Of a stretch of 64,000 nucleotides of DNA, positions 1-64,000 are shown one piece after another. The position numbers were made by a program, and so were the translations under genes. The DNA comes from an uncultured Lachnospiraceae bacterium (GTDB lineage: Bacteria; Bacillota; Clostridia; Lachnospirales; Lachnospiraceae). The DNA lies in contig CALAEX010000066.1 in the NCBI GenBank assembly GCA_937891165.1, forward strand, positions 1,242 to 65,241, given 5' to 3'. Numbering within the stretch: position 1 is the first letter of the stretch; every line of letters begins with the position of its first letter. The notes under the pieces are model-generated. The model searched no databases, was not told the DNA's origin, and saw nothing but the letters and a program-made list of their open reading frames with translations.

Positions 1-642
1 ATCAGTAACGCAAGGAGAAACTTCTCCAACAGCATTTTTAATTAATTTAACATCTAATTTCTTAACAACACCATTATCTATAATAATAACATCTTTCGGA
101 GCTAACCCAGTTTCATAAGAGATAGCTACTACTTTTGCTGTAGTTGTAACATCTTTACCTGCTTCTAAATCGAGATAAGTTAATGCTTCATAAACACTAC
201 CTTCTCTGATTGTAAATTCATTTGAAGTTTCATCAGATAATTCAACTACAAACTGAACTCCGTAATTAAAGCTAACCATCATTCTTGCTACTTCATCGCC
301 TTTAGCATCGAATTCAAGAATTTCTCTTACTGGTACAGTAATGATATTAGATTCGTACTCTTTAGAACAATCTACGCTAATAGAAACCGGTGTTACGTCT
401 TCACTAAAATAACTCTTTGTAGTTTCAATAGAAGAGTAGTTACGTTTCACAGTTTTTGTTGTATAATTTACTTTACACAGCTTACCAGTGATAGTTTTAA
501 TATCACCATTTTCTGCATAACGAAGACCATTGATAACATCACCTTTAGTGAACATACTGCTGGAGACATTCCCATTTACATAAATTGTGTTAATAGCAAC
601 ATTCAGAACTGGGTCTAAATGAGTTTCAATAATTCTTGCCAT
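1..642 (-). CDS. hypothetical protein, truncated at left window edge
   Basis: ATG at 642-640 after a purine-rich RBS (agaaaggaataaattgaaATG on the - strand). All 214 codons are open to position 1 (MARIIETHLDPVLNV...CVTD). Not in the ORF track because there is no stop in the window. Confidence 0.6.
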   Translation of the reverse strand, partial: MARIIETHLDPVLNVAINTIYVNGNVSSSMFTKGDVINGLRYAENGDIKTITGKLCKVNYTTKTVKRNYSSIETTKSYFSEDVTPVSISVDCSKEYESNIITVPVREILEFDAKGDEVARMMVSFNYGVQFVVELSDETSNEFTIREGSVYEALTYLDLEAGKDVTTTAKVVAISYETGLAPKDVIIIDNGVVKKLDVKLIKNAVGEVSPCVTD

Positions 643-776
643 TTCAATTTATTCCTTTCTTATTTTCATTTGTGGAACACATCCACTACTTATTAATTTG
701 TTTTCTAATACGTGAAAATCCTAAAATTTATTTAGTGAAATGAAAGGGATACTATTTCAAGTATCCCTTTCATTAT

Positions 777-2087
777 TTAAACTTCTTCATCATTAATCGT
801 AAACTGGTATGAAATATCTTCATCCTTATCAATTGTGATGATTTTTCTTTCTTTTGAATCTGAATCTTCATTGATTGTAAGACCCATTAAAACATCTTTA
901 TCATTACTAGAAGTAAATAATACGAAATTATCACCTTCATAATTCATGATAGTAAACATCGTATAGACGTCATTATTTTTTATCATTGCAGCTAATAACT
1001 TACATTCAAGCTCCACTTGAATATACATTTTAAGCTGTTCATGAATATTAAAATCGATAACACAAGGTTCTACGACATTTGGAATGTATGTTTTTACCAT
1101 ATCTTGATTAAAATGATATAAATCTTTTTTAAGATATTCTAATCCTTTAGAAGCAATAGAATCTGCAATAGTTTTATCACCAAAAATGATTACATCTTTA
1201 TTTACTTCTCCAATAATATCACCATTCTCAAGATACATATTTTTTCTTTTCGTTTCATAAACTCTATCCAGAGTATCTAAAGTAGTTTCTCTTATAATAC
1301 CTGCTTTATAATAGTTCATGTAAGTACTAAGAACATCCATTAATTCCATATTAGAATTTTGAATTTTTTCTTCCACCAGTAATAAGAATGGGTCTTCTTT
1401 ATCACTTCCATTAAAAAAGGTTTCGTGACTAAAACCATGTTTATCGTAAAAACAGGATAAAACATAAGCAAAATCCATTATGATTTTTCCATTAAGCTCT
1501 GTTTTTACAATTTTGCGTAATACTTTAAAATATCTGAAAGAGCTGGAAATAATTTCATTCACACTCCCAGGAGCATATAAATCATATAAAATCTCTGTAG
1601 CATTTACGACCACGTCTAAAATATCAAAAAGAACGATTCTAGCCATTTTGATTGGGTAATAGAAATCGTCAATTTCTTTTCCATATGCTCTACACTCACC
1701 AAGGAATTCACAACTTTCTTTATAGATATACACTAAATCAGATAATCCACCTATAGTGAAGTTTCTAACTCTCATGTAATATTTATACAAAAAATGTTTT
1801 GGGTGAGATTCATTTGCTGCATCTGGTGGATAACCTAAATCTCTCAAAAAAGATTTTCTGATATTTCCCATTGTAGCATTGTCCCGGTTGTTGATATTTT
1901 CATATCGTTCAATGGTCCTTCGTGTTAAATCTTCTAATCCAAATCGTTTTGAAGTTTCAAAATCTATGGTCATTAAATTACGAATTTTTGAAGAATAGAT
2001 TTCATAGTATTGACCAATAGCTCTAGCGGATTCATCATCCACATGATTAATATTTTCTATTGTGATTTTATCATATATTCTTTCCAT
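777..2087 (-). CDS. hypothetical protein (436 aa)
   Basis: Long ORF, AGAGG RBS upstream of the ATG, tightly packed with the downstream gene. No motif recognised. Confidence 0.75.
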   Translation of the reverse strand: MERIYDKITIENINHVDDESARAIGQYYEIYSSKIRNLMTIDFETSKRFGLEDLTRRTIERYENINNRDNATMGNIRKSFLRDLGYPPDAANESHPKHFLYKYYMRVRNFTIGGLSDLVYIYKESCEFLGECRAYGKEIDDFYYPIKMARIVLFDILDVVVNATEILYDLYAPGSVNEIISSSFRYFKVLRKIVKTELNGKIIMDFAYVLSCFYDKHGFSHETFFNGSDKEDPFLLLVEEKIQNSNMELMDVLSTYMNYYKAGIIRETTLDTLDRVYETKRKNMYLENGDIIGEVNKDVIIFGDKTIADSIASKGLEYLKKDLYHFNQDMVKTYIPNVVEPCVIDFNIHEQLKMYIQVELECKLLAAMIKNNDVYTMFTIMNYEGDNFVLFTSSNDKDVLMGLTINEDSDSKERKIITIDKDEDISYQFTINDEEV

Positions 2088-2101
2088 GAGTAATAACCTC
2101 T

Positions 2102-2899
2102 CTATGGCATAAATATTTTGTCATTTTCATCATTATGAATTTTTTCTTTCATTAAAGACAAAAACTGTAAGAACTTAATATGGTTCTTATTTTCAATTTT
2201 GATATAGCTAAATGTATTTTTGTTTGATTTCATAACAGCATCTTTTAAACGTTCTTTTACTTTATCCACATCTTGAATTTTGTGATGCGTATTTGGGTTA
2301 TCACCACCATCTTTAATTTCAATTTCAAGACCTAAGGATGGGATGAAGAAATCAGGAATATAAAAATGCTGTTTACCTTCATATGTGTAAAAATAAGTAT
2401 GAGGTGATGGAGCAATAATATCCTTAGAATCGAAATACATATCCAAATCTAAGAATTTTAAAAACTCTAATTCATAACTTCCTGTATATGGAGTTTTTGT
2501 AATTCCATCTCTCCATGTATATATACCAGAAATCTTTCTATTAGCTAACATCTTTTTCTGTTGCTCTGGGTCGTCAAGTAAAGTAGTTTTACCATACTTT
2601 CCAATCATTCGTTTTTTAAATTCTTCTCTGTAAATATCTTTACATTTAGGATTATTACAGAATCTATTGTATTTATGGGTTACTTCGTTCCAATCTGTTT
2701 CTTTTTTACAGATAACACAAGAGCCCTTAAGTTTCCCTGTTTTTTGGTAGTAATAATATCTCCAGCCTGAAAAACCTGTTGGTAAGAAATCGATATGAAC
2801 GGTTTCTAAGTGTTCAGTATAGGCATCAGGTTCTAAGAAATATGTATCACAAAAGGAACAGCGAACTTTTTTCTTTGATCGCATCTTTGTTGTTGACAC
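2102..2899 (-). CDS. putative PD-(D/E)xK-fold nuclease with N-terminal Cys/His zinc-finger-like region
   Basis: N-terminus has CSFC..(12)..HLETVH (C2H2-like) plus CVIC/CNNPKC. C-terminus has IPDFF...LEIEIKD, which fits D...(D/E)xK. GTG start after an AGGTAGG RBS. Confidence 0.45.
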   Translation of the reverse strand: MSTTKMRSKKKVRCSFCDTYFLEPDAYTEHLETVHIDFLPTGFSGWRYYYYQKTGKLKGSCVICKKETDWNEVTHKYNRFCNNPKCKDIYREEFKKRMIGKYGKTTLLDDPEQQKKMLANRKISGIYTWRDGITKTPYTGSYELEFLKFLDLDMYFDSKDIIAPSPHTYFYTYEGKQHFYIPDFFIPSLGLEIEIKDGGDNPNTHHKIQDVDKVKERLKDAVMKSNKNTFSYIKIENKNHIKFLQFLSLMKEKIHNDENDKIFMP

Positions 2900-3021
2900 T
2901 TTTCTTACCTACCTTTCTTATTTAAAATACTTAAAGTAATGTGCTTTCATCTAAATAACTATTATACGTAAAATGGATAAAATCATTGATATAATATTAT
3001 GGTGTAGATGAATAAAAATAA

Positions 3022-3090
3022 TTGAATAGCGCTCCGTAAAAAGTCAGAATAAATCGGAGGCGGAAGAGTATCACTTCTAATTGATACACA
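3022..3090 (+). promoter_or_regulatory. conserved two-hairpin 5' leader, copy 1 of 3
   Basis: Hairpin 1: gcgctccg (3029-3036) pairs with cggaggcgg (3055-3063). Hairpin 2: gtatca (3068-3073) pairs with tgatac (3082-3087). Homologous to the copies at 21986-22055 and 39606-39675. Confidence 0.6.
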
Positions 3091-3091
3091 A

Positions 3092-3142
3092 GTAAATATA
3101 GTTATGGGTGGAGATAATATCAAGAGCCCGGAGGTAATTATG
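3092..3142 (+). repeat. ~50-nt translation-initiation module shared with 7969-8022
   Basis: gtaaata..ATGGGTGGAGATAAT..ATCAAGAGCC(C/T)GGAGGTAATTATG is nearly identical at both loci. It includes the GGAGG RBS and the ATG at 3140. Confidence 0.8.
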
Positions 3143-4306
3143 TTAAACAAATTTAAAATCGTAGAAAAATCCTTACAGGAAACTATCAAATCCAAAACTG
3201 GTCGTAAAGGTCTCAAGATGTACAAGGAAGTTAAATCTAACGTGGTTAAACCTTCCTTAGCGAAGAAAACCATCGGAGGTTTCAGTCGTGGGATTCAGAA
3301 AGAACGTCAGTTAATCGCAGACAAAAAGTATCATCAGGCGGTAAAAGAGTGGAGAGCTTCTATGCTCCGTCTTGCTCTTGAGATGGTTGATACCATCGAG
3401 TTTGCTATGAAGAAATTCGGGTATACAGAAGATGAAGCAAAGGCTTATTCCGACAGAGCACTTGCTAAAGTTTTAGTAATCAAAGAACGTCTTGCTTCTG
3501 GTAAGTATGATTCTATGATTAACGATGTTCCATTTGCAATCGAAACTTTTACAGCAGAAATCATCGCCGCATCTGGTATGGGATTGCTTGAACAGAAGTT
3601 CTTCAATTCCTGTGTGAATAGTGCTACCGAAGATTCTGAAGAAAATCTCGATGATGAGTTCGAAGATGATTCTTGGGATTTAGACGAAGAATTCCCAGAA
3701 GATTTCGAAGGAACAATCGAAGATTATGATCTCGGTGAAGAGTCTGTAGTAGAAGATTTTCGCGAAGTTGTAACTGTCGTAGATGGACCCAAAGTAGAAA
3801 TCGTTGAAGATGAAGAATACAGAAAAGCAGTTCGTCAGAGACGAATTACTTATGTAGAAAATCTTCTCATTGCTACAGGTCCAACAGTAGGATGTTATGA
3901 TGATGTCACAGACCTTCTTGATAAGCTTGGTGAAGCAGATCTTCAGAAACTTCACGATGGCGGATACGATGATGTGAGTGATAGCGATTTCTACAATCAC
4001 GTTCATACCGATATCATTACAGTAGTTACAGAGGCTTATGCTAATGCTCTTAAAAGAGAAGAAGTAAAAGCCGAAGAAACATCTGAAGAAACACCAGCAG
4101 AAGAAGCTCCGATTGAAGAATCTCAGGAACCAGAAGAAGTTCAGGTGGTTGAAGAAGTTATTGAAGAAACATCTGAAGAACCTGAAACTGCTGTTGAAGC
4201 TATAGAAGCTGCTGTAAAAGAAGTATTAGAAATAGATACCGAATCCAATAACAAATACCCTGCTAAAAAGAAGGGTAGAAAATCAGCTAATACTTCTGAA
4301 AAATAA
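3140..4306 (+). CDS. hypothetical highly acidic protein
   Basis: ATG at 3140 lies 7 nt after GGAGG. The track start at 3104 is in frame but has no RBS. C-terminal half is D/E-rich (EETSEETPAEEAPIEESQEPEE). Confidence 0.75.
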   Translation: MLNKFKIVEKSLQETIKSKTGRKGLKMYKEVKSNVVKPSLAKKTIGGFSRGIQKERQLIADKKYHQAVKEWRASMLRLALEMVDTIEFAMKKFGYTEDEAKAYSDRALAKVLVIKERLASGKYDSMINDVPFAIETFTAEIIAASGMGLLEQKFFNSCVNSATEDSEENLDDEFEDDSWDLDEEFPEDFEGTIEDYDLGEESVVEDFREVVTVVDGPKVEIVEDEEYRKAVRQRRITYVENLLIATGPTVGCYDDVTDLLDKLGEADLQKLHDGGYDDVSDSDFYNHVHTDIITVVTEAYANALKREEVKAEETSEETPAEEAPIEESQEPEEVQVVEEVIEETSEEPETAVEAIEAAVKEVLEIDTESNNKYPAKKKGRKSANTSEK

Positions 4307-4321
4307 TCTACTTATAAGAAA

Positions 4322-4351
4322 GGACAGGTCTAAACAACCTGTTCTTTTTTT
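4322..4351 (+). terminator. intrinsic terminator
   Basis: ggacaggt-7 nt loop-acctgttc stem followed by T7. Confidence 0.75.
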
Positions 4352-4410
4352 ATATTTAATACCACTAGAAAACAGTTGATTAAGCTTAAAAGAAAGGAGA
4401 ATCGCTCCTC

Positions 4411-5142
4411 ATGGTAAAGAATATATCTGGTGCTAGTAATGTAACTGAATATCAGTTACAGAAATTCAACCAAGCAAACAAAGTAGAACGAGAAGATATT
4501 TTACCATTATACTTAAAATATGCAGTACAATACAATGTCCAAGTAGATGTTGCATATGTGATGTGTTTACTATATACAGATTTCTTTAAGAATGAAATTG
4601 TGAGTAATAATATCGTCGGTATTGGAACACAGGCTGGTGGAACAAAATTAGAAGAGTTTAATTCGATTGAAGATTGTGTAATTGCTCATTGCGAAATATT
4701 GCAGAAAGTATCAACTGATGCCATTATTGAATTCCCAAAATCTAATTTATATAGAAGACTGGGAAACAATTCCTGTAACTATAGTTCTGAGTTATACGTT
4801 TTATTTAATTACGAAGAACTTACAAACTATACGATTTATCAATATTCCATTTTCATAAGAGAAATTAATAGAACGAGAAAAGAAAACCCGGGATGGGTCG
4901 TAAGTGACAATTTCTATTATTATATTAAAGTAATGAGTAGTAGAAGTAAGAGAAGAATAGTTTCTTTACGAAGTGAATTGTTCAATAAAGGATTTAAATC
5001 AGACCAGTTATTTATAACTTGTACAAATGGGATGTACACATTAGAAGCCGGAAGACATAGAGACCCATCATCATCACAAATTATGTTGAATAATTTACAA
5101 ATGTACGGTTATAATGGTATTATGAGTTTTAGAAGGAAGTAG
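4411..5142 (+). CDS. hypothetical protein, possible cell-wall hydrolase with SPOR-like C-terminus (weak call)
   Basis: AGGAG RBS. The N-terminal part loosely resembles glucosaminidase-type domains (NNIVGIG...FNSIEDCVIAHCEIL). The C-terminus resembles SPOR (YYYIKVMSS...GMYTLEAGRH...LQMYGYNG). Recognised from memory only. Confidence 0.6.
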   Translation: MVKNISGASNVTEYQLQKFNQANKVEREDILPLYLKYAVQYNVQVDVAYVMCLLYTDFFKNEIVSNNIVGIGTQAGGTKLEEFNSIEDCVIAHCEILQKVSTDAIIEFPKSNLYRRLGNNSCNYSSELYVLFNYEELTNYTIYQYSIFIREINRTRKENPGWVVSDNFYYYIKVMSSRSKRRIVSLRSELFNKGFKSDQLFITCTNGMYTLEAGRHRDPSSSQIMLNNLQMYGYNGIMSFRRK

Positions 5143-5167
5143 GAATTATCCTACTTCCTTCTTATTT
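5135..5167. terminator. hairpin between convergent genes
   Basis: ggaagtagg-6 nt loop-cctacttcc followed by ttcttattt. Confidence 0.6.
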
Positions 5168-5171
5168 AATT

Positions 5172-5498
5172 TTAGTCAATAAATAAATATATATCTGCAA
5201 TTAAATCATTAATAAATCCTTGGAAATATGTTCGCATATTTCCACATGTTAATATACCTGTATTTGAATCGTATGATTTAAATAAAATATATTCTTTTGG
5301 ATATCCAGAATTTAGTAAAGATGTATCAGCATAATTTTGTATTTTAACATAAGATATGAAAAAATCTGAAACTGTGATTTTATTAATATTATCAACTAAA
5401 CCAGATATATCAAAAGTTTGTTCCTTATTAAAAGTTACATTGGTCTTTATTAAAATTTTTTGTCCCATATCATTTCCGCCTTCTATTAAGGATTTCAC
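5172..5498 (-). CDS. small hypothetical protein downstream of 85-nt element copy A
   Basis: The track ORF starts at the GTG at 5498, which directly abuts the element. A better RBS context is the ATG at 5468 (aaggcggaaatgatATG). Confidence 0.6.
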   Translation of the reverse strand: MKSLIEGGNDMGQKILIKTNVTFNKEQTFDISGLVDNINKITVSDFFISYVKIQNYADTSLLNSGYPKEYILFKSYDSNTGILTCGNMRTYFQGFINDLIADIYLFID

Positions 5499-5499
5499 C

Positions 5500-5582
5500 T
5501 TACTATTTAGCTTAATAAAAATTCTCTATCTCCCGAGAATCATCGAGAGATAGAGAAAATTAATTGTGCTAAATTCAATCCC
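5500..5582 (-). repeat. 85-nt rod-like conserved element, copy A (loop class agaatcat)
   Basis: Arms at 5522-5535 and 5544-5557 flank an 8-nt spacer at 5536-5543. Flanks: ttactatttagcttaataaaaa and aattaattgtgctaaattcaatccc. Confidence 0.9.
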
Positions 5583-5625
5583 GAAAAAGAAAATATCCAG
5601 TTGCAGGAATGACCTGCAACTGGAT
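5583..5625 (-). terminator. intrinsic terminator immediately upstream (on the - strand) of element A
   Basis: 13-bp stem atccagttgcagg/cctgcaactggat, followed on the - strand by attttcttttt. Confidence 0.6.
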
Positions 5626-5819
5626 TGTCTTTAATTGATATTTTTATTCAATAATATATAAGCATATTCCGAAAAACGAAATATTGGAATATTTATAGCG
5701 GATATTTTACCCACTTACTTTATTGTATTATTTTACTTACTTTTTAATATATAAAATATACCCCTTGAAAACATTATACTAAATTATTGAATAAAAATTA
5801 GAAAGGATGGTTTGCGATT

Positions 5820-7349
5820 ATGGATCATTCAGTACAGAATCCTGTTATTAATTTCATTGATGAAGTTAATAAACAGAATACTCTTAGTAATAGCTATGAC
5901 GCAATTAATAATGACCCTAATATTAAACTTCGCAGATTGGGCGAAACCAAACAGCAGGGTAAAGTGCTTTGTATGAATTCCATTTTGTCCAGACTCTGCA
6001 GCAATTCAATCCCAGAAATCAATGGGCGTGTTGCGAACACTCCGGATTTAGATAAAGTAGTACGTGATTATGTGGCAAGAAGAACTAATGGTCAGGATAT
6101 TGACTTTTATGTAAAAGAAGCTATTAAACGTAATCCAAAAAATACAGAAGCGATTAAGAATATTTATGAATCTGTAAGCAAAATTGTCAATGAGATGTAT
6201 ATCGAAAAAGAATTACATCCGGAAACTATTACAGATAATGACTATTCTTTTTCTCTTACACCGGAAGTTGATGATAAATTAACTGCTATTATTAGAGATA
6301 ATAACCTAGATAGTTTATCAGATGTTATCAAAGATAACGTAAGAAATAATGCAATCACTGAAGTAGAACTTGCAAAGAAAGAACGTGAAGATAGACTTGC
6401 TTTGGAAGAAGAGCTTATGAATGATGAGACCATTACTACAGAAGCTGCTTTGGAAGAAGCACTAAGAGTACGTGGATTAAATGAAAGAAAATTCTACACT
6501 CCTTCTTTATTTGAAGCGGTTATGAATTCTAAGTTTAAAGAAATGCCAGTTCTTGAAAGTATTGGTGATGTAGAATATGAATGCGAATCTGAGTATTTGA
6601 CAGAGGGTGTTCTTAAGAATATTGCGAATAAATTTACTGGTAATACAGAAGAAGCTGCAAAAGCTGCGATTGAAAAGAACCATACACAGTTCTTAGCAAC
6701 AATCGAAAAAATGTATACCGGAGTTTATTCTCAGTACCGTTCTAAAGTATCTCCAATCAATGTAGATTTAATTTCTAAATCTATTAAGAAAATTATGGCG
6801 GATTCTAGAGTTGGAAATGTAACTTACAAATCCAAAGTAAATATGTCAGAAGTGAAAGAAGCAGTTAGTAAATACAAAGAAAATACAAAAACTTTGTTTA
6901 CTGCTAAGAAATTGACAAAATTTGATGTACCTAAGAATAAGAAAGCTTATTCTGCAAATGATGCTGTAAGTGAAATGGTTAGTATTGTAAGTGCATTAGA
7001 TACATATTTTGCAAAACCGGATGTAAAATCATTCGTAAATAAAGCGAGTGCTTTTGTTACTGGTAAAGTAAGTAAATGCGATAATGCAAAAGATGTAAAC
7101 GTTACTTACAAATTAGCAATCGAATATTATATGGCAGAACTTGCTTACTATGCACAGGGTATTGAATTTGTAGCATCTGTTTCTGAATTTGCGAAAAAAC
7201 TTATGAGTAAATACAGTAATGATGCTGTAAAAGAAGCAGCTTTTGATAAAGCTATTGTAGAATATACAATGCTTAATATTTCAAAAGCATTATATCTTGA
7301 AAGCTTTAGCTTGATGGATTTACCGAATGTGATTAGAAGTTACGAATAA
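5820..7349 (+). CDS. hypothetical protein (509 aa)
   Basis: Long ORF with an AAAGGA RBS. No motif recognised. Confidence 0.75.
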   Translation: MDHSVQNPVINFIDEVNKQNTLSNSYDAINNDPNIKLRRLGETKQQGKVLCMNSILSRLCSNSIPEINGRVANTPDLDKVVRDYVARRTNGQDIDFYVKEAIKRNPKNTEAIKNIYESVSKIVNEMYIEKELHPETITDNDYSFSLTPEVDDKLTAIIRDNNLDSLSDVIKDNVRNNAITEVELAKKEREDRLALEEELMNDETITTEAALEEALRVRGLNERKFYTPSLFEAVMNSKFKEMPVLESIGDVEYECESEYLTEGVLKNIANKFTGNTEEAAKAAIEKNHTQFLATIEKMYTGVYSQYRSKVSPINVDLISKSIKKIMADSRVGNVTYKSKVNMSEVKEAVSKYKENTKTLFTAKKLTKFDVPKNKKAYSANDAVSEMVSIVSALDTYFAKPDVKSFVNKASAFVTGKVSKCDNAKDVNVTYKLAIEYYMAELAYYAQGIEFVASVSEFAKKLMSKYSNDAVKEAAFDKAIVEYTMLNISKALYLESFSLMDLPNVIRSYE

Positions 7350-7352
7350 ATA

Positions 7353-7392
7353 AAATATAGAGTAAGACTATTTCTAGTCTTACTCTATATTT
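7353..7392. terminator. bidirectional terminator
   Basis: Perfect 18-bp stem aaatatagagtaagacta/tagtcttactctatattt with a 4-nt loop, between convergent genes. Confidence 0.8.
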
Positions 7393-7395
7393 TAT

Positions 7396-7830
7396 TTAAT
7401 TTGAAGCTTGACCTGCTTTTTTACCACATGAGCATGTATATGTTATTTTTGTTTCACCAGATATTGTTTTATTACACGTCATTGTTTGAGATACATTGCC
7501 ATACCATTGTACCCACCAATCATATGGTTGAGCGGATACTACTTGACCACATTTACTACACACATGCCAACAATCATGTCCCTCATTCCAGGGAGATTTA
7601 TATTGATCTCCGTATAAATATGCGGTTCCTCCGCATGTAGTAGTCGTGGTTGTTGTTTTCTTAGTTGTGAAACATCCCCCAGAGACTGTCGATTCATAAC
7701 TATCTGCCAAAGAAATATCTGGCATATTATTGGCAGGATTAATATGCCAGTGTTTAAAAGGATAGAATGTACTACTTACATAGAATCCATAATGTGAATC
7801 TTTTTTAGCAAATTTCAGTCCTCCGAGGTT
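7396..7830 (-). CDS. Cys-rich small protein downstream of element copy B; start unresolved
   Basis: The frame is open from the element (7830) to the stop at 7396 (145 codons). The only in-frame ATG (7725) has no RBS. Contains several C-pairs (CSKCG, CSCG) and a Thr7 run. Confidence 0.55.
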   Translation of the reverse strand, partial: NLGGLKFAKKDSHYGFYVSSTFYPFKHWHINPANNMPDISLADSYESTVSGGCFTTKKTTTTTTTCGGTAYLYGDQYKSPWNEGHDCWHVCSKCGQVVSAQPYDWWVQWYGNVSQTMTCNKTISGETKITYTCSCGKKAGQASN

Positions 7831-7914
7831 ACTATTTAGCTTAATAAAAATTCTCTATCTCCCGATAAATACCGAGAGATAGAGAAAATTAATTGTGCTA
7901 AATTCAATCCCCCC
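7828..7914 (-). repeat. 85-nt rod-like conserved element, copy B (loop class ataaatac)
   Basis: Arms at 7851-7864 and 7873-7886, spacer at 7865-7872. Shares an extra ~60 nt with copy E on the high-coordinate side. Confidence 0.9.
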
Positions 7915-7944
7915 AAAAGTAACCGTAAAGTAGTTTCTCTCAAT

Positions 7945-7954
7945 GATATATAAT
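7945..7954 (+). promoter_or_regulatory. promoter-like motif variant GATATATAAT
   Basis: Member of the GATATATTAT motif family, 66 nt upstream of the ATG at 8020. Confidence 0.4.
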
Positions 7955-7968
7955 TTTCGTGAATCAAA

Positions 7969-8022
7969 GTAAATATTTTAATGGGTGGAGATAATAATAT
8001 CAAGAGCCTGGAGGTAATTATG
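7969..8022 (+). repeat. ~50-nt translation-initiation module, copy 2
   Basis: See 3092-3142. Confidence 0.8.
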
Positions 8023-8400
8023 AATAAAAAGATTAGAAGAATGAAAAAAGAAATTAAACGTTGGTTGAAATATACTAGCATAATTAAATTTATAGATGAG
8101 TCTGATTATGAAATTGGACTGTCTAATGATGGTGGGGGTTATATTTATTGGACAACGTACAAGTATATACCCCAAATCAAAAAATTCGAAGTTAGTTACG
8201 GTTGCAGCTCTAGTTTTGAATACTGTCCAGTATGTGGGTCATTCAGTGATCACTATGTCAATGAAAGATTTGATGAGGTGGATATTTATGGCTCAGGATT
8301 CACATGTGGTGCATTTAAATTAATTTCATTTAATGAGATGGCTGTATCTGCAATACGTAATATGACAAATCATGAGAAAGTGGAATTATACTATCAGTAA
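8020..8400 (+). CDS. hypothetical protein with CxxC motif
   Basis: ATG follows GGAGGTAATT. Contains CPVCGSF. The track start at 7981 is in frame but has no RBS. Confidence 0.7.
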   Translation: MNKKIRRMKKEIKRWLKYTSIIKFIDESDYEIGLSNDGGGYIYWTTYKYIPQIKKFEVSYGCSSSFEYCPVCGSFSDHYVNERFDEVDIYGSGFTCGAFKLISFNEMAVSAIRNMTNHEKVELYYQ

Positions 8401-8431
8401 AGAAGAAGTTAAAAACTTCTTCTTTTTTTTA
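8401..8431 (+). terminator. intrinsic terminator
   Basis: agaagaagtt-aaa-aacttcttct followed by T8. Confidence 0.8.
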
Positions 8432-8498
8432 TTTTTTAGGCTTCATTTTCAACCCTTCTATTAACATCAAAATAACTTAATGAAGGGAGACGTAAACT

Positions 8499-9352
8499 AT
8501 GGCTAAAAAAGCAGTAGATACCCTCTTGGATATGGATACTCTAGTTCAAGAGGAAACAAGTAAAGTTCATAGAAAAACAATTGGACTTGTAGATGCATTA
8601 CGAGTAGATGATACAAAGAATAACTATTTTGATTGCAATGCATCTGTAGTAACTTATAAAACAGGATTCCCACAATTAGATTATTATTTGGGATATAAAA
8701 TTAATGTATATGATGATGATAATAATATCATAGATTCATATCCATCAATTGGTATTCCTGGTGGTTCCATTATTACATTTATTGGAAAACCATCCACCAG
8801 TAAAACAACTACAGCAGTACAGGTTGCTGCTAATATCGTTAGAGAATTTGAAAATGGATTCGTTATTCATTATGACCTTGAACAAGCACAGAATTACTCG
8901 AGAGTTCAAAACTTAACTAAATTTTCAATGAGTGATTTAAAAGCTGGTAAATATATTCTCAGACAGGAAAGAAACACTGTAGGAGATATTAAAAGTTCTA
9001 TCGTGAAGATTTGGAAAAAGAAAATCGACAATCCGGATATTTATAAATATAATTCGGGTAAGAAAAATGAATTCGGTGAAGATATTATTTTATATGAACC
9101 AACAGTCGTAATTCTCGATTCCATTGCTACACTTAGTACAGGTTTGAATGAAAATGATAAAAAAGACTTAGCTAAGATGGAAGAAGTAGGAAGTCAAACA
9201 GAAAGAATGAGAATTACTGGAGAAATTGGTAGATTCTTTAATGAAGTATTGCCATATCTTCGTGAAGCGAATATTATTCTTATCTGTATTAACCAGATTA
9301 AAGATAAACCACAATTGGGATTCTGCCCTGAACCATCAGAAATCCTTTATTT
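8499..9352 (+). CDS. RecA-family recombinase, exon 1 of 2
   Basis: Walker A GKPSTSKTT, Walker B VVILDSIATL, then ILICINQIKDKP (compare RecA IFINQIR). The track tail 9353-9377 is read-through into the intron. The 3' boundary is tentative. Confidence 0.75.
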
Positions 9353-10631
9353 AGCACAAAATGAGTCCTTAGTTTAGAAGTAAATATACTATTTAATTTA
9401 TTTATAAACGAATAAATAAATTAATATAAATTTACTGGTGAGGACCTATATAGTAATATATAGAAAATAAACCTTCTTAATTGCTGGAAACTCTCGATAT
9501 GTTGTTAGTACAGTAAAGTGTGACAATCTAACAAATAGAGACAATCAGCAGCCAAGACCAATTATGTAAATTTGTATTAAAATAAATTAGGAGATAAATC
9601 AATATGAATTTACGAGAAAAATTATATGAAATTGGTATGACATATGATGAATTAGATAGAAATTCATTACCATATGAAGTATTTATTCCTATGGATACAT
9701 CATTATACCCCATCATACCAAAGAATAAATTTATGATAAGTAATAAAGGAAGAATTTATGATTGTCATAAAAAAGAATTTAAGAAAATTTCATTACCGAA
9801 AAATGAAGATACTAGCGTATCATACTATACAGTAAATATTGGAGATGAAAAATATTTAGTCCACCGATTAATGCTGTCATCGTTCGAACACCTCGGTGAT
9901 ATCGAATTAATGAAGACACTCCATGTTGATCATAAAGATGGTAATAAACACAATAATGAACTGTATAATTTACGCTGGGCTACAAATAAAGAAAACACAA
10001 TTTATGCAAGAGATTTAGGATTATTAAATCCTAGACGTGGTGAAACACATCCATGTGCTACTATAACTGAGAAGCAAGCACGGGAAATATGTGAATTACT
10101 ATCTACAGGAAAATATTCAAAATCTCAAATTTCTAAAATGCTAAATGTACCATACGATGCTGTTTGTGGTATTTATATGGGTGTATCATGGGTTTGGATT
10201 TCGAAAGATTATAATGTTCAAAATAAACTAATAAAAGGATCTGGTTATCCAAAAGTTTTTACATTTGATCAATTACATATGATATGTAAATATTTTTCTG
10301 AAAATAAAAAACCCGATGATATGAGTGTTAGAAAATATTGTTTGAATACATTACATAGTATAGGTTATGATGAAAATATTATAACAGAGGGTGTATTGAA
10401 TGGTGTTCGAAGTATATATAATAAAAAACGGTATATCGAAATAACTTCTCAATATAATTGGTAAGGTTCAACGACTATCGAAAGGGTAGCTTAGTAAAAT
10501 AAGTGAGTAACCGAGTAGAGTAGGATACATATATCCGAAATGGAAGGCTCCTTATAGTTTATAATGAATTATAAGGATGAAGATATAGTCTGAACTATAT
10601 AGAGATATATAGATTAACATAATTAACCAGG
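9353..10631 (+). mobile_element. group I intron 1 (IA2-like) carrying an HNH homing endonuclease gene
   Basis: 5' core cttaattgctggaaactc...gacaatcagcagccaagacc (9476-9558). 3' core gttcaacGACTATcgaaa (P7 5' at 10473-10478) and agatATAGTCtga (P7 3' at 10585-10590). Candidate P1: exon tttattt (9346-9352) with gaataaa (9410-9416). Boundaries are accurate only to within a few nt. Confidence 0.8.
9604..10464 (+). CDS. intron-encoded HNH homing endonuclease
   Basis: HVDHKDGNKHNNELYNLRWATNKEN is an HNH motif. AGGAG RBS. Lies entirely inside intron 1. Confidence 0.85.
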   Translation: MNLREKLYEIGMTYDELDRNSLPYEVFIPMDTSLYPIIPKNKFMISNKGRIYDCHKKEFKKISLPKNEDTSVSYYTVNIGDEKYLVHRLMLSSFEHLGDIELMKTLHVDHKDGNKHNNELYNLRWATNKENTIYARDLGLLNPRRGETHPCATITEKQAREICELLSTGKYSKSQISKMLNVPYDAVCGIYMGVSWVWISKDYNVQNKLIKGSGYPKVFTFDQLHMICKYFSENKKPDDMSVRKYCLNTLHSIGYDENIITEGVLNGVRSIYNKKRYIEITSQYNW

Positions 10632-11058
10632 AGGAAAAAGTCCGCAGTTCAACGCAAGTGTATTGCTGAAATTTATTGCAGTCGGTAGTGCTAAATATGA
10701 ATTAGAAGATGATGGTTTTGATGGATTTGGTGTTAAGGTTATGATTATTAAATCCAGAGGAAATCAGGCAGGTAGATTTGTAAATTTAATTTACGATAAA
10801 GTAAGAGGTATTGACCCCATTCGTTCAAGTATTGCATTTGCAAAAGAACTTGGACTTACAGGGGGAAATAAAAATAGTTTTTATTTCAACTCTCATAAAG
10901 AAGAGAAATTCTCGTTGAAGAATGTAAATCAGGAGTTTAGAGAAAGAAGACATTTATTCAAGATTATGTTTGATAATATCAGACCAGTACTTGAAAGTAA
11001 ATTATCTATGTTAACTCCGGATGAATTAGAACCAGTTGATGAAGCTATGGATTACTAA
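10632..11058 (+). CDS. RecA-family recombinase, exon 2 of 2
   Basis: The frame is open from 10627. GKSPQFNASVLLKF aligns with RecA GGNALKFYASVRL. The joined ORF 8499..9352+10632..11058 is 1281 nt and in frame. The track Met at 10663 is an artefact. Confidence 0.7.
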
Positions 11059-11087
11059 GATTTTTGTAAAAGAATCTAAATTTTAGT

Positions 11088-11097
11088 AATATATTAT
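11088..11097 (+). promoter_or_regulatory. promoter-like motif AATATATTAT
   Basis: Motif family member upstream of 11196. Confidence 0.35.
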
Positions 11098-11195
11098 TAT
11101 ATTGAATATATGTGAGTAGAGAATGATTATCTCTACTCGCATTATTTATTTTTATAAACTATTTATTATATTCTAAAGAAAGGAGGTCTTAAATT

Positions 11196-12233
11196 ATGCT
11201 AAGACCAAAGTATCCCAATTTTGGGGAAAGTAAAATTTTTGTGAAAAGAGGTATTGTAAGGGGGATTACACTTCCAGATTATGTAGGGAATATGAAGGAG
11301 AGACCAGTTTTAATTATGTCTGATCCGACAGAACTTCCAGTAGGGTTTCAAAAATCCAGTGTTCAAGTATATGGAATAAGTACAAGTATGTATAGTTTAT
11401 TAGATATTCCAATTATTTTATTTTCCAATTTTTCAAGTCAATTATCTTTTATTTGTATGATGGATATTTTTACGATTGATACAAAGAGAGATACACTCCC
11501 TAATCTGGTAATTCAATCAGTTTGTCCAGATTATATTTATGATATCGTAGTTAGAGTAAGAGAATTGATGCAGGAAAATACTTCAGTATCATTTGATACT
11601 GCTCTTAAAATGGTAAATGAATACCGTGTGCAGTTTATGCAGACTCATAGAATTAAGAAATTTAGAATAAGAATTACTTGCAATGAATACTATGAAATCT
11701 GTTATACTGGCGAAGCTACATATAAAATTTGTAGTGATGCAGACATTATTGAAGGTATAGAATATTTTGAATCTGGGGAAGAGATTGATTTTACCATTCC
11801 AGTAAATGCATTGGTGAGTACGGTAGAAGTTGAAAAGAAGAATGACACAATTCATTCTTATGCATTTAATATGAAGTCACCATATGTTTATGTAGGAGAG
11901 AAAGAAACCGAACTTCGAAAGAAAATGGGGGTAAATCAGATATTCTTAGAAAAGAACCCAGTTCCTATTTTAGAAGATGGTATTGTCCCAAAAATATTTA
12001 AACAGGTTACAGAACTTAGTGATGGCGACTTAATTAAATTTATGCAAGAATTTACTAAAGGATATTCCGAAATGGAATTCTCTCAAAGAACTGCTATTGG
12101 TTGGAAGTTCATTACCAACCGTTATATTGCTTGTGAATTTGAAATGATTCGTAGAGGTCTTGATGAAAGGATTGTATCTTATCCATTTGGAAAGATTCAA
12201 TACAAGAATCAGTTATTTTATAATAATAAATAA
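11196..12233 (+). CDS. hypothetical protein (345 aa)
   Basis: Long ORF with an AGGAGG RBS. Confidence 0.75.
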   Translation: MLRPKYPNFGESKIFVKRGIVRGITLPDYVGNMKERPVLIMSDPTELPVGFQKSSVQVYGISTSMYSLLDIPIILFSNFSSQLSFICMMDIFTIDTKRDTLPNLVIQSVCPDYIYDIVVRVRELMQENTSVSFDTALKMVNEYRVQFMQTHRIKKFRIRITCNEYYEICYTGEATYKICSDADIIEGIEYFESGEEIDFTIPVNALVSTVEVEKKNDTIHSYAFNMKSPYVYVGEKETELRKKMGVNQIFLEKNPVPILEDGIVPKIFKQVTELSDGDLIKFMQEFTKGYSEMEFSQRTAIGWKFITNRYIACEFEMIRRGLDERIVSYPFGKIQYKNQLFYNNK

Positions 12234-12245
12234 ACTATTTGCTTA

Positions 12246-12278
12246 GAAAGAGATGTTTTCACATCTCTTTCTTTTTTC
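12246..12278 (+). terminator. intrinsic terminator
   Basis: gaaagagatgt-tttc-acatctctttc followed by T6. Confidence 0.8.
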
Positions 12279-12334
12279 CTTTTTTATGTTCTCACTCACA
12301 TTTCTTTAAATTTTATCCAAATATGTAATGAAGT

Positions 12335-12344
12335 AATATATTAT
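12335..12344 (+). promoter_or_regulatory. promoter-like motif AATATATTAT
   Basis: Lies 31 nt upstream of the ATG at 12375. Confidence 0.4.
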
Positions 12345-12374
12345 TTATTTGGAATAAAATGAAAGGAGACTAAC

Positions 12375-13622
12375 ATGAAAGAGAAGTACAATCTTAAAGA
12401 TGCCCTAAGAGCGTGTGACCTAGAATATCTGGATGACCGTTCTATAGAGGGTAAAGGAATGCTTACAACACCGCAGTATATCAATAGTATGCGAAGTGTT
12501 ATGTTTGCATCGCATTTAAACCAGTTTAAGAATATGGTACAACCAGATTTTCCTCAGTTCTTTACTGGTGGTGAAAATGTGGTTGGTAAGTATTCGGACG
12601 GTTATTTGAAACTTAACGAATCTACTGTATATAGAAAAATTGTTAAGTTTGAAGGATTAGTAGAAAATCCGACCGTATATGTTTTGTTTGTGTATAACAA
12701 AGTAAAGAAACGATTTGAAGTTATTAGACGAAAACCGAATGAAGACTTAATTGAAGTATTTGGATATAAATACGATAATACAGTCATTGACTCCTTTAAA
12801 GAAGGAGATGAAATTAGTGAAGACACTATAGCATTTAAGTCTACTTCCTATGATGAAAGTATGAACTATTCGTATGGGCGAGATGTCATCACACAGTTAT
12901 CTTTTGAACCGTTTACATCAGAAGATGCAGCTATCGTATCAGAAGAAATTCAAGACCTTCTTAGAAATGTAGAGGTTGAAGAAAATATTGCTACATTGAA
13001 TGAGAATGATTTTCCTCTTAATATTTATGGAGACGACTTAGAGTATAAAACATTTCCAGATATCGGGGAATTTTCTAAAGGTATCATTATGGCTACTAGA
13101 AGAAAATTTAATAATCAGGTCTTGTTTGATTTTAAAGAAGATATGCTTAGTAAAGTAACAGACACCGATACTAGATATTATCTGAATGGTAAAGTTGTTG
13201 ATATTGAGATTTATTGTAATAACGAGGATTTACAGGATAACTCATTTTATCATCAGATTTATAACTATTGGTGTTATCAGAATGCTTACTATAAAGATAT
13301 TAAAAGAACTTGTGAAGAGATTATGAATTCAGGAGAAGACTACACAAGGGATATTGATTATCTTTATAAACAAGCATGTTACATGTTAGACCTTAAAAAG
13401 AAATGGAAAGAAAAAGACAATGCTTTCTCCAATGTGCAAGTACATATCCTTGTGGAGAGAGAAATACCATTAGCAGTAGGACAGAAAATTTCGGGTCGTT
13501 ATGGAAATAAATCGGTAATATCTGATATTCGTAAGAAAGAAGATATGCCATTCTATTATGATGCTAATGGTAATAAAGTTCATGTACAGCTTATACTATC
13601 AGTGCTAGCTATTATAAACCGT
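12375..13622 (+). CDS. RNA polymerase beta subunit C-terminal half, exon 1 of 4
   Basis: SMRSVMFASHLNQ (compare NRALMGANMQRQ). GQKISGRYGNKSVISDI (compare GDKxAGRHGNKGVxS). Ends at ...LAIINR (compare PSRMN). 5' splice site: P1 aaaccgT (13616-13622) with Gcggttt (13633-13639). Confidence 0.9.
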
Positions 13623-14762
13623 AAACTGTTGTGCGGTTTTAAAACCTCTTTAATTGCTGGGAACTCTTTAATTAGACAATCAGCAGCCAAGACCTTAAAA
13701 TTATAGAAATAAATAATAAAAGGAGTGATCGATATAAAAAATATCATAGATATGTTATATCATGATGAAAAATGGAGAAAGATAAGATATAAAAATATTT
13801 GTAAAGATATATACGAAATTAGTTCATACGGTCGTGTAAGAAAAATTTCAAATAAAAGAATCTTATCATCTGCAATGGCTCCAAATGGTTACTTACGTAT
13901 AAACTTAATAATAGATGAATTTATAGAAAATAGTAATGAACATAAAAGGAATGCATTTTCAATTCATGTTTTAGTATTTACACATTTTTGTGATAAAAAT
14001 GATGTTGAAACATATTTGATTGGTAATTTATTTGAACGGAGATATGTTGTTAATCATAAAGATGGTAATAAGACAAATAATTATTATGATAATCTTGAAT
14101 TAATGACATATTCGGAAAATAATAAACATGCTTCAAAATTAGGGTTGATGCCTAAAGGAGAAAATAAACCAAATTCTCCAAGTTGGGTTACAAATGAATT
14201 AGTTGAAAAAATTTGTAAAATGCTAGATAAGGGCGAACCTAATTGGCGTATTATTCAGACACTTGAATTGCCAAATACGAAATATACAAATACATTGATA
14301 TCTCATATTTATTCAAAACAAGGTTGGGAATTTATATCAGAAAAATATAATTTCTATAATTCAAATTCTAAGTTTAAACGAAGTACTACATATTCATTAG
14401 AAATGATTACTTATATATGTAAACTATTGGAACATGGATATTCTAATAGAGATATAGCAGATATAGTCTGTAATAAATTCGAAATGGGTAAAGATAAAAT
14501 ACATGCTATACGAATAATCGTATCACGTATTAGAAATAAACAAAAATATATAGATATTAGTAAAAACTATAATTTTTAAGGTAAGGTTCAACGACTATCG
14601 AACACATAGCTTGAGAGAAATGCTTAAGTGAATAAGTAAGTAGAGTAGGAGAAATCCGAAACGGGAGGTAATGCATATCTGGTAATAGGATATGCTTTAA
14701 AGATATAGTCTGAACTATATAGGAATATATAGAAGTATTTATATACGTTAACAAAAGCAATG
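13623..14762 (+). mobile_element. group I intron 2 (IA2-like, subtype A) carrying an HNH homing endonuclease gene
   Basis: P1 as above. P10: ctgttgt (13626-13632) with 3' exon acaacag (14763-14769), 7 bp. Core: taaaacctctttaattgctgggaactctttaattagacaatcagcagcc, gttcaacGACTATcgaa, ccgaaacgggagg, agatATAGTCtga. The omega G is 14762. Confidence 0.9.
13725..14579 (+). CDS. intron-encoded HNH homing endonuclease
   Basis: VVNHKDGNKTNNYYDNLELMTYSENNKHA is an HNH motif. N-terminus has EKWRKI...YEISSYGRVRK. GTG start after AAAGGAG. Confidence 0.85.
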   Translation: MIDIKNIIDMLYHDEKWRKIRYKNICKDIYEISSYGRVRKISNKRILSSAMAPNGYLRINLIIDEFIENSNEHKRNAFSIHVLVFTHFCDKNDVETYLIGNLFERRYVVNHKDGNKTNNYYDNLELMTYSENNKHASKLGLMPKGENKPNSPSWVTNELVEKICKMLDKGEPNWRIIQTLELPNTKYTNTLISHIYSKQGWEFISEKYNFYNSNSKFKRSTTYSLEMITYICKLLEHGYSNRDIADIVCNKFEMGKDKIHAIRIIVSRIRNKQKYIDISKNYNF

Positions 14763-15287
14763 ACAACAGCAGCCGTTATTGGGGAATTGGCTACGAACTT
14801 TATTGGAAAACGAGTTAGTGCTCATATGAAGACTCTTAAGACTATGAAAGAAAAAGAGAAAATATTATTTGATGTTCTTAAGATGTACAATGTTGCCTAT
14901 TGTGAATTCTTGACTAAGAAATATAAAGCAATGACTACAGAGGAGAAGAAGAACTTTTTACAGTACTGCGAAGATGTTAAGATTCACTTTAATCAACCAT
15001 CTATGGGTGAAAAAGAACCTATGTTTTATCGTATTATGAATCTGAAGGAAAAATATAAAGATATTTTGAATCCAGATGAAATGTGGGTTCATCAGTTTGG
15101 TAGAGATATCCGTTGTGTTATGGATGGATATATTGCCAATATGTATATTATTACTCTGAAACAAACAGCGAAGAAAGGTTTCTCAGTAAGAGGAATTGGT
15201 GCTGTTAGTGCTAAGGGTATACCGGAAAGAAGTTATAAATCAAAATCTCATAAAGATTTATATTCATCAACCGCTATTAGATTCGGT
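14763..15287 (+). CDS. RNA polymerase beta C-half, exon 2 of 4
   Basis: Begins TTAAVIGELATNFIG (compare NIGQILETHLG) and ends ...AIRFG. 525 nt, in frame. The Met at 14760 in the track is intron sequence. Confidence 0.88.
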
Positions 15288-15511
15288 GACCGAATTTGCC
15301 GAAGTAAAACTTCTTTAATTGCTGGGAACTCTTTAATTAGACAATCAGCAGCGAAGCTTAGAAATAAGAACGTTCAACGACTAGCTCTAGTAGCGTAGGA
15401 CTTAATAAAAACTCTTTAAGTTCGAAACAAGAAGCATTTAATTATGAAGATATAGTCTGATACTTATAGGAATATAAGAGAGTAAATTCGTAAGAATTAT
15501 AAACGTAATAG
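15288..15511 (+). mobile_element. group I intron 3 (subtype B, no ORF)
   Basis: P1: ttcggT (15282-15287) with Gccgaa (15298-15303). P10: gaattt (15292-15297) with 3' exon gaattc (15512-15517). Core: gttcaacGACTAgct...tagcgtagga...ttcgaaa...gaagatATAGTCtgatac. Close paralog of intron 8. Confidence 0.88.
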
Positions 15512-15526
15512 GAATTCGAAACGCTT
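15512..15526 (+). CDS. RNA polymerase beta C-half, 15-nt micro-exon (EFETL); 3' end tentative
   Basis: RFG|EFE restores the universal beta RFGEME motif. The last 6 nt, acgctt, pair with gggcgt (15534-15539) as P1 of intron 4. Confidence 0.6.
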
Positions 15527-15772
15527 AGAAATTGGGCGTCATACACAGAGATGTGTATTGCTTAAACCTCTTTAATTGCTGGAACCTCTTTAAGTAGACA
15601 ATCAGCAGCGAAGTTCGAAAGGAAACGTTCAACGACTATCGAAAGACTATTGAAAAATAGAATCGAGTAGAGTAGGAGAAATCCGAAACGGGAGGTATCT
15701 GTAAAAGATAAAGATATAGTCTGGCTATATATGAAAATATATAGGTTAATTAGCAATTTCTGTATTGCAATG
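15527..15772 (+). mobile_element. group I intron 4 (subtype A, no ORF)
   Basis: Full core (ttaaacctctttaattgctggaacc..gacaatcagcagcg..gttcaacGACTATcgaaag..ccgaaacgggagg..agatATAGTCtgg). Candidate P1 at 15521-15526/15534-15539, P2 hairpin atacac/gtgtat (15541-15558). 3' end gcaatG|cag matches intron 2 (gcaatG|aca). The 5' boundary is less certain than the 3' boundary. Confidence 0.75.
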
Positions 15773-16300
15773 CAGCCAGAAGAAGTTGCATTAATCCATG
15801 CATTTTACCGCACTTCAGTAAAAGCACGAAGAGACTTTGGTAAAGCCTTACTTAATAATGAACCTATTATTACAGTAGGAAAAACTTATGAATCCAGAGT
15901 AGCTGAGTTCTTCGAAATCATTTTAAAATCGTTAGGATTTAGATTAGAATTCTTAGATTCTGATGATGATTTTGTAGAACTTAGTGTAGATGATTTACAG
16001 TGGTTTGAATTAGCAAATGGTAAATCAGTATTCTGTTCTGAGTATGATAAATATATTATTGATCGTAGAAATGAGATTGGTGCTGAAATCTTAGAAGAAT
16101 ATGGTGCATTAAATATTGATGAATTGAATGAGATGATTGATGACGAAATTAAAGACAGACAGTATTTTATTGCTAGTGATATAAAAGACGTTTATTTGAA
16201 TTGCGTTGAAATTGAACCTACATTAGTGAGCAGAGATATTGTATCTTGTGAAGAGATTTCTAGTCAGTTAGAATTAATTGACGTTCCGGTGGAAGTTTAA
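15773..16300 (+). CDS. RNA polymerase beta C-half, exon 4 of 4
   Basis: QPEEVALIHAFY... (compare EMEVWALEAYG / EMERDCLIAHGA). ESRVAEFFEIILKSLGF (compare PESFKVLIKELQSLG). The joined 4-exon ORF is 2316 nt and in frame. Confidence 0.85.
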   Translation, partial: QPEEVALIHAFYRTSVKARRDFGKALLNNEPIITVGKTYESRVAEFFEIILKSLGFRLEFLDSDDDFVELSVDDLQWFELANGKSVFCSEYDKYIIDRRNEIGAEILEEYGALNIDELNEMIDDEIKDRQYFIASDIKDVYLNCVEIEPTLVSRDIVSCEEISSQLELIDVPVEV

Positions 16301-16360
16301 ATGAAATTGGGTAATGAACTATTTATGTTCATTACCCATATTTTTTACTCGAAAAATAAT

Positions 16361-16370
16361 GATATATTAT
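16361..16370 (+). promoter_or_regulatory. promoter-like motif GATATATTAT
   Basis: Lies 42 nt upstream of 16412. Confidence 0.4.
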
Positions 16371-16411
16371 ATTATTAGAAATAATCATAATTAGAAAGGA
16401 GAACGAAAGAT

Positions 16412-16675
16412 ATGGTTATTATAAGTAATAAGAAGTTTAAGAAAATGCAGACAACAAATTTAGTTGTTGGGTGTACTGGTATTGGTATGGGTGTAATTGG
16501 AGTGGGTCTTGGAACAGCATCTTTAATTAAAGATTCTGTAAATAAGAAAAAGACAAATTCTGATATAGATCTAATTCAGCAACATATCAATGCTTTAGAA
16601 AGAGCAAGTAAGAAAACTTGTAAAGAGGTCGCAGTAATTCAGGAAACTTTAATGGGAAATGGGTTATTAAGATAA
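16412..16675 (+). CDS. small membrane protein (one Gly-rich TM segment)
   Basis: AAAGGAG RBS. VVGCTGIGMGVIGVGLGTASLI is a hydrophobic span. Confidence 0.7.
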   Translation: MVIISNKKFKKMQTTNLVVGCTGIGMGVIGVGLGTASLIKDSVNKKKTNSDIDLIQQHINALERASKKTCKEVAVIQETLMGNGLLR

Positions 16676-16681
16676 AAGTTT

Positions 16682-16709
16682 GGGAATAGTAATATTCCCT
16701 TTCTTTTTT
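16682..16709 (+). terminator. intrinsic terminator
   Basis: gggaata-gtaa-tattccc followed by tttctttttt. Confidence 0.7.
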
Positions 16710-16856
16710 ATTAAAAAATATATAAGAGAGTACAAAAATATAAGAATTTTAGATTCTATAAATATACCAAGATAATTAGCAATTACGCAATTATTTCTTT
16801 TGCATAACAGTACAAACTTTAGTTGTACGTCTCTTAGTAGTAGAATGTAAGTGTTC

Positions 16857-16897
16857 TAAAAAGTCCCCTAACCATGAATGTGGTTAGGGGACTTTTA
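16857..16897. terminator. bidirectional terminator
   Basis: 13-bp stem agtcccctaacca/tggttaggggact flanked by A-run and T-run. Confidence 0.75.
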
Positions 16898-16947
16898 TAG
16901 AGTAGATGTAAAATTTACTCTTATTTTTTGTATATGAAATAGTTAAA

Positions 16948-17268
16948 TTACACTACTGATAAACTTGGAGTGACTTTAGCTTTATTAGTTACACCAGTTA
17001 CAGCGTATTTTGCGTGTAAATATAAATCATTACTTGAGATTGACGCAGTTCCATTAGCTATTGATATTACAATAGAACCAGTGAGTTTAGCAGCACCTTG
17101 GTCTGCGTATATATGATTATCACCAACATGAGCATAGCTCGATGATGTAATACTTATAGTTAAACTACAACTAGCTTTACTACTAAAATTTAGTACTGAA
17201 TCAGCACCTGCACTATTCACAAAATGTAATTTTCCATCAGTTCCTACATATGTTTTCACCTTACTCAC
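16948..17268 (-). CDS. small protein of the KTYVGxDGKLHFVN family, downstream of element copy C
   Basis: GTG start abuts the element. The first ~75 nt are nearly identical to 21354-21827, after which the sequences diverge completely. Confidence 0.7.
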   Translation of the reverse strand: MSKVKTYVGTDGKLHFVNSAGADSVLNFSSKASCSLTISITSSSYAHVGDNHIYADQGAAKLTGSIVISIANGTASISSNDLYLHAKYAVTGVTNKAKVTPSLSVV

Positions 17269-17355
17269 GTTACTATTTAGTTAAATAAGATTTCTCTATC
17301 TCCCGTGTTTTACCGAGAGATAGAGAAAATTAATTGTGCTAAATTCAATCCCCCT
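17269..17355 (-). repeat. 85-nt rod-like conserved element, copy C (loop class tgttttac; degenerate lower stem)
   Basis: Arms at 17292-17305 and 17314-17327, spacer at 17306-17313. Confidence 0.9.
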
Positions 17356-17401
17356 AAAAAACAAAAATAAAAAACAAAAAGTGAGAAAAGAAAACGAATA
17401 T

Positions 17402-17737
17402 TTAAACCCATACAGTACCAGATAATGATGATGAATTTTCCCACCATTGGTCTGGTAAAGCCGAATTGTATAGATAATCTCCACTCTCATTAGTTAATAT
17501 AACACTCACATGTTGCCATATAGGATTTGATGGGTTACCGCCTACAGATCTTGTTACATAAAAATTCACTGGATGTGTTTTATCACTACCAGCAGCGACA
17601 CCAGCGTTATATCTATTAGTATAAATATTTTGTATACTAGTTACTATAGCTGCGGGAGTTTTTGCACTAGGGGTTGACCCACATGATTTGCATTTATTAT
17701 ATATTGAATCAACCCCAGTTTGAAAAGACGAGAGGTT
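17402..17737 (-). CDS. small protein downstream of element copy D, with no canonical start codon
   Basis: 112 codons are open from the element to the TAA (17404-17402): NLSSFQTGVDSIYNKCKSCG...SGTVWV. There is no in-frame ATG or TTG, and the first GTG is about codon 62. Absent from the ORF track. Confidence 0.55.
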   Translation of the reverse strand, partial: NLSSFQTGVDSIYNKCKSCGSTPSAKTPAAIVTSIQNIYTNRYNAGVAAGSDKTHPVNFYVTRSVGGNPSNPIWQHVSVILTNESGDYLYNSALPDQWWENSSSLSGTVWV

Positions 17738-17819
17738 ACTATTTAGCTTAATAAAAATTCTCTATCTCCCGAGAATCATCGAGAGATAGAGAAAATTAAT
17801 TGTGCTAAATTCAATCCCC
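17735..17819 (-). repeat. 85-nt rod-like conserved element, copy D (loop class agaatcat)
   Basis: Arms at 17758-17771 and 17780-17793, spacer at 17772-17779. Confidence 0.9.
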
Positions 17820-17928
17820 AAGTCTCTCCCGTACTACTAAAACCTCAGGTAATAGTGTAATCTTCTTAAAAAATAAAAGTATATAATTCTACTGTACAAG
17901 GTGCTTGTACATATGGTGATTGAAATAC

Positions 17929-17953
17929 GGCACCTTCGTGCTTTATTTTTTTG
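17929..17953 (+). terminator. weak terminator or attenuator hairpin in the leader of 18003
   Basis: ggcac-cttc-gtgct followed by ttattttttt. Overlaps alternative pairings at 17893-17911 and 17898-17904/17930-17936. Confidence 0.35.
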
Positions 17954-18002
17954 TATTTATAATCAAAACAACTACTTAAATAGTCAGATTTGAAAGGAAG
18001 AG

Positions 18003-18281
18003 ATGATTATGAATAAAATTAACACATTGAAGCTTGCTATTCATGAAGCTCATGCAGAAAACATTATCAGTTCAGATAAAAGAGATTCTATGTTAACTTT
18101 TTGCGAATCTGTAGATTTAGAAAATGCAGAAGATTATGATAAGTTTATGGAAATGACCCAGGAACTTATCAATATTGCAGAAGCTAAGAAAACAAATGAA
18201 CTTAAGCTTACTATTTTTGAAAGTGAAGCTTGCGGTGATATTACTGCAGAAGAAAGAGAAGAATTACTTAAAATGCTTTAA
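18003..18281 (+). CDS. hypothetical small protein
   Basis: AAAGGAAG RBS and an ORF of 92 aa. Confidence 0.7.
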   Translation: MIMNKINTLKLAIHEAHAENIISSDKRDSMLTFCESVDLENAEDYDKFMEMTQELINIAEAKKTNELKLTIFESEACGDITAEEREELLKML

Positions 18282-18298
18282 GTAGAACAAAATATAAT

Positions 18299-18340
18299 CC
18301 AGATACAGATTAATTTCTGTATCTGGAAATTTGTTTTTTT
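18299..18340. terminator. terminator between convergent genes
   Basis: ccagatacag-8 nt loop-ctgtatctgg followed by aaatttgttttttt. Confidence 0.7.
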
Positions 18341-18950
18341 AGAAATAGTCTCTTACTGTATTTTTAAAGATATTAACCATAACATCCGGTAAATTATGTT
18401 TTTTAGCATTAATTTCAACACCCTTTTCAAATGGTGTATCGGATACCAAACTACTAGCATAACAGTCACAGAAATATTCGAAGAAATCTACGATATTCAT
18501 ATCAGCAAGTCCATTTTCGAAATGCTCTGGATGATGACGGTTTACTTCATAATGATGAGATAAACATTCATCCATCATATCTTTTCTAATTTTATTATAT
18601 TCTGGCGTACCGTATTTCGCAGTTCTAAGAAGAGGAATAAATTTGTCATATCCTTCTTTCTCAGGTTTTTCTAACTTACTTTTGTCATGGTCATTCATTC
18701 TAACCTGCAATGCCTCAATTAAAGGAAGCATTACATTAAAAATATTATTTTTATGAATCATAGTATCTGAATATGAATCATAAGATTTTTCTTCTGGTAA
18801 ACTCATTGGTTTAGTTCCTCCTGTATATAAAATTGATTCTGGTTTATAATTACTTTCATCCCAAAAAGTAATTATTTGACCATTTACTATAGTTTTTGTT
18901 TTAATTAATTTTAAGGATTTCCCTATTCTATAATTTCTATCAATCTTCAA
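18339..18950 (-). CDS. hypothetical protein (HD/DUF5662-like histidine cluster)
   Basis: TTG start overlaps the upstream gene end. Contains HHYEVNRHHPEHF. Confidence 0.6.
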   Translation of the reverse strand: MKIDRNYRIGKSLKLIKTKTIVNGQIITFWDESNYKPESILYTGGTKPMSLPEEKSYDSYSDTMIHKNNIFNVMLPLIEALQVRMNDHDKSKLEKPEKEGYDKFIPLLRTAKYGTPEYNKIRKDMMDECLSHHYEVNRHHPEHFENGLADMNIVDFFEYFCDCYASSLVSDTPFEKGVEINAKKHNLPDVMVNIFKNTVRDYF

Positions 18951-19293
18951 AATTACCCACTTTCAATTTTTCAATATCATCTTTCATCTTTTGTAAATCA
19001 CTTAATTTCTTTTGATGATTTGTAAGTAATAATTGAACCGTTTCATGTTTCTTAACCATTTCTTTTATTGGTAAATACAATTGTTTGTATTTCTCTTCAC
19101 CAAATTCTCGTTTGATAAACTCAATAATGGTGTTAGTTTCGATAAATAAATTTATCACCATGCTTTCTAAAGCCAAATCTGTTTGGACTAAGTTTTTAAG
19201 ATTTTCCAATTCTTCCATTCGTTCATCCATTTCAGATTCAATTTCTTCCATCAATTTAGAATCAATATCTTTATTCTTACTAAATAAACCCAT
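18940..19293 (-). CDS. hypothetical coiled-coil protein
   Basis: AAAGGAG RBS and an ORF of 117 aa. Confidence 0.7.
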   Translation of the reverse strand: MGLFSKNKDIDSKLMEEIESEMDERMEELENLKNLVQTDLALESMVINLFIETNTIIEFIKREFGEEKYKQLYLPIKEMVKKHETVQLLLTNHQKKLSDLQKMKDDIEKLKVGNFED

Positions 19294-19350
19294 TAATTAT
19301 CTCCTTTCTTTATTTATAAACTTAACTATTAGTTAAAATCATAATAGAAA

Positions 19351-19797
19351 GTGATGATAATAATTATGAATAATGAACGATATTTTGCTATGTTTGATTT
19401 TATTCTTCATAAGAGAATCATTCCTCTTATTGCAGAAAAAGTGGATATACTATTTGAGACAGATAAATATTTTACGCATTATTATAAAGATGAATTCGAT
19501 TGTGGTGAGTATATAACAAGACCGATATTAGATTTGACTGAATTCGCCCTTCCTATATTGGCGATAGTTATTTATGAAGTAGACACAAAAGAATTTATCG
19601 ATAGATTTCATTCCGACATTATCCAAATAAATCCAATCAATTTCTTTGGATGGTTGAAAGAGTATATGATGGAAGAATATATTTTAGTGAAAGCCATGAA
19701 TAGAGATGGTATTATAATGACGTTTTGGGCTACAATAAACTTAGATTATCCTGCAATTGTGAGAGAAGGTTATGAATATATATTCGGAGATAAATAA
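19351..19797 (+). CDS. hypothetical protein
   Basis: ORF of 148 aa. The start may be the ATG at 19366. Confidence 0.65.
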   Translation: MMIIIMNNERYFAMFDFILHKRIIPLIAEKVDILFETDKYFTHYYKDEFDCGEYITRPILDLTEFALPILAIVIYEVDTKEFIDRFHSDIIQINPINFFGWLKEYMMEEYILVKAMNRDGIIMTFWATINLDYPAIVREGYEYIFGDK

Positions 19798-19799
19798 AT

Positions 19800-19827
19800 C
19801 CATTGGGAATTTGTATGTTCCCAATGG
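19800..19827. terminator. hairpin between convergent genes
   Basis: ccattgggaa-8 nt loop-ttcccaatgg. Confidence 0.55.
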
Positions 19828-19833
19828 ATGTTC

Positions 19834-20553
19834 TTATGCCCAGTAAGTAGATTTTCTTTCTAAATGGAAAATATCATCCCATTCTTTTAAGATTTCTTTT
19901 CTTTCATTTATAGAATCTGCCCAATCATCAATTTTTAAATTAATTCTTCCATGTGCAGTTTCTAATTCATTATAGTGTTTGATAATTCCATAGAGAGCTT
20001 TCTTACAATCAATAATTGCTAAGTTTTTAAATGTCTCTTCTTGAGACATTGGAATACTGGATAAATCTTTGTTGTGAAGTTTTGCATATTTACAAAACAT
20101 ACTTCCACCATAATAATGATACAGTCTTACTGTATTTGGAGAAAAGAATTCAAATGTTGGTTTTGGAAAAGCCATATTTGTTAAATCCGCTCCAATATTG
20201 GTGAATAATAAATCTCCTATCATGTTAGGGTTTGCTATTGGCATACCAGCACCATAATAACCAATTCCACTGATATCCGAAGCATCGTAATAAATATCTT
20301 CGATAAATACAATTTCTTGCCCTGGTGGAACTGATAATTTAATATCAGCATACTCTATATTTTGAATACCTTTTTCTATACTTGTATCAGAAATTCTAAT
20401 TGTTTCATACTGAGGAAAATATTGTGAATAGGTTCTTAATGTAGTTTCTTTAATCACTCTTGCTAATGTTCCATCAACATCGTCAAGAGGCAAAGCTACT
20501 GCATAGATACCCAATTCCATTTTTACGTTAAAGAGTAAATTAGATATATTCAT
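19834..20553 (-). CDS. hypothetical protein (239 aa), possibly structural
   Basis: Long ORF with an AGGGTAGG RBS. Confidence 0.7.
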   Translation of the reverse strand: MNISNLLFNVKMELGIYAVALPLDDVDGTLARVIKETTLRTYSQYFPQYETIRISDTSIEKGIQNIEYADIKLSVPPGQEIVFIEDIYYDASDISGIGYYGAGMPIANPNMIGDLLFTNIGADLTNMAFPKPTFEFFSPNTVRLYHYYGGSMFCKYAKLHNKDLSSIPMSQEETFKNLAIIDCKKALYGIIKHYNELETAHGRINLKIDDWADSINERKEILKEWDDIFHLERKSTYWA

Positions 20554-20702
20554 ACATTACACCTACCCTTTCTGTCATTACTAAAATGTTTTCTAGTGGT
20601 AAATATAATAAAGTATATAAAGAATAACGTTTTAGTAAGATGAAGTATATCTATAAAAATTCCAAAGCGTATCTTAATCTTTAAGCCAATGGTTTAAAAA
20701 GT

Positions 20703-20744
20703 GGACTAGCTACAAAAGTAGCTAGTCCTTCTTTCTTTTCTTTT
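20703..20744. terminator. bidirectional terminator
   Basis: ggactagctac-aaaa-gtagctagtcc with A-run and T-run on either side. Confidence 0.75.
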
Positions 20745-21168
20745 AATATACAAGATAAATTTCTAATGAGTTGCAATATGCAGATACTATATAGGCATTT
20801 GTTTCACTTCCACCTGGGCTTCCTAAATTATATGTAAATACACCTGTTGATGTATTATATGAATACGATGCTGTTGCATTGAATGTATATGTGGTAGTTT
20901 CGGTTAATGCATGAAAGTAACAAATATACATACTCAAATATGATTTTAATGGTCTGAATAAGAAATTATTTTTTGTAAGTGAAGAATAAATATTTGGGTA
21001 TGATGATTTTATATTTACAGTACCAGAATACTTACTTCCACTATATACTTTGACTATAGTAGCTCCACCACTACTAAAATTTAGTACTGTATCAGCACCT
21101 GCCTTATTTACGAAGTGTAGTTTACCATCACTACCTACATAGGTCTTTATTTTAGAAGTATCATCAAG
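20743..21168 (-). CDS. third KTYVGxDGKLHFVN-family paralog, lacking both leader element and start codon
   Basis: The frame is open from 21213 to 20743. ...DDTSKIKTYVGSDGKLHFVNKAGADTVLNFSSGG... is conserved with 16948-17268 and 21354-21827. The first canonical start (TTG at 20937) lies after the conserved module. Sits directly after a terminator. Confidence 0.45.
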   Translation of the reverse strand, partial: LDDTSKIKTYVGSDGKLHFVNKAGADTVLNFSSGGATIVKVYSGSKYSGTVNIKSSYPNIYSSLTKNNFLFRPLKSYLSMYICYFHALTETTTYTFNATASYSYNTSTGVFTYNLGSPGGSETNAYIVSAYCNSLEIYLVY

Positions 21169-21185
21169 ATATATATTATTATAGA

Positions 21186-21215
21186 TAAAAAAGAAACATC
21201 TGCTAAGATGTTTCT
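21186..21215 (-). terminator. intrinsic terminator of 21354-21827
   Basis: agaaacatct-gcta-agatgtttct, followed on the - strand by T6. Confidence 0.75.
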
Positions 21216-21353
21216 ATAAAACTTTACAACTTATTATAACCAATTATAAATTCTATCAATCTTCTCTATTAATAGGTTATAATATATGATTGAAAAAAGT
21301 CTATCCTATCAAAATATCACCACTAGGGTATTATACCCTAGTGGTTTAATATT

Positions 21354-21827
21354 TTAACCTACTTTTATTAGAAGTACCATACATAACAAACATCCACCAC
21401 AATTATCATTTGTATGTGGTTTTATAGTATCGTTTTTATTTACATTAAATTCTTTTATCACAAGATTAGTTCCATCTGCTCCATATTGACCCAATGCATC
21501 TGACGCATATATAGTACTATTATTTATAATAATTCCGTATTGTGAAACACTACCACTATATCTTTGATATTGGTCAACATATAATTTTAACCTCATATTA
21601 TTTTTAACAGTTAGTGTATATCCATCGCTTCCAAGTGTAAATAGTTCTGTGTTGTACTCTTTAGGTGGTTTGGAAGGATATAACCCATCTGCAGTTTTAG
21701 CATACCAAAATGATGCTATTTTATGTGCACTACTACCACTACTAAAATTTAGCGCTGTATCAGCACCTGCACTATTCACAAAATGTAATTTTCCATCAGT
21801 TCCTACATATGTTTTCACCTTACTCAC
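21354..21827 (-). CDS. small protein of the KTYVGxDGKLHFVN family, downstream of element copy E
   Basis: GTG start abuts the element. MSKVKTYVGTDGKLHFVNSAGAD... Confidence 0.7.
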   Translation of the reverse strand: MSKVKTYVGTDGKLHFVNSAGADTALNFSSGSSAHKIASFWYAKTADGLYPSKPPKEYNTELFTLGSDGYTLTVKNNMRLKLYVDQYQRYSGSVSQYGIIINNSTIYASDALGQYGADGTNLVIKEFNVNKNDTIKPHTNDNCGGCLLCMVLLIKVG

Positions 21828-21916
21828 GTTACTATTTAGCTTAATAAAAATTCTCTATCTCCCGATAAATACCGAGAGATAGAGAAAATTAATTGTGCTA
21901 AATTCAATCCCCCCCC
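21828..21916 (-). repeat. 85-nt rod-like conserved element, copy E (loop class ataaatac)
   Basis: Arms at 21851-21864 and 21873-21886, spacer at 21865-21872. C8 run at the high-coordinate end. Confidence 0.9.
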
Positions 21917-21949
21917 TGAAAAAATAACCGTAAAGTAGTTTCGCTTAAT

Positions 21950-21959
21950 GATATATAAT
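21950..21959 (+). promoter_or_regulatory. promoter-like motif variant GATATATAAT
   Basis: Same context as 7945-7954. Confidence 0.4.
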
Positions 21960-21985
21960 TTTTGTGAATCAAAGTAAATAAAAAA

Positions 21986-22055
21986 CTAAATAGTGCTCTG
22001 TAAATATAAATAATCGGAGGCGGAACTTGATAGAAGTTTGAAAAGACTATCAATA
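21986..22055 (+). promoter_or_regulatory. conserved two-hairpin 5' leader, copy 2 of 3
   Basis: gtgctctg (21993-22000) pairs with cggaggcgg (22015-22023); both C-to-T changes keep pairing as G:U. Second hairpin: ttgatag (22027-22033) with ctatcaa (22047-22053). Confidence 0.6.
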
Positions 22056-22083
22056 AAAATAAAAAAAGAAAGGCGGACTTTAT

Positions 22084-22602
22084 ATGGTCCGAGTGGTGAA
22101 TACCATGACAAAATTAGCAGAAATTAAAAATAACAAAATCGAAGCAACTGTGGACATGTTTATCGTTCCTAACTGTCCAGCTAGATTCTTGGAAGGATTT
22201 TCTTATGAAAATCCAGCTCCTGGTTATATGAATCTCAGAGATGATACCATCGATAGGATTGCAAAACTTAACGGTGTTGAAATCCATAAAGGAGAAAAAC
22301 TCATTCAAGTTTGGCTCACTTCCAAACTTGAATTGAGAAGCGAAAACCTAAATGACCATGGGTTTAGAGCTTTAAGTGAAAGTGGAGAGGAGGTTCATCT
22401 CCACTTTAACTGCCATAGTATACCGGCAACAATGTTGAACGGTAAAACTGAAGGTGAGGTGTTTGATATGAAAATCAAATGCTATGATAAAGAGAAAAAC
22501 GAGTATGAACTTTTGATGCATATTAGATGTAATCAGAGTGAATACCGTTATAGACGTTTCGGTAATTTCGAAAATGTGTTGGCAGAGTTGATTGAATGTT
22601 AA
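22084..22602 (+). CDS. hypothetical protein (172 aa)
   Basis: AAAGGCGGA RBS-like sequence and an intact ORF. Confidence 0.7.
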   Translation: MVRVVNTMTKLAEIKNNKIEATVDMFIVPNCPARFLEGFSYENPAPGYMNLRDDTIDRIAKLNGVEIHKGEKLIQVWLTSKLELRSENLNDHGFRALSESGEEVHLHFNCHSIPATMLNGKTEGEVFDMKIKCYDKEKNEYELLMHIRCNQSEYRYRRFGNFENVLAELIEC

Positions 22603-22605
22603 ATT

Positions 22606-22641
22606 GAAGAGTGAATCGAATGATTCACTCTTCTTTTTTTT
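22606..22641. terminator. terminator between convergent genes
   Basis: gaagagtgaatc-4 nt loop-gattcactcttc followed by T8. Confidence 0.8.
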
Positions 22642-23161
22642 AATTTCCCGTACTTCCAAATCCGCCATTTCTGATTCCATCAACATCATCATCTTCAGTA
22701 ATACCATACTCTAAGAAGATTCCCTGGATAAATCCATCACCTTCTTCTAAGTGTATATATTTACTTTCATTTGTATCATTGGTAATTTTAACAAAAATAT
22801 GACCTTCATTATCAGAATAGTAATAATCACTATCGATAATCCCTACCGTATTATTTAACTGGAGTCTAAATTTGAATCCGAGACCACTTCTTGGATATAA
22901 TTTAAGAACCCAATTTTCCTGCATCTTACATCTAATACCAGTTGGAATTTTTACTGTAACATTAGGTGCCATTGTCATTGTAAATGGAATAAAGAAATCA
23001 TATCCAGCACTTCCTTTTGTTGCACGTTTTGGAAGTTTAATACTGTCATAAATCTTTTTAATAGTTTCATCAGACCATTCTTTGTATGTAGGGTCAATAT
23101 CCCTAACTCCTTTATAAAACTCTTCAAAACTTACCTTCTCAAATTTTGCAATTCGTTTCAT
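22640..23161 (-). CDS. dut: dUTP diphosphatase (trimeric dUTPase)
   Basis: Motifs SAGYDFF, GIIDSDYYYSDNEG and RNGGFGSTGN. AAGGAGG RBS. Confidence 0.85.
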   Translation of the reverse strand: MKRIAKFEKVSFEEFYKGVRDIDPTYKEWSDETIKKIYDSIKLPKRATKGSAGYDFFIPFTMTMAPNVTVKIPTGIRCKMQENWVLKLYPRSGLGFKFRLQLNNTVGIIDSDYYYSDNEGHIFVKITNDTNESKYIHLEEGDGFIQGIFLEYGITEDDDVDGIRNGGFGSTGN

Positions 23162-23261
23162 TTTTTATCCTCCTTTTGTAAGTTACTCTTTTTGTTAATT
23201 TAATAATACTAATCGAAGATAGATATATTTTATTGATATATCATTCTTATGAATAAAGTAT

Positions 23262-23334
23262 GAAATATTAGATTAGGGGCAAATCGCAGGGTCCAACTCA
23301 CTCTGAATCGCGGGTTCGAATCCCGCATATTTTT
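23262..23334 (+). tRNA. tRNA-like gene with a non-canonical anticodon loop
   Basis: 7-bp acceptor stem (23262-68/23327-33), D arm gatt/aatc with a GGGG loop, T arm gcggg-TTCGAAT-cccgc (23310-26). The anticodon stem agggt/actct encloses CCAACTC, which has no U33 and a pyrimidine at position 37. No CCA is encoded. Confidence 0.5.
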
Positions 23335-23404
23335 TCCCTATTTTCAGTGAAAAACCGACCTGGAAACATTTTTGTAAGACTTCTAGATGAAAGGAAGTGA
23401 CAAA

Positions 23405-26400
23405 ATGGCGGGTAACGAAATCAAGGTTTCAAATACCTATAAGCAGAAAAACGGAGCTAAGCTAAATGCGCAATGGCTTAGAAACGCTACAAGATCATTA
23501 GGTTCGAACTCAATGTCTGTATTACAAGACATTAGCCCTAATATCTATAATGCTGCAGAAAGTGCAGTTGCTGTTACAAAAGCAATCCGTCGTACCAAAG
23601 TATCTTCTAATACTATAGCAAGAGCTATGGATAACAATAAGTATGTGAAGATGGGTAAGCGTGCTCTTAGTAACGCAATGAAAGATTTAAAAAGTGGAAA
23701 CTTCAATAATACAACACGAGGTAGTGGTGGTTCTGAAGATGTAGATACGACATATCATTTTGGTGATGATAGTGAATCTTCAGGTAGTGAAGGTCAAATC
23801 CACACAACGATAAACTTTAATCCAGAAGGGTTAAATAATATCAATAACTCAATTGTGCAACAAACAAAATACCAGATGCAAGCATCTCAGGCAAATATTG
23901 ATACTATGGTTGCAACATCGAGTGCAATGATGGCAATGAACCAGAGAAATGCAGAAGCATCTTTAAATATGTTAAATAATATTAATAATAGCTTACAGGC
24001 TATTATTAAATATAATAACGAAAATATGACAAAATTCATCACTTCTAGTATGACATACTATGAGATGATGGGTAAAGCATACACATCAACTGAAAAGAAA
24101 AGAGATGAAAAAATAACAGGAACGGATCTTGTTGATAAGAGGGGTAACTTATCCAAGGGTAAATTATCAGCGATATTAAAACAAAATCTAAAAGCTGCAT
24201 ATCAAGAATCTCAGCTTGGTGGTATGCTTGAAATGGTGGATAACTTCTCTGATGAAATCGTGAAGAATCCATTATCTTTTGTAACAAAACATCTGATTGA
24301 AAAATCTATTCCGAAAGCATTAAAAGAATCTACAAAGCAGTTAGATAAAACGTTTGGTAACTTTGTTACTGAAATGCTGCTTCGCACTTCTAAGAAACTT
24401 ATGGATAACCCTGGAGAACTTGGATTAAAAGGATTCCTCGGTAGAGTATTAAATATCGATGTAGAGCGTACAAAAGAGTTTAAATTTGCAGGTAAAATCA
24501 ATACCGATGCTGCTAAATTCGACAAAATAACGCATCATGCTATATCTGCAGAGATACCTAAATATCTTAGGGAAAGTACGGCATACTTGAGACAACTTGT
24601 TATGTTAAATGGAGGAGACCCCGAGAGAGCTCTTAAAGGTTCTCAAATATTTAACAGAGATACTGGTTCTTATGAACGTTACGGTGATTTTGGTAAATAC
24701 CTTTTAGGTTCTATCAATACTGCTGTAACTAGAAGTATGCGTGAATCCGATTTTGGTAAATCTTTAGATAAAGTTGGACGTAGTAATCTTGTAAAAGATA
24801 GCCAGAAAGATGCTTACGATAAATTATTAGACAACTTCTTTATTGCTTTAGAAAGAGAAGAAGGAAATGTTGACATCTCTAAACGTGGTGAAGATAGTGA
24901 TGTTTCTAGAATCATGGCTAGTTTGTCTGGAGATAAAGGATTAAAACGAATTCTAGAAGAATCTGTTTATGCTTCCTTTGCTAATGGACGTGCTGGTATG
25001 GGTGTTAACGCAGCAAGACTTCATGCAAAGTCTGCTCGTAATAAACGTATTTCTGAATTAGAAGAAACTAATTTAGCAGAATTATCTGGGCTGGTAAAAA
25101 CTGACCAGACGATTGATGATGCGTTAGCTTCTGTTCTTTATGGAACAGACGGCAAAACTACAAGAACTCAAAGTTACACTCCAACCTCTATGCTTGGTAG
25201 ACTATCTACCATCGAAAGATTATTGGATAGAGGTATCAACGTTCAAGTAGTTGGCAACGAAGGATTCGAATCTATTCATAAAGGTGTTCGAGGTCCTAAA
25301 ACTGATAGAAAAAATGACGCTACTCCAAGTAATCGTCCAACAGAAGGTGATGCTTCTGATATTTCAGCTGAAGATTTGGCTAAAGGTATTAATGATGCTA
25401 TGGGTGATGTAGCCTCTACTGATAATAGCGGTAAAGGAGGATTTATCATCAATGCTCAAAACCATATCGGTAATATTATGCATCACATCGTTCGTGGTGA
25501 TACTAGTGCTATTTATGCTGAAATGGGTGCTATGTTTGGTTCTGGACTTATGAGTCTTGGACAAAAAATGAACGATTCTGTTTTAACTCCAATGAAGAAA
25601 TTTATCTTTGGAGAAAAGGATGGAAAAGAATTCTCTATTACTGGTAAAGTAAAAGAGATGTTTGGTAATTTAAAATCCGATATGGCTGAGTTTGTTCTTG
25701 GACCTAAAGGAGAAGATGGAAAACGTGATGGAAAGAAAGCTACCGTTATGGGATTTTTACATGAAGGTATGGAATCCATGGCGAAATCTCTCTTTGGTGA
25801 AGAGAAATCTTTCGATGAGATTAAAGAACAGATTCGACAGAAAGTACAAAAAAATTCTGAAACTGGATTAAAAGGTGCAATCATTGGTGGTGGTCTTGGA
25901 CTTGCTAGTGGAGGTATATTAGGTACTTTAGTGGGTGGTCCTTTAACTGGAGCATTCCTCGGAACTGCTACAGCAATTGCTTCCAAATCAAAAGGATTCC
26001 AGAAATTCGTTTTTGGTAATGTGATTGATGATGAAGGTAATGTTGTTGAAAAGACTGGTAAAGGATTAATTTCGGATGCAACTCAGACTTTCTTTAAAGA
26101 CCATAAATCTGATATCGTAGGAGCTGCTGGTATTGGTGCTGTTGGAGGCATGTTAACTGGTGGTGGTTTACTTGGAACTATGGTTGGTGGTCCGCTTGCT
26201 GGAGCATTACTTGGTTCTGCAGTAGGAATTGCTAAGAATTCCAAAACATTCCAAAAGTTTGTATTTGGTGAAGAAGTTACTGATGAAAAAACTGGTCAAA
26301 AGAAAAAGATTGGTGGTATTTTAAGTGCCTTCAATAGAGCATTCAGTGATGCAAATCCACAGAACAAAAGACCAGGACGTGAATTAGTCGCTCGTGGTAC

Positions 26401-29400
26401 TGTAGGAGCTGGAGCTGGTTTACTTCTTAGTATGTTCACCCCACTTGGACCAATTGGTGGGGCTGCTTTAGGACTTGCTGGTTCTATGGTTGCTTCTAAA
26501 GACAAGTTCCATGAACTTCTTTTTGGTAAAGAAGAAGATAAAGGAAAAGGTACCAATGAAGGTTTAGTGAATAGATTAGGTGCTCAAATTTCTAAAACCG
26601 TCGTAGCACCTTTGGCAAATATTGCTAAAAATGCTTTAATGGATGTTAGAGATGCTGTCTTTGATAAAGTATTGTCTCCTATCGTAGATTTAGCAGAACC
26701 ACTTGCTGGTATGGCTAGGAGATTATACGATAAAGTGGAAGAAAAAGTATCTGGTGTTTTTGATACTTTGAAATCTAAACTTTTTAATGTGGCGAAAGGT
26801 ATCGGTAACTTATTTAGAGCTGGAATCAATAAAGTTTTAAATAGAGATAGTGATAAACCTAGTCTTATTGGTGGTGCTTTAAATATTATTAGTGGTGGTG
26901 CTAGAAAAGCTAGCGATGTAATGAGAGCTAGCAATGCCAAAGCGTCATCTAAGAAATGGTTTGATCCATCTTTTAGAACCACAAATGAATTTAAAGATAA
27001 ATATCAGGCAATGATGACCGAATGGGATAATTTAAGTCCTGAAGAAAGACAGAAATTCAAATCACTTAAGAATTTCGAAAAAGAATATGCCAAACGTGCT
27101 TTCTATTATGGTGGTAATAGTAGAAGTGCTATGAGAAAATCTGCTGAAGATAGAAAGAAAGATCGTTTAGAGAGACAAGCTGAACAGAAAGAAATTACCA
27201 ATCGTGAAAACTTAATTACGCGTCTTACGGGTGGAAAATACTCTACCGATAGTGAAGAAGCTAGAAAAGCTGCTTTGGATGCTTATAAGAAGAGTCGTGG
27301 TTATAAACGTGGTAAAGGTATGGCTGGATTTGATGACGCCACAGTTCAGAAATTATTATCACCAATGACTGCTCAAGGTGCAACAGTTGAAAATGAACAA
27401 CTTGATGAATTAAAAGAGCAGAATAGTAAGCTTGATAGTCTTATTGGTGGTGTAGCTGCTATCATAAGCACTATTACAGGTGCTCCTGTAAGATTAGCAA
27501 AAAGTGGATTTAAAACGTTTACTGGTGGTATTAAAGATACAATCAATGAACGTAGACAAAGTAAAGACGACCACGATGCCATGATGGATGACATCATGAA
27601 TAGTTCTCGTACTACTGAGAATTGGATTCGAATGGAAGGTGAAAAAGCTTTCAATGGAAACAGAAAAGATTTCAGTTTCCATATTTCGAAAAAAGAATAT
27701 AAACGTCTTAAACGTTATTCCAAAAATCCAAATAGTGTCTATTATCAGATGGCTAATGAGATTTTGGATGAAAACGCTGATCCAGAAAGAAGAAAACGAT
27801 TATATGAAGATTATCTTAAAGGTAGAGAAGAAAGAAAACAAGAAAGACAGGATGCTCGTGATACTCATGTAGGAAATATTAGACGTGCTTATAGAAATAC
27901 CAATGACATTATTCGTGGTGGATATGCTATTGGTACAAAGAATGCTACACCTGGTGTTCATCGTGTCGGCGAACAAGGAGTGGAGCTTATTTATTTTAAT
28001 GGTGGTGAAAGAGTTTACTCTAATAATGAATTACTTAATGTAAGACTTGTTGATGTAGAACCTAATGCCGCTAAAGTAATGAATACTAATGGAGAACAGA
28101 AAGTTGTTCTCGTTGGACAGAATGGATTACTTGCAACTTATGGAACAACTGCCAGACTCGATGCTAAGACAGATAATAAATCCAGAATTGAAAAAGCATT
28201 AAAAGACCCTAAATCCTTAATCAGTTACGACTGGGTTAAATCTGATAATGGTGACGATGATGGAGGAGATGGTGGTGACGGAGGAGATGATGACGAAAAG
28301 AAATCTCTTCTGGATAAATTAGGAGAAGTTGCAGGAAATCTTGGAAAAGCTTTACTTGCAGGTGGTGGAATTGCTGCTTTATTTAAACTTCTCAATAGTG
28401 AAAAATTCCAAGAGTTCTTAGAGAACTTTGGTGTGGTAGCAGAACGTTCTGCTGAAACTGTAGGAGAAATGAATGATATTGGCGGAAACACTGGTGGAAC
28501 GGATATTCCTACAGCAACTGGAAATGTAATCAGTAGATTGCTTAGTGGATATTTCTTTACAGATAAAGAAGGTAATGTAGATGGTATAGGAAAATCTTTA
28601 ATGAGGGGTTCTAGACAGGTGATGAAAACTGCTCTATTCGGCAGAAGTTTTAGACCGATGGATATCATTAAGCATCCATTCAAAACCATCAAAGGAATAC
28701 CAGATGCTATTAGTAAATTAAAACACCCGATTAAAAATTCCACATTCTATCAACAGGTTAATGGTGGATCAAAAGTTGTTAAAGGTTTCTTATCCGGTGG
28801 AGTCGATGAAGCGAATGAATATGTTGTTGAAACTGTGAGTAATATGACTCGTAAAGGTAAAGGTCTATTTGGTAATACTAACTTAATAGACATAATGAAA
28901 GAGAAGAAACCGACACAAGCAGCGGACAATGTAGTTGACTTTGCTGCCGAACGAGCTAAACGAGGAGCTGCCCAAAAAGGAACGCAAAAAGCGGTTCAGG
29001 AGGGTGCTCAAAAAGCTGCCGTTGAAGCGGCACAAAAAGCAGCTGTTGAAACTGCACAAAAAACCACACAAGAGGGTATTCTGGAATTTTGTGAAAAAGC
29101 TATCAAAGAAGCTATGCAAAATATTACACAGTCTTTAACTGAGAGACTTGGTAAAACTTCTGGTGGTAAAATTGTAAAAGCGTTAGCTACAAAAACTGAT
29201 AACGTTATTAAACTTTTGAAAAAAGCTACTGTAGGTCCATTGGCTGAATTTGTAGGAAAGAAACTTGCTAAACTTGGTACTTTTGTCGGTACTAATGCTG
29301 CAGTTGCTGCTACTGGTATCGGTGTTCTTGGTATCTTGGCAAAAGATGCTATCTGGATGACTTGTGGAGCTATTAACAGTGCAGGAAAAGGTGGGGCTGC

Positions 29401-32266
29401 AAGACTCTTTAAATGTGAACAAGATGCTGTTGACTGGAAGATGAGATTAATCGCTTCTTCAGTTGCCGCACTTGCTGAAACAACACCTGGTACTGTAGTA
29501 GATATTATAAATGAAATTGTTGTTGCTTGTTGTAGTTATGACTTCATTTGCGACTTTGCAACATCAATATATCTTACATTATCTAACGACGAAAAAGATA
29601 AAATACTTCTTAACTCCCAGAATGCTTTAAAAACTGATTATAAAGCATACCATGAAAGTACTTTGGAAAAAGAATGGAACGCTTGGAAAACAGATGGAGT
29701 TGATGAAGATAAATCATTGACTTTGGATCAGTTTAAAGAAAAAGTTAAAACTGGCAAAATCCAAGCAGACATTATGAGCTTTGACGAATACAATGATGAT
29801 GTTAATAAGACATTCGGTGCACATGCTTGGGATGCTACTGTTGGAGTAGCAAAAGACTTTGCAAAAGCTGCATCAAATATGGGGGTTTCTAAAACAACCA
29901 CAACCAATGCTACTGTAACTGGTGCAAATACATATAAAGCTTCAAACTATACAACTGGTACTGCAACAACAAGTTCTACCACATATAGTGCGAAACCTAA
30001 TATGGGTATGGGTTATGGTGGAAGAGGTAATATACCATTTTATTCACAAAAAGACCCTAGATGGAGCATGATGCCTTATGAACAAGGTGGTTATGGCGAA
30101 ACTATGGGTAATGCAGGTTGTGGACCTGCTGCATTTGCGATGGCTGCTTCTGGAGCCGGAGCTAAAATTGACCCAGTTCAATCTGCTATGTTGATGAAAT
30201 CGGTTGGTGCTAGAGACCATACTGGAACTAACTGGAATGGAATTAACGCTGCTGCAGGAAGAATTGGACTTAACTCAGTAATGAGTAGAAACCCATCTAC
30301 ACAATTTGTAGATTCGCAGTTAGCTGCTGGTAAACCAGTAATTCTTTCTGGTCGTTCTGGTGGATATGGTGAAAATACTCCATTTACTTCACAAGGGCAT
30401 TATGTCGTAGCAACTGGTAAAGATTCCAATGGTAATTATATCATTAACGACCCTAACTATAGGGGAGGACAATCAAGACGTTATAACAAACGTGATATTA
30501 TGAGAGAAACTGGAGCCGCTTGGGGCTTTGGTGGACGCGGTTTAGCTGGTGAAGGAAACGGAGCTATAGATAGAAAAGAATACAATAAAATTGTAGAAAA
30601 AGAAAGAAATCTTGAAAAATGGATTAGTATCTGTAGAGCAGTTAAACAAATTATTGCAAACTATGGTGTAGGGTATAGTACTTCAAATCATGTAGATGTA
30701 ACACTGGATGGAAAAACCGTTAAGAACAGAACCGACTGTTCCGGATATGTTTGTACATGTCTTAACTTCTATGGTATTGATAATCCGGGTTGGATGAAGT
30801 TTACAGATATGAGTAACTCTACATTATTAAATGCTGGTTTTGCACCACAAAGATTCCAATCATTCGATGGGCTTAAAGAAGGTGATATTGTTGCCAACCC
30901 TAAACATGTAATGATTTTTGCATATACACAAAATGGAAAACGTTTCTATTATAACTGCGGAAGTGATAATAGTAACAACAGTCCAACACCAACAGATTAT
31001 ACATCATTCAACCCTACAGTTATCTGGAAACCAGGTGCTGAAGGTGCTGCTGCTATTTCTAATGTAGTAGGTGGCGAAATGGGTGATGTGAGCTATGGAG
31101 CAAATAGTGGAACAAATAGTACGACAAGTACCGGTTCTTCTGCACTTGGATTCTTTGGAAAGATTTCCACATTCTTCTCTGAACTTGGAAATAGGGCAAT
31201 TGAAGGTATCACAACTGGAAATTGGAATATGGACTGGTCTGGAGTATTTGATAGTGGAGCCACTTCTGGTGGAGCTTATACAGGTTCTTCATGGAATGGT
31301 ACATCTACAGGAATAAATCCTTCTGCAGCAAAAGGTGTTGTAACCGGTAGTGCTGATGAAAAAGAATTATTTGAGAAATTAACCAGTAGTGCTTTCGGTC
31401 TTACAAAAGCTGGAGCTTCTGGACTTATGGGTAATCTTTATGCAGAATCTGGTCTTAAACCAAATAATATGGAAAACTCATACGAATCTAAATTAGGATT
31501 AAATGACATTACCTACACCAATGCGGTAGATAATGGAAGTTATACTAACTTTGTTAATGACAGAGTTGGTTATGGATTGGCTCAGTGGACATCTGCTGGT
31601 AGAAAACAAGGATTGATTGATCTTGCTAGAAGAAAAGGTCATTCTATCTCTAGCACAGATGTACAAACAGAACACTTGATAAATGAACTTAAGTCCAGTT
31701 ATAAGAAAACATACGGCATTCTTACTACAACAAATAATGTACGTGAAGCATCCGATATAGTTCTTCATGACTTTGAAAGACCTGCAGATCAATCTGCAGC
31801 AATGGAAGAAAGACGAGCTTCTAATGGTATGGCATATTATGAAAAATATGCTAATATGTCTGATACAAATACTGATATGACAAAGAAAGATTTCATCAAT
31901 ACTATCGAAGCCGATAAGGCTACTGGTGGTTATGGGGATTCTGTTTATACAAGTATCAATAATCCTAATAAAAATACATTAAAATACCAAGAAGGTGGAC
32001 ACGGTACTGCTAACGATGAAAGTGTTATAGTTTATCTTAAACAAATCCTTCAAGTACTGGGAGAATCTTCTGATAAGTTAAATGCATTGAATTATTTGAA
32101 AAACATCAGTAATTCAGCGGGAGGTAGAGGAGGAAATGTGACTAATAATACATTTATTGGTCAAAAGAACCCATCTCCAGTAAAGCATAGTGAACCTATC
32201 CCAATTCCAAAAACAGATTCTGCTAAATATACAATCGCTCAAAAGATTGCAAGAGGTGGTTTATAA
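23405..32266 (+). CDS. giant virion-associated protein (~2953 aa) with three peptidoglycan-hydrolase-type domains, tape-measure/ejection-protein-like
   Basis: ATG at 23405 follows AAAGGAAG; the track start 23387 is in frame. Domains: C39-like peptidase (~30030-30480: YSQKDPRW..GNAGCGPAA..GHYVV), NlpC/P60-like (~30600-31000: RTDCSGYV..HVMIF), tail-lysozyme-like (~31360-31800: GLMGNLYAESGL..GLAQWT). Three Gly-zipper TM repeats lie at ~25860-26530. Confidence 0.8.
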   Translation: MAGNEIKVSNTYKQKNGAKLNAQWLRNATRSLGSNSMSVLQDISPNIYNAAESAVAVTKAIRRTKVSSNTIARAMDNNKYVKMGKRALSNAMKDLKSGNFNNTTRGSGGSEDVDTTYHFGDDSESSGSEGQIHTTINFNPEGLNNINNSIVQQTKYQMQASQANIDTMVATSSAMMAMNQRNAEASLNMLNNINNSLQAIIKYNNENMTKFITSSMTYYEMMGKAYTSTEKKRDEKITGTDLVDKRGNLSKGKLSAILKQNLKAAYQESQLGGMLEMVDNFSDEIVKNPLSFVTKHLIEKSIPKALKESTKQLDKTFGNFVTEMLLRTSKKLMDNPGELGLKGFLGRVLNIDVERTKEFKFAGKINTDAAKFDKITHHAISAEIPKYLRESTAYLRQLVMLNGGDPERALKGSQIFNRDTGSYERYGDFGKYLLGSINTAVTRSMRESDFGKSLDKVGRSNLVKDSQKDAYDKLLDNFFIALEREEGNVDISKRGEDSDVSRIMASLSGDKGLKRILEESVYASFANGRAGMGVNAARLHAKSARNKRISELEETNLAELSGLVKTDQTIDDALASVLYGTDGKTTRTQSYTPTSMLGRLSTIERLLDRGINVQVVGNEGFESIHKGVRGPKTDRKNDATPSNRPTEGDASDISAEDLAKGINDAMGDVASTDNSGKGGFIINAQNHIGNIMHHIVRGDTSAIYAEMGAMFGSGLMSLGQKMNDSVLTPMKKFIFGEKDGKEFSITGKVKEMFGNLKSDMAEFVLGPKGEDGKRDGKKATVMGFLHEGMESMAKSLFGEEKSFDEIKEQIRQKVQKNSETGLKGAIIGGGLGLASGGILGTLVGGPLTGAFLGTATAIASKSKGFQKFVFGNVIDDEGNVVEKTGKGLISDATQTFFKDHKSDIVGAAGIGAVGGMLTGGGLLGTMVGGPLAGALLGSAVGIAKNSKTFQKFVFGEEVTDEKTGQKKKIGGILSAFNRAFSDANPQNKRPGRELVARGTVGAGAGLLLSMFTPLGPIGGAALGLAGSMVASKDKFHELLFGKEEDKGKGTNEGLVNRLGAQISKTVVAPLANIAKNALMDVRDAVFDKVLSPIVDLAEPLAGMARRLYDKVEEKVSGVFDTLKSKLFNVAKGIGNLFRAGINKVLNRDSDKPSLIGGALNIISGGARKASDVMRASNAKASSKKWFDPSFRTTNEFKDKYQAMMTEWDNLSPEERQKFKSLKNFEKEYAKRAFYYGGNSRSAMRKSAEDRKKDRLERQAEQKEITNRENLITRLTGGKYSTDSEEARKAALDAYKKSRGYKRGKGMAGFDDATVQKLLSPMTAQGATVENEQLDELKEQNSKLDSLIGGVAAIISTITGAPVRLAKSGFKTFTGGIKDTINERRQSKDDHDAMMDDIMNSSRTTENWIRMEGEKAFNGNRKDFSFHISKKEYKRLKRYSKNPNSVYYQMANEILDENADPERRKRLYEDYLKGREERKQERQDARDTHVGNIRRAYRNTNDIIRGGYAIGTKNATPGVHRVGEQGVELIYFNGGERVYSNNELLNVRLVDVEPNAAKVMNTNGEQKVVLVGQNGLLATYGTTARLDAKTDNKSRIEKALKDPKSLISYDWVKSDNGDDDGGDGGDGGDDDEKKSLLDKLGEVAGNLGKALLAGGGIAALFKLLNSEKFQEFLENFGVVAERSAETVGEMNDIGGNTGGTDIPTATGNVISRLLSGYFFTDKEGNVDGIGKSLMRGSRQVMKTALFGRSFRPMDIIKHPFKTIKGIPDAISKLKHPIKNSTFYQQVNGGSKVVKGFLSGGVDEANEYVVETVSNMTRKGKGLFGNTNLIDIMKEKKPTQAADNVVDFAAERAKRGAAQKGTQKAVQEGAQKAAVEAAQKAAVETAQKTTQEGILEFCEKAIKEAMQNITQSLTERLGKTSGGKIVKALATKTDNVIKLLKKATVGPLAEFVGKKLAKLGTFVGTNAAVAATGIGVLGILAKDAIWMTCGAINSAGKGGAARLFKCEQDAVDWKMRLIASSVAALAETTPGTVVDIINEIVVACCSYDFICDFATSIYLTLSNDEKDKILLNSQNALKTDYKAYHESTLEKEWNAWKTDGVDEDKSLTLDQFKEKVKTGKIQADIMSFDEYNDDVNKTFGAHAWDATVGVAKDFAKAASNMGVSKTTTTNATVTGANTYKASNYTTGTATTSSTTYSAKPNMGMGYGGRGNIPFYSQKDPRWSMMPYEQGGYGETMGNAGCGPAAFAMAASGAGAKIDPVQSAMLMKSVGARDHTGTNWNGINAAAGRIGLNSVMSRNPSTQFVDSQLAAGKPVILSGRSGGYGENTPFTSQGHYVVATGKDSNGNYIINDPNYRGGQSRRYNKRDIMRETGAAWGFGGRGLAGEGNGAIDRKEYNKIVEKERNLEKWISICRAVKQIIANYGVGYSTSNHVDVTLDGKTVKNRTDCSGYVCTCLNFYGIDNPGWMKFTDMSNSTLLNAGFAPQRFQSFDGLKEGDIVANPKHVMIFAYTQNGKRFYYNCGSDNSNNSPTPTDYTSFNPTVIWKPGAEGAAAISNVVGGEMGDVSYGANSGTNSTTSTGSSALGFFGKISTFFSELGNRAIEGITTGNWNMDWSGVFDSGATSGGAYTGSSWNGTSTGINPSAAKGVVTGSADEKELFEKLTSSAFGLTKAGASGLMGNLYAESGLKPNNMENSYESKLGLNDITYTNAVDNGSYTNFVNDRVGYGLAQWTSAGRKQGLIDLARRKGHSISSTDVQTEHLINELKSSYKKTYGILTTTNNVREASDIVLHDFERPADQSAAMEERRASNGMAYYEKYANMSDTNTDMTKKDFINTIEADKATGGYGDSVYTSINNPNKNTLKYQEGGHGTANDESVIVYLKQILQVLGESSDKLNALNYLKNISNSAGGRGGNVTNNTFIGQKNPSPVKHSEPIPIPKTDSAKYTIAQKIARGGL

Positions 32267-32296
32267 AAGTACGGAATTGAACATTTAGAAAAACAA

Positions 32297-32336
32297 ATTC
32301 ATAAGAGAGTCCAACAACTCTCTTATGAATTTTTTG
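32297..32336 (+). terminator. intrinsic terminator
   Basis: 13-bp stem attcataagagag/ctctcttatgaat followed by T5. Confidence 0.8.
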
Positions 32337-32355
32337 TCAGACGGGGTGAAAAACT

Positions 32356-33858
32356 ATGGCTGATTATAAAACCAATGTCAGTAATGACAAACGAGCGATG
32401 ATTAGTAATAACATGCGTTTGTTTGGATTACCATTTCAATTTATAGAATCGGTTGACCCCAGAATTGAATCTGTGTCAAAAATAATTGGAACTAACTTTG
32501 TAGAAAGAATTATTTCTGATGCTCCTACTGTTATGATTATTCCGGGTAAAGCAGTATTTTTACCAAATGCATCAAATAAGCAAGGAACTGCTCATGCATT
32601 ATTAGCCGCTGCCCATGGTTCGGTAAGATCATTAACAAATGCATTGGAAGTTCAAAAAGATAAGCATATCAGATATTATGATTTTGAAGAGTCATATAAT
32701 GAATATATTAAATATGTAAATATTATGTGTCGTACAGTTGCTGGTTTCTTAGAGATCACAGAAACTATTCAAGAAGGAAAAAATACGGTATCTTTTCAAA
32801 GTTATAACTGGAAAAATTACCGTTGGTCATCTGACCAATATTCTTCTGCGGCAGGTTCTGTAATTCAGAGCGCATGGAGTGCAACTGTCGGTAGTGCTAT
32901 CGATTTGGCTCGTGGTGTGTGGGGTGGATTGAAAGGTTCTGTAGTCCATGCAGTTAGTTTAGATGGTGGAGGAGATGGAGATAGAGGAATTACAGGAACA
33001 AATAACTTTGTTCAGTTTTATATCGACCCTTCCAGTGGATCTTCTCATAATATGAGTAACTCAGTTTCTCAATCGCAGATTAAATCAAGTCTGGATTCGG
33101 CTAGTGCAACCGTTAAAGAATTCCAATTTGTTGCTAACTCTGCTGGTATTCAAATGCCAGAACAGATGGAACAAATGACAGAAAGTGGATTAGATGCCTT
33201 AACTGCAAGTTTAGGTGGTGGAGATGGTCCTTTTGGTACAGTAATATCACAGTTACTTGGAGCTGGTAAAAGTGTGGTTAAAGGTGAAAATATCATCTTA
33301 CCAGAAATCTATCAGAGTTCTTCAAGTGATATGGATTATACTATTGATATTCATCTTCGTTCTCCATATGGAAATAAATATTCTGTATATATGGAAGTAT
33401 TAGTTCCACTTTTACATTTAATTGCACTCACAGTTCCAAAACAGGCTACTGCAAATACATTTGGTTCTCCATTCTTAGTAAAGGCGTATTGTCCTGGTGT
33501 ATTTAATATTAACCTTGGAATTATTGAATCTATGAGTATTTCAAGACCAGCATCTGAAGATTGCTATTCAGTGGATGGTCTTCCAACAGAAGTTGATGTA
33601 CAGCTTCGTATAAAAGATTTATACCATGATTTGTCAATCAGTTCTACAAATGATAGAGCATTATTTGTTAATAATACTTCATTGATTGATTATCTTGCCA
33701 CATTATCAGGTTTGGATTTAATTCAACCACAGATTGATACTAAATTAAACATGATAATTGCTAATTTTGGTGCAGGGATGCGAGATATTGATGATAACGT
33801 AGAATCTTTGATTTTTGACAAAATCGAAAGAACCTTTAGTGGGTTTATTACACTTTAA
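32356..33858 (+). CDS. hypothetical protein (500 aa), probably structural
   Basis: Long ORF directly after the giant virion gene. Confidence 0.7.
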   Translation: MADYKTNVSNDKRAMISNNMRLFGLPFQFIESVDPRIESVSKIIGTNFVERIISDAPTVMIIPGKAVFLPNASNKQGTAHALLAAAHGSVRSLTNALEVQKDKHIRYYDFEESYNEYIKYVNIMCRTVAGFLEITETIQEGKNTVSFQSYNWKNYRWSSDQYSSAAGSVIQSAWSATVGSAIDLARGVWGGLKGSVVHAVSLDGGGDGDRGITGTNNFVQFYIDPSSGSSHNMSNSVSQSQIKSSLDSASATVKEFQFVANSAGIQMPEQMEQMTESGLDALTASLGGGDGPFGTVISQLLGAGKSVVKGENIILPEIYQSSSSDMDYTIDIHLRSPYGNKYSVYMEVLVPLLHLIALTVPKQATANTFGSPFLVKAYCPGVFNINLGIIESMSISRPASEDCYSVDGLPTEVDVQLRIKDLYHDLSISSTNDRALFVNNTSLIDYLATLSGLDLIQPQIDTKLNMIIANFGAGMRDIDDNVESLIFDKIERTFSGFITL

Positions 33859-33874
33859 AGGAAAAAATAAAATT

Positions 33875-34483
33875 ATGAAAATGGAAACAGAGTATAAACA
33901 GGAGTACGGCAGTATTCCAAGAAATCGTTCGGAACGAATTGATGAGTTTATTAAAACTCATAACTTAGGAAAGTTTAAAATCTCTATCTTTGATGAGATT
34001 AAAAGAATCAATTCGATTCCATGGAAAGAAGAAAAGTTTATTATTTACCTTTTACCGAAAGGAACGCCAAGACCTAGGTCTACATCCAGAGGTTCTTTTT
34101 TCTATGTGAAAGGAGCAAAAGATAATAAGACTTTTTTTAAGAAGCAGCTTATGAATATGGAAGATTTACCATATATTACAACAGCATGTGAGTTTGAATG
34201 TAATTCCTACTTTCCAATTCCAAAAGGAATGAAAGCAATAGAGCAGCTCCTTGCTGAATATGGATTTGTTAGACCAATTAGTAAACCTGATTGGGATAAT
34301 TTAGGAAAGACTTATTCTGATATGATTCAAGATATTATATTAGATGATGATGCTTTCATTATTGACGGGGCTTCCAGAAAATATTATAGTTGGAAACCGA
34401 GAATCGAAATCACTATCAAATATATGACAGATTACGATTCTAGTTTCAATAAAAATAAAATTCTTAAGAAAGGTAAAAAGTAA
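33875..34483 (+). CDS. RusA-like Holliday junction resolvase
   Basis: GTPRPRSTSRG...KPDWDNLGKTYSDMIQDIILDDDAFI fits the RusA D-x-D-N..K...D...DD pattern. ATG at 33875; the track start 33815 overlaps the previous gene. Confidence 0.55.
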   Translation: MKMETEYKQEYGSIPRNRSERIDEFIKTHNLGKFKISIFDEIKRINSIPWKEEKFIIYLLPKGTPRPRSTSRGSFFYVKGAKDNKTFFKKQLMNMEDLPYITTACEFECNSYFPIPKGMKAIEQLLAEYGFVRPISKPDWDNLGKTYSDMIQDIILDDDAFIIDGASRKYYSWKPRIEITIKYMTDYDSSFNKNKILKKGKK

Positions 34484-34485
34484 CT

Positions 34486-35760
34486 ATGGCTCACTTATAT
34501 GGCTTTTTTAATAATAAAGTGTATAGAATGTCTACAAAGAAAAATGTAGCACCTAAAGTAGTTGAACCATTTCAGTCAACTACATACCTTAGAGAAGATA
34601 GCGTTAATCGTTCTATTACGAATGTAATTAAAGTGAATTCTATGGATTACTTCGCTGAAGAACCCAATGATGCTTTATACAATAAACTTATTGGTTTCAT
34701 TAAAGCATCTAAAATCTCTGGTATTGAAACTTTATTTTACCAATTTAAAATTGGGTTAGATTATCAGATTTGTGATCATAATGGGACTATTATTGATGCT
34801 GGTGTAAGATACATTCAGACAGATGCAAATGAAGTTGCTATATTATTAGACCCAGACCCAATGACAAATGCTTTACCATATAGAAAAGCAGAATATGTAA
34901 ATGAAAAATTTGCAATTTCTAAATTCAGTCCAGTTTCTTATGGTGTGATGGATAAAAAACCTAGAGGAGTTACCTTTAGAATTAATACCATCACCATTTT
35001 AGCAAACTTAACTGATATGGGAAGTGAATACTATATTCAGAACTTAGGACCATCTGCACAGGATACTACATTCTGTTATGGTTCTGGTACTATCAATAGT
35101 ATCAATAATCATTCTATCGTATTATTTGATACTGCAAGTATGGGTATTACAATTCCAGCTCATAAATTACATTATGTCCCAGAAACAATTTATGTGTCTG
35201 TAGAAGCACTGCTCAATCAGTTCTGCGCGGTATTTGATGATACAGAAATTTGGGAGATTATCGAAACTTATGGTGGAGAAATGTCTCAGGCACCATCTGA
35301 TTTCGATATTCCAGATTTCCCAGAATCACCATTTGATCCAGTGGTGGATAGAAAACCTTGCCCTGGAAATTATCCAATGCCACCATATATGCCACATCGA
35401 CCAGGGCATAAACCGCCATACAAACCTGGACATCATGAAAGACCGTGTCCTCCACCTCCAAGACCATTGGAACCAAGTAAACCACCAAAACCAATTATTC
35501 CTGGTGAAAATTGGAATCCGGAAGGTTCTATTGTTCCAAAACCTGACTATAATCAGGACCATGGCGATTTAAATGAGATGGAATGGTGCTTTGCTAGTGA
35601 AGCAGACCCGGATCATGAAAAATTTCTTGTTGTATCCGATGAGATGTCTGAATCTGAATTTGATGCAACTACAATGGTTCGTATTGCAGACGTTCTTCCA
35701 TTTGTTACAGATATACAGATTGGAGATTATGTAAAAAAATCAGATGTTCTGTATTGGTAA
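34486..35760 (+). CDS. hypothetical protein with Pro-rich low-complexity segment
   Basis: ORF of 424 aa. Contains PCPGNYPMPPYMPHRPGHKPPYKPGHHERPCPPPPRPLEPSKPPKP. Confidence 0.7.
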   Translation: MAHLYGFFNNKVYRMSTKKNVAPKVVEPFQSTTYLREDSVNRSITNVIKVNSMDYFAEEPNDALYNKLIGFIKASKISGIETLFYQFKIGLDYQICDHNGTIIDAGVRYIQTDANEVAILLDPDPMTNALPYRKAEYVNEKFAISKFSPVSYGVMDKKPRGVTFRINTITILANLTDMGSEYYIQNLGPSAQDTTFCYGSGTINSINNHSIVLFDTASMGITIPAHKLHYVPETIYVSVEALLNQFCAVFDDTEIWEIIETYGGEMSQAPSDFDIPDFPESPFDPVVDRKPCPGNYPMPPYMPHRPGHKPPYKPGHHERPCPPPPRPLEPSKPPKPIIPGENWNPEGSIVPKPDYNQDHGDLNEMEWCFASEADPDHEKFLVVSDEMSESEFDATTMVRIADVLPFVTDIQIGDYVKKSDVLYW

Positions 35761-35893
35761 ATTAAGTTTGAAATAACAAAAAAAATAAGTAGGAAGTATT
35801 CTACTATAAATATTCCAAGTATTACATTTTTAAAAGTTTTGAATGATCAAATATAAATCTGTAATACCTCCAAAACGAACATAAATTGACAGG

Positions 35894-35925
35894 TAAAAGA
35901 AGGTAGTGACGTTGTCACTACCTTC
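35894..35925 (-). terminator. intrinsic terminator for the beta' C-half gene
   Basis: gaaggtagtgac-3 nt loop-gtcactaccttc, with a T-run on the - strand. Confidence 0.65.
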
Positions 35926-35993
35926 GCTTATCCAATCATTCAATATAATTTCTTCAGTTGGGTTAGAGATACAATATCTCTAACCCGAAATAT

Positions 35994-37427
35994 TTATTCA
36001 ATTCCTCGAATTTCTCTTCTTTTCTTACCACCATTATCGGTACCATAAATTTCACTCATATTAGGAACTTTGCTCATGAGCAATGGATCGATATATGATG
36101 TACCAGTTCTTTCAGTAACAATTTCATCACTAAGTAACTGACGTTTGATATATTGTACAGATAATCCAAGACCTGGAGATTTATTATCTTCCAATGCTTT
36201 TCTTACTGTAATGATTGTATATGGTTCTAATTTAGTTCTTGTAAAATCAGGTCTATCGTATGTATTGATATCACTACGAACTAAACGGTTGATAATACAT
36301 TCTCCTGCTAAGCTAGATGCTTTGATTCCGGATTCTACCAACAACTCTACAAATCTCTGTGTTACTTCAGATATTGTCTGAGGTTCACCATCTTTTCTAT
36401 TTCTATTGAGAAGGTGCATCATAGAGTACAATGGTTTAGTCAATTCATTGTTAAGAATATCCATTTCTAAGATTTTAACAGAGTCGTCCAAATCTTTAAA
36501 TTTGATATATCCACGACTCTTACTCATAAGAGCTAATGCTTCATCAGTAATAAAGATTTCTTTACCCTCATTTTCTAATTGAATCTTATCCATTTCACCA
36601 GTTTCCATGTCAACCACATAGAAAATTCCACCGGCAATGAATGTATTATAACCATTCTGAGAGTCGAACTCATCTACTTTCTCAATTACATTTGTTGGAA
36701 TGTAAATTGCATATTTGTTGATATCTTCAACTTCATCATTTTCATCTACATTTGGATACACTTCTCCAGATGATAATGTAAAGTATTTGTCAAAGGCATC
36801 GTTGAATCGCAAAACTTCTGATTTTGTTGTAAGAAGATGTTTTGAGGAAAGAACGTTTTGCTCTAATTCTTTTGTCACTTCTTCTGATTCAAAACCTGCA
36901 GCACCAGCAGCAATATCATAATTAAGACCAGCAGTTCTACCAAAACATTTAGCACATACATGGTCTCCAAGAGCACATGTTACTGGAGAACGTAACCAAA
37001 TAGTTTCTCCAACTAAATGCTTATCTTTCTTAGCATTAAGAAGCTGCAATTCATCATCACCATCTAATTTATAGTAACGATTATTAAACTTCTTAAGAAT
37101 CTTTTTATTTGAAATATGAATTGGTAACAAATGTTTTGTATCACAGTCTGATATTGTTGTTGATAACTTAAGCGTCTTTGCTAACTGAAGAACCAGCTTA
37201 CCAAAGTTTCCTGCAAGACCCATAACTGTCTTATTTAAGATAAGAGATTTTCTTGCAGCGGAAGCATCAATATATACATAAGATGGTCTATCAAGTCCTC
37301 TAATAAGTGTAGAGTTTTCAATAGCTACTGGCATAATAACACCATCTAATGTAGGTTTTAATCCTTGGGCAATTGTAAATTCTGCGAACTGTTTCGTTAA
37401 TATTAATACGAAGTCGTTACTTTCGTA
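35994..37427 (-). CDS. RNA polymerase beta' subunit C-terminal half, exon 2 of 2
   Basis: FTIAQGLKPTLDG (compare MRGLMAKPDG). ASAARKSLILNKTVMGLAG (compare THGARKGLADTALKTANSG). RSPVTC..VCAKCFGRTAG. The track start (TTG at 37430) is the intron 3' end. Confidence 0.85.
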   Translation of the reverse strand, partial: YESNDFVLILTKQFAEFTIAQGLKPTLDGVIMPVAIENSTLIRGLDRPSYVYIDASAARKSLILNKTVMGLAGNFGKLVLQLAKTLKLSTTISDCDTKHLLPIHISNKKILKKFNNRYYKLDGDDELQLLNAKKDKHLVGETIWLRSPVTCALGDHVCAKCFGRTAGLNYDIAAGAAGFESEEVTKELEQNVLSSKHLLTTKSEVLRFNDAFDKYFTLSSGEVYPNVDENDEVEDINKYAIYIPTNVIEKVDEFDSQNGYNTFIAGGIFYVVDMETGEMDKIQLENEGKEIFITDEALALMSKSRGYIKFKDLDDSVKILEMDILNNELTKPLYSMMHLLNRNRKDGEPQTISEVTQRFVELLVESGIKASSLAGECIINRLVRSDINTYDRPDFTRTKLEPYTIITVRKALEDNKSPGLGLSVQYIKRQLLSDEIVTERTGTSYIDPLLMSKVPNMSEIYGTDNGGKKRREIRGIE

Positions 37428-37687
37428 CAAGTTATTTCTAACTTCTTTATATTCCTATAAAGACTAGACTATATCACTATCCTATTATTCATTACAAGTA
37501 ATAGGATACCTCCCATTTCGAACCCACTTGAGTTCTACTCTACTAAGTTCTTTATAAATTATTCATTTATAAATCTTTTCGATAGTCGTTGAACCATTAT
37601 TTTGGCTGCTGATTGTCCAATGAAAGAGTTTCCAGCAATTAAAGAGGTTTAAGCAGCATACATTTCTGTATGAGAGCACATTGTTTT
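37428..37687 (-). mobile_element. group I intron 9 (subtype A, no ORF)
   Basis: The - strand reads ttaaacctctttaattgctggaaactc..ggacaatcagcagcc..gttcaacGACTATcgaaaag..ttcgaaatgggagg..gtgatATAGTCtag. Candidate P1 is agcaT/Gtgct, and the P2 hairpin catac/gtatg matches the architecture of intron 4. Boundaries are inferred from frame plus P1. Confidence 0.75.
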
Positions 37688-38392
37688 ATGCTTAATTCCA
37701 GTTCTCGCTTTCAATATAGTACCAATTGGATTACCCGGATCATTTTTATATATCTCCAATTCTTCTTCCAAATATCTATCTATTGTATCTTCAATTTCAT
37801 GTGGTGGCATGGATTCAGGGAATCTACATTCCATAATCTCTTTTACCCTGGGGTACTTCTGATACATATCCGTAAACGTGAAATATGAGAAATTGAGATT
37901 CATAATTAACGAGAAATCCAATGAGATACCACGCAATCTATTACAAACATCAGATACAGATTGGTTAATAGTGATTTCTTTTACATTGAAATCTCGAAGA
38001 GTCATAATAATTTTTTCATTAATCCATGGGTCCAAATCATATTCAGGTTCTAACATAAATTTTGTTCCATCCATGACATATTTATCATTTAAGAACTTAA
38101 TTGAATTTACGTGAACGAATGGCTCCCATAATATTAAGTTAATTATAAAGTGTCTAAGCTGAACCGTATAGGTTTGTTTGTCATCGCTATAGAACTTAAA
38201 TGTAACAGGATATTCTCGACATTCTTTTTTCTCGATACATCCTTTAATAATTGAGTACATCTTCTGAAAGAAATCTTCATAAATTTCAATCGTTGTCATA
38301 TAGTACTCCAATGTGTAACAACTCTGAATGAGCTGTCCCAGATCATAAGTATTTTCAATGACTGGGATTTCATAAGTTTGTTGTTTTCCCAT
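37688..38392 (-). CDS. RNA polymerase beta' subunit C-terminal half, exon 1 of 2
   Basis: AAGGAG RBS. 705 nt, in frame, ending ...ILKARTGIKH (compare ..SGARG). The track tail KTMCSHTEMYAA* is read-through into the intron. Confidence 0.8.
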
Positions 38393-38440
38393 TTCTATTG
38401 ACTCCTTTATTTTGTTTTACATAATATGTGAAGAAAAACT

Positions 38441-38713
38441 TTAATAGTTATCCTCCACATATTCTACCGCTTTACGATGACCTACAATCATATCTTGTCT
38501 TGTATCATAAAAATCGATATAAATTGGATTAGGTAATTCTTCGCTATTTAAGATAGGGTATGCCCTAGTCCAATAATCATGGTCACGGTTTTCATAGTCT
38601 CTTATTGACTTTATTTTATAATAATTACCGGCATTTGTTTCCACTATTTCAATAATGTCTTCCCCAATAATTAATGGTACGAATAAGCAATTTGTTTTTA
38701 ATTGTTTACCCAT
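38441..38713 (-). CDS. hypothetical small protein
   Basis: ATG at 38713 follows AAAGGG. The track GTG at 38728 is an alternative start. Confidence 0.65.
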   Translation of the reverse strand: MGKQLKTNCLFVPLIIGEDIIEIVETNAGNYYKIKSIRDYENRDHDYWTRAYPILNSEELPNPIYIDFYDTRQDMIVGHRKAVEYVEDNY

Positions 38714-38731
38714 AAATCGCCCTTTCACGAA

Positions 38732-39184
38732 TCAGACGAAGGTATCTTTAAACAAATCCACAAATAAAGAAAATACATCTAGTTCTATTTCATGATGAGG
38801 ATTTACTAGATATAGGAAATTCTCAATAGATTTTCTATATTTCTTTTTAAATCCAACTTTTTGCAATAATAGTAAATATTTATTACATTTCTCCTGAATA
38901 TTTTCTAGTTCACAGTCCACCATATAATCCTCTCCAGTAGTAGCCATAATACAGACATAATCTTTTTCTTTCGAGCTATTTTGATATGGGAATTCGTGTA
39001 ATTTATAATTTTTATTTGCGAATCGAAAAATTTTACTTTCTTCGTCTGATTCGATTTTTATTTCTTTTAATTTAAACCGATTAGCATTTCTTTCTTGTAA
39101 AAATCTTTCCACATAATCCAGATTTTCTGAATATGCGTATAATGACTTATCGTCTTTTTTATACAATACATAAAACTTAGTCAT
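38732..39184 (-). CDS. hypothetical protein
   Basis: ORF of 150 aa that overlaps its neighbours in operon style. Confidence 0.7.
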   Translation of the reverse strand: MTKFYVLYKKDDKSLYAYSENLDYVERFLQERNANRFKLKEIKIESDEESKIFRFANKNYKLHEFPYQNSSKEKDYVCIMATTGEDYMVDCELENIQEKCNKYLLLLQKVGFKKKYRKSIENFLYLVNPHHEIELDVFSLFVDLFKDTFV

Positions 39185-39479
39185 TACGCAAATATTCTGA
39201 TTGGAAAGTGTGATCTTCGTGTGCTAATCGGTCGATAGTCTCACTATCAAAGTATAGGTGCAATCGTTTTCTTTTTCTTAAATCTTTAACAGCTTTCTTA
39301 ATTGCTTTTTTCTTTTTCTTGTACTGCTTTTGTGTCATTCCTTCGAAGAATAAATACTTGTCAACATACCCCATATATTCCTCAATTTGGTCTGCCAACT
39401 TGTCGATCTTTTCTGGTTTAATGAGTTGGATAATTTCGTCATTATCATACTCGAAATCTTCATTGTATTTTCTGCTCAT
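39177..39479 (-). CDS. hypothetical small basic/acidic protein
   Basis: AAAGGAAC RBS and an ORF of 100 aa. Confidence 0.7.
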   Translation of the reverse strand: MSRKYNEDFEYDNDEIIQLIKPEKIDKLADQIEEYMGYVDKYLFFEGMTQKQYKKKKKAIKKAVKDLRKRKRLHLYFDSETIDRLAHEDHTFQSEYLRND

Positions 39480-39583
39480 TTTTCTGTGTTCCTTTCTTAA
39501 GATTTAAAGTTTTATTATACTTCTAAATAATAATATATGGTTAAAGAGAAATTCTCAAATAAAGTATATACGAAATTTTAAGT

Positions 39584-39593
39584 GATATATTAT
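39584..39593 (+). promoter_or_regulatory. promoter-like motif GATATATTAT
   Basis: Lies upstream of leader copy 3 and of gene 39723. Confidence 0.4.
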
Positions 39594-39605
39594 ACTTTTA
39601 AACAA

Positions 39606-39675
39606 CTAAATAGCGCTCCGTAAATATAAATAATCGGAGGCGGAACTTGATAATGGTTCTAAAATATTATCAATA
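39606..39675 (+). promoter_or_regulatory. conserved two-hairpin 5' leader, copy 3 of 3
   Basis: gcgctccg (39613-39620) pairs with cggaggcgg (39635-39643). Second hairpin: ttgataat (39647-39654) with attatcaa (39666-39673). Confidence 0.6.
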
Positions 39676-39722
39676 CTACAAGAGAGGGCATAGACAATTT
39701 TGTCTATGGAAGGTAAAACAAA

Positions 39723-40241
39723 ATGTCAAAAACAACATTAGAACAGTATGGAGGAACTATTATGGAATCCGTTCCAGAAGCAACAGATGTAATTGTAGAA
39801 AAGTGCTTAAAGCAGTTAGTATATAATATCAAAGATACTTCAGAAGTATTTCTTAATTTCTGTTTACTGTATCTTGAAGAGAAGATGCCTTTAAAAGATA
39901 TTCCTGAAAAAATGGGAATTTCAAAATTAATGGCATCTGCTTGGGCTGCTGATATTATTGGGACGGTTAAGAATATGACTGTTGGATACAAGCGTAAACC
40001 TGAACTTGATAAGAAGGAAGTGTTATTAGATGAACGTCCTTCTAAGTGTAACGTCCATCCAAAGATTTATGGAATGGATATTTTTGATTATGCAAAACAG
40101 TTTAATGCTGATTATATGGATATGTACACAGGTACAATTTACCATATTCAGGATTACAATCATGCTAAGCGTATGGGTATGCCTAATTTTGGAATTAGGG
40201 TATCACAGGACGGAAATACTTTAGGATATATCAGGGAGTAG
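39723..40241 (+). CDS. hypothetical protein (172 aa)
   Basis: GGAAGGT RBS and an intact ORF. Confidence 0.7.
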   Translation: MSKTTLEQYGGTIMESVPEATDVIVEKCLKQLVYNIKDTSEVFLNFCLLYLEEKMPLKDIPEKMGISKLMASAWAADIIGTVKNMTVGYKRKPELDKKEVLLDERPSKCNVHPKIYGMDIFDYAKQFNADYMDMYTGTIYHIQDYNHAKRMGMPNFGIRVSQDGNTLGYIRE

Positions 40242-40250
40242 TAACGAGAA

Positions 40251-40679
40251 ATGAAAAACCTTGATAGAGAAACACGTGAGTGGCTTATATTTGGATTCTA
40301 TATGTTATGTTTATTTGCTGGAGCATTTATTGCTCTTGCAAGTTTAGAATCTTGTACAAAATATGCCACTGACAAAAAAGAAGAAACTCATTACACCACT
40401 ATAGAGACAACTCGTTTATATCAGGTTCTCGATATGTGGATTTCCGACGACATGTCTGTAGGAGTCAGAACAAAAGATTCCACAGGTGCTTGGCTAGAAG
40501 TAGACGCTGTCGGAGCTCATCAAGTCTACTTACATGATGGTGATACTGTCTTAGTAGTAATAGGTTGGATTGATATTGGATCTGTTCATGATGGTGTCAA
40601 AGAAAAATATCTCTATGTAAATAGAGATGAATACATGAAGTATTTAGAAAGGAGAGAAAGACCAGAATGGCTACCGTAA
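40251..40679 (+). CDS. hypothetical membrane-anchored protein
   Basis: N-terminal hydrophobic span WLIFGFYMLCLFAGAFIALASL. Confidence 0.7.
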   Translation: MKNLDRETREWLIFGFYMLCLFAGAFIALASLESCTKYATDKKEETHYTTIETTRLYQVLDMWISDDMSVGVRTKDSTGAWLEVDAVGAHQVYLHDGDTVLVVIGWIDIGSVHDGVKEKYLYVNRDEYMKYLERRERPEWLP

Positions 40680-40828
40680 TTGTTAAACGTTCAGGAAAGA
40701 AAAAGAAGAAGGAAACTTCTCCTCCTATAAATACAAAATTAATTAAAAAAATAGAAGGAAAGATAAGAGGAATGGATAGCGATGCATTTCACCACTATCT
40801 AAATTCAAATACATCAATCTTTGATTAA
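40667..40828 (+). CDS. small basic protein (53 aa), absent from the ORF track
   Basis: ATG at 40667 follows AGGAGAG and overlaps the end of the upstream gene. 54 codons checked by hand (MATVIVKRSGKKKKKETSPP...). Confidence 0.5.
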   Translation: MATVIVKRSGKKKKKETSPPINTKLIKKIEGKIRGMDSDAFHHYLNSNTSIFD

Positions 40829-40838
40829 CGTGAAAAGT

Positions 40839-40877
40839 CCCTAGAAGCAATTTTTGCTTCTAGGGTTTCTTTTTTTA
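40839..40877 (+). terminator. intrinsic terminator
   Basis: ccctagaagca-5 nt loop-tgcttctaggg followed by tttcttttttt. Confidence 0.8.
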
Positions 40878-40930
40878 TTATCTCAAAAGAAAAAGGTTAA
40901 GCAAATCTTAACACTTCGCGTAGTGGAATC

Positions 40931-41578
40931 TTAACCGAGTTTCTTAGCCGCATCTGCGATAGTAGCTGCTTTGGATTTACGTAATCTGATGATATATTCT
41001 TTTGCTTTTTTCATAGCAGACTGTTTATATCTCTGACGTAATACAGCTTTTAATTTTCTTCTCATTTCCTGTACTTTTGCAAGTTTGAAGTATACTGGGT
41101 CATTTTTTGCACGAGCAATAGCCTGTACACAAATTTCAAATAACTGATTTGTTCTTGCTTCTTTTGTGAACCGAACCTGATTCTGAGCATAGAATTTTGC
41201 TTCTGTAAATAAATCTCCACCGATACCACCGAAGTTATCTTTAGTTCCTTCCAAAGCAAATCCTTCAGAAACAGCGATATCCCAATCACCGGATTCTAAG
41301 AATTCCGCAACAGATTCTGTTGTAAGAACTTCTTTTAAGATTACAGGAGTAGCCGCAATATTAATAATAGAATCAGCTTCTGCTTCTTCTTCTGGAGTAA
41401 GTTCAAAAGAATCAGGTTTTTCTAAATCATCATCAAAACCGCCTTCGTTACCCCCTTCGATTCCTGGTAAGTCAATATTGTCTATATCATTTACACCTTC
41501 AGTAACTGCACCCTCAACAACAGGTGTTGCTACAGATGCAGAAGGAAGGTCTTCTCTCAATCTATCTAAAAAGCTCAT
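40931..41578 (-). CDS. hypothetical acidic protein
   Basis: AAAGGAAG RBS and an ORF of 215 aa. Confidence 0.7.
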   Translation of the reverse strand: MSFLDRLREDLPSASVATPVVEGAVTEGVNDIDNIDLPGIEGGNEGGFDDDLEKPDSFELTPEEEAEADSIINIAATPVILKEVLTTESVAEFLESGDWDIAVSEGFALEGTKDNFGGIGGDLFTEAKFYAQNQVRFTKEARTNQLFEICVQAIARAKNDPVYFKLAKVQEMRRKLKAVLRQRYKQSAMKKAKEYIIRLRKSKAATIADAAKKLG

Positions 41579-41898
41579 GATAAATTCTTCCTTTCTTATT
41601 TAGATTATCTCTAATTAAATTAATGTTTTTAGATTAAAAGTTATTAAAACTTGATAAAATATATGACTGACTTACCACCGCAAGTCAGTCTATATTAGAT
41701 ATAATTTCAGGAGTCATTCTATATGGACATTATCCAAACAAAATTATGTCAATAAAAACAAATTAACTGGAATATTCATATGGTTTTGAAACCATTCATT
41801 TACCAATATGTTAAATAGAATTCGTTTTATTATTTTTTATTATAGAGAATACTATAAATTAATTTGAAATAATTTGGGAATTAAACTAAAATTATAAT

Positions 41899-41908
41899 GA
41901 TATATTAT
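41899..41908 (+). promoter_or_regulatory. promoter-like motif GATATATTAT
   Basis: Lies 55 nt upstream of the ATG at 41963. Confidence 0.4.
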
Positions 41909-41962
41909 TTTAGTGAAATGAATCAAAGTTATTTCATACTAAAAGAGAAAGGAGACATTACA

Positions 41963-42304
41963 ATGTCAAGAAAAGCAAATCCTGTTAAGGCTGTAAAAAA
42001 GTCTTACAGAAAAGTGACAAAAGCTGTAGGGTTAAGTCATAGAGAATCTAGGGCATTCGCAAGAGAACTTGGTGATATCGGACATGACGTAACTGTAAAT
42101 GTGGCAACAGAATATGCTATCAGAGCTATTGATAATATTGCCTGTTTCACATTATGTGCAGCATCTGGAGTTGTTGCTGGGGTAAAATCTGCTTCCAGAC
42201 GTGTAAAAAAACTTCAGAATAAAAAAGTGAACTTTGATGTTGATATTGACATCGTTGAAGATCATGATTGCAGTTCTAATGAAGAACCTACAGATGTAAA
42301 CTAA
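41963..42304 (+). CDS. hypothetical small protein
   Basis: ATG at 41963 follows AAAGGAGA. The track start at 41897 sits inside the promoter motif. Confidence 0.65.
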   Translation: MSRKANPVKAVKKSYRKVTKAVGLSHRESRAFARELGDIGHDVTVNVATEYAIRAIDNIACFTLCAASGVVAGVKSASRRVKKLQNKKVNFDVDIDIVEDHDCSSNEEPTDVN

Positions 42305-42380
42305 CATAAGAAGATAGTGAGAGTGTGATAAATACTCTCACTATCAAATTTAACACAAAAAAGAAAGAGGTAAGTAAATA

Positions 42381-42596
42381 ATGAAAAAATTAGAAGTGAT
42401 GAAAAAAACAGGAATAAAAGTTTGGAATCATATTAAAGAGAATAAAACGGCTTATATCATTGGATTGGTTGTGACATACATTGGCTATCACATCATTAAG
42501 ATGTTAAGCGATAAAGGGTTAGATAAGGAAGGAAAACCATACTATGAAAACTTTGATGACCCAGTTGATGATTTAGAAAACAAGGAGGGAGAATAA
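42381..42596 (+). CDS. small membrane protein
   Basis: AAGAGG RBS. TM span AYIIGLVVTYIGYHII. Confidence 0.65.
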   Translation: MKKLEVMKKTGIKVWNHIKENKTAYIIGLVVTYIGYHIIKMLSDKGLDKEGKPYYENFDDPVDDLENKEGE

Positions 42597-42597
42597 T

Positions 42598-42795
42598 ATG
42601 TCAGCTAAATCAAGAAGAGAAAAAAGAGAACGTCAGGAAAAAATAATGTATGCAGGCATTGCTGCTGGAGCTGTTGCACTTGCAGGAGGAATTGGTGGTG
42701 TTATTGCAGCTGGTAAAAAGAAATCCAAAAAGTCTGATAACTTAGAGGATATTAAAGCCGGTGAAGAAGTCACTGATTCACCAGTGGAAGAATAA
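42598..42795 (+). CDS. small membrane protein
   Basis: GGAGGGAG RBS. TM span YAGIAAGAVALAGGIGGVIAAG. Confidence 0.65.
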   Translation: MSAKSRREKRERQEKIMYAGIAAGAVALAGGIGGVIAAGKKKSKKSDNLEDIKAGEEVTDSPVEE

Positions 42796-42801
42796 AATAA
42801 A

Positions 42802-42840
42802 GGGTTGTGGATAATTCCACAACCCTAATTCTTTTTTTTT
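42802..42840. terminator. bidirectional terminator
   Basis: gggttgtgg-ataatt-ccacaaccc followed by a T-run. Confidence 0.8.
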
Positions 42841-42843
42841 AAA

Positions 42844-44055
42844 TTAGTAGTTAGTTCTTTCCATTAAAGCACCCATTCTCATAAAGTCTTCTTCACTCAT
42901 AACGTTTGCTTCAACTGCTTCTAACATATAATCCATAATATCGTCTGCAGTAGCTGCACGACCTTTATTAATAGATACTTTTTCAAAGATTTCTTCTACA
43001 GATTCTTTTACAGGTTTTTCTTCTTTTGTTGGTTCTTCACCCTCGGTTTCACCTTCACCTTCACATTCTTCAGCTACAGGTTCTTCAGCAGGAGCTTCTT
43101 TTTTCATACCATCTGCAATCATCTGGTCGAATTTTTCAGCCATTGCTTTTTCTTCATCTGTTAATTTACATTTTAATGATTCTAATTTTTCAACGATACT
43201 ACAGTCAGCACCTTCTGTAACAGCTTCTGCTTCCGCATTATCTTTCATTTCTTTTACTTCTTTTGCTTCATCAATGTCTTTCTTGATTTCTGCTTTCGCT
43301 TCTTCATTACCTTCTTTAGCAGCTTCAATGTAAGCCATAACCATAGCAGGAATATCTTCTGGCTGAGGACCTTCAAACATGAAATCATCCTGTGCAAGTT
43401 CCATAAGAACTTCATGCTGTCTCATATTGATTAATCCAACATTGAAAGATTCTTCTACAAATTCTACAAAATGATCACGTTTTACATTTAACTTTTCAGC
43501 AACTGCTTCTAAGTAAGCATCCATTCTTTCTACCGCTGGAGTAACACTTTCAATTACAGTGAGCATATAATCTCTCATATTGTCAGTGATTTTACCTGCA
43601 GCATTTTCTTCAAAAATATCAAGTTTCATTGATTTAATATCAGTCATAGAAAACATAGTATTTTCAACTCCTTCTTTATAAACAATTTTTCCTCTTTTTA
43701 AAGCGTCTGGATTTACACTGCATCCGAGACGTCTTAATTCGGAAACTGTATCATCTATTTTTGATTTTAAGGAACCATGGTATTTCACTCTCCCTTTTAA
43801 CTGAGTGCCTGTCTCAGCCTTGCGGTTAGAATCAATTCCTGTTCCACCAACCATTCTATATTCATTAACTAATTCCGCTAATGTAGTTTTTAATTCCCTA
43901 ATTCTATCTTTCACCTCAGAAGTATTGCGTTTTTCTAATTCTTTAGCAGTTCGTCTATCTTCTTTCTTATTAGTGAAAGAATAATTATTAATACTTCTAG
44001 TTCTAGAAGTTGTGATATTGAATTTACTCATATCATTTTTATTAAATAAACCCAT
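42844..44055 (-). CDS. acidic coiled-coil protein, scaffold-like by position
   Basis: AAGGAGG RBS. E/K-rich and lies directly downstream of the putative prohead protease. Confidence 0.6.
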   Translation of the reverse strand: MGLFNKNDMSKFNITTSRTRSINNYSFTNKKEDRRTAKELEKRNTSEVKDRIRELKTTLAELVNEYRMVGGTGIDSNRKAETGTQLKGRVKYHGSLKSKIDDTVSELRRLGCSVNPDALKRGKIVYKEGVENTMFSMTDIKSMKLDIFEENAAGKITDNMRDYMLTVIESVTPAVERMDAYLEAVAEKLNVKRDHFVEFVEESFNVGLINMRQHEVLMELAQDDFMFEGPQPEDIPAMVMAYIEAAKEGNEEAKAEIKKDIDEAKEVKEMKDNAEAEAVTEGADCSIVEKLESLKCKLTDEEKAMAEKFDQMIADGMKKEAPAEEPVAEECEGEGETEGEEPTKEEKPVKESVEEIFEKVSINKGRAATADDIMDYMLEAVEANVMSEEDFMRMGALMERTNY

Positions 44056-44068
44056 GAATATTTCCTCC

Positions 44069-45007
44069 TTAGAAAGAGCTTAAGAAGTCAACAACTTCAT
44101 GTCTTGTTTTTGGAGACATATTTGCATAGATAGTATTGTCTTTATCTTTGATAATAACATGATTTAATCCATTATCAAATCCAACGATATCATCCATAGA
44201 CAAATCAAATGCTTCCATAATGACTTGAGTATTAACATCTTTATTTCCAGCATATTCTAAAATTTCTTTTAGAGGAATTAAAATATCCTGAGTATAATTA
44301 TCACGAATATCATTTGCAAAATTTCCGGAATGGAAACCTGCAGATTCCATAGTAATGAGAGCTTCGGATTTCTTAATAAATTTTGGTTTACCTTCCATAT
44401 TTGCGTCATGATGACTAGGGTATAAAACCCAATCATAGGTAATTAACTTACGAACGACAACATAAGGTTCACCATTAATATTTTGAATACCGGCAATAGC
44501 TCTACAACTAAAGGAAGGAATAAGACCCTGAATGATTTCATTATAAAATCCTCTTCCTGCTTCAGTACCAGATGCAGTTTGAATTGTGGCTCTTAAGATA
44601 TCACCTTTTACTTCAGGACGTAAGATTTTATGTGAACGTCTTGACATTTCAATTGCCTGAATACGTTCACTAGATAAATCTTTGTCTTTGTACTGACAAT
44701 AAGGATGATCCATTTCACCGTACCATGCATTAGTTCTTAACATGGTAATGATTCTTTCAGCCTTTAACATTTCGTCTATATTTGGACCCCAGTATTTTCG
44801 CTGATTTCTGTTTAAACAACGAAATGTCTGGAGGATGGTTTCAAACTCTGCATAGTTAGTACCTGCTTTATCATGGTATGTAAGATTAGTGATAATATTA
44901 TCTTCAGGAGATACCTGTTCTGCAATATACATAAGACCAATATTATCACCGGGCATTTTTTGATAGCCAAATTGTGTATTGCAACGATTTAAAGCTACTC
45001 CACTCAT
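44069..45007 (-). CDS. putative prohead (T4 gp21-like) maturation protease
   Basis: GEMDHP (candidate His) and SFSCRAIAG (candidate Ser), then YDWVLYPSHHDA. Family assignment is from memory only. Confidence 0.65.
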   Translation of the reverse strand: MSGVALNRCNTQFGYQKMPGDNIGLMYIAEQVSPEDNIITNLTYHDKAGTNYAEFETILQTFRCLNRNQRKYWGPNIDEMLKAERIITMLRTNAWYGEMDHPYCQYKDKDLSSERIQAIEMSRRSHKILRPEVKGDILRATIQTASGTEAGRGFYNEIIQGLIPSFSCRAIAGIQNINGEPYVVVRKLITYDWVLYPSHHDANMEGKPKFIKKSEALITMESAGFHSGNFANDIRDNYTQDILIPLKEILEYAGNKDVNTQVIMEAFDLSMDDIVGFDNGLNHVIIKDKDNTIYANMSPKTRHEVVDFLSSF

Positions 45008-45081
45008 TATGCATATACCACCTTTCTTAGTCTTTACTGATTAAATTATTGTTTTCTTTTGTATTTTATCGATAAAATGTT

Positions 45082-45091
45082 AATATATTAT
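45082..45091 (+). promoter_or_regulatory. promoter-like motif AATATATTAT
   Basis: Lies in a divergent intergenic region, far (about 210 nt) from the ATG at 45305. Confidence 0.3.
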
Positions 45092-45304
45092 ATTATAGTA
45101 TACAAAAGATAAAATACATACTATCACGATAAATTCTATAGGGTAAATGTAATGGGTTTATACTATAGATAAAAAAGAAACCAATAACGAATTCTTAAAT
45201 ATATTTTAATCTTTAATGGATTAAGTAACAATAAATATTGTGAAATGGTGGTGCTATATGCACCACCTGTGTATAACCCAAACGGTTATAGAAAGGAGAG
45301 ACAA

Positions 45305-45541
45305 ATGAGAACACAATTTGAAATTGAACAAAGAATCACATCATTAGAAATGGAGATAGCTGATTATGATGCTAAATATAATGAGTTGCTAACTTCAATG
45401 AAATCAATTCCATCTGGATATGAACAGTCAAGTGCTTTATTAATAGCACATTCATATTTAGATGCAATACACACTAAGCCGTATGAACTTAAAGGTTTAT
45501 ATTTTGCATTAGGAAAAGATTATACTCTAAAATACAAATAA
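45305..45541 (+). CDS. hypothetical small protein
   Basis: ATG at 45305 follows AAAGGAGAG. The track start at 45245 has no RBS. Confidence 0.65.
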   Translation: MRTQFEIEQRITSLEMEIADYDAKYNELLTSMKSIPSGYEQSSALLIAHSYLDAIHTKPYELKGLYFALGKDYTLKYK

Positions 45542-45559
45542 AATAAAGGAGATGACAAA

Positions 45560-45898
45560 ATGAAACTAAAGATTTTCATTGCTCAGAAAATGAACAACAT
45601 GCGTAAAACTAATGTAATGATGGAGAGAAAATTTGTTGAGGATGATTTGAGAAAACTTTATCCAACAGTAGATATTGAAATCATCGATAATTACTCACAT
45701 CCAGAAGCACCAGAAAATGCAGGTCGCTTGTGGCATTTAGGAAAGAGTATTCAGCAGTTAGAAGAAGCAGATTATATTGTATTTGCAAATACTTGTTGGC
45801 TATTCTCTAAAGGATGTTTCATCGAGAAAGTGATTTCTAAGGTATATGGTATTCCAACCATTAACCTAAAGAGAGAAAAAAGAAAAAGACTAAAATAA
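45560..45898 (+). CDS. DUF4406 / nucleoside 2-deoxyribosyltransferase-like protein
   Basis: LGKSIQQLEEADYIVFANTCWLFSKGCFIEKVISKVYGIP fits the family pattern (recalled from memory). Confidence 0.6.
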   Translation: MKLKIFIAQKMNNMRKTNVMMERKFVEDDLRKLYPTVDIEIIDNYSHPEAPENAGRLWHLGKSIQQLEEADYIVFANTCWLFSKGCFIEKVISKVYGIPTINLKREKRKRLK

Positions 45899-45905
45899 AG
45901 AAATT

Positions 45906-45940
45906 GAAACTGTATACTTCGGTATACAGTTTCTTTTTTA
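45906..45940 (+). terminator. intrinsic terminator
   Basis: gaaactgtatac-ttcg-gtatacagtttc followed by T6. Confidence 0.85.
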
Positions 45941-46013
45941 TGTTTTTACTCACATATTAGTAAAGTTAAAGTATTTTCTTTTTTGTAATATATCTTTAAA
46001 TTTTAGATTTAGA

Positions 46014-46023
46014 GATATATTAT
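46014..46023 (+). promoter_or_regulatory. promoter-like motif GATATATTAT
   Basis: Lies 50 nt upstream of the ATG at 46073. Confidence 0.4.
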
Positions 46024-46072
46024 TTTTATGTGTATAACGCATAAAAATATAATTGAAAGGAGTAAATTTATA

Positions 46073-46938
46073 ATGGGCAAAAAGAGAGCTGAAGTAAAAC
46101 GTCTTAATTTTGACGTAGAAGCTTATAATGATGTCATTAATGGTAGAGGGTTCTTTGTTGTAGATCCGCCAGAAGTAGATATCGATGAGACCAGAAAGAA
46201 AGCTTTGTATGGTCCGCAATCGCCATTATATGGAAGCACCTTCTCTGATGAGCAGTCCTTCCAAGAACGTTACCGTTGTAAATGCGGTGAGTTCAAAGGA
46301 ACTATCTTTGAGGGGGAAACATGTCCGAAATGTAATACAAAAATCGAATTTCGTGATGTAGACCCTTACATGACAGGATGGATTCCTCTTGGTGCTAAGA
46401 AAATTATCGCACCACATTACTACCGTATTTTACAACAAGCTATCGGTAGAGAAGTTTTCCCAGAAATTATTTTCTTGAAAATGAAAGTAACAAAGAATGG
46501 AAGACGAGAAAAATTAACGGAAGAAGAGATGAAAGAATTCGAACCTAAATCTCCATTTTATGGAATTGGGTTAGAAGAATTTAGAGAAAGATATTTTGAG
46601 ATTATTGATTATTTTAAGAAGTTAAAACCTGCAAAAGCAGAGACTTTTGACCGTCTTAGAAAAGAGGTAAACTCTGTATTTACATCTCATATTCCTGTAT
46701 ATACCACATTACTTAGACAGCAGTCAGTTACCAGTGAGAACTTCTATTTTACCGGTATTGATAAACAGATTAATACTTGTGTAAACTTAGCAAGAAACTT
46801 ACGTGATTCGGAAGAAATTGAAACACCAGTTATCTTAAATAGAATTCAGTCCAGAGCAAATGCTATTTGGGAAGCTAACTTTGAGCTTCTTAACACAAAA
46901 GATGGATTAATTCGTGATCAGTTGATTGGTGGGTCGCT
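46073..46938 (+). CDS. RNA polymerase beta' subunit N-terminal half, exon 1 of 5
   Basis: ATG follows AAAGGAG. Zn-ribbon CKCGEFKG..CPKCNTKIE (compare rpoC CxCG..CxxC). Ends ..RDQLIGGS + ct. P1: ggtcgcT (46932-46938) with Ggtgacc (46948-46954). Confidence 0.9.
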
Positions 46939-47218
46939 TAACAGTTGGGTGACCTTAAACCTATCTAACTGCGGGAACGTATTGAAAGGGATTAATTACC
47001 AAATCATATCAGTAATGAATATGATGGCAAAGAGTAACTACCTTTGGTATGGTAAAAAGATTAATCACTAATATAATCCGCAACGAAGACTCTTTCATTA
47101 GAGTAACGCTCAACGACTATCGAAAGACTATTTTTATTAAAATAGAATCGAGTAGAGTAGGAGAAATCCGAAACGGTAGGCAATCTAAATATTAGATTGA
47201 AGATATAGTCTAAATATG
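46939..47218 (+). mobile_element. group I intron 5 (subtype A variant, no ORF)
   Basis: P1 as above. P10: agttg (46943-46947) with caact (47219-47223). Core: gctcaacGACTATcgaaag..ccgaaacggtagg..gaagatATAGTCtaa. The omega G is 47218. Confidence 0.88.
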
Positions 47219-47252
47219 CAACTTTACAGCACGCAATGTCATTGTTCCCGAT
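47219..47252 (+). CDS. RNAP beta' N-half, 34-nt micro-exon (L)NFTARNVIVPD
   Basis: Restores GGSLNFTARNVIVPD (compare GKRVDYSGRSVIxxxP). The last 7 nt, tcccgaT, pair with Gtcggga (47266-47272). Confidence 0.88.
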
Positions 47253-47680
47253 TGATCAAACGTAGGTCGGGATTAAACCTCTTTAATTGCGGGAACGAAT
47301 TTTATAATAATACTTACTAAATTATGATAGTGATATTATAATGGCAATGGGTAATTCCAAAGGTATAGTAAAAAAAGTATTATTTTAATCAATCCGCAGC
47401 TAAGCTTCTTGATTTAAATATAATATAAATGGAGGTGATTTATTGAATGAATTTGAATTAAAAGTCAATTTAGAATTGTATTCATTAAATGATTTGGATT
47501 TAGAGATTTGGAAAAATATAAATCAAGAAGAAAGTTCAACGACTATCGAAAACATAGTGTAAGAGAAATACTTATATGAAGAAGTGAGTAGAGTAGGAGA
47601 AATCCGAAACGGGAGGTATTGTATATCTGGTAATAGGATATACTTTAAAGATATAGTCTAATAATAATTTATTATTATTG
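47253..47680 (+). mobile_element. group I intron 6 (subtype A) with a degenerate homing-endonuclease remnant
   Basis: P1 at 47246-47252/47266-47272. Core: ttaaacctctttaattgcgggaac..aatccgcagc..gttcaacGACTATcgaaaac..ccgaaacgggagg..agatATAGTCtaa. The omega G is 47680. Confidence 0.88.
47443..47562 (+). pseudogene. remnant of an HNH-type homing endonuclease N-terminus inside intron 6
   Basis: GGAGGTG RBS followed by a 39-codon ORF (LNEFELKVNLELYSLNDLDLEIWKNINQEE...) that runs into the P7 core. EIWKNI resembles EKWRKI in the 13725 endonuclease. Confidence 0.4.
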
Positions 47681-47999
47681 CCATCATTAAAAGATAACCA
47701 AGTAGATTTGGGTTATAGCTGTTTTTATGTAATGTTTAAATTAAAGATTATCCATTATCTTATGAAGATTCATGATATTTCATTAGCGCAGGCTAATAGT
47801 ATTTGGGAGGAAGGATATTCTTTCGATCAAAGAATTTATGAAATCATGAAAATGATTATTGAGATTGAAAAGCCATCTGTTGTAATCAACAGAAATCCCA
47901 CACTCAATTACTATTCAATCATTTTAATGGATATACGTCAGGTAAAACCTGATAAGGATTGCTATACATTAGCAGTTCCATTAAGTATATTACCTGGGT
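47681..47999 (+). CDS. RNAP beta' N-half, exon 3 of 5
   Basis: PSLKDNQVDLGYS.. (compare P.L.L.QCGLP). VVINRNPTLNYYSI (compare LLNRAPTLHRLGI). Ends ..AVPLSILPG + t. The track Met at 47678 is intron sequence. Confidence 0.9.
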
Positions 48000-48291
48000 A
48001 AACAAATCTGCAATTGCTCAGGTTAAACCTCTTTAACTGTCTGGAAGTTATCAATACATATAAGTTACTAAACTAAGTAGAAATATATTAGTGATAGTGA
48101 AAATATTTATATGTGATATAATCAGCAGCGAAGATTCTTTAAGTAGAATAACGTTCAACGACTATCGAAAAGATGTATATGTGAATAACGTATATAGAAC
48201 TTAGTAGAGTAGGAGAAATCCGAAACGGGAGGTATTAAGTATCTTGTAATGAGATATTTAGTAAAGATATAGTCTAATAAAATATTTATTG
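48000..48291 (+). mobile_element. group I intron 7 (subtype A, no ORF)
   Basis: P1: cctgggT (47993-47999) with Gctcagg (48016-48022). P10: ctgca (48008-48012) with tgcag (48296-48300). Core: ttaaacctctttaactgtctgg..aatcagcagcg..gttcaacGACTATcgaaaag..ccgaaacgggagg..agatATAGTCtaa. The omega G is 48291. Confidence 0.88.
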
Positions 48292-48308
48292 TAAATGCAG
48301 ACTTCGAT
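48292..48308 (+). CDS. RNAP beta' N-half, 17-nt micro-exon (L)NADFD
   Basis: ta aat gca gac ttc gat completes ILPG-L-NADFD. Nt 48302-48308 form P1 of intron 8. Confidence 0.9.
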
Positions 48309-48540
48309 AAACCCGAAAGTCTCTGTCGAAGTAAAACTTCTTTAATTGCTGGGAACTCTTTAAATAGACAATCAGCAGCGAAGCTCTTAATAGAGAACGT
48401 TCAACGACTAGCTTTTATAGCGTAGGATACTATAAAATCTTTTAGTATTCGAAATGGGGAGCAACGAAAGTTGAAGATATAGTCTGATACCTTTAGGAAT
48501 AAAGGAAAGTGAATTCTAGATAAGAATTGTAAACGTAACG
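48309..48540 (+). mobile_element. group I intron 8 (subtype B, no ORF)
   Basis: P1: cttcgaT (48302-48308) with Gtcgaag (48325-48331). P10: gtctct (48319-48324) with ggagac (48541-48546). Core nearly identical to intron 3. The omega G is 48540. Confidence 0.9.
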
Positions 48541-48711
48541 GGAGACATTTTAAATATCATTGGAATTATGGACCCTGCTATCAAACATATGTTTAGAAAG
48601 TTTAATCCTATTAAATATATGATTACATCAAGAGATAGTGGATTACTCAATGATTATTTTGCAGTAACAAAAGGTCAGAAGATTGACTTATTCAACTTCT
48701 GTCATATGTAA
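48541..48711 (+). CDS. RNAP beta' N-half, exon 5 of 5
   Basis: Begins GDILNIIGIMDP, completing NADFD|GD. The joined 5-exon ORF is 1407 nt and in frame, with the stop at 48709-48711. Confidence 0.9.
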   Translation, partial: GDILNIIGIMDPAIKHMFRKFNPIKYMITSRDSGLLNDYFAVTKGQKIDLFNFCHM

Positions 48712-48720
48712 AAACTTTTA

Positions 48721-48760
48721 TTAGTGTACTAGGTATTTATCTAGTACACTAATATTTTTT
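48721..48760 (+). terminator. intrinsic terminator
   Basis: ttagtgtactag-8 nt loop-ctagtacactaa followed by tatttttt. Confidence 0.8.
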
Positions 48761-48779
48761 GAAGAAGGTGATATAAATT

Positions 48780-48962
48780 ATGACAACAGAATTAGTACCA
48801 ATGGAATTCTTAACTAGAATAAAATTAAAACTACTAGTAAATTATATGAACTATGTAAGTATTCATCACACATATCAATTTACCAATAAAAATGAAGTTA
48901 CTATTCATCTTGGAAAAGTTGAAATGGGTGTGATTGAAATAATAGTTAGAAAGGACGAATGA
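48780..48962 (+). CDS. hypothetical small protein
   Basis: AAGGTGA RBS and 60 codons. Overlaps the next gene by 4 nt. Confidence 0.5.
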   Translation: MTTELVPMEFLTRIKLKLLVNYMNYVSIHHTYQFTNKNEVTIHLGKVEMGVIEIIVRKDE

Positions 48963-49522
48963 TTATGATTGGAAAATATCAAGTAGCACATTTAATAGGA
49001 TCTACAGAAAATAATGAGACCCGTTTTCGAGATGCTGAAATTACCTTAACTAAAATGGGTTATATTTGTTTTAGACCAGTAATCTATAATCTTGATAGGT
49101 ATTTAAGATGTAAAGATTTGATTGATGATATGTGTAAAGAGAAACTTTTATTATGTGATATTTGTGTCGTAGTAACGCCTGAAAAAATAGGAGACTCTAC
49201 AAAACAAATGATTCAACAAGCTATTGAACTTGGAAAGCCGGTATATAAATTCACACGAGGAATATTACAATTATTTCAGGAAGAAGAATTGAATAGTAAA
49301 GTAATCAAATTTAAACCTGTAGAAATTAATTCTATAGATGCTGCTTATAATCTTATAAAGTTATATACAGAAAAACGAGATGAAACAAATTTGGATACCA
49401 GGACACTGACAATAACATTACAAAGGAGCAGAACAAATCCATCATTTTGTAAAGGGAAGTTTTTAGTTGATTTGGATAGTGGTAAAGTTATCCAAACGGA
49501 AAGTGAGGCGAATGAAAAATGA
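48959..49522 (+). CDS. DUF4406 / nucleoside 2-deoxyribosyltransferase-like protein
   Basis: GSTENNE..MGYICFRPV..MCKEKLLLCDICVVVTPEKIGDSTKQMIQQAIELGKPVY fits the family pattern (from memory). Confidence 0.6.
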   Translation: MIMIGKYQVAHLIGSTENNETRFRDAEITLTKMGYICFRPVIYNLDRYLRCKDLIDDMCKEKLLLCDICVVVTPEKIGDSTKQMIQQAIELGKPVYKFTRGILQLFQEEELNSKVIKFKPVEINSIDAAYNLIKLYTEKRDETNLDTRTLTITLQRSRTNPSFCKGKFLVDLDSGKVIQTESEANEK

Positions 49523-49980
49523 GTAGAATGAAACAAATTACTAGTGGATTAAATAGTGGAGGTATTATTTCTAAATCGAGTAATATCAATATTATCAATA
49601 GAAATAAAACTACTGTGGTTTTAAAAGGCGGTGAGATTAAATTGGTAGACAATCGTTACGATTTTCAATATTTAATTTCCAGTGAACTTAAAAAATCTAT
49701 TATTGCAAGTTTAGCCGATGGTTCAAATTTTACATACTTAACAAAAGTAAAAGATTATTTTTATGAAATTAGAGAAGAATTGATAAGATCTCAGGAAACA
49801 TATTCTGAACTAATTGAAAAAGAAGTTCGATATAATACTATAGATGCTGCAAAAGTATACGCAGAAAAGAAACTTATTGAAGCTATTACTGATGTGGTAG
49901 ATTTGGTTAATTATTTGGATTATTCTAATGAAGATATCAATCGTTTATTAACAAATCATTATTTACCAAATACAAAATAG
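49519..49980 (+). CDS. hypothetical protein
   Basis: ORF of 153 aa, overlapped in operon style. Confidence 0.65.
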   Translation: MSRMKQITSGLNSGGIISKSSNINIINRNKTTVVLKGGEIKLVDNRYDFQYLISSELKKSIIASLADGSNFTYLTKVKDYFYEIREELIRSQETYSELIEKEVRYNTIDAAKVYAEKKLIEAITDVVDLVNYLDYSNEDINRLLTNHYLPNTK

Positions 49981-50061
49981 ATACCAATTCACTATCAAAA
50001 TAACCATCTTTTAACTAAGGTTTATCTTAGTACTAAATAAGAAAGGTGGGTTATAAATACT

Positions 50062-50601
50062 ATGAAACGAGAAGTACTCCTTGAAAAATGGGAGGATGAT
50101 AAATATGAAAATTTATATTCTTTAATCCAGATTGACGTGATTTTAAGTCGGTATACAGAATTTTGTAAAGATGGTGGAAGAAGAAATATTACAGTATCTA
50201 TTGAGGAATTCGCAGAACTTATCCAAGTAATTACAAAAGATATGAGAGGATTTCCCGACAGATTTAATTATATTGAAGAATTGGCAGATGTAACTATCTG
50301 TGCTATTTATATGGTTCAAATCTGTGGTCTTAGCTGGGAAAATATTTCCGGTCGTGAAGACCCTGTAATTGCAAATCCATTAGACTGTATTAAATTATTA
50401 AATGAAGCACAGTCTAATTTAATTCAATGGTTGGATTCTTCTTGTTGCAAAAGATACTTAGAAGATTCTGTTAAAAACACTACTTCTGTAGTAGAATTTC
50501 TGATGAACCGTTGTAAAATCTCTAGAGAAGAGATTAACAAAATGATGTGTATTAAAATCGACAGAATTAATACGGTATTTAAAGAAAGACATCTTATATA
50601 G
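50062..50601 (+). CDS. MazG-like nucleotide pyrophosphohydrolase
   Basis: SIEEFAELIQV...YIEELADVTICAIYM fits the EExxE...ExxD pattern. Confidence 0.6.
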   Translation: MKREVLLEKWEDDKYENLYSLIQIDVILSRYTEFCKDGGRRNITVSIEEFAELIQVITKDMRGFPDRFNYIEELADVTICAIYMVQICGLSWENISGREDPVIANPLDCIKLLNEAQSNLIQWLDSSCCKRYLEDSVKNTTSVVEFLMNRCKISREEINKMMCIKIDRINTVFKERHLI

Positions 50602-50623
50602 AAAGAGCAGGTAAAGATACACT

Positions 50624-50917
50624 ATGAAAATTATAAGAGACGATGAAGGGTTTACACCTTATTTCTTAGCATGTGAAGTTAGAAGAACTGATCCTTGCTA
50701 TAAGTTTCTCAGCGAAAGCAAAGGTTCAAAACAATCTATCGTTATTGAGATTGTCGATAGCGATATTGCAGGATTAGTGTTACAACAACTAATGACATCC
50801 CCTGAAGCTCATAAGGCTTTAGGATTTAAAGTAAATAAAGTTTATCCAAATGAATCCCCAACTCTAAATAAAGAAGAGTTAAAAAGAGAATTCGCTAAAT
50901 GGATCGATAATCAATAA
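50624..50917 (+). CDS. hypothetical small protein
   Basis: ORF of 97 aa on the same strand as its operon. Confidence 0.65.
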   Translation: MKIIRDDEGFTPYFLACEVRRTDPCYKFLSESKGSKQSIVIEIVDSDIAGLVLQQLMTSPEAHKALGFKVNKVYPNESPTLNKEELKREFAKWIDNQ

Positions 50918-50940
50918 CTTAATATGGAAGGAATAAAAAT

Positions 50941-51267
50941 ATGAAAATAGAATTCAATAAATATGAAAAAGATTTTGAAACTAAATGTAGAAATGGTGAA
51001 GTTGAGATTATGCTTATTGATAAGCCGGGTAAATACACCATCGAACTTTTAGTAGAAAAAGAAGAAGATGTTGCAAAAGCAAATACATTTATTATGTCAT
51101 TAGCTTCCGCTAATAGACATCACAATGAATCTTTCGACGCTATTGGATGTAGCATGTCGCAATTTTATGTAGTACCGGTTATTGCGTGTAGTGAATTAAA
51201 AGAGTTACATAGTTCATTATCAAATTATGTAAGAATGCTTGAACAAAAAATAGGAGAAATAAAATGA
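50941..51267 (+). CDS. hypothetical small protein
   Basis: GGAAGGA RBS and an ORF of 108 aa. Confidence 0.65.
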   Translation: MKIEFNKYEKDFETKCRNGEVEIMLIDKPGKYTIELLVEKEEDVAKANTFIMSLASANRHHNESFDAIGCSMSQFYVVPVIACSELKELHSSLSNYVRMLEQKIGEIK

Positions 51268-51581
51268 CCGCTTTGGAAAGACTTATGAATGGAGAAGATG
51301 AAGGTCTTCAGATAGAAATCGAAAGTTTTGGAATTCGAAGTGAAGAAAGAGATACCACTGGTGATTTCTATAAAATAGATTTAACTTTTGACGGGAATGA
51401 ATCTTTTTGTATCAGAGCATTTTTGTTTGATCCGAAAAGAGAGATTGAATTAATTGACGTTATGGAAACTTCTTTTGGAAATCCTATCGATATGAGGGAT
51501 GGAAATTATGAATTAGAAATGAGTATTGATGAGTTCAATGAGAATTGTATTCAGATTGTATCTGACATCATTACCGGGTAA
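51264..51581 (+). CDS. hypothetical small protein
   Basis: 4-nt overlap with the upstream gene. ORF of 105 aa. Confidence 0.65.
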   Translation: MTALERLMNGEDEGLQIEIESFGIRSEERDTTGDFYKIDLTFDGNESFCIRAFLFDPKREIELIDVMETSFGNPIDMRDGNYELEMSIDEFNENCIQIVSDIITG

Positions 51582-51599
51582 AAGTAATAAAAATATAAC

Positions 51600-51609
51600 G
51601 ATATATTAT
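51600..51609 (+). promoter_or_regulatory. promoter-like motif GATATATTAT
   Basis: Lies 37 nt upstream of 51646. Confidence 0.4.
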
Positions 51610-51645
51610 TCTATTGAATAGAATACAGAAAGGAGAAACTGAATA

Positions 51646-52509
51646 ATGAGACGAAAAATCGAAACAAATTCTGATGCAGGAGAAGTTAAGAAACCAGCAC
51701 CAAGAAAACGCAGTACTTCCAAGAAAAGTACTACAACTGAAAAAGAAACTAAAATAGAGGAAATTCCCACTGAAGAGGTAAAGGAAAAAGAAAATAAACC
51801 GGATATTTCTGAAATGTCTGTTGCTGATTATTTCAACCTCGTAAAAAGTATGAAAAGAGAGACTGACTCTGAATATGCTCGTAAGATGTTAGAAACTTGC
51901 GAAGGAATGATTAAAAGATTTGAAGTTCTTGGTCAGAAAGAGGCATCGAAAAAGGCAGCTCTTGCTGCAAAAGCTTTGACAAAAGACTTAGAGCTTTATG
52001 AAAAGGGTATCCGTACTTATATTCATATTGATGATATTACGAAATACATCAAAGAAATGAAAGCTGATAAAAAGAAACCGTTGAAACTTATCGAATTGGA
52101 AAACTTTCCACGTATCGTTCCTGATGATGTGGTAGATAAATGGTTACCAGTTCGTGAGTACTTTGATGCAGCATATGTATTATTTACAGATTATACTGAA
52201 AATACAGAAGAAAAAAGTACAGTTGCTGCAGCTATGGGAAAACAGTCTACACAGGCTGAAGTAGAGAAAAAGAGAAAGGAAAAAGACCCTATTCTCTTTG
52301 GTGCTATAAAAGTCGATCCAGACAGAAACACATTAAAAGGAAACTGTTATGAAAAGATGTATTTCATTGCCGACTGGGTTGATGACTACTGTGATTTAAC
52401 TTTCGATAAGTTATTAGAGCGGCTTGCAGAAGAAGGTAAAACCGATATGATTCACAATATCGAACCTATTGAGAGTGCAGACGAATTTAGAAAATTCGCT
52501 GAACTTTAA
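51646..52509 (+). CDS. hypothetical protein (287 aa)
   Basis: AAAGGAGA RBS. Confidence 0.7.
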   Translation: MRRKIETNSDAGEVKKPAPRKRSTSKKSTTTEKETKIEEIPTEEVKEKENKPDISEMSVADYFNLVKSMKRETDSEYARKMLETCEGMIKRFEVLGQKEASKKAALAAKALTKDLELYEKGIRTYIHIDDITKYIKEMKADKKKPLKLIELENFPRIVPDDVVDKWLPVREYFDAAYVLFTDYTENTEEKSTVAAAMGKQSTQAEVEKKRKEKDPILFGAIKVDPDRNTLKGNCYEKMYFIADWVDDYCDLTFDKLLERLAEEGKTDMIHNIEPIESADEFRKFAEL

Positions 52510-52521
52510 GGAGGTATCTTT

Positions 52522-53379
52522 ATGGTAGGAAACTATCCTTTACCACCAGATATTGATTTAACAGAAGATGCCGTATTTCAGGGAAGAGATGGATTTATCA
52601 CTGCAGAAAATCATAATCTTCCTTGGGAGGAAGATAAACTAGCCAATTTCACATTTCGATATGTGAATGGTAGTTGGGGAAATTTTGAAATCGTCAGTGA
52701 TGACCTATGGACTTCAAATAGAAATTTTGATAGTGCCTTTACAACACGAGTTATAAACAGTACAGCTACTACAATTACTACAACAAATGGCACTAATCAA
52801 AGAGTTTTATCTACATCATCCAATCAATTATATTACAAAACATATTCATTTAATGGATTGGAATCGATGGCATATTGGACGATTGATTCCTATTTTGAGA
52901 AATTGGAAGATGTATTCCATAAATATTATACGGAAGCTTTAGGAAAAGAAATATCTCCAGTATATAATAAGTGTCTGCAAGAAATTGACATTAAAGAATT
53001 GATTGTACAAAAACAAAGCGATGATATCGAAGTAGTAGATATAACAGAATTGAAAGTTGACTATGAAAAAATAGCTCGCGAATATTTTATAAATAGTACA
53101 GTCCTTAGACGAAAAGTAGCATATCAGGAAATCGGTATACCATTTTCTCCATACGAACCGGATAAAGACACACCAGATGATTTAACATCATTCACTGGTT
53201 TGGACCATGGTAGATTCTATAAAAACGTTTTACCTTGGGAAGAGAGTGATAGTGGAGAAAATATCTTTCGCATAGAAACAAATGATAGTATAAATACTAC
53301 CGTTGTTGATACCTCTATTATTTCAGAATCTTTGGAAAGTTTGGTAAATCAGGATGATGTGGAGGTATTTATAGCATGA
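52522..53379 (+). CDS. hypothetical protein (285 aa)
   Basis: AAGGAGG RBS. Confidence 0.7.
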   Translation: MVGNYPLPPDIDLTEDAVFQGRDGFITAENHNLPWEEDKLANFTFRYVNGSWGNFEIVSDDLWTSNRNFDSAFTTRVINSTATTITTTNGTNQRVLSTSSNQLYYKTYSFNGLESMAYWTIDSYFEKLEDVFHKYYTEALGKEISPVYNKCLQEIDIKELIVQKQSDDIEVVDITELKVDYEKIAREYFINSTVLRRKVAYQEIGIPFSPYEPDKDTPDDLTSFTGLDHGRFYKNVLPWEESDSGENIFRIETNDSINTTVVDTSIISESLESLVNQDDVEVFIA

Positions 53380-53897
53380 AAAAGAATAAAATATATGATA
53401 ATGTGAATAAGAAGCTTGAGAATTCTCAAGCTTCTATTCTTCTTATCGAAGAGATTTCAGAACTCATTACTGAAATCTCTTTAATTATGGCGGATGAAGG
53501 TTCTATAGACCATTTAACAGAAGAAATTATTGACGTAGAAATTATGACAAATTTGGTAATGAGGACTTTCAAAATATCCAATAAAGACGTGAATAAATAC
53601 ATGGATAAAATTAGAAAGAAAGAGGATGTAGAAACAAACTTAATACGTCTATCTTTTAATAAAGATGAACTATTTAAAAAATGTATTAAACGTCTATCTG
53701 TCTTCCAGAAAACGATATGTAAAAAGAATAGAGGAAGACATAATAAAAAAGATATAGCAGAAGCCATTGCTTCTGTTAATATATCCCTTGAGGTATTGAT
53801 AGAAATTTGCGACGTGTCTGATAATAGATATGGCAAATGGAGATCAAAGAAACTCAAGAGACTCCAGAAACGGAGTAAGAAAAATAAAATAATTTAA
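53376..53897 (+). CDS. MazG-like nucleotide pyrophosphohydrolase
   Basis: LLIEEISELITEI...LTEEIIDVEIM fits the EExxE...ExxD pattern. Confidence 0.55.
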   Translation: MKKNKIYDNVNKKLENSQASILLIEEISELITEISLIMADEGSIDHLTEEIIDVEIMTNLVMRTFKISNKDVNKYMDKIRKKEDVETNLIRLSFNKDELFKKCIKRLSVFQKTICKKNRGRHNKKDIAEAIASVNISLEVLIEICDVSDNRYGKWRSKKLKRLQKRSKKNKII

Positions 53898-53920
53898 TAT
53901 ACAACAAGGAGAAAAGAAAA

Positions 53921-55510
53921 ATGAAAAGAAAAGATCTAATGAAAATGGGAATGTATAACTCTATCAGCGATGCAATTGTAAAAATAGCATCTGCAAATAT
54001 TATGAGAGTGGTTAATCCGACACTGAATAATGTAAATGCATATATTAATGAAAATATGATGCCTCATTTTACAATCTCAGGACATTATGACAGCTACATT
54101 TCTAAAGCATGTGTATCTGTATTAGAAGACAAATATTTGAAGTATAAATACGGTTCTACACTTATTGATGTTGACCCAAGCTTCGCTCTCTGTACAGCAT
54201 CTATTGAAAGAGTAAAGAGAAAAGTAAGTTGCTTCCCAGAATTGGTTAATAAAACCATCAAACCAGGTATCTTCACATTGGTTATGGATGATGAAGGTTC
54301 ACGAATGATTATCGTAAAAGAACCTATATTAAATAAAGATGACCGTTCCGCTAATGGTATTCTTGGAAACATTGTCCACTATTCAACTAGTTTCTTCTTT
54401 ATTGGAAAAAGAAAGAATTACTGGTATAAAAAGATTAGAAGAGAAATTGACGATTTAGTATCTTCTATTTCTAAAGCAAACCAGAATAATGGTTCTGTAA
54501 GATACCAGACATTAGCAGCTTCCGGTGAATCCAGTAAAGATATGAAAGTAAAAGACATGGCTCTTTTACAATTTCCAATGAAAGAGCATATCTTAGATAA
54601 ACTTCAGAGTTTCAGAAATAAAGAATCTATCTATAAAGAATATCAAGTTCCATACAGAAAAGGTATTCTTCTTGGTGGAAAACCTGGTGTTGGAAAAACA
54701 GCTTTTGCATTTGCATTAGCAAATCACTTTGAAATGGAATGCGTTTCTGTTAACTTGGATTACTTTGATAAGGCTGACGGTGATGAAGCATTTAAGAATC
54801 CAAACACTGTTTATATCATTGATGAAATCGATTCTCAGTTAGTAAACAGAAGTACAACTGATCATTTAGAAATTCAGAAACAAAATACAACATCAAGAAG
54901 ACTGCTTCAGCTTCTTAGAGCAATGGATAGTATGGACGGTGGTTCCATTGTAGTAGCAACTACAAACTACCCAGAAAGATTAGATCCAGCTTTACTGCGT
55001 TCCGGACGTTTCGATATGAATATTAATATGGATGACTTGCCATATGAATATGCAGTAAATATGGTTAAATCTCGTGGATGCGATCCAGATGTTTTACTTG
55101 CTGGTAAAGAATTCCCATGCAATCCAGCTCAGCTCGAACAGGAAATCATCGAATATATTCTTAAGACAAATGAAGTTGGTCAGGAAGAAAAGATTTCTTT
55201 AGATGAACTTGGTCTTAATGAAGAAATAACAGATAAAGAAGTAGAGCCTAATGTTGAGAAGAAACCTCGTCGTAAAAAATCAAATCAAATTAAGTCTACT
55301 ATTCCAGGTTTCCCAACTTCATTTGCTGAATTTATGGGTGTTGTAGAAAAAGAAGAACCTAGTGATGAGAAAGAAGAATCTTCCGAAGTTTTCTTTGATG
55401 ACGAAGAGAATGATGAGATGATTCCAGATAATGGGGAAACGCCAGTAAATGCAGAACCAGTAAATACAGGTAATGATATATCTATGGAAGCAGTGGATGA
55501 AGAAGAATAA
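53921..55510 (+). CDS. AAA+ ATPase (classic AAA clade) with acidic C-terminal tail
   Basis: Walker A GGKPGVGKT, Walker B VYIIDEIDS, second region of homology VVATTNYPERLDPALLRSGRFD. Confidence 0.85.
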   Translation: MKRKDLMKMGMYNSISDAIVKIASANIMRVVNPTLNNVNAYINENMMPHFTISGHYDSYISKACVSVLEDKYLKYKYGSTLIDVDPSFALCTASIERVKRKVSCFPELVNKTIKPGIFTLVMDDEGSRMIIVKEPILNKDDRSANGILGNIVHYSTSFFFIGKRKNYWYKKIRREIDDLVSSISKANQNNGSVRYQTLAASGESSKDMKVKDMALLQFPMKEHILDKLQSFRNKESIYKEYQVPYRKGILLGGKPGVGKTAFAFALANHFEMECVSVNLDYFDKADGDEAFKNPNTVYIIDEIDSQLVNRSTTDHLEIQKQNTTSRRLLQLLRAMDSMDGGSIVVATTNYPERLDPALLRSGRFDMNINMDDLPYEYAVNMVKSRGCDPDVLLAGKEFPCNPAQLEQEIIEYILKTNEVGQEEKISLDELGLNEEITDKEVEPNVEKKPRRKKSNQIKSTIPGFPTSFAEFMGVVEKEEPSDEKEESSEVFFDDEENDEMIPDNGETPVNAEPVNTGNDISMEAVDEEE

Positions 55511-55521
55511 TTAAAATTAAT

Positions 55522-55557
55522 TCCAGTAGTGTTAAATTAACACTACTGGATATTTTT
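55522..55557 (+). terminator. intrinsic terminator
   Basis: 13-bp stem tccagtagtgtta/taacactactgga followed by tattttt. Confidence 0.75.
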
Positions 55558-55693
55558 GAGGTTTCTATGAAGATAAAAAAATTAAATATAGTTATTGAGA
55601 AGCAGAGTGATAAAGTATTAGATTCCGATAATGAGAAATTGCTTCCAAAAAATAAAAAGACAAAGAATAAAAATACCAAGGAGGGTAATAAGA

Positions 55694-57154
55694 ATGAAGA
55701 ATCCTAAACATGTCTTTGACATTCAAAAATTAATTAATGGTGAATATAGCTCAAAAGAACTCAGAGATAAATGTGAAGAACTCAAAATGGAACGAGAAGT
55801 TGTTAATGCCGTCGGACCATTCTTTAATATATCAATTATAAAGGCATTAAAGAGTAAGCATATTAATAGAGAGGATGCATTATCTTTACTTGCAAATCTC
55901 GTGAATATGCGAATTGAAGAATATATGTCAACCGGAGATGCTTCCGAAACAATTGAAAAGTTAGAGCATGATATAAAGCTTATTCGGAACGAATTATCTG
56001 AAAAAGATTTGATTATTCTTGCAAGAGATGAACAGATTAGTTCTCTTCAGAATTCTATTGAGGATTTAAGAAAGAAAGTAAAAGAAACATGTGATACTAG
56101 TGTATATGAAGATAAAATTAAAAGTCTAGATAGTAGATATAAAAACATGTGGTATCAAAAAAAGAAAGCTGAAAATGAAGTTAAATCCCTCAACACGATT
56201 AATTTGAAATTGCAAGATGAATTAAATATGGTTAAAGAAGACTTAGAAGCTATGAAGAAAGCTCAAAAACCAAAAGCTACCCCAAAAAATAAAGAAATCG
56301 CAAAATATAACGCACCATATACAGTAACAACAGTATCTATGAATACATCTGAAATATCTAGTGATGGATTAGAAAATGCACCTGCGAAAATAGTAAAAGT
56401 TCATTCATTTGAGGCTGCTGAATTTATTAATTTGACTATGGACAATTATGTGAAACGAAATAAAGTTACAGATAATATGGTTTATGATGCTCTTCATTAT
56501 TATATATTTCACTTTTTAACTTTAGAAGATGATGTATTTAGATATAAAATATTATTAGATATAGAGAAAAAATTAAAACATTCATCTGGAAAGTCTTTAA
56601 GAAATCTCCCTATTCCAGAAAAAGTTGAGATGTTGGATAAGTTTAATGATATGATTACTTATATATTAAAAGCAATTGAAAACAAATATGGTATCAGTAT
56701 CAAAGAAATATTTGAAACCGATTATTGTGTGAACTATGGTGATATTCCGATTCATAAAGAATTTGTAATTTTTATCGTTGGTTCTTTAATGCATTATATA
56801 CTTGACCCCTGTTACAAAGTTTCTAATTATGATAGAGCAAAATTATATTATAGTGCTGGATACGTAATTATGCAGGCATGTAATTTAGACACCTTAGAAT
56901 TTATCGGTTATATGAATTTACAAAAAATTTGCGGTACACCGATAGAAATTCCAAAAGATTGGGCTAGACTATATGATGGATATAAGAAAGGTTCGATGTC
57001 TGTAAAATATATTGCAGCATTAACCCGTCTTCCTGTAGAACGTGTATATACTTTATTATATAGAACCATTAATGGTCTTCAGAAAACCAAAGGTTGTGCA
57101 GCATACAGTTCTACTATACGTAAAGAAGTTTTAGCATATTCTGGAATAAAATAG
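55694..57154 (+). CDS. paralog-family protein 1 (coiled coil plus C-terminal HTH-like region)
   Basis: ATG follows AAGGAGGG. IPKDWARLYDGYKKGSMSVKYIAALTRLP is paralogous to IPKNWAELYHGYKSNFYTRSDLIKYTGLA in the next gene. Confidence 0.7.
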   Translation: MKNPKHVFDIQKLINGEYSSKELRDKCEELKMEREVVNAVGPFFNISIIKALKSKHINREDALSLLANLVNMRIEEYMSTGDASETIEKLEHDIKLIRNELSEKDLIILARDEQISSLQNSIEDLRKKVKETCDTSVYEDKIKSLDSRYKNMWYQKKKAENEVKSLNTINLKLQDELNMVKEDLEAMKKAQKPKATPKNKEIAKYNAPYTVTTVSMNTSEISSDGLENAPAKIVKVHSFEAAEFINLTMDNYVKRNKVTDNMVYDALHYYIFHFLTLEDDVFRYKILLDIEKKLKHSSGKSLRNLPIPEKVEMLDKFNDMITYILKAIENKYGISIKEIFETDYCVNYGDIPIHKEFVIFIVGSLMHYILDPCYKVSNYDRAKLYYSAGYVIMQACNLDTLEFIGYMNLQKICGTPIEIPKDWARLYDGYKKGSMSVKYIAALTRLPVERVYTLLYRTINGLQKTKGCAAYSSTIRKEVLAYSGIK

Positions 57155-57164
57155 TGAGGTTAAA

Positions 57165-58451
57165 ATGAAAAAGAAGATAATGAAAAATAAAATAGAGCAA
57201 CTCGAAAAAGAGTTGCTCTATTTTAAACAGAAACTATTTGAAAAAGATGGTGAAATAACTCATCTTAAAAAAGATATTGAGCAAATCAGACATCTTTTAG
57301 ATGTGAAAACTGAAAAAGAAGTAAGTATGGAATTATCTTCACTTTTAGAAGTGGAAAATCCGGATTTAAAATTTAAATATGGTCATAACTGTCATAAATT
57401 CTTTAGATCAATTGGCAATATATCGGATGAAATAATGATATCAATTGATAGTGTTGTGGAGTCTTTCATAACGGATCCGATTTATAGTCGTTTATTAAGA
57501 AATAATGATACTTACCTAACTACGAAAAATAGTATTAGACGTGAAATATTTATCGGTATCATGACATACCTTGGACATATATTAAAAGATGAAACTGATA
57601 TATTTGTGTATAGAGAGTTATCGAGAATTTATAAAGAGGATTTAGAAATTGCATTTCCTGGTGCAGTAAAAACAATTTCAAATACTGATTTGAAAGAGAA
57701 ATCGATAAATACACTTAATGGTATCATTGAGTATCTGTTTCAATTAATTCAATCATCAAGTATGATGAACATTGATGATATTTTAAATGAAACTGAAAAT
57801 ACAGGATGGAACTATTCTACCGTCGTGTATACTTTAGGTTCATTATTTGATAAAATATTTAACAATTTCGAAGATATTAAAATATGTAATGAAATTGCAA
57901 ATATATTATTATATCAATATACGAAAAATTATAGTACTACGAAATTTGAAAATATGAAAGAACGTCCACACAGACATCTGAATATTCCTAAAAATTGGGC
58001 AGAATTGTATCATGGATATAAGTCTAATTTTTATACTAGATCTGATTTAATTAAATATACAGGTTTAGCAGATACTACATTATATAAATTTATAGACTTT
58101 ACAGACAACGGTATTAGTTATCTTGGTATCAATAATCAAAAATATCAATCTATTAAAAAACTAGATGATGAGACAAAGAAAATGTGTTTCAGTGATTCAT
58201 ATATTGAAGCTTTTGTGGATAATATGTGTATCGTTGATAGTGGTGACTTTTGTATATCTACTCCTGTAATAGAATTATTTACGGCATATAAAGAATTCCG
58301 AAAACAACATGATGGACGTATTATTTTAGATGAAGAAAAAATATCATTTTCAAAACAACTTAAAAAATATACAGGATGTATATCAAAAAAGAAACGACAT
58401 CCAAACTATAAACATCCAGTTCATTGTTATAGAGGAATAAAACTTAAATAA
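57165..58451 (+). CDS. paralog-family protein 2
   Basis: N-terminal coiled coil EKDGEITHLKKDIEQIR. C-terminal ELFTAYKEFRK..FSKQLKKYTGC..KKRHP..YRGIKL is shared with 58481-58966. Confidence 0.7.
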   Translation: MKKKIMKNKIEQLEKELLYFKQKLFEKDGEITHLKKDIEQIRHLLDVKTEKEVSMELSSLLEVENPDLKFKYGHNCHKFFRSIGNISDEIMISIDSVVESFITDPIYSRLLRNNDTYLTTKNSIRREIFIGIMTYLGHILKDETDIFVYRELSRIYKEDLEIAFPGAVKTISNTDLKEKSINTLNGIIEYLFQLIQSSSMMNIDDILNETENTGWNYSTVVYTLGSLFDKIFNNFEDIKICNEIANILLYQYTKNYSTTKFENMKERPHRHLNIPKNWAELYHGYKSNFYTRSDLIKYTGLADTTLYKFIDFTDNGISYLGINNQKYQSIKKLDDETKKMCFSDSYIEAFVDNMCIVDSGDFCISTPVIELFTAYKEFRKQHDGRIILDEEKISFSKQLKKYTGCISKKKRHPNYKHPVHCYRGIKLK

Positions 58452-58480
58452 ATCTTATTGCGAAGAAAGGTATAAAATTT

Positions 58481-58966
58481 ATGAAGAAGAAAAAACTACT
58501 TGAAATGTTTATAGCACTTGAAAGGGAGATGGCTGAATTAGAAACAGCTCTTTCCAAAAAAGATGATGAAATAATTAAACTCAAGAAAGATATTGAGAAT
58601 ATTAAAAGAAGTATGGGTTTCGACAAAAAGTATTTAGATACTATACAAAAACCGTCGAAAATTGATCCTTATATCATTGATTTCATCAATACTATGTGTT
58701 ATGTGGATGTGAATGACTTCGGATTATTCACTCCTACAGACGAGTTATTTTCAGCATATAAAGAATTTCGAAAAAGTGATGGTCGTGAAATAGACGATGA
58801 TGAGAAAATTGGATTTTCGAAACGAATTAAGGAATATACAGGATGCGAGCCTAGAAAGAAACGTCATCCATTATATTTAAACCCGATGAATGGTTATCGT
58901 GGAATAAAATTAAATAAATCTTATTGTAAAGGAAGGAATGAAAGTTATGAAGAAAAAGAAACTTAA
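58481..58966 (+). CDS. paralog-family protein 3 (short form)
   Basis: KKDDEIIKLKKDIENIK plus ELFSAYKEFRK..FSKRIKEYTGC..KKRHP..YRGIKL. Confidence 0.7.
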   Translation: MKKKKLLEMFIALEREMAELETALSKKDDEIIKLKKDIENIKRSMGFDKKYLDTIQKPSKIDPYIIDFINTMCYVDVNDFGLFTPTDELFSAYKEFRKSDGREIDDDEKIGFSKRIKEYTGCEPRKKRHPLYLNPMNGYRGIKLNKSYCKGRNESYEEKET

Positions 58967-59696
58967 AAAAGAATTGAAAATTTATAAAGAAAAAGTTAAA
59001 CGACAGAAAAAGATACTTAACAATTTTACTCATATCAATAAGACGGATATTGTTGATGAAGCAGCTCTTATGCAGTCATTGACATCTATATTGGCAATTA
59101 ATGCATATAAACGGCTACCTATTATTATGGGAGATAGAATTCCTGGATATGAACCAGACTACTTATTTCAAGCAGGTTTGGCTTTGGTAATAGAAGATAT
59201 GATATCATTAGGGTATCGAAAATCCGATAAAGAAACACTTCTTGAATATATCGGAGATATCAAATGTGAATTTGAAATACCAGAATCTTTCGATTTGGAT
59301 ACAAAAGAAGGAATATATGATAGAAATTTATTATTCTTAATCAGAATATCATTTATGGAAATGATATATTGGGTATACAAATCATATTTTCAAACGTTTA
59401 ATGATGGTGGAATCAAAACTATGACAACAGAATATTATGGGTTGGCAGATATATTTGGAACTTTAGCTCATTTAACAGATTGGGGAGAGTTCTATAATGA
59501 AACCATTGTACTACTTAGACATTTACACCCAGCTAATTTAATAGCTGTTTATAATAAATATTTACAGGATTCTAAGTCCTTATGTATAGAGTTTGATGGC
59601 GATGCGGAAATTAATTTCCAATTAATTTATCATAAATTCTTACAAATTCGAGGAGGCGATGAAGCACCTCTCAATTATCTATTCGATAATAAGTAA
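58947..59696 (+). CDS. hypothetical protein following the paralog array
   Basis: ATG at 58947 follows AAAGGAAGG. The track start at 58938 is in frame. Confidence 0.65.
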   Translation: MKKKKLKKELKIYKEKVKRQKKILNNFTHINKTDIVDEAALMQSLTSILAINAYKRLPIIMGDRIPGYEPDYLFQAGLALVIEDMISLGYRKSDKETLLEYIGDIKCEFEIPESFDLDTKEGIYDRNLLFLIRISFMEMIYWVYKSYFQTFNDGGIKTMTTEYYGLADIFGTLAHLTDWGEFYNETIVLLRHLHPANLIAVYNKYLQDSKSLCIEFDGDAEINFQLIYHKFLQIRGGDEAPLNYLFDNK

Positions 59697-59705
59697 TTTT
59701 TACAC

Positions 59706-59749
59706 GAACACCATAATAAGTCTTTTGACGAATTATGGTGTTCTTTTTT
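59706..59749 (+). terminator. intrinsic terminator
   Basis: gaacaccataat-14 nt loop-attatggtgttc followed by T6. Confidence 0.75.
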
Positions 59750-59782
59750 CTTAAAAGGGGACAGAATAGGAAGTGATGACTT

Positions 59783-60220
59783 ATGATTACGAGAATTAAA
59801 AACTTTTTTACAAAGTTAGTTGATAGAGTAAGAGAATTGGCTTCGAAGAAAGAAGAGCCCAAAGACTCTACCATATCTGAAGTTAAGACGTATTTTATAA
59901 TACCGAAAAAAATTGATGATATATTGCAAGAGACTTTGTCGAGATTTTCTGGTAGCATGAGTATTCAAAAGGATATTGTTGCGACAATATATTTATCCAG
60001 GGATGGATATGACTACCGAGAAATTGGTAGAATATTTGGTGTATCAGCAACTACTATCTATAGAAGGGTGAAAGAGTTACCTAAGAAAATGCATACTATA
60101 TATGAAACCATTAAGAAGGAAACTGACTATGATGATGCAGTTATCTTGAAATCGATGGAAACCTTTTTTGGACCAAAATTCTCATTAGACGATAATGGTC
60201 ATATTGAAATGATCATGTAA
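59783..60220 (+). CDS. helix-turn-helix DNA-binding protein (sigma region-4 / resolvase-HTH-like)
   Basis: YREIGRIFGVSATTIYRRVKEL is a typical HTH. Confidence 0.6.
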   Translation: MITRIKNFFTKLVDRVRELASKKEEPKDSTISEVKTYFIIPKKIDDILQETLSRFSGSMSIQKDIVATIYLSRDGYDYREIGRIFGVSATTIYRRVKELPKKMHTIYETIKKETDYDDAVILKSMETFFGPKFSLDDNGHIEMIM

Positions 60221-60226
60221 AATAAT

Positions 60227-60269
60227 CCCTAGTATCATTTAGATACTAGGGATGTTTTATTTTTTTTTT
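60227..60269. terminator. bidirectional terminator
   Basis: ccctagtatc-5 nt loop-gatactaggg followed by atgttttattttttttt. Confidence 0.75.
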
Positions 60270-62994
60270 AAGCTTGAGTCTGTCCTGGAGCTTCTCCTTC
60301 TGTTGGAGCTTGTCCTTCAGTCGTCTGTTCAGCTTCCTGTTGTTCAGCCTGTGCCTGTTGTGCAGCTTTTACTGCTTTATCAGGAACAAGTTTTCTCAAT
60401 GCAAATAAATAATGACTTCCTCTGTTTCTATAACCAGTTAATACTGCACCTGTGAATACGCAAACTAAACTACAAACTTTTGTCATAGCTTTCATCTGTT
60501 CTTGTGTAGCATTTGCTGTTTTAAAACTATTTAATTTATTTTTCGATGCTGTCTTAAGAGCATTGATGTCATTCATTAAATTGGTATATCCATTATTTAC
60601 ATAGAAGTCTTCACAAAACTCAATCATTTCTACTACCTTATTTTTAAGGTCTGTATTTTTAAATGCAACCTTTTCTACTTTCTTTACATTCGGTCCTACT
60701 TTGTAATATAACTTCATATAATCATTTGGTTCCATTTCCGATGGGAATTTCAAGAAACTAAATAATTCTTTTTCTGTCATAGCAACTACATTCTCAGGAT
60801 TGATACTTCCAATAACATTAGTAACTGCTTTAATATTACTTAATATATCAGAAGATTTTACTGAAAAATAATTGTAAATTCTAAGTTCTACGGAATTGTA
60901 GGAACGATTTAACAAAGCATCTTTGTAGTTAGTGATTAATTCTTTTGCAGAATTAGCCATCTTACCAGTAATACCTTTCATGAAAGAATTGGTTACATTA
61001 TCGAAATATGATGTAATTTTATCTATTAAGGATTTAATCATATCTCCAAGTTTTTTCTGGTTTTCAGGGCTATTGTCCTGAACCTGCCCAGCTGCTTTTG
61101 CATTCTGTTCAGCAGATTGTGGATTCTTATGGGATTCATCTTTTACTTCTGGAGAAGAAGATTCTTTTCCTTCAGATGTAGCCTTCACTGTCTGTTCAGG
61201 TTTTGCCTGTATAATTGGTTGTGATGTTGTTTCAGGTTGTTCTGCTTCTAACATAACACCATATTCTTTGTAAATTTTGGATATACGAAATTTAGACATT
61301 TCCGCTTCCATTACATAACGAGTATAAATGTCTTCGATATCCATACAAGCTTCTACAGCAAGAACGTTAAAGTTAGGTGCATTATCCCCTTCAGGTTCCA
61401 CATCAAAACGTGTTACCATTCCATCAACCAATAATTCAGCCTCATCTTCTAAGATTTTATATCTCTGGATGATATTTTTAAGAACTTCTCCTAAGAAATT
61501 TCTATAATCTCTTTCAATCCTCTCCATTTCAGAAATCATTTCCTGACGAGCGATTTCATTAGGGATTTCATTATCTGGATTCATTGTGAGATATTTTGAA
61601 GTCTCATCAATCTTATCATAAACTTCTTTGATAAGATTTGATAATTTATCCAGTTCAAATTCAGAGTTTTTCATTTCTGATAAAATCTGGAATAATACTG
61701 CTGATTTTGCTTTTCCTTCATTTAATGTATCAGTATATTTAGCGATACTTGTAATATTTGAAATCATCATGCCAAATCTACTTGTTAACGTATCTTCAAA
61801 ACCTGCGGAACGGATTACTGCTTCTGGTGATACGAAATTATCTTTCATCTTAGCAATAATCATATTTAATCCGTTAGAAACATTGAAGAAACAATCCTTA
61901 ATTACACCATAAGGATATCCATCTGTATAATGGTTCAGTACAAAGTCGATATTCTCAACTTTATTATTGGAAGCATTTATGTATGCTCCTTTGGCTTTAT
62001 CGAAAGTTCTACGAGCATAATCTTTTACTGCAGATAAGTTTCCATAGATAGCCATATTCACTACAGAGTCGATATCCAAACCAGCCATAGAATCTTCGTA
62101 AACAGATTCATGATATACAGCACTACCTTCTGGATTATATGAATTTACTTTTCTGTATAATTCCATTAAGGAATTGATATTGAATGTATAACTTTCAATC
62201 TTTGTGAGTAAACAGAATGTAGTAAATGTAACACATTCATCTACAATACGATTTAAATTATAAAGGTAATAGTTTAAAGATTCAATTACAGAATCGGATA
62301 ACTGACCTTTGGCTTTCAATCCATTTGCTGTGTCTGTATAACTTCTCATAAGAGAAGTAGTTGTATTGATAGCTGATTTAACAGAACTAATTTCTTCCTG
62401 TAGCTCACGTTTCTTAATAGGGAATGAACGCAAGAATGGAATACATAAAGTCTGAATTGCTTGAGCATCCATAGGAACGATGTTTGGTCTTTCCTGAGAT
62501 TTGATATATGCTTTCACATCAGCGATACCACGTTGAGAAATAACTACTTGTTTTTTAATCTTAGCAGCTAAGCTGTCAGAAAAATATGCCATTAAATCTC
62601 TTGTGGAAATACGAGAGTTCATAATATCATTGATAGTACTAGCAGCATCTTTTACAACCTGTACTAAGTACTCTGGTTTAATTCTTCCGATATCATTGGT
62701 ATTTTTAAGAGGAGTGCCAAGAGGTATTTCCTCAAGCTCTGTAGTATGCTGAATCTTTTCAAAGAATGCTGTGATAGCTTCTGTATCTACAGAGATGTCT
62801 GATAACACTGTGAAAGTATCATCAATCTTTTTAATATATTTATCACTAGAATTATCAATTACAGGAATAAGTTCTTTCGTTGAACGAAGAACGTTTTCTG
62901 TTAATAATCTAGCACAAGCAACGTCATAATTAGTTGTGTTCTCACTGGCTTCTTTAATCAAACCATACTGAGTACCTAAAAAATTATCATACAT
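60268..62994 (-). CDS. hypothetical large protein (908 aa), probably structural
   Basis: Long ORF with an AGGTAGG RBS. Q/E/A-rich low-complexity C-terminus. Confidence 0.75.
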   Translation of the reverse strand: MYDNFLGTQYGLIKEASENTTNYDVACARLLTENVLRSTKELIPVIDNSSDKYIKKIDDTFTVLSDISVDTEAITAFFEKIQHTTELEEIPLGTPLKNTNDIGRIKPEYLVQVVKDAASTINDIMNSRISTRDLMAYFSDSLAAKIKKQVVISQRGIADVKAYIKSQERPNIVPMDAQAIQTLCIPFLRSFPIKKRELQEEISSVKSAINTTTSLMRSYTDTANGLKAKGQLSDSVIESLNYYLYNLNRIVDECVTFTTFCLLTKIESYTFNINSLMELYRKVNSYNPEGSAVYHESVYEDSMAGLDIDSVVNMAIYGNLSAVKDYARRTFDKAKGAYINASNNKVENIDFVLNHYTDGYPYGVIKDCFFNVSNGLNMIIAKMKDNFVSPEAVIRSAGFEDTLTSRFGMMISNITSIAKYTDTLNEGKAKSAVLFQILSEMKNSEFELDKLSNLIKEVYDKIDETSKYLTMNPDNEIPNEIARQEMISEMERIERDYRNFLGEVLKNIIQRYKILEDEAELLVDGMVTRFDVEPEGDNAPNFNVLAVEACMDIEDIYTRYVMEAEMSKFRISKIYKEYGVMLEAEQPETTSQPIIQAKPEQTVKATSEGKESSSPEVKDESHKNPQSAEQNAKAAGQVQDNSPENQKKLGDMIKSLIDKITSYFDNVTNSFMKGITGKMANSAKELITNYKDALLNRSYNSVELRIYNYFSVKSSDILSNIKAVTNVIGSINPENVVAMTEKELFSFLKFPSEMEPNDYMKLYYKVGPNVKKVEKVAFKNTDLKNKVVEMIEFCEDFYVNNGYTNLMNDINALKTASKNKLNSFKTANATQEQMKAMTKVCSLVCVFTGAVLTGYRNRGSHYLFALRKLVPDKAVKAAQQAQAEQQEAEQTTEGQAPTEGEAPGQTQA

Positions 62995-63020
62995 AATTAG
63001 TTACCTACCTTCCGATTTGA

Positions 63021-64000
63021 TTAACCTAATTTTGCTTTTGCTGTATTAGCTAAGTTTTTAATACCGTTAAGTTCTTTTGTAACAGCACCCATGACTTTTC
63101 TAATACCCGCTAATGCCTGATTGATTATCGTACCATCATTAGAGTCTTTTGCAGCTTTCGCTTTTTCTGAAATAGAAGTTTCAATATCTTTTAAATCAGC
63201 AGCCGCTTTTGTGCAAAATCCAATATGGTCTGTAAAGAAGTTTAAGACTTTCTGAATAGCTTTCATGATGTTGTCAGTAACAGCTGCTTCTGTAAAGAAA
63301 TCACCATCAACTTCATCTAAGAAAGATTCATTGTTAAGCTCTTCAATACGTTCTTTAGTTTTTCCCATGAAATTACCAAAAGCCATGTTAAACTGACCAA
63401 GCATTCTACTGTATGTTGTATAGTCAATAACACCATCATTTTTCGCTTGTTTTAACGAAGATAAGAAATTAGTTTTAGTTACAGGTCCATTAACGATACT
63501 CTGAAGATGTTTGATAATGTCTTCTTGTCTCTGTCTATTATCCTGTGCCTGTGCTCGGGTTTCCTGTGCCTGTGCTCGGGTTTCCTGTGCCTGTGCTCGG
63601 GTTTCCTGTGCTTGCCTATCACCTTTGTGATGCATTGCCCAATCGATACCTTTTCCTAAGTTGATAAGTGTTATTGGGACGCTTATTAATGCTGTGATAG
63701 CTACAGCTCTTTTTCTAAACTTCTCTAAAGCTTCATCGATCTTTTCTTCTTTTGTTTTATTATCAATTTTTCCGGTTAATAAATCGTTAGTAATACTTTG
63801 TGCTTCACTAATTAAAGCATTCATATCTTTTACATCATGAGCTTTAATATTTCCGCTAAGTACTGCTTTCATGAACTCCTGAGCCAATTCAGGATTTTCA
63901 CGCATAGCATTTTTAAATCCATCATCACTGGTTTTCTTACGAACACCAGTTACTGTGTCTTTGATACTATTTCCGATGTCTTTAAGAAACTCAATGAATG
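63021..64000 (-). CDS. hypothetical protein, N-terminus beyond the right window edge
   Basis: The frame stays open upstream of the track Met (63905) to position 64000 (..FIEFLKDIGNSIKDTVTGVRKKTSDDGFKNAMRENP..). Confidence 0.65.
   Translation of the reverse strand, partial: FIEFLKDIGNSIKDTVTGVRKKTSDDGFKNAMRENPELAQEFMKAVLSGNIKAHDVKDMNALISEAQSITNDLLTGKIDNKTKEEKIDEALEKFRKRAVAITALISVPITLINLGKGIDWAMHHKGDRQAQETRAQAQETRAQAQETRAQAQDNRQRQEDIIKHLQSIVNGPVTKTNFLSSLKQAKNDGVIDYTTYSRMLGQFNMAFGNFMGKTKERIEELNNESFLDEVDGDFFTEAAVTDNIMKAIQKVLNFFTDHIGFCTKAAADLKDIETSISEKAKAAKDSNDGTIINQALAGIRKVMGAVTKELNGIKNLANTAKAKLG
63541..63616. repeat. 21-nt tandem repeat, about 3.5 copies
   Basis: Unit tcctgtgcctgtgctcgggtt at 63541, 63562 and 63583, then a partial copy. 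Encodes (Q)ETRAQA x3 on the - strand. Confidence 0.9.

What the first reader, a model, noticed from the sequence alone, without database searches (positions are those of the whole stretch)
17402..17830. Element-associated genes that lack any canonical start codon or Shine-Dalgarno sequence
The ORF downstream of copy D (17737..17402, 112 codons, hand-translated with no stops) has no in-frame ATG or TTG, and its first GTG is at about codon 62. The ORF downstream of copy B is open for 35 codons upstream of its only ATG (7725), and that ATG has no RBS. Both begin AAC CTC immediately after the element. Nearly every other gene in the window has a strong AGGAG-type RBS. In all five copies the frame entering the gene is the same one that carries a TAG inside the 3' arm of the hairpin, followed by AGA ATT TTT ATT AAG CTA AAT AGT AA(C). 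This suggests one of three things: non-canonical initiation (ATT, CTG or leaderless) directed by the element, RNA processing that creates a new 5' end, or joining to a coding segment located elsewhere.
Basis: partly seen in the sequence, partly recalled or inferred. Interest (0 to 1): 0.7.

Follow-up and report, generated by a model that had tools for sequence, protein, structure and literature searches.

The report
Start-less tail-fibre-tip cassettes in jumbo phage
Five copies of an 86-base hairpin element in this giant-phage fragment each head a small gene for a swappable tail-fibre tip; two of these genes really have no normal start signal, most likely because they are stored modules that must be joined by DNA recombination to a fibre gene elsewhere, not because of exotic translation.

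Summary
ORF D (17402-17737, minus strand) and ORF B (7396-7830, minus strand) follow the element in frame. They have no ATG, GTG or TTG for 56 and 35 codons, and no Shine-Dalgarno sequence.

In 29 element copies (the window plus related metagenome contigs), every copy is followed by a 105-239 codon ORF in the frame xTA AAT AGT AAx. Coding therefore begins inside the element, as (I/L)NS(N/K). Sister phages carry TTG at that position. The window and contig L013 carry AAG or TAA there.

The start-less N-terminal domain of D is under purifying selection (dN/dS 0.08-0.35).

Homologous cassettes occur in ordinary temperate-type phages. There, (A/T)TAAATAG(T/C)(A/G)AT is the inverted crossover repeat at the constant/variable junction of tail-fibre genes, next to a XerD-like tyrosine recombinase (a Rin-type shufflon). 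The silent cassettes in those loci also lack starts. A sister jumbo contig encodes a recombinase 41-44% identical to these.

Cassette E shares 87% DNA identity with the receptor-binding end of a complete fibre gene.

Best reading (0.45): B and D are start-less fibre-tip modules that need DNA joining to be expressed. Main rival (0.25): translation in place from AUU. Neither a recombinase nor a constant fibre segment lies in the window.

The parts
17736..17821 (-). Element copy D (86 nt): GGGATTGAATTTAGCACAATTAATT, then a 14-bp stem with 8-nt loop ATGATTCT, then AATTTTTATTAAGCTAAATAGTAA
17758..17793 (-). Hairpin of copy D (13-14 bp arms, 8-nt loop, followed by a T-run). It is terminator-like and has 13-8-13 palindrome geometry. 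The in-frame TAG is at 17762-17764.
17735..17752 (-). ATT AAG CTA AAT AGT AAC. AAG (17747-17749) sits where sister phages have TTG. ATT (17750-17752) sits where they have ACT. CTAAATAGTAA is the Rin-like junction core encoding LNSN.
17402..17737 (-). Cassette ORF D. It has the SFQTGVDSIYNKCKSCGSTPSAKTPAAI N-terminal module plus a variable C-terminus, with no canonical start before codon 57.
17270..17355 (-). Element copy C (subtype 2, with in-frame TAA: ATT TAA CTA AAT AGT AAC; loop GTAAAACA)
16948..17268 (-). Cassette ORF C (KTYVGTDGKLHFVNSAGADSVLNFSS module plus variable end). GTG codons directly follow the element.
7829..7914 (-). Element copy B (loop GTATTTAT, same as copy E)
7396..7830 (-). 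Cassette ORF B (LNSN-LGGLKF... module). It has no canonical start for 35 codons after the element. It aligns with the complete fibre P0012 from its LNDS-LGGYKF junction onward.
5500..5585 (-). Element copy A (loop ATGATTCT, same as copy D)
5172..5498 (-). Cassette ORF A (NSKV class). It is in frame with the element but has its own G-rich SD-like stretch and an ATG at 5468.
21829..21914 (-). Element copy E
21354..21827 (-). Cassette ORF E. Its C-terminal domain is 87% identical at DNA level (424 nt) to the receptor-binding end of a complete tail-fibre gene of a conventional phage (L016/P0012).
20743..21153 (-). Cassette-like ORF F. It has no element and no canonical start before codon 92. It begins at the (L)DDTSKIKTYVG junction of P0025-type fibres.

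Best explanation
Shown:
- The 86-nt element is the conserved 5' head of a family of exchangeable tail-fibre-tip (receptor-binding) gene cassettes in a clade of AR9/PBS1-like jumbo phages.
- The coding frame of every cassette begins inside the element, at xTA AAT AGT AAx, which encodes (I/L)NS(N/K).
- This 3' end of the element is homologous to the crossover site at the constant/variable junction of tail-fibre genes in temperate-type phages that carry a XerD-like tyrosine invertase (Rin-type shufflons). In those systems the silent variable cassettes start exactly at LNS(N/D), with no start codon and with stop codons just upstream.
- In sister jumbo phages the codon before xTA is TTG. In the window's lineage (window and L013) it is AAG or TAA.

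Inferred:
- Cassettes B and D (and F) lack a start codon, an SD and a recognisable promoter because they are start-less modules. They are not built to be translated where they sit.
- They become expressed, or serve as a reservoir, when DNA recombination at the junction places them in frame behind a constant N-terminal fibre segment encoded outside this window. That recombination would be site-specific, by the clade's tyrosine recombinase, and/or homologous through the conserved element and module.
- The upstream 75 nt consist of a strong palindrome, a T-run, and stop codons in all three frames. They act as the cassette boundary: a terminator/insulator and a recombination handle. This explains why cassette gain, loss and replacement between related genomes break exactly at the element.
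For: 1. Frame. All 29 element copies are followed by 105-239 codon ORFs in one frame.

2. Translation of the start-less part. dN/dS is 0.08-0.35 for the N-terminal domain of D-type cassettes, which precedes any canonical start. Homologs conserve this domain.

3. The TTG position is one of the few variable spots in a 91%-identical element. It reads TTG, AAG or TAA, while the flanking TAAATAGTAA is invariant.

4. Temperate-type loci L014, L015 and L018. (A/T)TAAATAG(T/C)(A/G)AT occurs as multiple inverted repeats. One example is a 23-nt pair, 100% complementary, in L015. The repeats lie at the junction of an expressed fibre (74-aa or 305-aa constant part followed by LNSN/LNSD) and at the 5' edge of opposite-strand cassettes, next to a 327-329 aa tyrosine recombinase. 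The silent cassette at L018:5488 has TGA three codons before LNSN and no start. The jumbo sequence TTTACTTTGATAAATAGTAAC matches L014's ATTACTTCAATAAATAGCAAT at 17 of 21 positions, so the TTG corresponds to a sense codon of the junction.

5. Jumbo contig L001 encodes a recombinase 41-44% identical (E 1e-82 to 1e-85) to those invertases. It lies about 7 kb from cassettes on both sides.

6. Complete fibres (P0012, L015_181, P0025) have a 73-115 aa anchor before the junction, which the window cassettes lack. E's receptor-binding end is 87% identical in DNA to P0012's.

7. AR9-type late promoters (AACA-N6-TA) precede 9 other window genes but none of cassettes A-F. No sigma-70-like promoter is present in the element.

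8. Cassette mobility. The same cassette (P0004) sits behind different upstream flanks, with homology breaking exactly at the element's 5' edge. The same locus holds different cassettes in the window, L005 and L011.

9. The Rin shufflon precedent has Rc, Rv cassettes, short asymmetric rix repeats and an armless tyrosine invertase (PMC6109161).
Against: - No recombinase and no anchor-encoding constant segment was found in the 64-kb window or in the 20-kb pieces of L011 and L013. No junction-type site lies inside a fibre-like ORF.
- All five window copies are in the same orientation and are scattered among essential genes. An inversion partner would therefore have to lie on the other strand elsewhere, and inversions would be large.
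- No actual inversion between genomes was observed in the jumbo clade, only cassette replacement and indels.
- Silent cassettes of temperate shufflons have no conserved upstream element, so the 75-nt head is not explained by homology alone.
- About 18 sister-lineage copies keep TTG at exactly the ORF edge. Because the copies are homogenised, this counts as few independent observations.
- NSKV-class cassettes behind the same element (for example A) carry an SD-like stretch plus ATG. E has its own downstream terminator-like hairpin. Both suggest that at least some cassettes are transcribed and translated in place.
Confidence: 0.45

Rival explanations
1. The cassettes are translated in place from a near-cognate start. 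The element would be an expression platform whose start codon is UUG in sister phages. In the window's lineage the start would have moved one codon upstream to AUU (17750-17752), or to the AUU at 17756-17758, which lies 7 nt after GGGAG.
For: - ACT TTG changed to ATT AAG: three substitutions within 6 nt of an otherwise nearly invariant element. ATT is present in 8 of 9 AAG-lineage copies and in none of the roughly 18 TTG-lineage copies.
- The three AAG-lineage cassettes without a nearby canonical start all have ATT AAG. The two TAA variants have a canonical start 4-17 codons downstream.
- GGGAG lies 7 nt upstream of the first ATT.
- The ORFs are intact and under purifying selection.
- NSKV-class cassettes behind the same element look autonomous.
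- E is followed by its own terminator-like hairpin.
Against: - The GGGAG is locked in a hairpin of -23.5 kcal/mol.
- The TTG in sister phages has no SD within 15 nt, although nearly all other genes use GAAAGGAG.
- AUU is absent from the sister lineage and from L013:16109 (ACT TAA).
- The TTG aligns with a sense codon of the temperate-phage junction.
- The products would lack the anchor domain present in complete fibres.
- No promoter is recognisable.
Confidence: 0.25
2. B, D and F are non-functional remnants. They would be fibre 3' fragments captured from co-infecting phages by recombination at the junction. In this lineage they would have lost the element's TTG recently and would be decaying.
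For: - There is no start, SD or promoter.
- F lacks even the element.
- The dN/dS values compare diverged paralogous cassettes, so selection within the AAG lineage itself is not demonstrated.
Against: - Open frames of 111-159 codons persist in a 30% GC genome in two separate AAG-lineage genomes, the window and L013.
- The start-less state is common. At least 10 protein clusters were called only from an internal GTG.
- All cassettes keep the frame.
Confidence: 0.15
3. An RNA-level mechanism operates. The structured element would create a new 5' end (ribozyme or RNase III cut), act as an IRES-like start-codon-independent initiator, or allow ribosomes to hop over the TAG (AGA TAG AGA) from an upstream reading frame.
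For: - The whole element folds into a long hairpin (z-scores -4.7 to -6.8).
- The frame is open through the whole element except for one TAG flanked by identical AGA codons.
- The sense-strand hairpin is more stable than the antisense one.
Against: - No Rfam family matched.
- The loop is variable and there is no significant covariation.
- The paired-state changes are explained by DNA-level quasi-palindrome flips.
- There is no conserved start or ORF upstream of the element.
- No start codon exists in any frame between the hairpin and the ORF.
Confidence: 0.05

Closest known systems
Rin-type tail-fibre (RBP) shufflon of temperate phages: XerD-like tyrosine invertase, constant Rc segment, variable Rv cassettes, short asymmetric rix repeats (Mavrich et al. 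2018, PMC6109161). Serine-recombinase analogues are Gin/Cin/Min.
   Same: - Variable C-terminal fibre cassettes begin at a short conserved repeat and have no start codon of their own.
- The cassette protein families and the junction sequence are homologous to those in tyrosine-invertase loci L014, L015 and L018.
- A recombinase of the same family is present in a sister jumbo contig.
   Different: - The host is a lytic-type AR9-like jumbo phage.
- Cassettes are dispersed over at least 16 kb among essential genes, all five in one orientation in the window.
- Each is headed by a conserved 75-nt palindromic element not seen in the temperate loci.
- No Rc segment or recombinase lies in the window, and no inversion was observed.
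PeSLs (promoter-early stem-loops) of T4-like phages (Arbiol et al. 2010, PMC2839356; Comeau et al. 2014, PMC4122927)
   Same: - Both are multi-copy conserved intergenic motifs with a stable stem-loop that flank small variable ORFs.
- Both act as breakpoints for insertion, deletion and replacement of those ORFs between close relatives.
   Different: - PeSLs are a stem-loop followed by a strong sigma-70-type promoter. Here no promoter is recognisable.
- Here the hairpin lies 3' of the conserved segment and abuts the ORF, and the element contains the first four codons.
Non-AUG (AUU) initiation as in E. coli infC (from my own knowledge, not tested here)
   Same: An AUU lies 7 nt after a GGGAG, and another lies next to the lost UUG.
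   Different: The SD is sequestered in the hairpin. The AUU is lineage-specific and is followed by TAA in one subtype. Nothing here points to an autoregulatory context like that of infC.
loxP/FRT-type tyrosine-recombinase core sites (13-8-13) (from my own knowledge, not tested here)
   Same: - The hairpin has two 13-bp inverted arms around an 8-bp asymmetric spacer.
- Spacers fall into discrete classes that are shared between lineages.
   Different: - No evidence that a recombinase binds or cuts there.
- The homologous temperate systems recombine at the TAAATAG junction, not at such a palindrome.
- The hairpin also looks like an intrinsic terminator.

Membership tests
Rin-type tyrosine-recombinase RBP shufflon | Variable C-terminal RBP cassettes without their own start, each preceded by a short conserved repeat | tested here: met
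   B, D and F have no canonical start. All cassettes start at xTAAATAGTAA. They are homologous to cassettes in L014, L015 and L018.
Rin-type tyrosine-recombinase RBP shufflon | Armless XerD-like tyrosine invertase next to the cassettes | tested here: not met
   tblastn found none in the window, L011 or L013. One is present in sister jumbo contig L001, 41-44% identical to the L014 and L015 invertases, about 7 kb from cassettes. The window is only part of the genome.
Rin-type tyrosine-recombinase RBP shufflon | Constant N-terminal RBP segment (Rc) ending at the same repeat, in inverted orientation to silent cassettes | tested here: not met
   No anchor homolog and no junction site inside a fibre-like ORF was found in the window or jumbo loci. 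All five window sites share one orientation.
Rin-type tyrosine-recombinase RBP shufflon | Inversions observed between genomes or within a population | tested here: not met
   Only cassette replacement and indels at the element, plus a loop flip, were seen. Read-level data are not available.
PeSL (T4-like promoter-early stem-loop) | Strong sigma-70-like promoter downstream of the stem-loop | tested here: not met
   The consensus scan gives no good promoter in the element. The ORF starts 8-14 nt after the hairpin.
PeSL (T4-like promoter-early stem-loop) | Copies mark the breakpoints of ORF gain, loss and replacement between close relatives | tested here: met
   L008 and L009 are 100% identical from the element's first base onward and unrelated upstream. 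Different cassettes occupy the same locus in the window, L005 and L011.
Intrinsic terminator | G+C-containing stem followed by a T-run | tested here: met
   All five hairpins were reported by the terminator scan, with 15-16 pairs followed by TTTTTATT. Function was not tested.
Canonical bacterial translation initiation region | ATG, GTG or TTG 5-10 nt after an accessible SD | tested here: not met
   B and D have neither. The sister-lineage TTG has no SD within 15 nt.
Known structured RNA families (ribozymes, riboswitches, leaders; Rfam 15) | Match at or near a family's gathering score | tested here: not met
   Only group I introns elsewhere in the window passed. The best element hits had E 0.4-2 and scored far below threshold.
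Programmed translational bypass (T4 gene 60 type) | Upstream ORF running into the take-off site | tested here: not met
   Upstream flanks are unrelated intergenic sequence, terminators or divergent promoters.
Stop-codon reassignment (TAG sense) | TAG avoided as a stop and genes fragmented under code 11 | tested here: not met
   TAG ends 9 of 62 ORFs, and a 2959-aa ORF is intact under code 11.

The most novel reading that the evidence does not exclude
The 86-nt element is an integron-like capture-and-expression platform of a lytic jumbo phage. It would be a recombinase landing pad that fuses any captured fibre-tip cassette in frame to its own SD-less, non-AUG initiation site (UUG in sister phages, AUU here). 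The phage would then display many alternative receptor-binding proteins at once, using an unconventional mode of translation initiation.
Probability: 0.2. Interest if true: 0.8.

Novelty: new variant of a known kind. Interest (0 to 1): 0.6.

Why it matters
If the main reading is right, a clade of gut AR9-like jumbo phages carries a dispersed library of receptor-binding-domain cassettes. There are at least 6 in this window and at least 11 within 20 kb of a relative. Some of these domains are shared, near-identically, with conventional phages of the same hosts.

That would extend recombinase-driven host-range switching, known from Mu, P1 and Bifidobacterium prophages, to lytic jumbo phages in an unusual dispersed architecture with a dedicated boundary element.

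For annotation, these ORFs are systematically mis-called. Gene callers truncate them to an internal GTG or ATG, or extend them through junk sequence. The correct 5' limit is the xTAAATAGTAA junction.

If the rival is right instead, this would be a family of structural genes translated from AUU or UUG without an SD in an SD-dependent system.

Tried and rejected
- GenBank phages. No DNA match to the element region or to 20 kb of the window, and no match to the cassette N-terminal module. Only 25-30% aa identity to AR9, PBS1 and Staphylococcus jumbo phages.
- Collection scans. Exact-pattern scans for the hairpin in IMG/VR, JGI metagenomes and GTDB genomes gave nothing. A 20-mer from the 5' arm gave 21 JGI hits, all chance or coding matches with no hairpin following. 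No IMG/VR relative of the 239-aa virion protein was found.
- Protein families. PHROGs and Pfam gave no family for any of the six cassette proteins.
- RNA families. No Rfam family matched the element.
- Covariation. The element is too invariant to give a signal: shuffles reach the observed score in 264 of 500 trials. The U.G, U-A and C-G states of one pair are better explained by DNA-level palindrome flips.
- TAG recoding or readthrough. Rejected.
- Bypass or hop from an upstream ORF. Rejected, because no upstream ORF exists.
- Group I or II 3' splice-site idea. A G is conserved before xTAAAT in the TTG and AAG variants, but there is no intron core, the upstream flanks are unrelated, and the G is A in the TAA variants.
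- Candidate expression sites. L001's 452-aa and L013's 412-aa proteins contain TTAAATAG in frame. They do not look like fibres and have no homologs among the cassette loci, so I treat them as chance matches.
- Promoter in or upstream of the element. No positioned sigma-70, AR9-early or AR9-late motif was found.
- Structure prediction. The AlphaFold model of cassette E is confident only for the first 30 residues or so (mean pLDDT 53.5), so no fold search was run.
- Source-genome recombinase. The recombinase search did not return a hit on a contig matching the lengths of the AAG-lineage contigs, so the window's own genome could not be shown to encode one.
- Look-up cap. The contig look-up cap (12 of 12) was reached before the remaining parts of the 71-143 kb jumbo contigs could be read.

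Full report
**1. The observation.**
The window holds five copies of an 86-nt element, all on the minus strand: 5500-5585, 7829-7914, 17270-17355, 17736-17821 and 21829-21914. A 37-nt core matches five times with no mismatch, against none expected.

Read on the minus strand, the element has four parts:
- GGGATTGAATTTAGCACAATTAATT
- a 14-bp stem (TTCTCTATCTCTCG / CGGGAGATAGAGAA)
- an 8-nt variable loop inside that stem
- AATTTTTATTAAGCTAAATAGTAA after the stem

ORF D (17737..17402) is open for 111 codons. It has no ATG or TTG, and its first GTG is at codon 57. ORF B is open for 35 codons before its first ATG (7725), which has no SD.

Nearly all other genes have a GAAAGGAG-type SD and ATG. TAG is an ordinary stop codon, ending 9 of 62 ORFs.

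- Copy C has an in-frame TAA (ATT TAA CTA AAT AGT AAC).
- The GGAGGA after copy B encodes the Gly-Gly of a conserved LGGLKF motif.
- A sixth fibre-type ORF, F (20743-21153), has no element and no start.

**2. What the genome is.**
The window encodes split RNA-polymerase beta-like subunits interrupted by group I introns and HNH endonuclease genes. It also encodes a 2959-aa protein and virion proteins 25-30% identical to those of Bacillus phages AR9 and PBS1 and Staphylococcus jumbo phages.

The AR9 late-promoter motif AACA-N6-TA (PMC5312081) lies 22-64 nt upstream of nine window genes. It is absent upstream of all six cassettes.

**3. Coding starts inside the element.**
Protein searches with ORFs D and E found relatives only in ENA and Logan metagenome assemblies. 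Their contigs carry the same element: L001, L004, L005, L008-L011 and L013.

In all 29 copies, a 105-239 codon ORF follows in the frame xTA AAT AGT AAx. The N-termini therefore read (I/L)NS(N/K)(V/L/A).

The proteins downstream belong to several families that share this junction:
- KTYVGxDGKLHFxxxxGADTxLNFSS
- SFQTGVDxIYNKCxSCGSTPSAKTPAAI
- LGGLKF
- GVPxWKARG
- an NSKV class

For D-type cassettes, the N-terminal domain that precedes any canonical start has dN/dS 0.08-0.35. It is, or recently was, translated.

**4. Two lineages.**
In L001, L004, L005 and L008-L011 the hexamer before xTA is ACT TTG. Gene callers used that TTG, which is why the proteins begin M(I/L)NSN. In the window and in L013 (a 143-kb contig from another sample) the hexamer is ATT AAG. 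In a second element subtype it is A(T/C)T TAA.

The start-less state is therefore a stable lineage feature, not an error. At least ten protein clusters were called only from an internal GTG (MKTYVG...). The hexamer is one of the few variable places in an element that is 91% identical column by column, and TAAATAGTAA right after it is invariant.

**5. Link to recombinase-driven fibre switching.**
Homologous cassettes occur in ordinary temperate-type phage or prophage contigs (L014, L015, L018, L016).

In L015 and L018, an expressed fibre gene consists of a 74-aa N-terminal anchor, then LNSN, then a KTYVG-type module. The 23-26 nt around TTAAATAGTAAT recur in inverted orientation at the 5' edge of opposite-strand cassettes. 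These flank a 329-aa tyrosine recombinase (Phage_int_SAM_4 plus Phage_integrase). A second fibre (305 aa, then LNSD) has four more copies of TTAAATAGCGATTT in both orientations.

L014 shows the same layout with ATAAATAGCAATAT.

The silent cassettes in these loci have no start codon. One of them has TGA three codons before LNSN.

This is the architecture described as the Rin shufflon: Rc, Rv cassettes, short asymmetric rix repeats and an armless XerD-like invertase (PMC6109161).

The jumbo-phage sequence TTTACTTTGATAAATAGTAAC matches L014's ATTACTTCAATAAATAGCAAT at 17 of 21 positions. The TTG therefore aligns with a sense codon (Ser, Ala or Thr) of the fibre junction.

Jumbo contig L001 encodes a recombinase 41-44% identical (E 1e-82 to 1e-85) to the L014 and L015 invertases. 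L004 overlaps L001's right end at 98.4% identity, which places that recombinase about 7 kb from cassettes on both sides.

**6. The cassettes carry real receptor-binding ends.**
P0012 (L016, whose neighbouring genes resemble L015 tail genes) is a complete 234-aa fibre. It has a 73-aa anchor, LNDS-LGGYKF..., and then a C-terminal domain whose DNA is 87% identical over 424 nt to window cassette E.

B aligns with P0012 from the junction onward. F matches the interior of the complete fibre P0025. The window cassettes are therefore fibres minus the anchor.

**7. Cassette mobility.**
L008 and L009 are 100% identical from the first base of the element through the cassette and its downstream flank, and unrelated upstream of the element. 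L010 has L009's flanks but a different loop and two other element variants.

The locus upstream of the 239-aa virion-protein gene holds E plus F in the window, a D-type cassette in L005, and three other cassettes in L011.

Loop alleles are discrete and shared between lineages. In the window, A and D share ATGATTCT, B and E share GTATTTAT, and C has GTAAAACA.

L011 and L012 come from two samples and are 99.958% identical over 11,996 nt. They differ only by a flip of one hairpin loop plus one arm base. This is a quasi-palindrome template-switch signature, and it shows that the palindrome is active at the DNA level.

**8. How it most likely works.**
The best-supported reading is that B, D and F are start-less fibre-tip modules. 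The element is their boundary. It ends in the Rin-like junction and begins with a strong palindrome, a T-run and stops in all frames. Expression would require DNA joining to a constant fibre segment elsewhere in the genome.

What is shown:
- the common frame
- the homology of the junction and the cassettes
- a recombinase in a sister genome
- the missing anchor
- the missing expression signals
- breakpoints at the element

What is inferred:
- that recombination actually occurs in the jumbo phage
- that a constant segment exists

Neither a recombinase nor an anchor was found in the window or in the fetched jumbo pieces. All five window copies point the same way, and no inversion was seen. I put this reading at 0.45.

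**9. Rivals.**
- **Translation in place from AUU (0.25).** The change ACT TTG to ATT AAG looks compensatory. ATT is in 8 of 9 AAG-lineage copies. The three cassettes without a nearby start all have ATT AAG, while the TAA variants have a canonical start nearby. Against it: the only SD-like sequence is locked in a hairpin of -23.5 kcal/mol, and the sister TTG has no SD. The AUU is not conserved, and the products would lack an anchor.
- **Decaying remnants (0.15).**
- **RNA-level mechanisms (0.05).** This covers processing, IRES-like initiation, or a hop over AGA-TAG-AGA. Nothing matched in Rfam, there is no significant covariation, and no upstream ORF exists.

The NSKV-class cassettes (for example A) carry an SD-like stretch plus ATG behind the same element. 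At least some cassettes may therefore be expressed in place, so the element may also carry an unrecognised promoter. This remains unexplained.

**10. Novelty and verdict.**
Fibre shufflons and PeSL-like shuffling motifs are known. Three features here match no system I could find in the searched literature or databases:
- dispersed, element-headed, start-less fibre-tip cassettes in an AR9-like jumbo phage clade
- a conserved 75-nt palindromic head
- lineage-specific loss of the only start-like codon

I rate it a new variant of a known kind, with interest 0.6.

Noticed in passing
window 15268-15479, 15516-15743, 46914-47229, 48295-48506 (+); related repeat copies near 10461-10530, 13608-13691, 14581-14711, 47103-47180, 47529-47659, 48148-48275: At least four group I introns score above the Rfam threshold. 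Several weaker copies interrupt the split RNA-polymerase beta-like genes, with HNH endonuclease genes at 9604-10464 and 13725-14579. This is an intron-dense arrangement, as in AR9.
   Followed up: partly
window, 22-64 nt upstream of the genes starting at 4411, 5820, 8499, 18003, 23387 and 32356 (+) and at 20553, 41578 and 45007 (-): The AR9 late-promoter motif AACA-N6-TA is about five-fold enriched just upstream of nine genes. This distant clade therefore appears to share the promoter specificity of the AR9 non-virion RNA polymerase.
   Followed up: partly
window 20743-21153 (-): A sixth fibre-tip ORF (F) has no element and no canonical start before codon 92. It begins at (L)DDTSKIKTYVG, which matches the interior junction of the complete fibre P0025.
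   Followed up: partly
L011 (minus-strand copy, site at about 11136) versus L012: Two contigs from different samples are 99.958% identical over 11,996 nt. All five mismatches lie in one element hairpin: the loop ATATTTCT is flipped to AGAAATAT, and one arm base changes so that the palindrome becomes perfect. This is a quasi-palindrome template-switch signature.
   Followed up: partly
window 23262-23334 (+): A tRNA gene with anticodon AAC (Val), an unusual anticodon for bacteria, sits immediately upstream of a 2959-aa ORF (23387-32266).
   Followed up: no
window 7915-7975 and 21920-21980 (also 2958-3018); 21979-22055 and 39599-39675: Elements B and E share a 60-nt upstream flank (93% identical). 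On the plus strand this flank looks like an AT-rich promoter region for divergent plus-strand genes. A further 77-nt repeat (87% identical) precedes the genes at 22084 and 39723.
   Followed up: no
L013 7301-8683: A TnpB-like gene (OrfB_IS605 / Cas12f1-like_TNB) lies among the cassettes of the AAG-lineage jumbo contig.
   Followed up: no
L011 16130-16157: The first 14 nt of the element (GGGATTGAATTTAG) are tandemly duplicated at one copy. This may be a footprint of recombination or slippage at the element's 5' edge.
   Followed up: no
window 63541-63614 (+): Three to four tandem copies of a 21-nt unit (TCCTGTGCCTGTGCTCGGGTT) lie inside the minus-strand ORF 63021-63905.
   Followed up: no

Follow-up and report, generated by a model that had tools for sequence, protein, structure and literature searches.

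A covarying leader module before three unrelated genes of an AR9-related giant phage is probably an undescribed regulatory RNA element

Introduction

Why should three unrelated genes of one phage genome carry the same leader segment of about 70 nt, and does this segment act as RNA? The locus considered here raises both questions. The window, by which we mean the whole stretch of 64,000 nt that was analyzed, is AT-rich and intron-rich giant phage DNA from an uncultivated phage related to Bacillus phage AR9. It has genes for multisubunit RNA polymerases of its own, with a beta subunit ~35% identical to the AR9/PBS1 and Staphylococcus giant-phage versions. In giant phages of the AR9/PBS1 lineage, such phage-encoded polymerases transcribe the genome; to our knowledge, the promoters of this lineage are known but almost nothing has been reported on control after transcription.

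An initial annotation described the leader as two hairpins and proposed a functional RNA structure on the plus strand. Taken by themselves, the window’s three copies are thin evidence for structure. The comparison below draws on related phages, from which the pairing, the distribution and the likely role of the module are judged.

Results

Three copies in the window

Copies of the module were found at positions 3022–3090, 21986–22055 and 39606–39675 of the plus strand (n = 3), exactly where the initial annotation had placed them. The module as a whole is ~66–72 nt long. The string AATCGGAGGCGGAA has three exact occurrences in the window, against 0.13 expected. A covariance-model scan of the 64 kb with filters off returned these three copies only, at 75–86 bits; the next match scored 16 bits, and no more diverged copy stood above noise. 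Each copy lies 3′ of an AR9-type early promoter motif and ~50 nt 5′ of the start codon of an unrelated gene; comparison of the downstream proteins revealed no relationship among them, as had been claimed. Two details of the annotation had to be given up. The leader was said to start with CTAAATAG, but copy 1 begins with TTGAATAG instead; and the same 8-mer was taken to link the leader to an 85-nt element of the window, but its 7 matches vs 4.7 expected are not beyond chance.

The gene starts given previously stand at 3140 and 39723, but the one at 22084 is the less likely choice. For gene 1, ATG 3140 is the start because the frame from ATG 3104 carries a stop in relatives; for gene 2, ATG 22105 is more likely because ATG 22084 reads AGG in one relative. 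Sequence searches of Pfam, PHROGs and the PDB for a function of the downstream proteins all came back empty. The structure model of the gene-2 protein is confident and without a structural neighbor, and that of the gene-3 protein is too poor for use.

Predicted early promoters and leader layout

The early motif of the window matches the AR9 early promoter consensus, AAATATATATTAT-N6-G (PMC5312081); the AR9 early promoters are served by the virion-carried RNA polymerase. In the window, RATATATTAT-N6-R has 9 matches vs 1.6 expected, 8 of which lie just 5′ of genes. For the units that carry the module, early promoters are predicted on the plus strand as follows. The unit 1 promoter (2988–3004) reads GATATAATAT-N6-G, with one mismatch to the GATATATTAT core and a start at ~3004, and is kept in the relatives L143 and L144. 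Its sequence is also readable as TGnTATAAT. The unit 2 promoter (21950–21966) reads GATATATAAT-N6-G, again one mismatch from the core, with a predicted start at 21966, and is kept in L125 and L127. The unit 3 promoter (39584–39600) is an exact core match, GATATATTAT-N6-A, with a predicted start at 39600. The distance from predicted start to module is 5–27 nt for all three copies, and 12–35 unpaired nucleotides lie between the predicted early starts and hairpin 1. From this arrangement we infer that the module is read from AR9-type early promoters.

Predicted early leaders with the module are 123–139 nt long; others in the window measure 24–59 nt, with two exceptions of 92 and 147 nt, and AR9 early 5′ UTRs are mostly 30–50 nt. 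The module is present on only 3 of the ~13 predicted early units in the window. Neither the leader nor the interior of units 2 and 3 contains a terminator; all units run to the first strong terminator, and unit 2 has one gene only.

The sequence AACAACTAAATAG (39601–39613, plus strand) matches the AR9 late-promoter consensus AACA-N6-TA/G exactly and shares positions with the 5′ flank of copy 3; RNA made from it would begin at 39612, one nucleotide before hairpin 1. A late promoter hidden in the conserved 5′ flank was nevertheless rejected: the full AACA-N6-TA is found only in window copy 3, in this strain, and is not conserved.

Hairpin 1 and its flank

The module opens with a conserved single-stranded 5′ flank, for which the alignment gives the consensus YTRAATA (TTGAATA at 3022–3028 in copy 1; CTAAATA at 21986–21992 in copy 2; plus strand). 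Hairpin 1 has a GC-rich stem of 2 + 5 bp, in which G-Y, a bulged G and CUCYG pair with CGGAG-R-C. On the plus strand of copy 1 (3029–3061), GC, the bulged G and CTCCG (3029–3036) are followed by an 18-nt A/U-rich loop and CGGAGGC (3055–3061). Copy 2 (21993–22021) has GT, the bulged G and CTCTG (21993–22000), a 14-nt loop and CGGAGGC (22015–22021); copy 3 (39613–39641) has GC, the bulged G and CTCCG (39613–39620), a 14-nt loop and CGGAGGC (39635–39641). That both C-to-T changes of copy 2 give G:U pairs, as first noticed in the annotation, is borne out, and hairpin 1 of this copy folds on the plus strand only.

The stem is thus conserved as described before, with the amendment that the bulged G sits on the 5′ arm. 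A register with the bulge on the 3′ arm showed no significant covariation, and the register given by RNAfold and RNAalifold, with the 5′-arm bulge, was used instead. The GGAGG reported for the 3′ arm holds for the window copies but is not invariant, two related variants having GGAGA. The A/U-rich loop comes in two length classes, 14 and 18–19 nt; window copies 2 and 3 have the short one in common, and other strains are without it. Besides YTRAATA, the conserved unpaired sequence comprises the loop ends UAAA...AUAAAU, the bulged G and GGAA. With fold z-scores of −0.6 to −2.9, the hairpins are modestly stable.

Helix S1, hairpin 2 and hairpin 3

A further helix, here called S1, joins the purines GGAA(G/C), which follow hairpin 1 directly and without a linker, to the hairpin-2 loop. 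In copy 1, this unit (3062–3087, plus strand) consists of S1, GGAAG 3062–3066 with CTTCT 3074–3078, and hairpin 2, GTATCA 3068–3073 with TGATAC 3082–3087, in a geometry compatible with an H-type pseudoknot (L1=1, L2=0, L3=3). In copy 2 (22022–22053, plus strand), S1 pairs GAACTT 22023–22028 with AAGTTT 22034–22039, and hairpin 2 pairs TTGATAG 22027–22033 with CTATCAA 22047–22053, an overlap of 2 nt. In copy 3 (39642–39673, plus strand), GGAACT 39642–39647 pairs with GGTTCT 39655–39660, and TTGATAAT 39647–39654 with ATTATCAA 39666–39673. Across the gene-2 and gene-3 types the overlap of S1 and hairpin 2 is 1–2 nt; the gene-1 type has clean pseudoknot geometry. S1 was found in every variant, is near-isoenergetic with hairpin 2, and is better than S1 formed with shuffled hairpin-2 loops at p values of 0.0015–0.17. 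These patterns suggest two possibilities for S1 and hairpin 2: an H-type pseudoknot that stacks on hairpin 1, or a two-state switch between competing folds.

Hairpin 2 had been described as different in every copy. This is true of copy 1, but copies 2 and 3 are homologous here, being one compensatory pair apart (G-C / A-T).

A gene-specific hairpin 3, ~50 nt 3′ of the module, abuts the Shine-Dalgarno sequence and separates the module from it. In unit 1 (3106–3139, plus strand), GGGT...GCCC (3106–3129) abuts the Shine-Dalgarno GGAGG (3130–3134), and the start codon is at 3140. In unit 2 (22074–22104, plus strand), CGGACT 22074–22079 pairs with GGTCCG 22086–22091; a short hairpin over the ribosome-binding site then follows, and the probable start codon is at 22105. 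In unit 3 (39689–39708, plus strand), CATAGACA pairs with TGTCTATG directly 5′ of the Shine-Dalgarno GGAAGG, with the start codon at 39723. The earlier two-hairpin description omits both S1 and hairpin 3. The hairpin 3 cassette of unit 1 is also found before an unrelated gene starting at 8020.

Two simple mechanisms were rejected at this stage. A conserved upstream reading frame is absent in the gene-1 type, and the peptides (4, 12, 20 and 59 aa) are not conserved. An anti-Shine-Dalgarno switch, in which the 5′ arm CUCCG would pair with the real Shine-Dalgarno, works in unit 1 only and fails as a general mechanism.

Pairing and covariation in related phages

Protein homolog searches of ENA/Logan assemblies led to related phages with 8 distinct module variants, one copy per related locus and always before orthologs of the same three genes. 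The clade is present in the runs ERZ28594527, ERZ27297695, ERZ27317731, ERZ27256936, SRR14556459 and SRR27608064. Pairing, the loss of which in homologs would speak against a functional structure, held: hairpin 1 is paired in 56 of 56 cells across the 8 variants. Two of its pairs changed on both sides, one from G:C to A:U and one from C:G via U:G to U:A. This level of pairing and covariation was reached by 14 of 500 shuffles, and slid registers were 30–57% paired. In hairpin 2, T-A became C-G in a gene-1 ortholog and G-C became A-U between the gene-2 and gene-3 types; one pair is broken in one variant, L134. Hairpin 3 shows 3 compensatory pairs among gene-3 orthologs and is rebuilt in a gene-2 ortholog. 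These covariation statistics are modest, since the variants number only 8 and are connected by descent and by recombination.

A separate line of evidence concerns the strand. Of the one-sided transitions in stems, all 8 produce a plus-strand G:U pair and none an A.C mismatch (sign test p ~0.004). Transitions in the flanking coding sequence number 162 for C/T vs 167 for G/A; therefore, no mutational bias lies behind the stem transitions. Together, the compensatory changes and the G:U-only asymmetry in the variants support the functional plus-strand RNA structure that was proposed from the window.

Distribution and recombination between leaders

Between orthologs, the module is no more conserved than its flanks, so gene conversion could account for much of the similarity among paralogous copies. 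The module has been kept before the same three orthologs while the proteins diverged to 58–65% identity. It is absent from the leader of a gene-2 homolog that is 33% identical (L137). The most diverged gene-1 ortholog (46% identity) has 57 nt upstream on its contig, in which hairpin 3 is visible; this is too short to reach the module.

Exchange between leaders is seen in two mosaics: L121 has flanks 100% identical to copy 3 and a hairpin-1 segment of the copy-1 type, and L134 has a gene-2-type hairpin 2 in front of gene 3. In the window, the leader at 7945–8020 is without the module and is itself a hybrid: its 5′ portion corresponds to that of copy 2, its 3′ portion to that of copy 1, and the two meet at AAGTAAATA. 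Recombination among the leaders of one genome both keeps the copies similar and reshuffles them.

Outside these relatives, the searches gave no further copy. Rfam 15 at gathering thresholds matched 4 group I introns only in the whole window, and thus no family for the leader module, for which an Rfam search had been suggested in the initial annotation. Permissive Rfam scans (E up to 10) of copies 2 and 3 gave sub-threshold matches only, the best at 20 bits vs a threshold of 62 and on the wrong strand. A 14-mer scan of IMG/VR gave chance matches only, longer gapped patterns gave nothing or GC-rich chance matches in IMG/VR, JGI metagenomes and GTDB genomes, and megablast against a phage collection gave no match. 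The module is probably a real, undescribed regulatory RNA element of narrow distribution, and a candidate for a new RNA family that is currently not in Rfam.

Discussion

The reading that we favor, with a probability of roughly 0.4, is that the module is a cis-acting post-transcriptional 5′ element, most likely a 5′ roadblock or protective fold for early mRNAs. It would act on the RNA that carries it, once transcribed and without involving the ribosome-binding site, as a compact 5′-proximal fold that possibly holds a bound factor. Such a fold would slow 5′-end-dependent decay (by RNase J1 or RNase Y in Firmicutes) and give the three early messages a longer or regulated lifetime. Known 5′ stabilizers of Firmicutes include the 5′-proximal stem-loop of aprE, the ribosome stall of ermC, the STAB-SD of cryIIIA and the polypurine stabilizer of SP82. 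The module is, like these, a cis element: it sits in a long 5′ UTR, well away from the real ribosome-binding site, and contains a GGAGG tract and stable structure; the SP82 precedent itself lies in the early mRNA of a Bacillus phage. The inferred host clade, Firmicutes as judged from the nearest phages, has the 5′-to-3′ exonuclease RNase J1, as do the hosts of the stabilizer precedents. Stabilization of Firmicutes mRNA by leader 5′ structures or bound ribosomes is on record, SP82 phage early RNA included (PMC7509114; works listed in PMC3997798). In addition, AR9 early transcripts behaved as sensitive to the 5′-monophosphate-dependent exonuclease TEX (PMC5312081), so that 5′ protection would be useful.

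The likeness has its limits. Unlike in STAB-SD and SP82, the GGAGG of the module is paired and it is the helix that is selected, so neither an accessible tract nor 16S complementarity is what is conserved; an additional helix or pseudoknot and a conserved loop sequence further set the module apart from the Firmicutes stabilizers. Against a roadblock, hairpin 1 is not at the predicted 5′ end but follows the 12–35 unpaired nucleotides; therefore, the classical rule of a 5′-terminal stem-loop would apply only if the 5′ tail were trimmed first. A terminal stem-loop of the ompA/aprE type would not arise from the early starts, and would do so only with the hypothetical late start at 39612 in copy 3. 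The conserved loop and flank sequence would be explained no less well by a partner that binds specific sequence than by a passive roadblock.

A more specific form of protection would be a phage exoribonuclease-resistant RNA, a bacterial counterpart of xrRNAs that stalls RNase J1 at a defined fold. The xrRNAs come from eukaryotic RNA viruses (flaviviruses, plant viruses), where they reside in intergenic regions or 3′ UTRs and adopt defined ring-like folds; we know of no such element established for phages or for RNase J1. The module resembles them as a compact hairpin-plus-pseudoknot that could block a 5′-to-3′ exonuclease, a resemblance of topology only; such a role is quite unlikely. If true, the module would determine how long certain early messages last, or give rise to a stable RNA derived from the leader; the early transcripts of this phage may not carry a protective 5′ triphosphate.

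The conserved single-stranded sequence bears most directly on a different proposal, namely that an RNA-binding protein acting in trans, from phage or host, uses the module as its operator, recognizes the loop, bulge and flank of hairpin 1 and co-regulates translation or decay of the three early messages, for instance in a shut-off later in infection. We consider this possible, if somewhat unlikely. More than pairing is conserved, and the presence of one module on three unrelated genes, and on no other early leader, is regulon-like; there are also GGA motifs in and beside hairpin 1, and GGA motifs in or next to a hairpin resemble CsrA-type sites, which is a lead only. However, no candidate binding protein was identified; ~50 nt and a hairpin lie between the module and the ribosome-binding site, unusual for a translational operator; the loop has two length classes, 14 and 18–19 nt; and the sequence conservation may reflect recent gene conversion. 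In the gene 32 leader of T4, a pseudoknot operator is joined by an unstructured A/U-rich tract to the ribosome-binding site and autoregulates one gene. The module shares with it a possible 5′-side H-type pseudoknot tens of nucleotides 5′ of the ribosome-binding site, but here hairpin 3 intervenes and three unrelated genes are concerned, whose products show no recognizable nucleic-acid-binding family in Pfam, PHROGs and PDB searches. Recombination invites the opposite proposal, that the module is a piece of a recombining leader cassette without an RNA function of its own, its hairpins being incidental. The precedent is the PeSL cassettes of T4-type phages, which are associated with early promoters, recombine, and reshuffle leaders and genes (PMC2839356). 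Recombination between module copies likewise reshuffles neighboring sequence, as the mosaics L121 and L134, the short loop common to window copies 2 and 3 and the hybrid leader 7945–8020 attest. The stem-loop of PeSL, however, is a terminator upstream of the promoter (PMC2839356), whereas the module is 3′ of the promoter and inside the transcript, and, lacking a U-run after its hairpins, it is not a promoter-terminator unit of that type. Neutral DNA would not be expected to show RNA-level compensatory changes and an 8/8 plus-strand G:U asymmetry, nor does it fit that the module stayed before the same three orthologs at 58–65% protein identity. A cassette without function is accordingly doubtful. 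The 85-nt element of the window, with its terminator hairpin beside a promoter, is a closer PeSL analog.

The GGAGG of hairpin 1, present in 6 of the 8 variants and extended to GGAGGUG in L127, could itself recruit the 30S subunit, either as a Shine-Dalgarno decoy of the STAB-SD type that protects the mRNA or for translation of a leader peptide from the UUG that stands 6 nt downstream in the gene-2 and gene-3 types. The cryIIIA STAB-SD and the SP82 polypurine stabilizer are precedents, but in the module GGAG is base-paired, and this pairing is what covaries. In the 2 variants with GGAGA, a C-to-U change on the 5′ arm makes up for the G-to-A change, and therefore selection is on the helix, not on 16S complementarity; the gene-1 type, moreover, has no start codon after the motif. 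Such recruitment is very unlikely. No better placed is an RNA that acts on the transcribing polymerase, through processive antitermination or pausing, in the manner of the put RNAs of HK022, two promoter-proximal stem-loops that modify RNA polymerase in cis. In layout only, the module recalls put and EAR-type leaders: two or three stem-loops, two of them adjacent and spanning ~70 nt, just 3′ of early promoters, always early in the transcript (with a variable distance from the start site) and repeated in one phage genome, here one with multisubunit RNA polymerases of its own. Yet no terminator within units 2 and 3 would have to be read through, unit 2 has but one gene, no similarity to put in sequence or model, or to any Rfam family, was found, and the polymerase is probably the phage multisubunit enzyme. 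The inverted repeats beside promoters, and the TGATA/TATCA half-sites that recur in hairpin 2, would also suit an element that acts as DNA, be it a regulator binding site or a cruciform near early promoters; this is highly improbable, since the G:U-only asymmetry means A.C mismatches on the complementary strand and in any cruciform, the gene-1 type has TGATA and TATCA in the reverse order to the gene-2/3 types, arm spacing ranges from 8 to 19 nt, and the promoter distance is variable. Least probable of all is a riboswitch for a small ligand with the hairpin and pseudoknot as its aptamer. A compact fold with a possible pseudoknot, conserved unpaired nucleotides and two near-isoenergetic alternative helices is what one might look for in such an aptamer, but even permissive Rfam scans (E up to 10) turned up no family, an expression platform is missing (the module is not followed by a terminator, nor does it pair with the real Shine-Dalgarno in 2 of the 3 units), and the downstream genes are unrelated, with no metabolic link.

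The module is confined to one uncultivated clade, and its putative function as a protective 5′ element is read from comparative patterns. A covarying module on a few early messages would be a first handle on post-transcriptional control in the AR9/PBS1 lineage. Being compact (~70 nt) and portable, it is a candidate mRNA-stability or expression part for trial in Firmicutes. Its mosaic variants show base by base how leader segments move between genes within a phage genome.

A leader module shared by three messages

Three copies of a folded 5' UTR element of ~66–72 nt (the module) lie on the plus strand at 3022–3090, 21986–22055 and 39606–39675, just where the initial annotation had placed them, upstream of genes 1, 2 and 3 (starts at 3140, 22105 (probable; annotated as 22084) and 39723). 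The 14-mer AATCGGAGGCGGAA occurs three times in the window against 0.13 expected, and copies 2 and 3 share 87% identity across 77 nt (repeat family D15). A covariance model of the complete set of variants, scanned over the 64 kb with filters off, returned these three copies only, at 75–86 bits, the next match scoring 16 bits. The downstream genes are indeed unrelated, as proposed: their three proteins lack mutual similarity, and none has a match in Pfam, PHROG or PDB sequence families. The gene 2 product (22105–22602) gave a confident, mostly beta AlphaFold model (pLDDT 87) with no structural neighbour in PDB or BFVD at E < 0.001; among its homologs, down to 32% identity, a QSEYRYRRFGxFE-like motif at the C terminus is invariant.

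Scanning IMG/VR, JGI metagenomes and GTDB genomes for sequence patterns yielded chance matches only, and variants were gathered by searching for homologs of the three downstream proteins and inspecting the contigs that encode them. This yielded eight distinct versions, each 5' of an ortholog of gene 1, 2 or 3. With protein identity expressed relative to the window, and L-numbers denoting loci of related phages, these are the window and L143 (58%) for gene 1; the window, with an identical leader in L125, and L127 (65%) for gene 2; and the window, L121 (100%), L131 (87%) and L134 (92%) for gene 3. In ~170 kb of related sequence, the covariance model found a single copy at each related locus and nothing further. 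The module is absent from a more distant phage whose gene-2 homolog is 33% identical. Rfam returned no match, and by that comparison the module appears to belong to no described RNA family.

An AR9-like giant phage

The window is AT-rich and encodes at least four group I introns, one tRNA-Val, a virion-type protein of 2959 aa that includes a lysozyme domain, and RNA polymerase beta-like subunits in split form. One of these subunits has its best phage relatives, ~35% identical, in Staphylococcus giant phages, Listeria phage LPJP1 and Bacillus AR9/PBS1, and megablast found no near relative of the window in the phage collection. From these relatives and the gene content, we assign the window to an uncultivated giant phage of the AR9-like lineage, which transcribes with two multisubunit RNA polymerases. 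Its nearest contigs come from metagenome assemblies in ENA and Logan.

Group I introns are present in many copies and fragments (13608–13691, 14581–14711, 15268–15743, 46914–47229, 47531–47659, 48147–48516 and others), comprising four Rfam hits plus repeat families D3–D10 and D13, of up to seven members each; they form two clusters, one of them in a region that also carries genes for RNA polymerase subunits, as is the case in AR9. An IS605-family insertion separates L121 from the window strain: L121 carries a TnpB/OrfB_IS605-type gene (437 aa) beside a shortened 109-aa gene at 14341–16089, where the window (~44069–45007) has an intact 312-aa gene.

Helices maintained in relatives

Hairpin 1 consists of G-Y, a bulged G and CUCYG, pairing with CGGAG-R-C. 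All 56 cells across the eight variants are paired. Two pairs are replaced on both sides: a G:C pair is A:U in L127, and a C:G pair is U:A in L121 and L134, three variants having the intermediate U:G. Pairing and covariation at this level arose in just 14 of 500 column shuffles, and slid registers were 30–57% paired. An earlier register with the bulge in the 3' arm masked the covariation and was replaced by the present one, bulged in the 5' arm. The functional plus-strand RNA structure proposed initially is supported by pairing upheld in relatives.

Hairpin 2 had been described as a perfect inverted repeat in each of the three window copies, with compensatory changes. The compensation stands: GUAUCA/UGAUAC of gene 1 in the window becomes GCAUC/GAUGU in L143 (one compensatory pair and one G:U), and the gene-2 and gene-3 types differ by one G-C to A-U pair. 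Outside the window, one pair is broken in L134 (U.C). Both hairpins are present, but the structure is more elaborate than a two-hairpin leader, including a putative helix S1 and a third, gene-specific hairpin 3, which in each of the three units adjoins the Shine-Dalgarno sequence. Among gene-3 orthologs, three hairpin-3 pairs changed on both sides and the L134 stem has one additional base pair; among gene-2 orthologs, CGGAC/GUCCG passes via GUCUG to CGGGAA/UUCCCG. The gene-1 hairpin 3 and Shine-Dalgarno cassette (ATGGGTGGAG...AGCCCGGAGGTAATTATG; 3104–3142) recurs at 7981–8022 before an unrelated gene starting at 8020, and is nearly identical in L155 (1–60), where the gene-1 ortholog protein is only 46% identical.

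In every variant, the purines GGAA(G/C) directly 3' of hairpin 1 are complementary to a stretch in the hairpin-2 loop, with which they would pair as S1 (GGAAG/CUUCU for gene 1, GAACUU/AAGUUY for gene 2, GGAACU/GGUUCU for gene 3). The predicted energy of S1 is close to that of hairpin 2, and S1 beats shuffled hairpin-2 loops at p 0.0015–0.17. At its end, the gene-1 type has G where the other two have C, with a compensating change in the partner. For gene 1, S1 and hairpin 2 do not overlap, and the loops of 1, 0–1 and 3–4 nt would suit a classical H-type pseudoknot on top of hairpin 1. For genes 2 and 3, complete S1 and hairpin 2 share 1–2 nt, which leaves a trimmed pseudoknot or switching between two states as the candidate folds.

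The strand is indicated by one-sided stem transitions (two in hairpin 1, two in S1, one in hairpin 2, three in hairpin 3). On the plus strand, each of the eight produces G:U, never A.C (sign test p ~0.004, with a mild ascertainment bias in that helices were sought on the plus strand with G:U allowed). Flanking coding sequences show 162 C/T versus 167 G/A differences, so mutational bias does not lie behind the asymmetry. Furthermore, hairpin 1 of copy 2 can fold on the plus strand only. The module is real, on the plus strand and maintained in relatives, and we put the probability that it is a selected plus-strand RNA structure at about three in four.

Predicted early promoters

AR9 early promoters follow AAATATATATTAT-N6-G(+1) and late promoters AACA-N6-TA/G (PMC5312081). 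Judging by their distribution, both motifs behave like signals in the window. RATATATTAT-N6-R occurs nine times against 1.6 expected, eight of them closely upstream of plus-strand genes. AACA-N6-TAR is depleted window-wide (19 versus 40 expected) yet stands in front of many genes, a pattern as expected for a functional promoter motif avoided elsewhere. Sites just 5' of genes include 4371, 5770, 8463, 17967, 20578(-), 23365, 32292, 41615(-) and 45041(-); another, at 39601–39613, shares bases with the 5' flank of copy 3.

An early-type motif precedes every module copy, exactly for copy 3 and with one mismatch each for copies 1 and 2, that of copy 1 being readable also as an extended -10 box. The predicted starts (~3004, 21966 and 39600) lie 17, 19 and 5 nt 5' of the conserved block, and transcription of the module from AR9-type early promoters is predicted by analogy. 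The predicted 5' UTRs with the module measure 123–139 nt, as against 24–59 nt in the rest of the window's predicted early units, two longer exceptions aside; those of AR9 early genes are mostly 30–50 nt.

Other predicted early units have features of their own. At 11088–11150, the motif AATATATTAT-N6-G leads straight into a strong hairpin (GTGAGTAGAGA...TCTCTACTCGC) with a T-run after it, ~45 nt 5' of the next gene's ribosome-binding site, and may specify a short early RNA or attenuator. A long predicted early leader (~147 nt; 45082–45245) with a CTATAG...CTATAG hairpin bears no relation to the module; L121 has it conserved. The tRNA-Val (anticodon AAC; 23235–23334) lies 11 nt 3' of a predicted early start, which suggests an early-expressed phage tRNA.

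Exchange of leader segments

Between orthologs, the module is no more conserved than its flanks. L121 matches the window at 100% in flanks and coding sequence and at 85% in the module, where a copy-1 type hairpin-1 segment replaces the original; L134 has a gene-2 type hairpin 2 in front of gene 3; and window copies 2 and 3 have in common a short loop that other strains lack. The leader at 7945–8020, which is without the module, is a hybrid joined at the common AAGTAAATA: its 5' part, with the promoter and first 14 transcribed bases, is that of copy 2, and its 3' part, with hairpin 3 and the ribosome-binding site, that of copy 1. These mosaics show that leader segments are exchanged by recombination, similarly to the PeSL cassettes of T4-type phages (PMC2839356). 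The compensatory pattern shows that the exchanged segments are probably still under RNA-level selection.

A closer analogue of the T4 PeSLs than the module is an 85–86-nt repeat in five copies of 86–99% identity (5500–5585, 7829–7914, 17270–17355, 17736–17821, 21829–21914). It has a 15–16-bp hairpin with a variable loop, then a T-run on the minus strand, and lies directly 5' of paralogous minus-strand gene starts, two copies being back-to-back with early promoters 7945 and 21950; it looks like a putative terminator/promoter cassette.

Candidate functions

The best-supported class for the module is a cis-acting post-transcriptional element. Attenuation and put-like antitermination are disfavoured, since no terminator was found 3' of any leader hairpin or within units 2 and 3, leaving them without a target; an upstream reading frame is disfavoured too, not being conserved. 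Pairing of the module with the real ribosome-binding site occurs in unit 1 only. Selection appears to keep the helix, not complementarity to 16S rRNA, because GGAGG is base-paired in hairpin 1 and, where it is weakened to GGAGA, the opposite arm compensates.

We tentatively favour, at somewhat below even odds, a 5'-proximal fold, independent of the ribosome-binding site and common to the three messages, that would protect the 5' end against end-dependent decay. Its grounds are the Firmicutes leaders described in PMC7509114 and in works cited by PMC3997798, SP82 phage early RNA included, where structures or bound ribosomes protect mRNA, and the poor protection of AR9 early transcripts from 5'-monophosphate-dependent exonuclease (PMC5312081). 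An operator for an RNA-binding protein, for which the conserved sequence of the single-stranded flank, loop ends and bulge argues, ranks second and not far behind, and the remaining probability is spread among a neutral cassette, antitermination, a decoy Shine-Dalgarno, a riboswitch and a DNA site.

As a kind, structured leader modules on early phage messages are familiar, and this one is confined to one uncultivated clade. Its interest would be sharply higher if it turned out to be an exonuclease-resistant fold.

Follow-up and report, generated by a model that had tools for sequence, protein, structure and literature searches.

Four group I introns in a probable beta' RNA polymerase gene of a jumbo phage, two of them bracketing a 17-nt exon for NADFD

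How can a phage genome encode the catalytic subunit of its RNA polymerase at a locus where a gene caller sees fragments only, namely a 332-aa read-through ORF, a 107-aa ORF and a 47-aa ORF? On the strength of these fragments the subunit would be missed or called broken. The locus lies in a 64-kb stretch of DNA that was analysed as a whole (the window), and the original prediction was that its coding sequence is interrupted four times. This held to the nucleotide: join(46073..46938, 47219..47252, 47681..47999, 48292..48308, 48541..48711), 1407 nt and in frame, yields a clean 468-aa ORF with one terminal stop codon, colinear with AR9 beta' N and with the gene of three relatives from IMG/VR, L001-L003. 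In these relatives the gene is a single uninterrupted 1407-nt ORF that is 85% identical to the join, aligns to it without gaps and contains no introns according to an Rfam search. At all four junctions T is the last nucleotide of the upstream exon and G the last nucleotide of the insert. Within the whole window NADFD is encoded solely by the 17-nt exon at 48292-48308, and no contiguous D[FY]DGD occurs in any frame; the predicted placement of an intron between the second Asp and the Gly of NADFDGD (Asp412 and Gly413) was confirmed.

The joined product matched PF00623 (E 2e-9), phiKZ 7OGP_A (E 2e-14) and, with its residues 270-417, cellular beta'/gamma subunits, while its alignment to the beta' N subunit of the AR9 non-virion RNAP (PDB 7S00_d) was gapless over all junctions (E 3e-34). 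The alignment check proposed for the 468-aa product was thereby passed and, together with the uninterrupted ORF of L001-L003, it bore out the expectation that the spliced frame rebuilds conserved beta' blocks. Homology extends through the double-psi beta-barrel with NADFDGD, and the gene ends soon after this motif. We consider it very probable that the product is the N-terminal beta' subunit of a multisubunit RNA polymerase from a jumbo phage and that its gene contains four group I introns; the presumptive assignment as a non-virion enzyme is based on the AR9 non-virion RNAP as best match. The exons are under purifying selection, with pN of 0.127 against pS of 0.73 when L001 is taken as reference. 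A megablast search of 45900-48900 against GenBank phages gave no match, and JGI metagenomes held neither a relative at the protein level nor the 22-mer of the exon-4 junction.

All exons and introns of the gene lie on the forward strand. Exon 1 (46073..46938, 866 nt), with AAAGGAG preceding its start codon, encodes aa 1-288 and two nucleotides of Leu289 and is colinear with the intronless L001 ORF; its 3' end, GGGTCGCT, is the 5' strand of intron 1 P1. Exon 2 (47219..47252, 34 nt) completes Leu289 and encodes NFTARNVIVPD, its nt 1-5 (CAACT) forming P10 of intron 1 and its nt 28-34 (TCCCGAT) P1 of intron 2. This exon is joined directly to exon 1 in the allele L129 and to exon 3 in the allele L137. 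Exon 3 (47681..47999, 319 nt) covers PSLKDNQ...NRNPTL...SILPG and the first nucleotide of Leu407. The micro-exon 4 (48292..48308, 17 nt, TAAATGCAGACTTCGAT) supplies the end of Leu407 and then N-A-D-F-D, with nt 5-10 acting as P10 of intron 3 and nt 11-17 as P1 of intron 4. Lastly, exon 5 (48541..48711, 171 nt), whose first six nucleotides (GGAGAC) pair as P10 with intron 4, encodes GDILNII...FCHM followed by the stop codon. A predicted tryptic peptide of the joined product, SILPGLNADFDGDILNIIGIMDPAIK, spans the junctions of both intron 3 and intron 4.

Intron 1 (46939..47218, 280 nt, without ORF) has its P10 guide AGTTG at 46943-46947, its P1 guide GGTGACC at 46948-46954 and its P7 strands at 47115-47119 and 47206-47210. 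It has a long P5 extension, which is branched, ends in ...AAATATG and lacks a P9 hairpin; its MFE fold recovers P1, P3, P4, P5, P6, P7.1, P7.2 and P8. As read directly from the sequence, the frame stays open for 44 codons into this intron, so ribosomes could disturb its folding if translation is coupled to transcription. Intron 2 (47253..47680, 428 nt; P1 guide GTCGGGA at 47266-47272, P7 strands at 47541-47545 and 47654-47658) has a TGA stop as its first codon, a P9 hairpin and no P10 pairing. Its P6 stem accommodates a 39-aa ORF (47443..47562, forward strand) with GGAGGTGA as ribosome-binding site. The allele L130 has a 215-aa HNH_3/NUMOD4 ORF in this place, and its alignment to the window breaks at 47523 and resumes at 47511, which leaves approximately 556 nt absent from the window; the 39-aa ORF is what a deletion has left of an HNH homing endonuclease gene. 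Intron 3 (48000..48291, 292 nt, without ORF) carries the P10 guide TCTGCA at 48007-48012, the P1 guide GCTCAGG at 48016-48022, P7 strands at 48160-48164 and 48270-48274 and a P9 hairpin, and a TAA stop arises at its junction with exon 3 from the split GGG T/AA. Intron 4 (48309..48540, 232 nt, without ORF) carries the P10 guide GTCTCT at 48319-48324, the P1 guide GTCGAAG at 48325-48331, P7 strands at 48406-48410 and 48480-48484, P9 and a further hairpin in its 3' tail. Folds were unconstrained except that the P7 strands were held open. Canonical helices were recovered for introns 1-3; for intron 4 the unconstrained MFE fold favoured an alternative over the canonical P1/P3.

The Rfam model RF00028, with a gathering score of 50 bits, was exceeded by intron 1 (52.4 bits, E 9e-12) and intron 4 (74.4 bits, E 2e-18), matched intron 3 below that score (32.7 bits, E 7e-6) and did not match intron 2. 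The suggested cmsearch was therefore successful for three of the introns, and the fourth was found with R1, a covariance model of the 3' half: intron 2, which had been left out of its training, was detected at E 4.8e-12, and intron 3, a training member, at 89 bits. R1 has exactly nine matches in the window, and the core strings of intron 2 are common to other introns. All four folds place two hairpins (P7.1/P7.2) after GACUA and ahead of the 3' strand of P3, the mark of subgroup IA, the common phage type to which T4 td and Twort belong. Sequences read directly show P7.2 to covary between intron 4 (GGAUACUA/UAGUAUUC) and its sister in the beta gene, intron A at 15288-15511 (GGACUUAA/UUAAGUUC). 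Judged from these sequences and folds, all four inserts share one IA-type group I core.

The helices that define the splice sites were compared across the inserts, and all four combine a U.G pair at the end of P1, a terminal G and a restored frame. In keeping with the prediction, P1 comprises 7-8 contiguous pairs closed by U.G at each of the four 5' splice sites; non-cognate combinations of exon and guide give 1-6. P1 had also been put forward as one of two independent supports for every junction. The joined frame, the homology and the intron-minus alleles do fix the junctions, but P1 helices alone are weak evidence in AT-rich DNA. A count of P1-like hairpins was rejected as stand-alone evidence, with 24 observed against 14.2 in shuffles, and the hairpins carry weight because they are located exactly at junctions that are independently fixed. 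P10 was expected immediately 5' of the P1 guide. It is found there in intron 1 (5 bp) and intron 4 (6 bp), whereas the 6-bp P10 of intron 3 (UGCAGA/UCUGCA) is offset, by 3 nt on the guide side and by 4 nt on the exon side.

It is scarcely credible that the inserts are not group I introns at all and instead represent inteins, insertion elements, programmed frameshift sites or an assembly chimera. Stop codons break the continuing frame inside every insert, which excludes inteins; covariance models match, and the boundaries are nucleotide-exact in their U at -1, terminal G, P1/P10 pairings and restored frame. Mutually repeated introns can confuse assemblers, and introns 4 and A, 81.5% identical overall, reach 98% in their 5' halves. 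Identical stretches nonetheless extend over only about 50 nt, and three of the four introns occupy identical sites in independent assemblies.

For every site there are intron-minus alleles with 92-97% nucleotide identity: L129 for intron 1, L137 for intron 2 and L130 for introns 3 and 4. Specifically, intron 1 is absent from L129 (96% identical), and L130 and L133 have it where the window does. Intron 2 occupies its site in L129, L130 and L134, the exon and guide strands of P1 having changed in a compensatory manner in L134, and is absent in L137. Intron 3 recurs at the same site in L137, an independent sample (Logan SRR28154399, 95.5% nucleotide identity), and is missing from L130 and L001. 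The intron 4 site is uninterrupted in L001 and L130, and so far the window is the only allele in which it is occupied. The intron-plus alleles have in common the synonymous variants of the flanks from which P1 and P10 are built, a signature of co-conversion; polymorphism of the homing-intron kind, with co-converted flanks, is seen for introns 1, 2 and 3, and for intron 4 only intron-minus alleles accompany the window. In the population as a whole the insertion sites number ten or more and cluster in three conserved motifs. Rfam gave no match for the short insert of a further relative, LY01. The exact 27-mer GAGTAGAGTAGGAGAAATCCGAAACGG is absent from IMG/VR, and the shorter string GTTCAACGACTATCGAAA matched more than 120 IMG/VR contigs, so that the intron core is generic and not diagnostic.

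Among the other samples searched, the whole arrangement of intron 3, exon 4 and intron 4 was not found, nor was the full four-intron configuration. This would fit a crippled allele, in which the introns are real but at least one reduced intron splices poorly, leaving a defective or low-fitness genome with beta' N as effectively a pseudogene. The Rfam score is indeed weak for intron 3 and absent for intron 2, and peripheral elements are missing (P9 from intron 1, P10 from intron 2). We regard such decay as very improbable: the catalytic-core strings are all intact and near-identical to those of paralogues that pass the gathering score, independent samples have introns 1, 2 and 3 in the same places and with their cores conserved, there is covariation between P1 and the exon, and the exons are free of frameshifts and stops. 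Moreover, the catalytic motif is encoded nowhere else in the window, which makes the gene presumably essential.

For a functional gene with four group I introns we propose the following course of events. Each intron of the pre-mRNA would fold independently, and an external guanosine would attack behind the U in the closing U.G pair of P1. The 5' exon thus released would in turn attack after the terminal G, P10 aligning the 3' exon for introns 1, 3 and 4. Four such events would produce the 1407-nt mRNA, NADFDGD being assembled by splicing alone. The 34-nt and 17-nt exons would each play three roles, encoding an invariant motif, providing P10 for the upstream intron and providing P1 for the downstream intron. 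Protein-independent self-splicing, its efficiency and the order of the steps are what we infer from sequence.

A separate guide for each intron should favour exon inclusion over skipping. Some mis-splicing is conceivable, as the intron 2 guide could pair over 6 bp with the last nucleotides of exon 4, and one could suppose that splicing is alternative or regulatory, with micro-exons sometimes skipped or with the need for four events setting the amount or timing of active polymerase. Skipping has been documented for a 23-nt Twort exon and a 34-nt exon of Coxiella 23S rRNA (PMC10136302), and the exons here are similarly short at 17 and 34 nt. Even so, loss of exon 2 or exon 4 shifts the frame and drops invariant motifs, which would leave non-functional products. 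The guides and P10s are distinct, the adjacent introns 3 and 4 are 34-52% identical, which disfavours a hybrid ribozyme, and differentiated splice-site recognition elements enforce exon inclusion (PMC10136302). As alleles from close relatives manage without each of the introns, none is indispensable, and we hold a regulatory role to be unlikely.

With regard to origin, the introns are probably selfish elements gained by homing and ectopic spread, whose insertion targets were the most conserved, and hence least mutable, codons of an essential gene, and whose endonuclease genes were lost later. The window contains nine homologous introns, eight of them in RNAP genes, and the beta gene has a 14-nt exon. 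None of the four introns of the beta' gene encodes an intact endonuclease, introns 1, 3 and 4 being without ORF and intron 2 retaining the 39-aa remnant; by contrast, L130 carries HNH, NUMOD4 and GIY-YIG ORFs, and in the window ORFs of HNH type (a class judged by eye from sequence) lie in introns R and H. Intron 5' halves and 3' halves have been reshuffled among the nine copies, and such mosaic introns without endonuclease genes suggest spread within the genome. The target of intron 4 in beta' is AGACTTCGAT/GG and that of intron A in beta is AGATTCGGT/GA, with guides that differ by one base.

These observations invite a more speculative proposal, possible but in our estimation rather doubtful, of an ongoing burst in which introns that lack endonucleases spread to ectopic sites by guide complementarity (through reverse splicing or illegitimate homing), combined with a stacking arms race. 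An intron at NAD/FDGD, the bearer of a competing GIY-YIG endonuclease, is common in the population. The two introns around the NADFD micro-exon would split the contiguous recognition sequence of this endonuclease, and with that sequence broken the bracketed allele would be immune to it. If true, the stacking of introns in the active site would be a product of an intron-endonuclease arms race, and it could be a route to gene fission of jumbo-phage RNAPs. Gene fission by this route was hypothesised by Lavysh et al. 2016, who are quoted to this effect in PMC7598289.

Twort orf142 (Staphylococcus phage), named as the nearest precedent in the original prediction, does resemble the gene of the window in having several introns in a short phage gene and a tiny internal exon that serves both neighbours. 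Its coding sequence is about 430 nt long, and its intron density per coding nucleotide would thus exceed that of the gene described here. According to PMC10136302, orf142 has three group I introns with a 23-nt exon between introns 2 and 3. The introns are of type IA2, the function of the gene is unknown, and introns 2 and 3 are highly similar and skip their shared exon. The gene of the window, in contrast, encodes a polymerase catalytic subunit, has four introns, a shortest exon of 17 nt and dissimilar adjacent introns, and its splicing is predicted. A closer precedent than Twort is the orthologous gene g270 of AR9 (KU878088, a join of two pieces), which already has an intron in the same metal-binding motif: an annotated group I intron with the HNH gene g271, inserted at DYDG/D, 3 nt downstream of the intron 4 site. 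It belongs to the same core family as the introns of the window (TTTAAACCTCTTTAATTG..., GTTCAACGACTATCGAAA, GAGTAGAGTA). AR9 has this one intron and has kept the homing endonuclease, whereas the window gene has four, no intact endonuclease gene and two introns around a 17-nt exon; the two beta' N proteins are less than 30% identical. The splitting of jumbo-phage RNAP genes by introns is reported as frequent. Background on the AR9 genome and on Twort was drawn from PMC7598289, bioRxiv 2020.12.14.422802 and PMC10136302.

The intron of PhiPA3 gp210 interrupts a jumbo-phage RNAP beta gene, where ours is beta', just after conserved aspartates of the catalytic region (PMC11620839); this lone intron carries an active HNH endonuclease whose role in phage competition has been demonstrated (Birkholz et al. 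2024, PMC11620839). Jug phages average 18.5 group I introns per genome (PMC12880540), the Zeta group of crAss-like phages has up to 14 (PMC7886860), and among these phages essential genes are found in up to five fragments (PMC12880540, PMC7886860). Metatranscriptome reads support the splicing of 37 of the 76 introns predicted in Jug phages (PMC12880540). These are other lineages and other genes (terL, nrdD, MCP, PolB), and local density is higher in the window, with its nine introns in 64 kb and eight in RNAP genes. In the fungal mitochondrial genes cox1 and cob, organellar introns are separated by micro-exons of 12-15 bp (PMC6506933), so exons as short as those of the window are compatible with splicing, although the mitochondrial systems are often maturase-assisted and the gene of the window is that of a phage.

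Overall, the gene is an extreme instance of something that related giant phages were already known to show. The novelty first ascribed to its intron density was overstated in view of AR9 g270, the intron-split jumbo RNAPs and the short-exon precedents, and stands for the presence of four introns in one phage gene. Also new are nine homologous introns in 64 kb, a beta exon of 14 nt, the population's ten or more insertion sites in three motifs and mosaic introns without endonuclease genes. The annotation problem posed by this locus applies likewise to the beta and beta' C genes of the window. Together with its natural alleles, the locus provides a compact system for studying how an essential enzyme accumulates introns at its most conserved codons, and it illustrates how small an exon can become and still serve two predicted ribozymes while coding a catalytic loop. 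Two further questions can be addressed with it, namely whether introns without endonucleases move by reverse splicing and whether a site already filled by an intron is thereby protected from competing homing endonucleases. The older notion that jumbo phages owe their split RNAP genes to intron-riddled ancestors can likewise be tested on this material.

The RNAP beta' N gene at 46073-48711 was found to consist of five coding segments, with four inserts of 280, 428, 292 and 232 nt between them (introns 1-4; 46939..47218, 47253..47680, 48000..48291 and 48309..48540), which account for 1232 of the 2639 nt in this region. When joined as originally predicted, the segments gave 1407 nt coding in frame for 468 aa with a single, terminal stop codon; the last base of every upstream exon was T and that of every insert was G. 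The internal exons were 34, 319 and 17 nt long. The shortest of these, exon 4 (TAAATGCAGACTTCGAT), finishes Leu407 and then encodes N-A-D-F-D, and exon 5 opens with Gly413-Asp414. Neither a contiguous D[FY]DGD nor a second NADFD was present in any frame of the 64-kb window, so that NADFDGD is indeed encoded only after splicing. Comparison with an IMG/VR relative (L001) gave pN = 0.127 and pS = 0.73, which shows purifying selection on the gene.

The junctions were confirmed independently. The joined protein matched the PF00623 domain. Its alignment to the AR9 non-virion RNAP beta' N subunit (7S00_d, E 3e-34) ran through the four junctions without a gap, and residues 270-417 also aligned to cellular beta'. 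Three IMG/VR contigs of up to 279 kb (L001-L003) carried an uninterrupted 1407-nt ORF of equal length, 85% identical in amino acids and 75% in nucleotides, in which Rfam detected no intron. Closer alleles were obtained from ENA and Logan assemblies. Specifically, L129 (96% nt identity) precisely lacked intron 1 and contained intron 2, L137 (95.5%, from a different sample) had exon 2 joined to exon 3 and contained intron 3 at the identical site, and L130 (93-97%) ran on contiguously through sites 3 and 4. The intron-containing alleles had in common synonymous flank variants that form P1 and P10 (GGGTCGCT/.../CAACTTTACA, slashes marking junctions; GGCTCATT/GAACTTCACC in L129), a pattern that co-conversion during homing would produce. 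In the allele L134, an exon change from CCC to CCG was matched by a guide change from GUCGGGA to GUCCGGU.

Group I membership was recovered with Rfam RF00028 for introns 4 (74.4 bits) and 1 (52.4 bits), both over the gathering score, and at a lower score for intron 3 (32.7 bits, E 7e-6); intron 2 gave no match to this model, because its P6 loop contains an insert of ~120 nt. Introns 1-4 and five more elements of the window shared identical long core strings, namely AAACCTCTTTAAYTGC (P3, J3/4 and P4), AATCMGCAGC (P4'), GTTCAACGACTA (J6/7 and P7) and AAGATATAGTCT (J8/7 and P7'). A covariance model (model R1) covering the 3' half, trained on introns 1, 3 and 4 and two beta-gene introns, gave exactly nine matches in the window (E up to 1); intron 2 (E 4.8e-12) was among the four that had not been used for training. 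Minimum-energy folding constrained solely by keeping the P7 strands open recovered P1, P3, P4, an extended P5, P6, P7.1, P7.2, P8 and P9 in introns 1-3, except for P9 in intron 1; the fold of intron 4 took an alternative path, with the canonical pairings still available. Since hairpins lie between P7 and the 3' strand of P3, the introns fall in subgroup IA, the type usual in phages. Their core is a generic one: the 18-mer GTTCAACGACTATCGAAA occurred in more than 120 IMG/VR contigs, and blastn with intron B of the beta gene matched 193 GenBank phages, including AR9, PBS1, BpSp, phiKZ-like and T4-like phages.

The P1 helix predicted at each 5' splice site was found in all four introns as 7-8 contiguous pairs closed by a U.G wobble, compared with 1-6 pairs for non-cognate combinations. 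A P10 pairing directly 5' of the guide, proposed for introns 1, 3 and 4, was present in introns 1 (5 bp, CAACU with AGUUG) and 4 (6 bp, GGAGAC with GUCUCU); that of intron 3 (6 bp, UGCAGA with UCUGCA) was displaced by 3-4 nt, and splice-site pairing analysis revealed no P10 for intron 2. P1-like hairpins are frequent in AT-rich DNA here (24 observed versus 14.2 in shuffles), and they count as evidence only because they coincide with junctions fixed independently. Both short exons are engaged at either side: nt 1-5 of the 34-nt exon pair with intron 1 (P10) and nt 28-34 with intron 2 (P1), and in the 17-nt exon intron 3 pairs with nt 5-10 and intron 4 with nt 11-17. Overall, the original observation was confirmed and its interpretation as group I introns is supported.

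By established chemistry, group I introns leave the RNA through two transesterifications, for which P1, P10 and the terminal G act as guides. Each of introns 1-4 would be excised in this manner, and an active catalytic subunit would need the removal of all four. The unspliced frame meets an immediate stop at introns 2 (TGA) and 3 (TAA) and, as read from the sequence, stays open for 44 codons in intron 1 and for 37 in intron 4. The introns have distinct guides, and the neighbouring introns 3 and 4 are only 34-52% similar; both features should favour the inclusion of exons, an effect that is reported for differentiated recognition elements (PMC10136302). Splicing, its efficiency and its independence of proteins are inferred.

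The window holds nine homologous introns in total: four in beta' N, three in the beta C-terminal gene and one each in the beta' C and RecA-like genes. The beta C-terminal gene (join(12375..13622, 14763..15287, 15512..15525, 15754..16300), + strand, 2334 nt in frame) contains intron H (13623-14762, with a 284-aa ORF at 13725-14579) and the tandem introns A (15288-15511) and B (15526-15753), all on the + strand. The 14-nt exon between A and B (GAATTCGAAACGCT) codes for (G)EFETL and restores AIRFG-EFETL-NFCIAM, matching AIRFGEYETLAIM in L126, a relative at 48% identity. The beta gene of L126 itself carries a group I intron (6114-6455, Rfam 78.6 bits) at GHKFTG/RYGNKS, a site that is empty in the window. 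The intron of the RecA-like gene (Walker A GKPSTSKTT) lies at ~9371-10631 (+), with its 3' splice site at either 10631 or 10634 and a 286-aa ORF at 9604-10464; that of the beta' C gene lies at ~37431-37648 (-), between ORFs 38392..37649 and 37430..35994. Both were below Rfam detection at gathering score and were matched by model R1 (E 2e-8 and 4e-8). The 284-aa and 286-aa products look, by eye, like putative HNH-type endonucleases. Elsewhere in the window, a 2959-aa ORF (23387-32266, +), of which residues 2652-2832 match a PHROG endolysin family, probably encodes a lytic protein associated with the virion. Of the other large ORFs in the window, most had no PHROG match, which makes this phage only distant kin of described phages.

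With 388 members at E up to 1e-10, the beta' N family is large, and its proteins are mostly full length; about 15 of the best 120 were truncated at intron sites. At least 10 distinct insertion sites were mapped, in three hot spots. The first, GGSL/NFTAR/NVIVPD/, is occupied in the window, L133, L134 and L135, and the second, NRNPTL, in L130, L135 and P0030. The third comprises PG/L (window, L137), L(+1 nt) (L138), NAD/F (L130, L131 and five truncated proteins), DFD/G (window only) and DFDG/D or DFDGD/ (AR9, P0004, P0090). An intron at site 4 and the full four-intron configuration were found in the window alone. At the second hot spot, Staphylococcus phage LY01 (OR836606) has an unannotated insert of ~160 nt (~2326-2486) that splits its beta' N homologue at LNR/NPS into two CDSs annotated as 'hypothetical protein'. 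This insert contains the group-I-like motifs TAATTGCTG, AATCAGCA, GTTCAACGACTA and GATATAGTCTA, has no Rfam match, and may be a strongly reduced intron.

The L130 allele (ENA ERZ28019177 k141_2138475, gene 433-5202) also has four introns, at partly different sites, and three endonuclease genes. Its introns 1 and 2 occupy the same sites as those of the window, intron 2 with an HNH gene; its NPT-L intron carries a NUMOD4 ORF (3021-3716), and at NAD/FDGD one GIY-YIG intron takes the place of the window's introns 3 and 4. A 39-aa ORF in intron 2 of the window (47443-47562), with its own ribosome-binding site (GGAGGTGA), is a fused remnant of the 215-aa HNH_3/NUMOD4 gene intact at L130:1804-2451, relative to which ~556 nt are deleted. 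Several introns were mosaic: intron H matches introns 4 and A at 92-94% identity in its 5' half but intron 2 at 89% in its 3' half, and intron 1 has a 3' half 85% identical to B and a 5' half like intron 2. Introns 4 and A, in different genes, are 81.5% identical overall, share a 3' tail and have similar guides and targets (AGACTTCGAT/ and AGATTCGGT/). These mosaic halves and the kinship of introns 4 and A suggest recombination among copies and ectopic spread.

The novelty first claimed for this gene was too high, as there are precedents for each of its elements. RNAP genes of jumbo phages are reported to be split by introns often. The annotation of the AR9 orthologue g270 is a join of two pieces, with HNH gene g271, and its intron was located here at GGCGACTATGACGGT/AAGGCG... 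(DYDG/D); it shares the intron core family with the window, at a site 3 nt from that of intron 4. In PhiPA3, an HNH intron follows two conserved aspartates of an RNAP beta gene (PMC11620839). The average in Jug phages is 18.5 introns per genome, and RNA reads support their splicing (PMC12880540), and a crAss Zeta MCP gene is split into five fragments (PMC7886860). Short exons are likewise known, of 34 nt between introns in Coxiella 23S rRNA (PMC10136302), of 12-15 bp in Armillaria mitochondrial genes (PMC6506933) and of 23 nt in the three-intron Twort orf142, where skipping is possible (PMC10136302). The Twort exon was the shortest phage example found; those of 17 and 14 nt in the window are shorter. 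The novelty is thus quantitative and combinatorial: one phage polymerase gene with four introns, two of which bracket the metal-binding codons; exons of 17 and 14 nt; nine introns in 64 kb; and a clear insertion hot spot in the population record. The main interest lies in the series of natural alleles and in a possible ectopic spread of introns that lack endonuclease genes.
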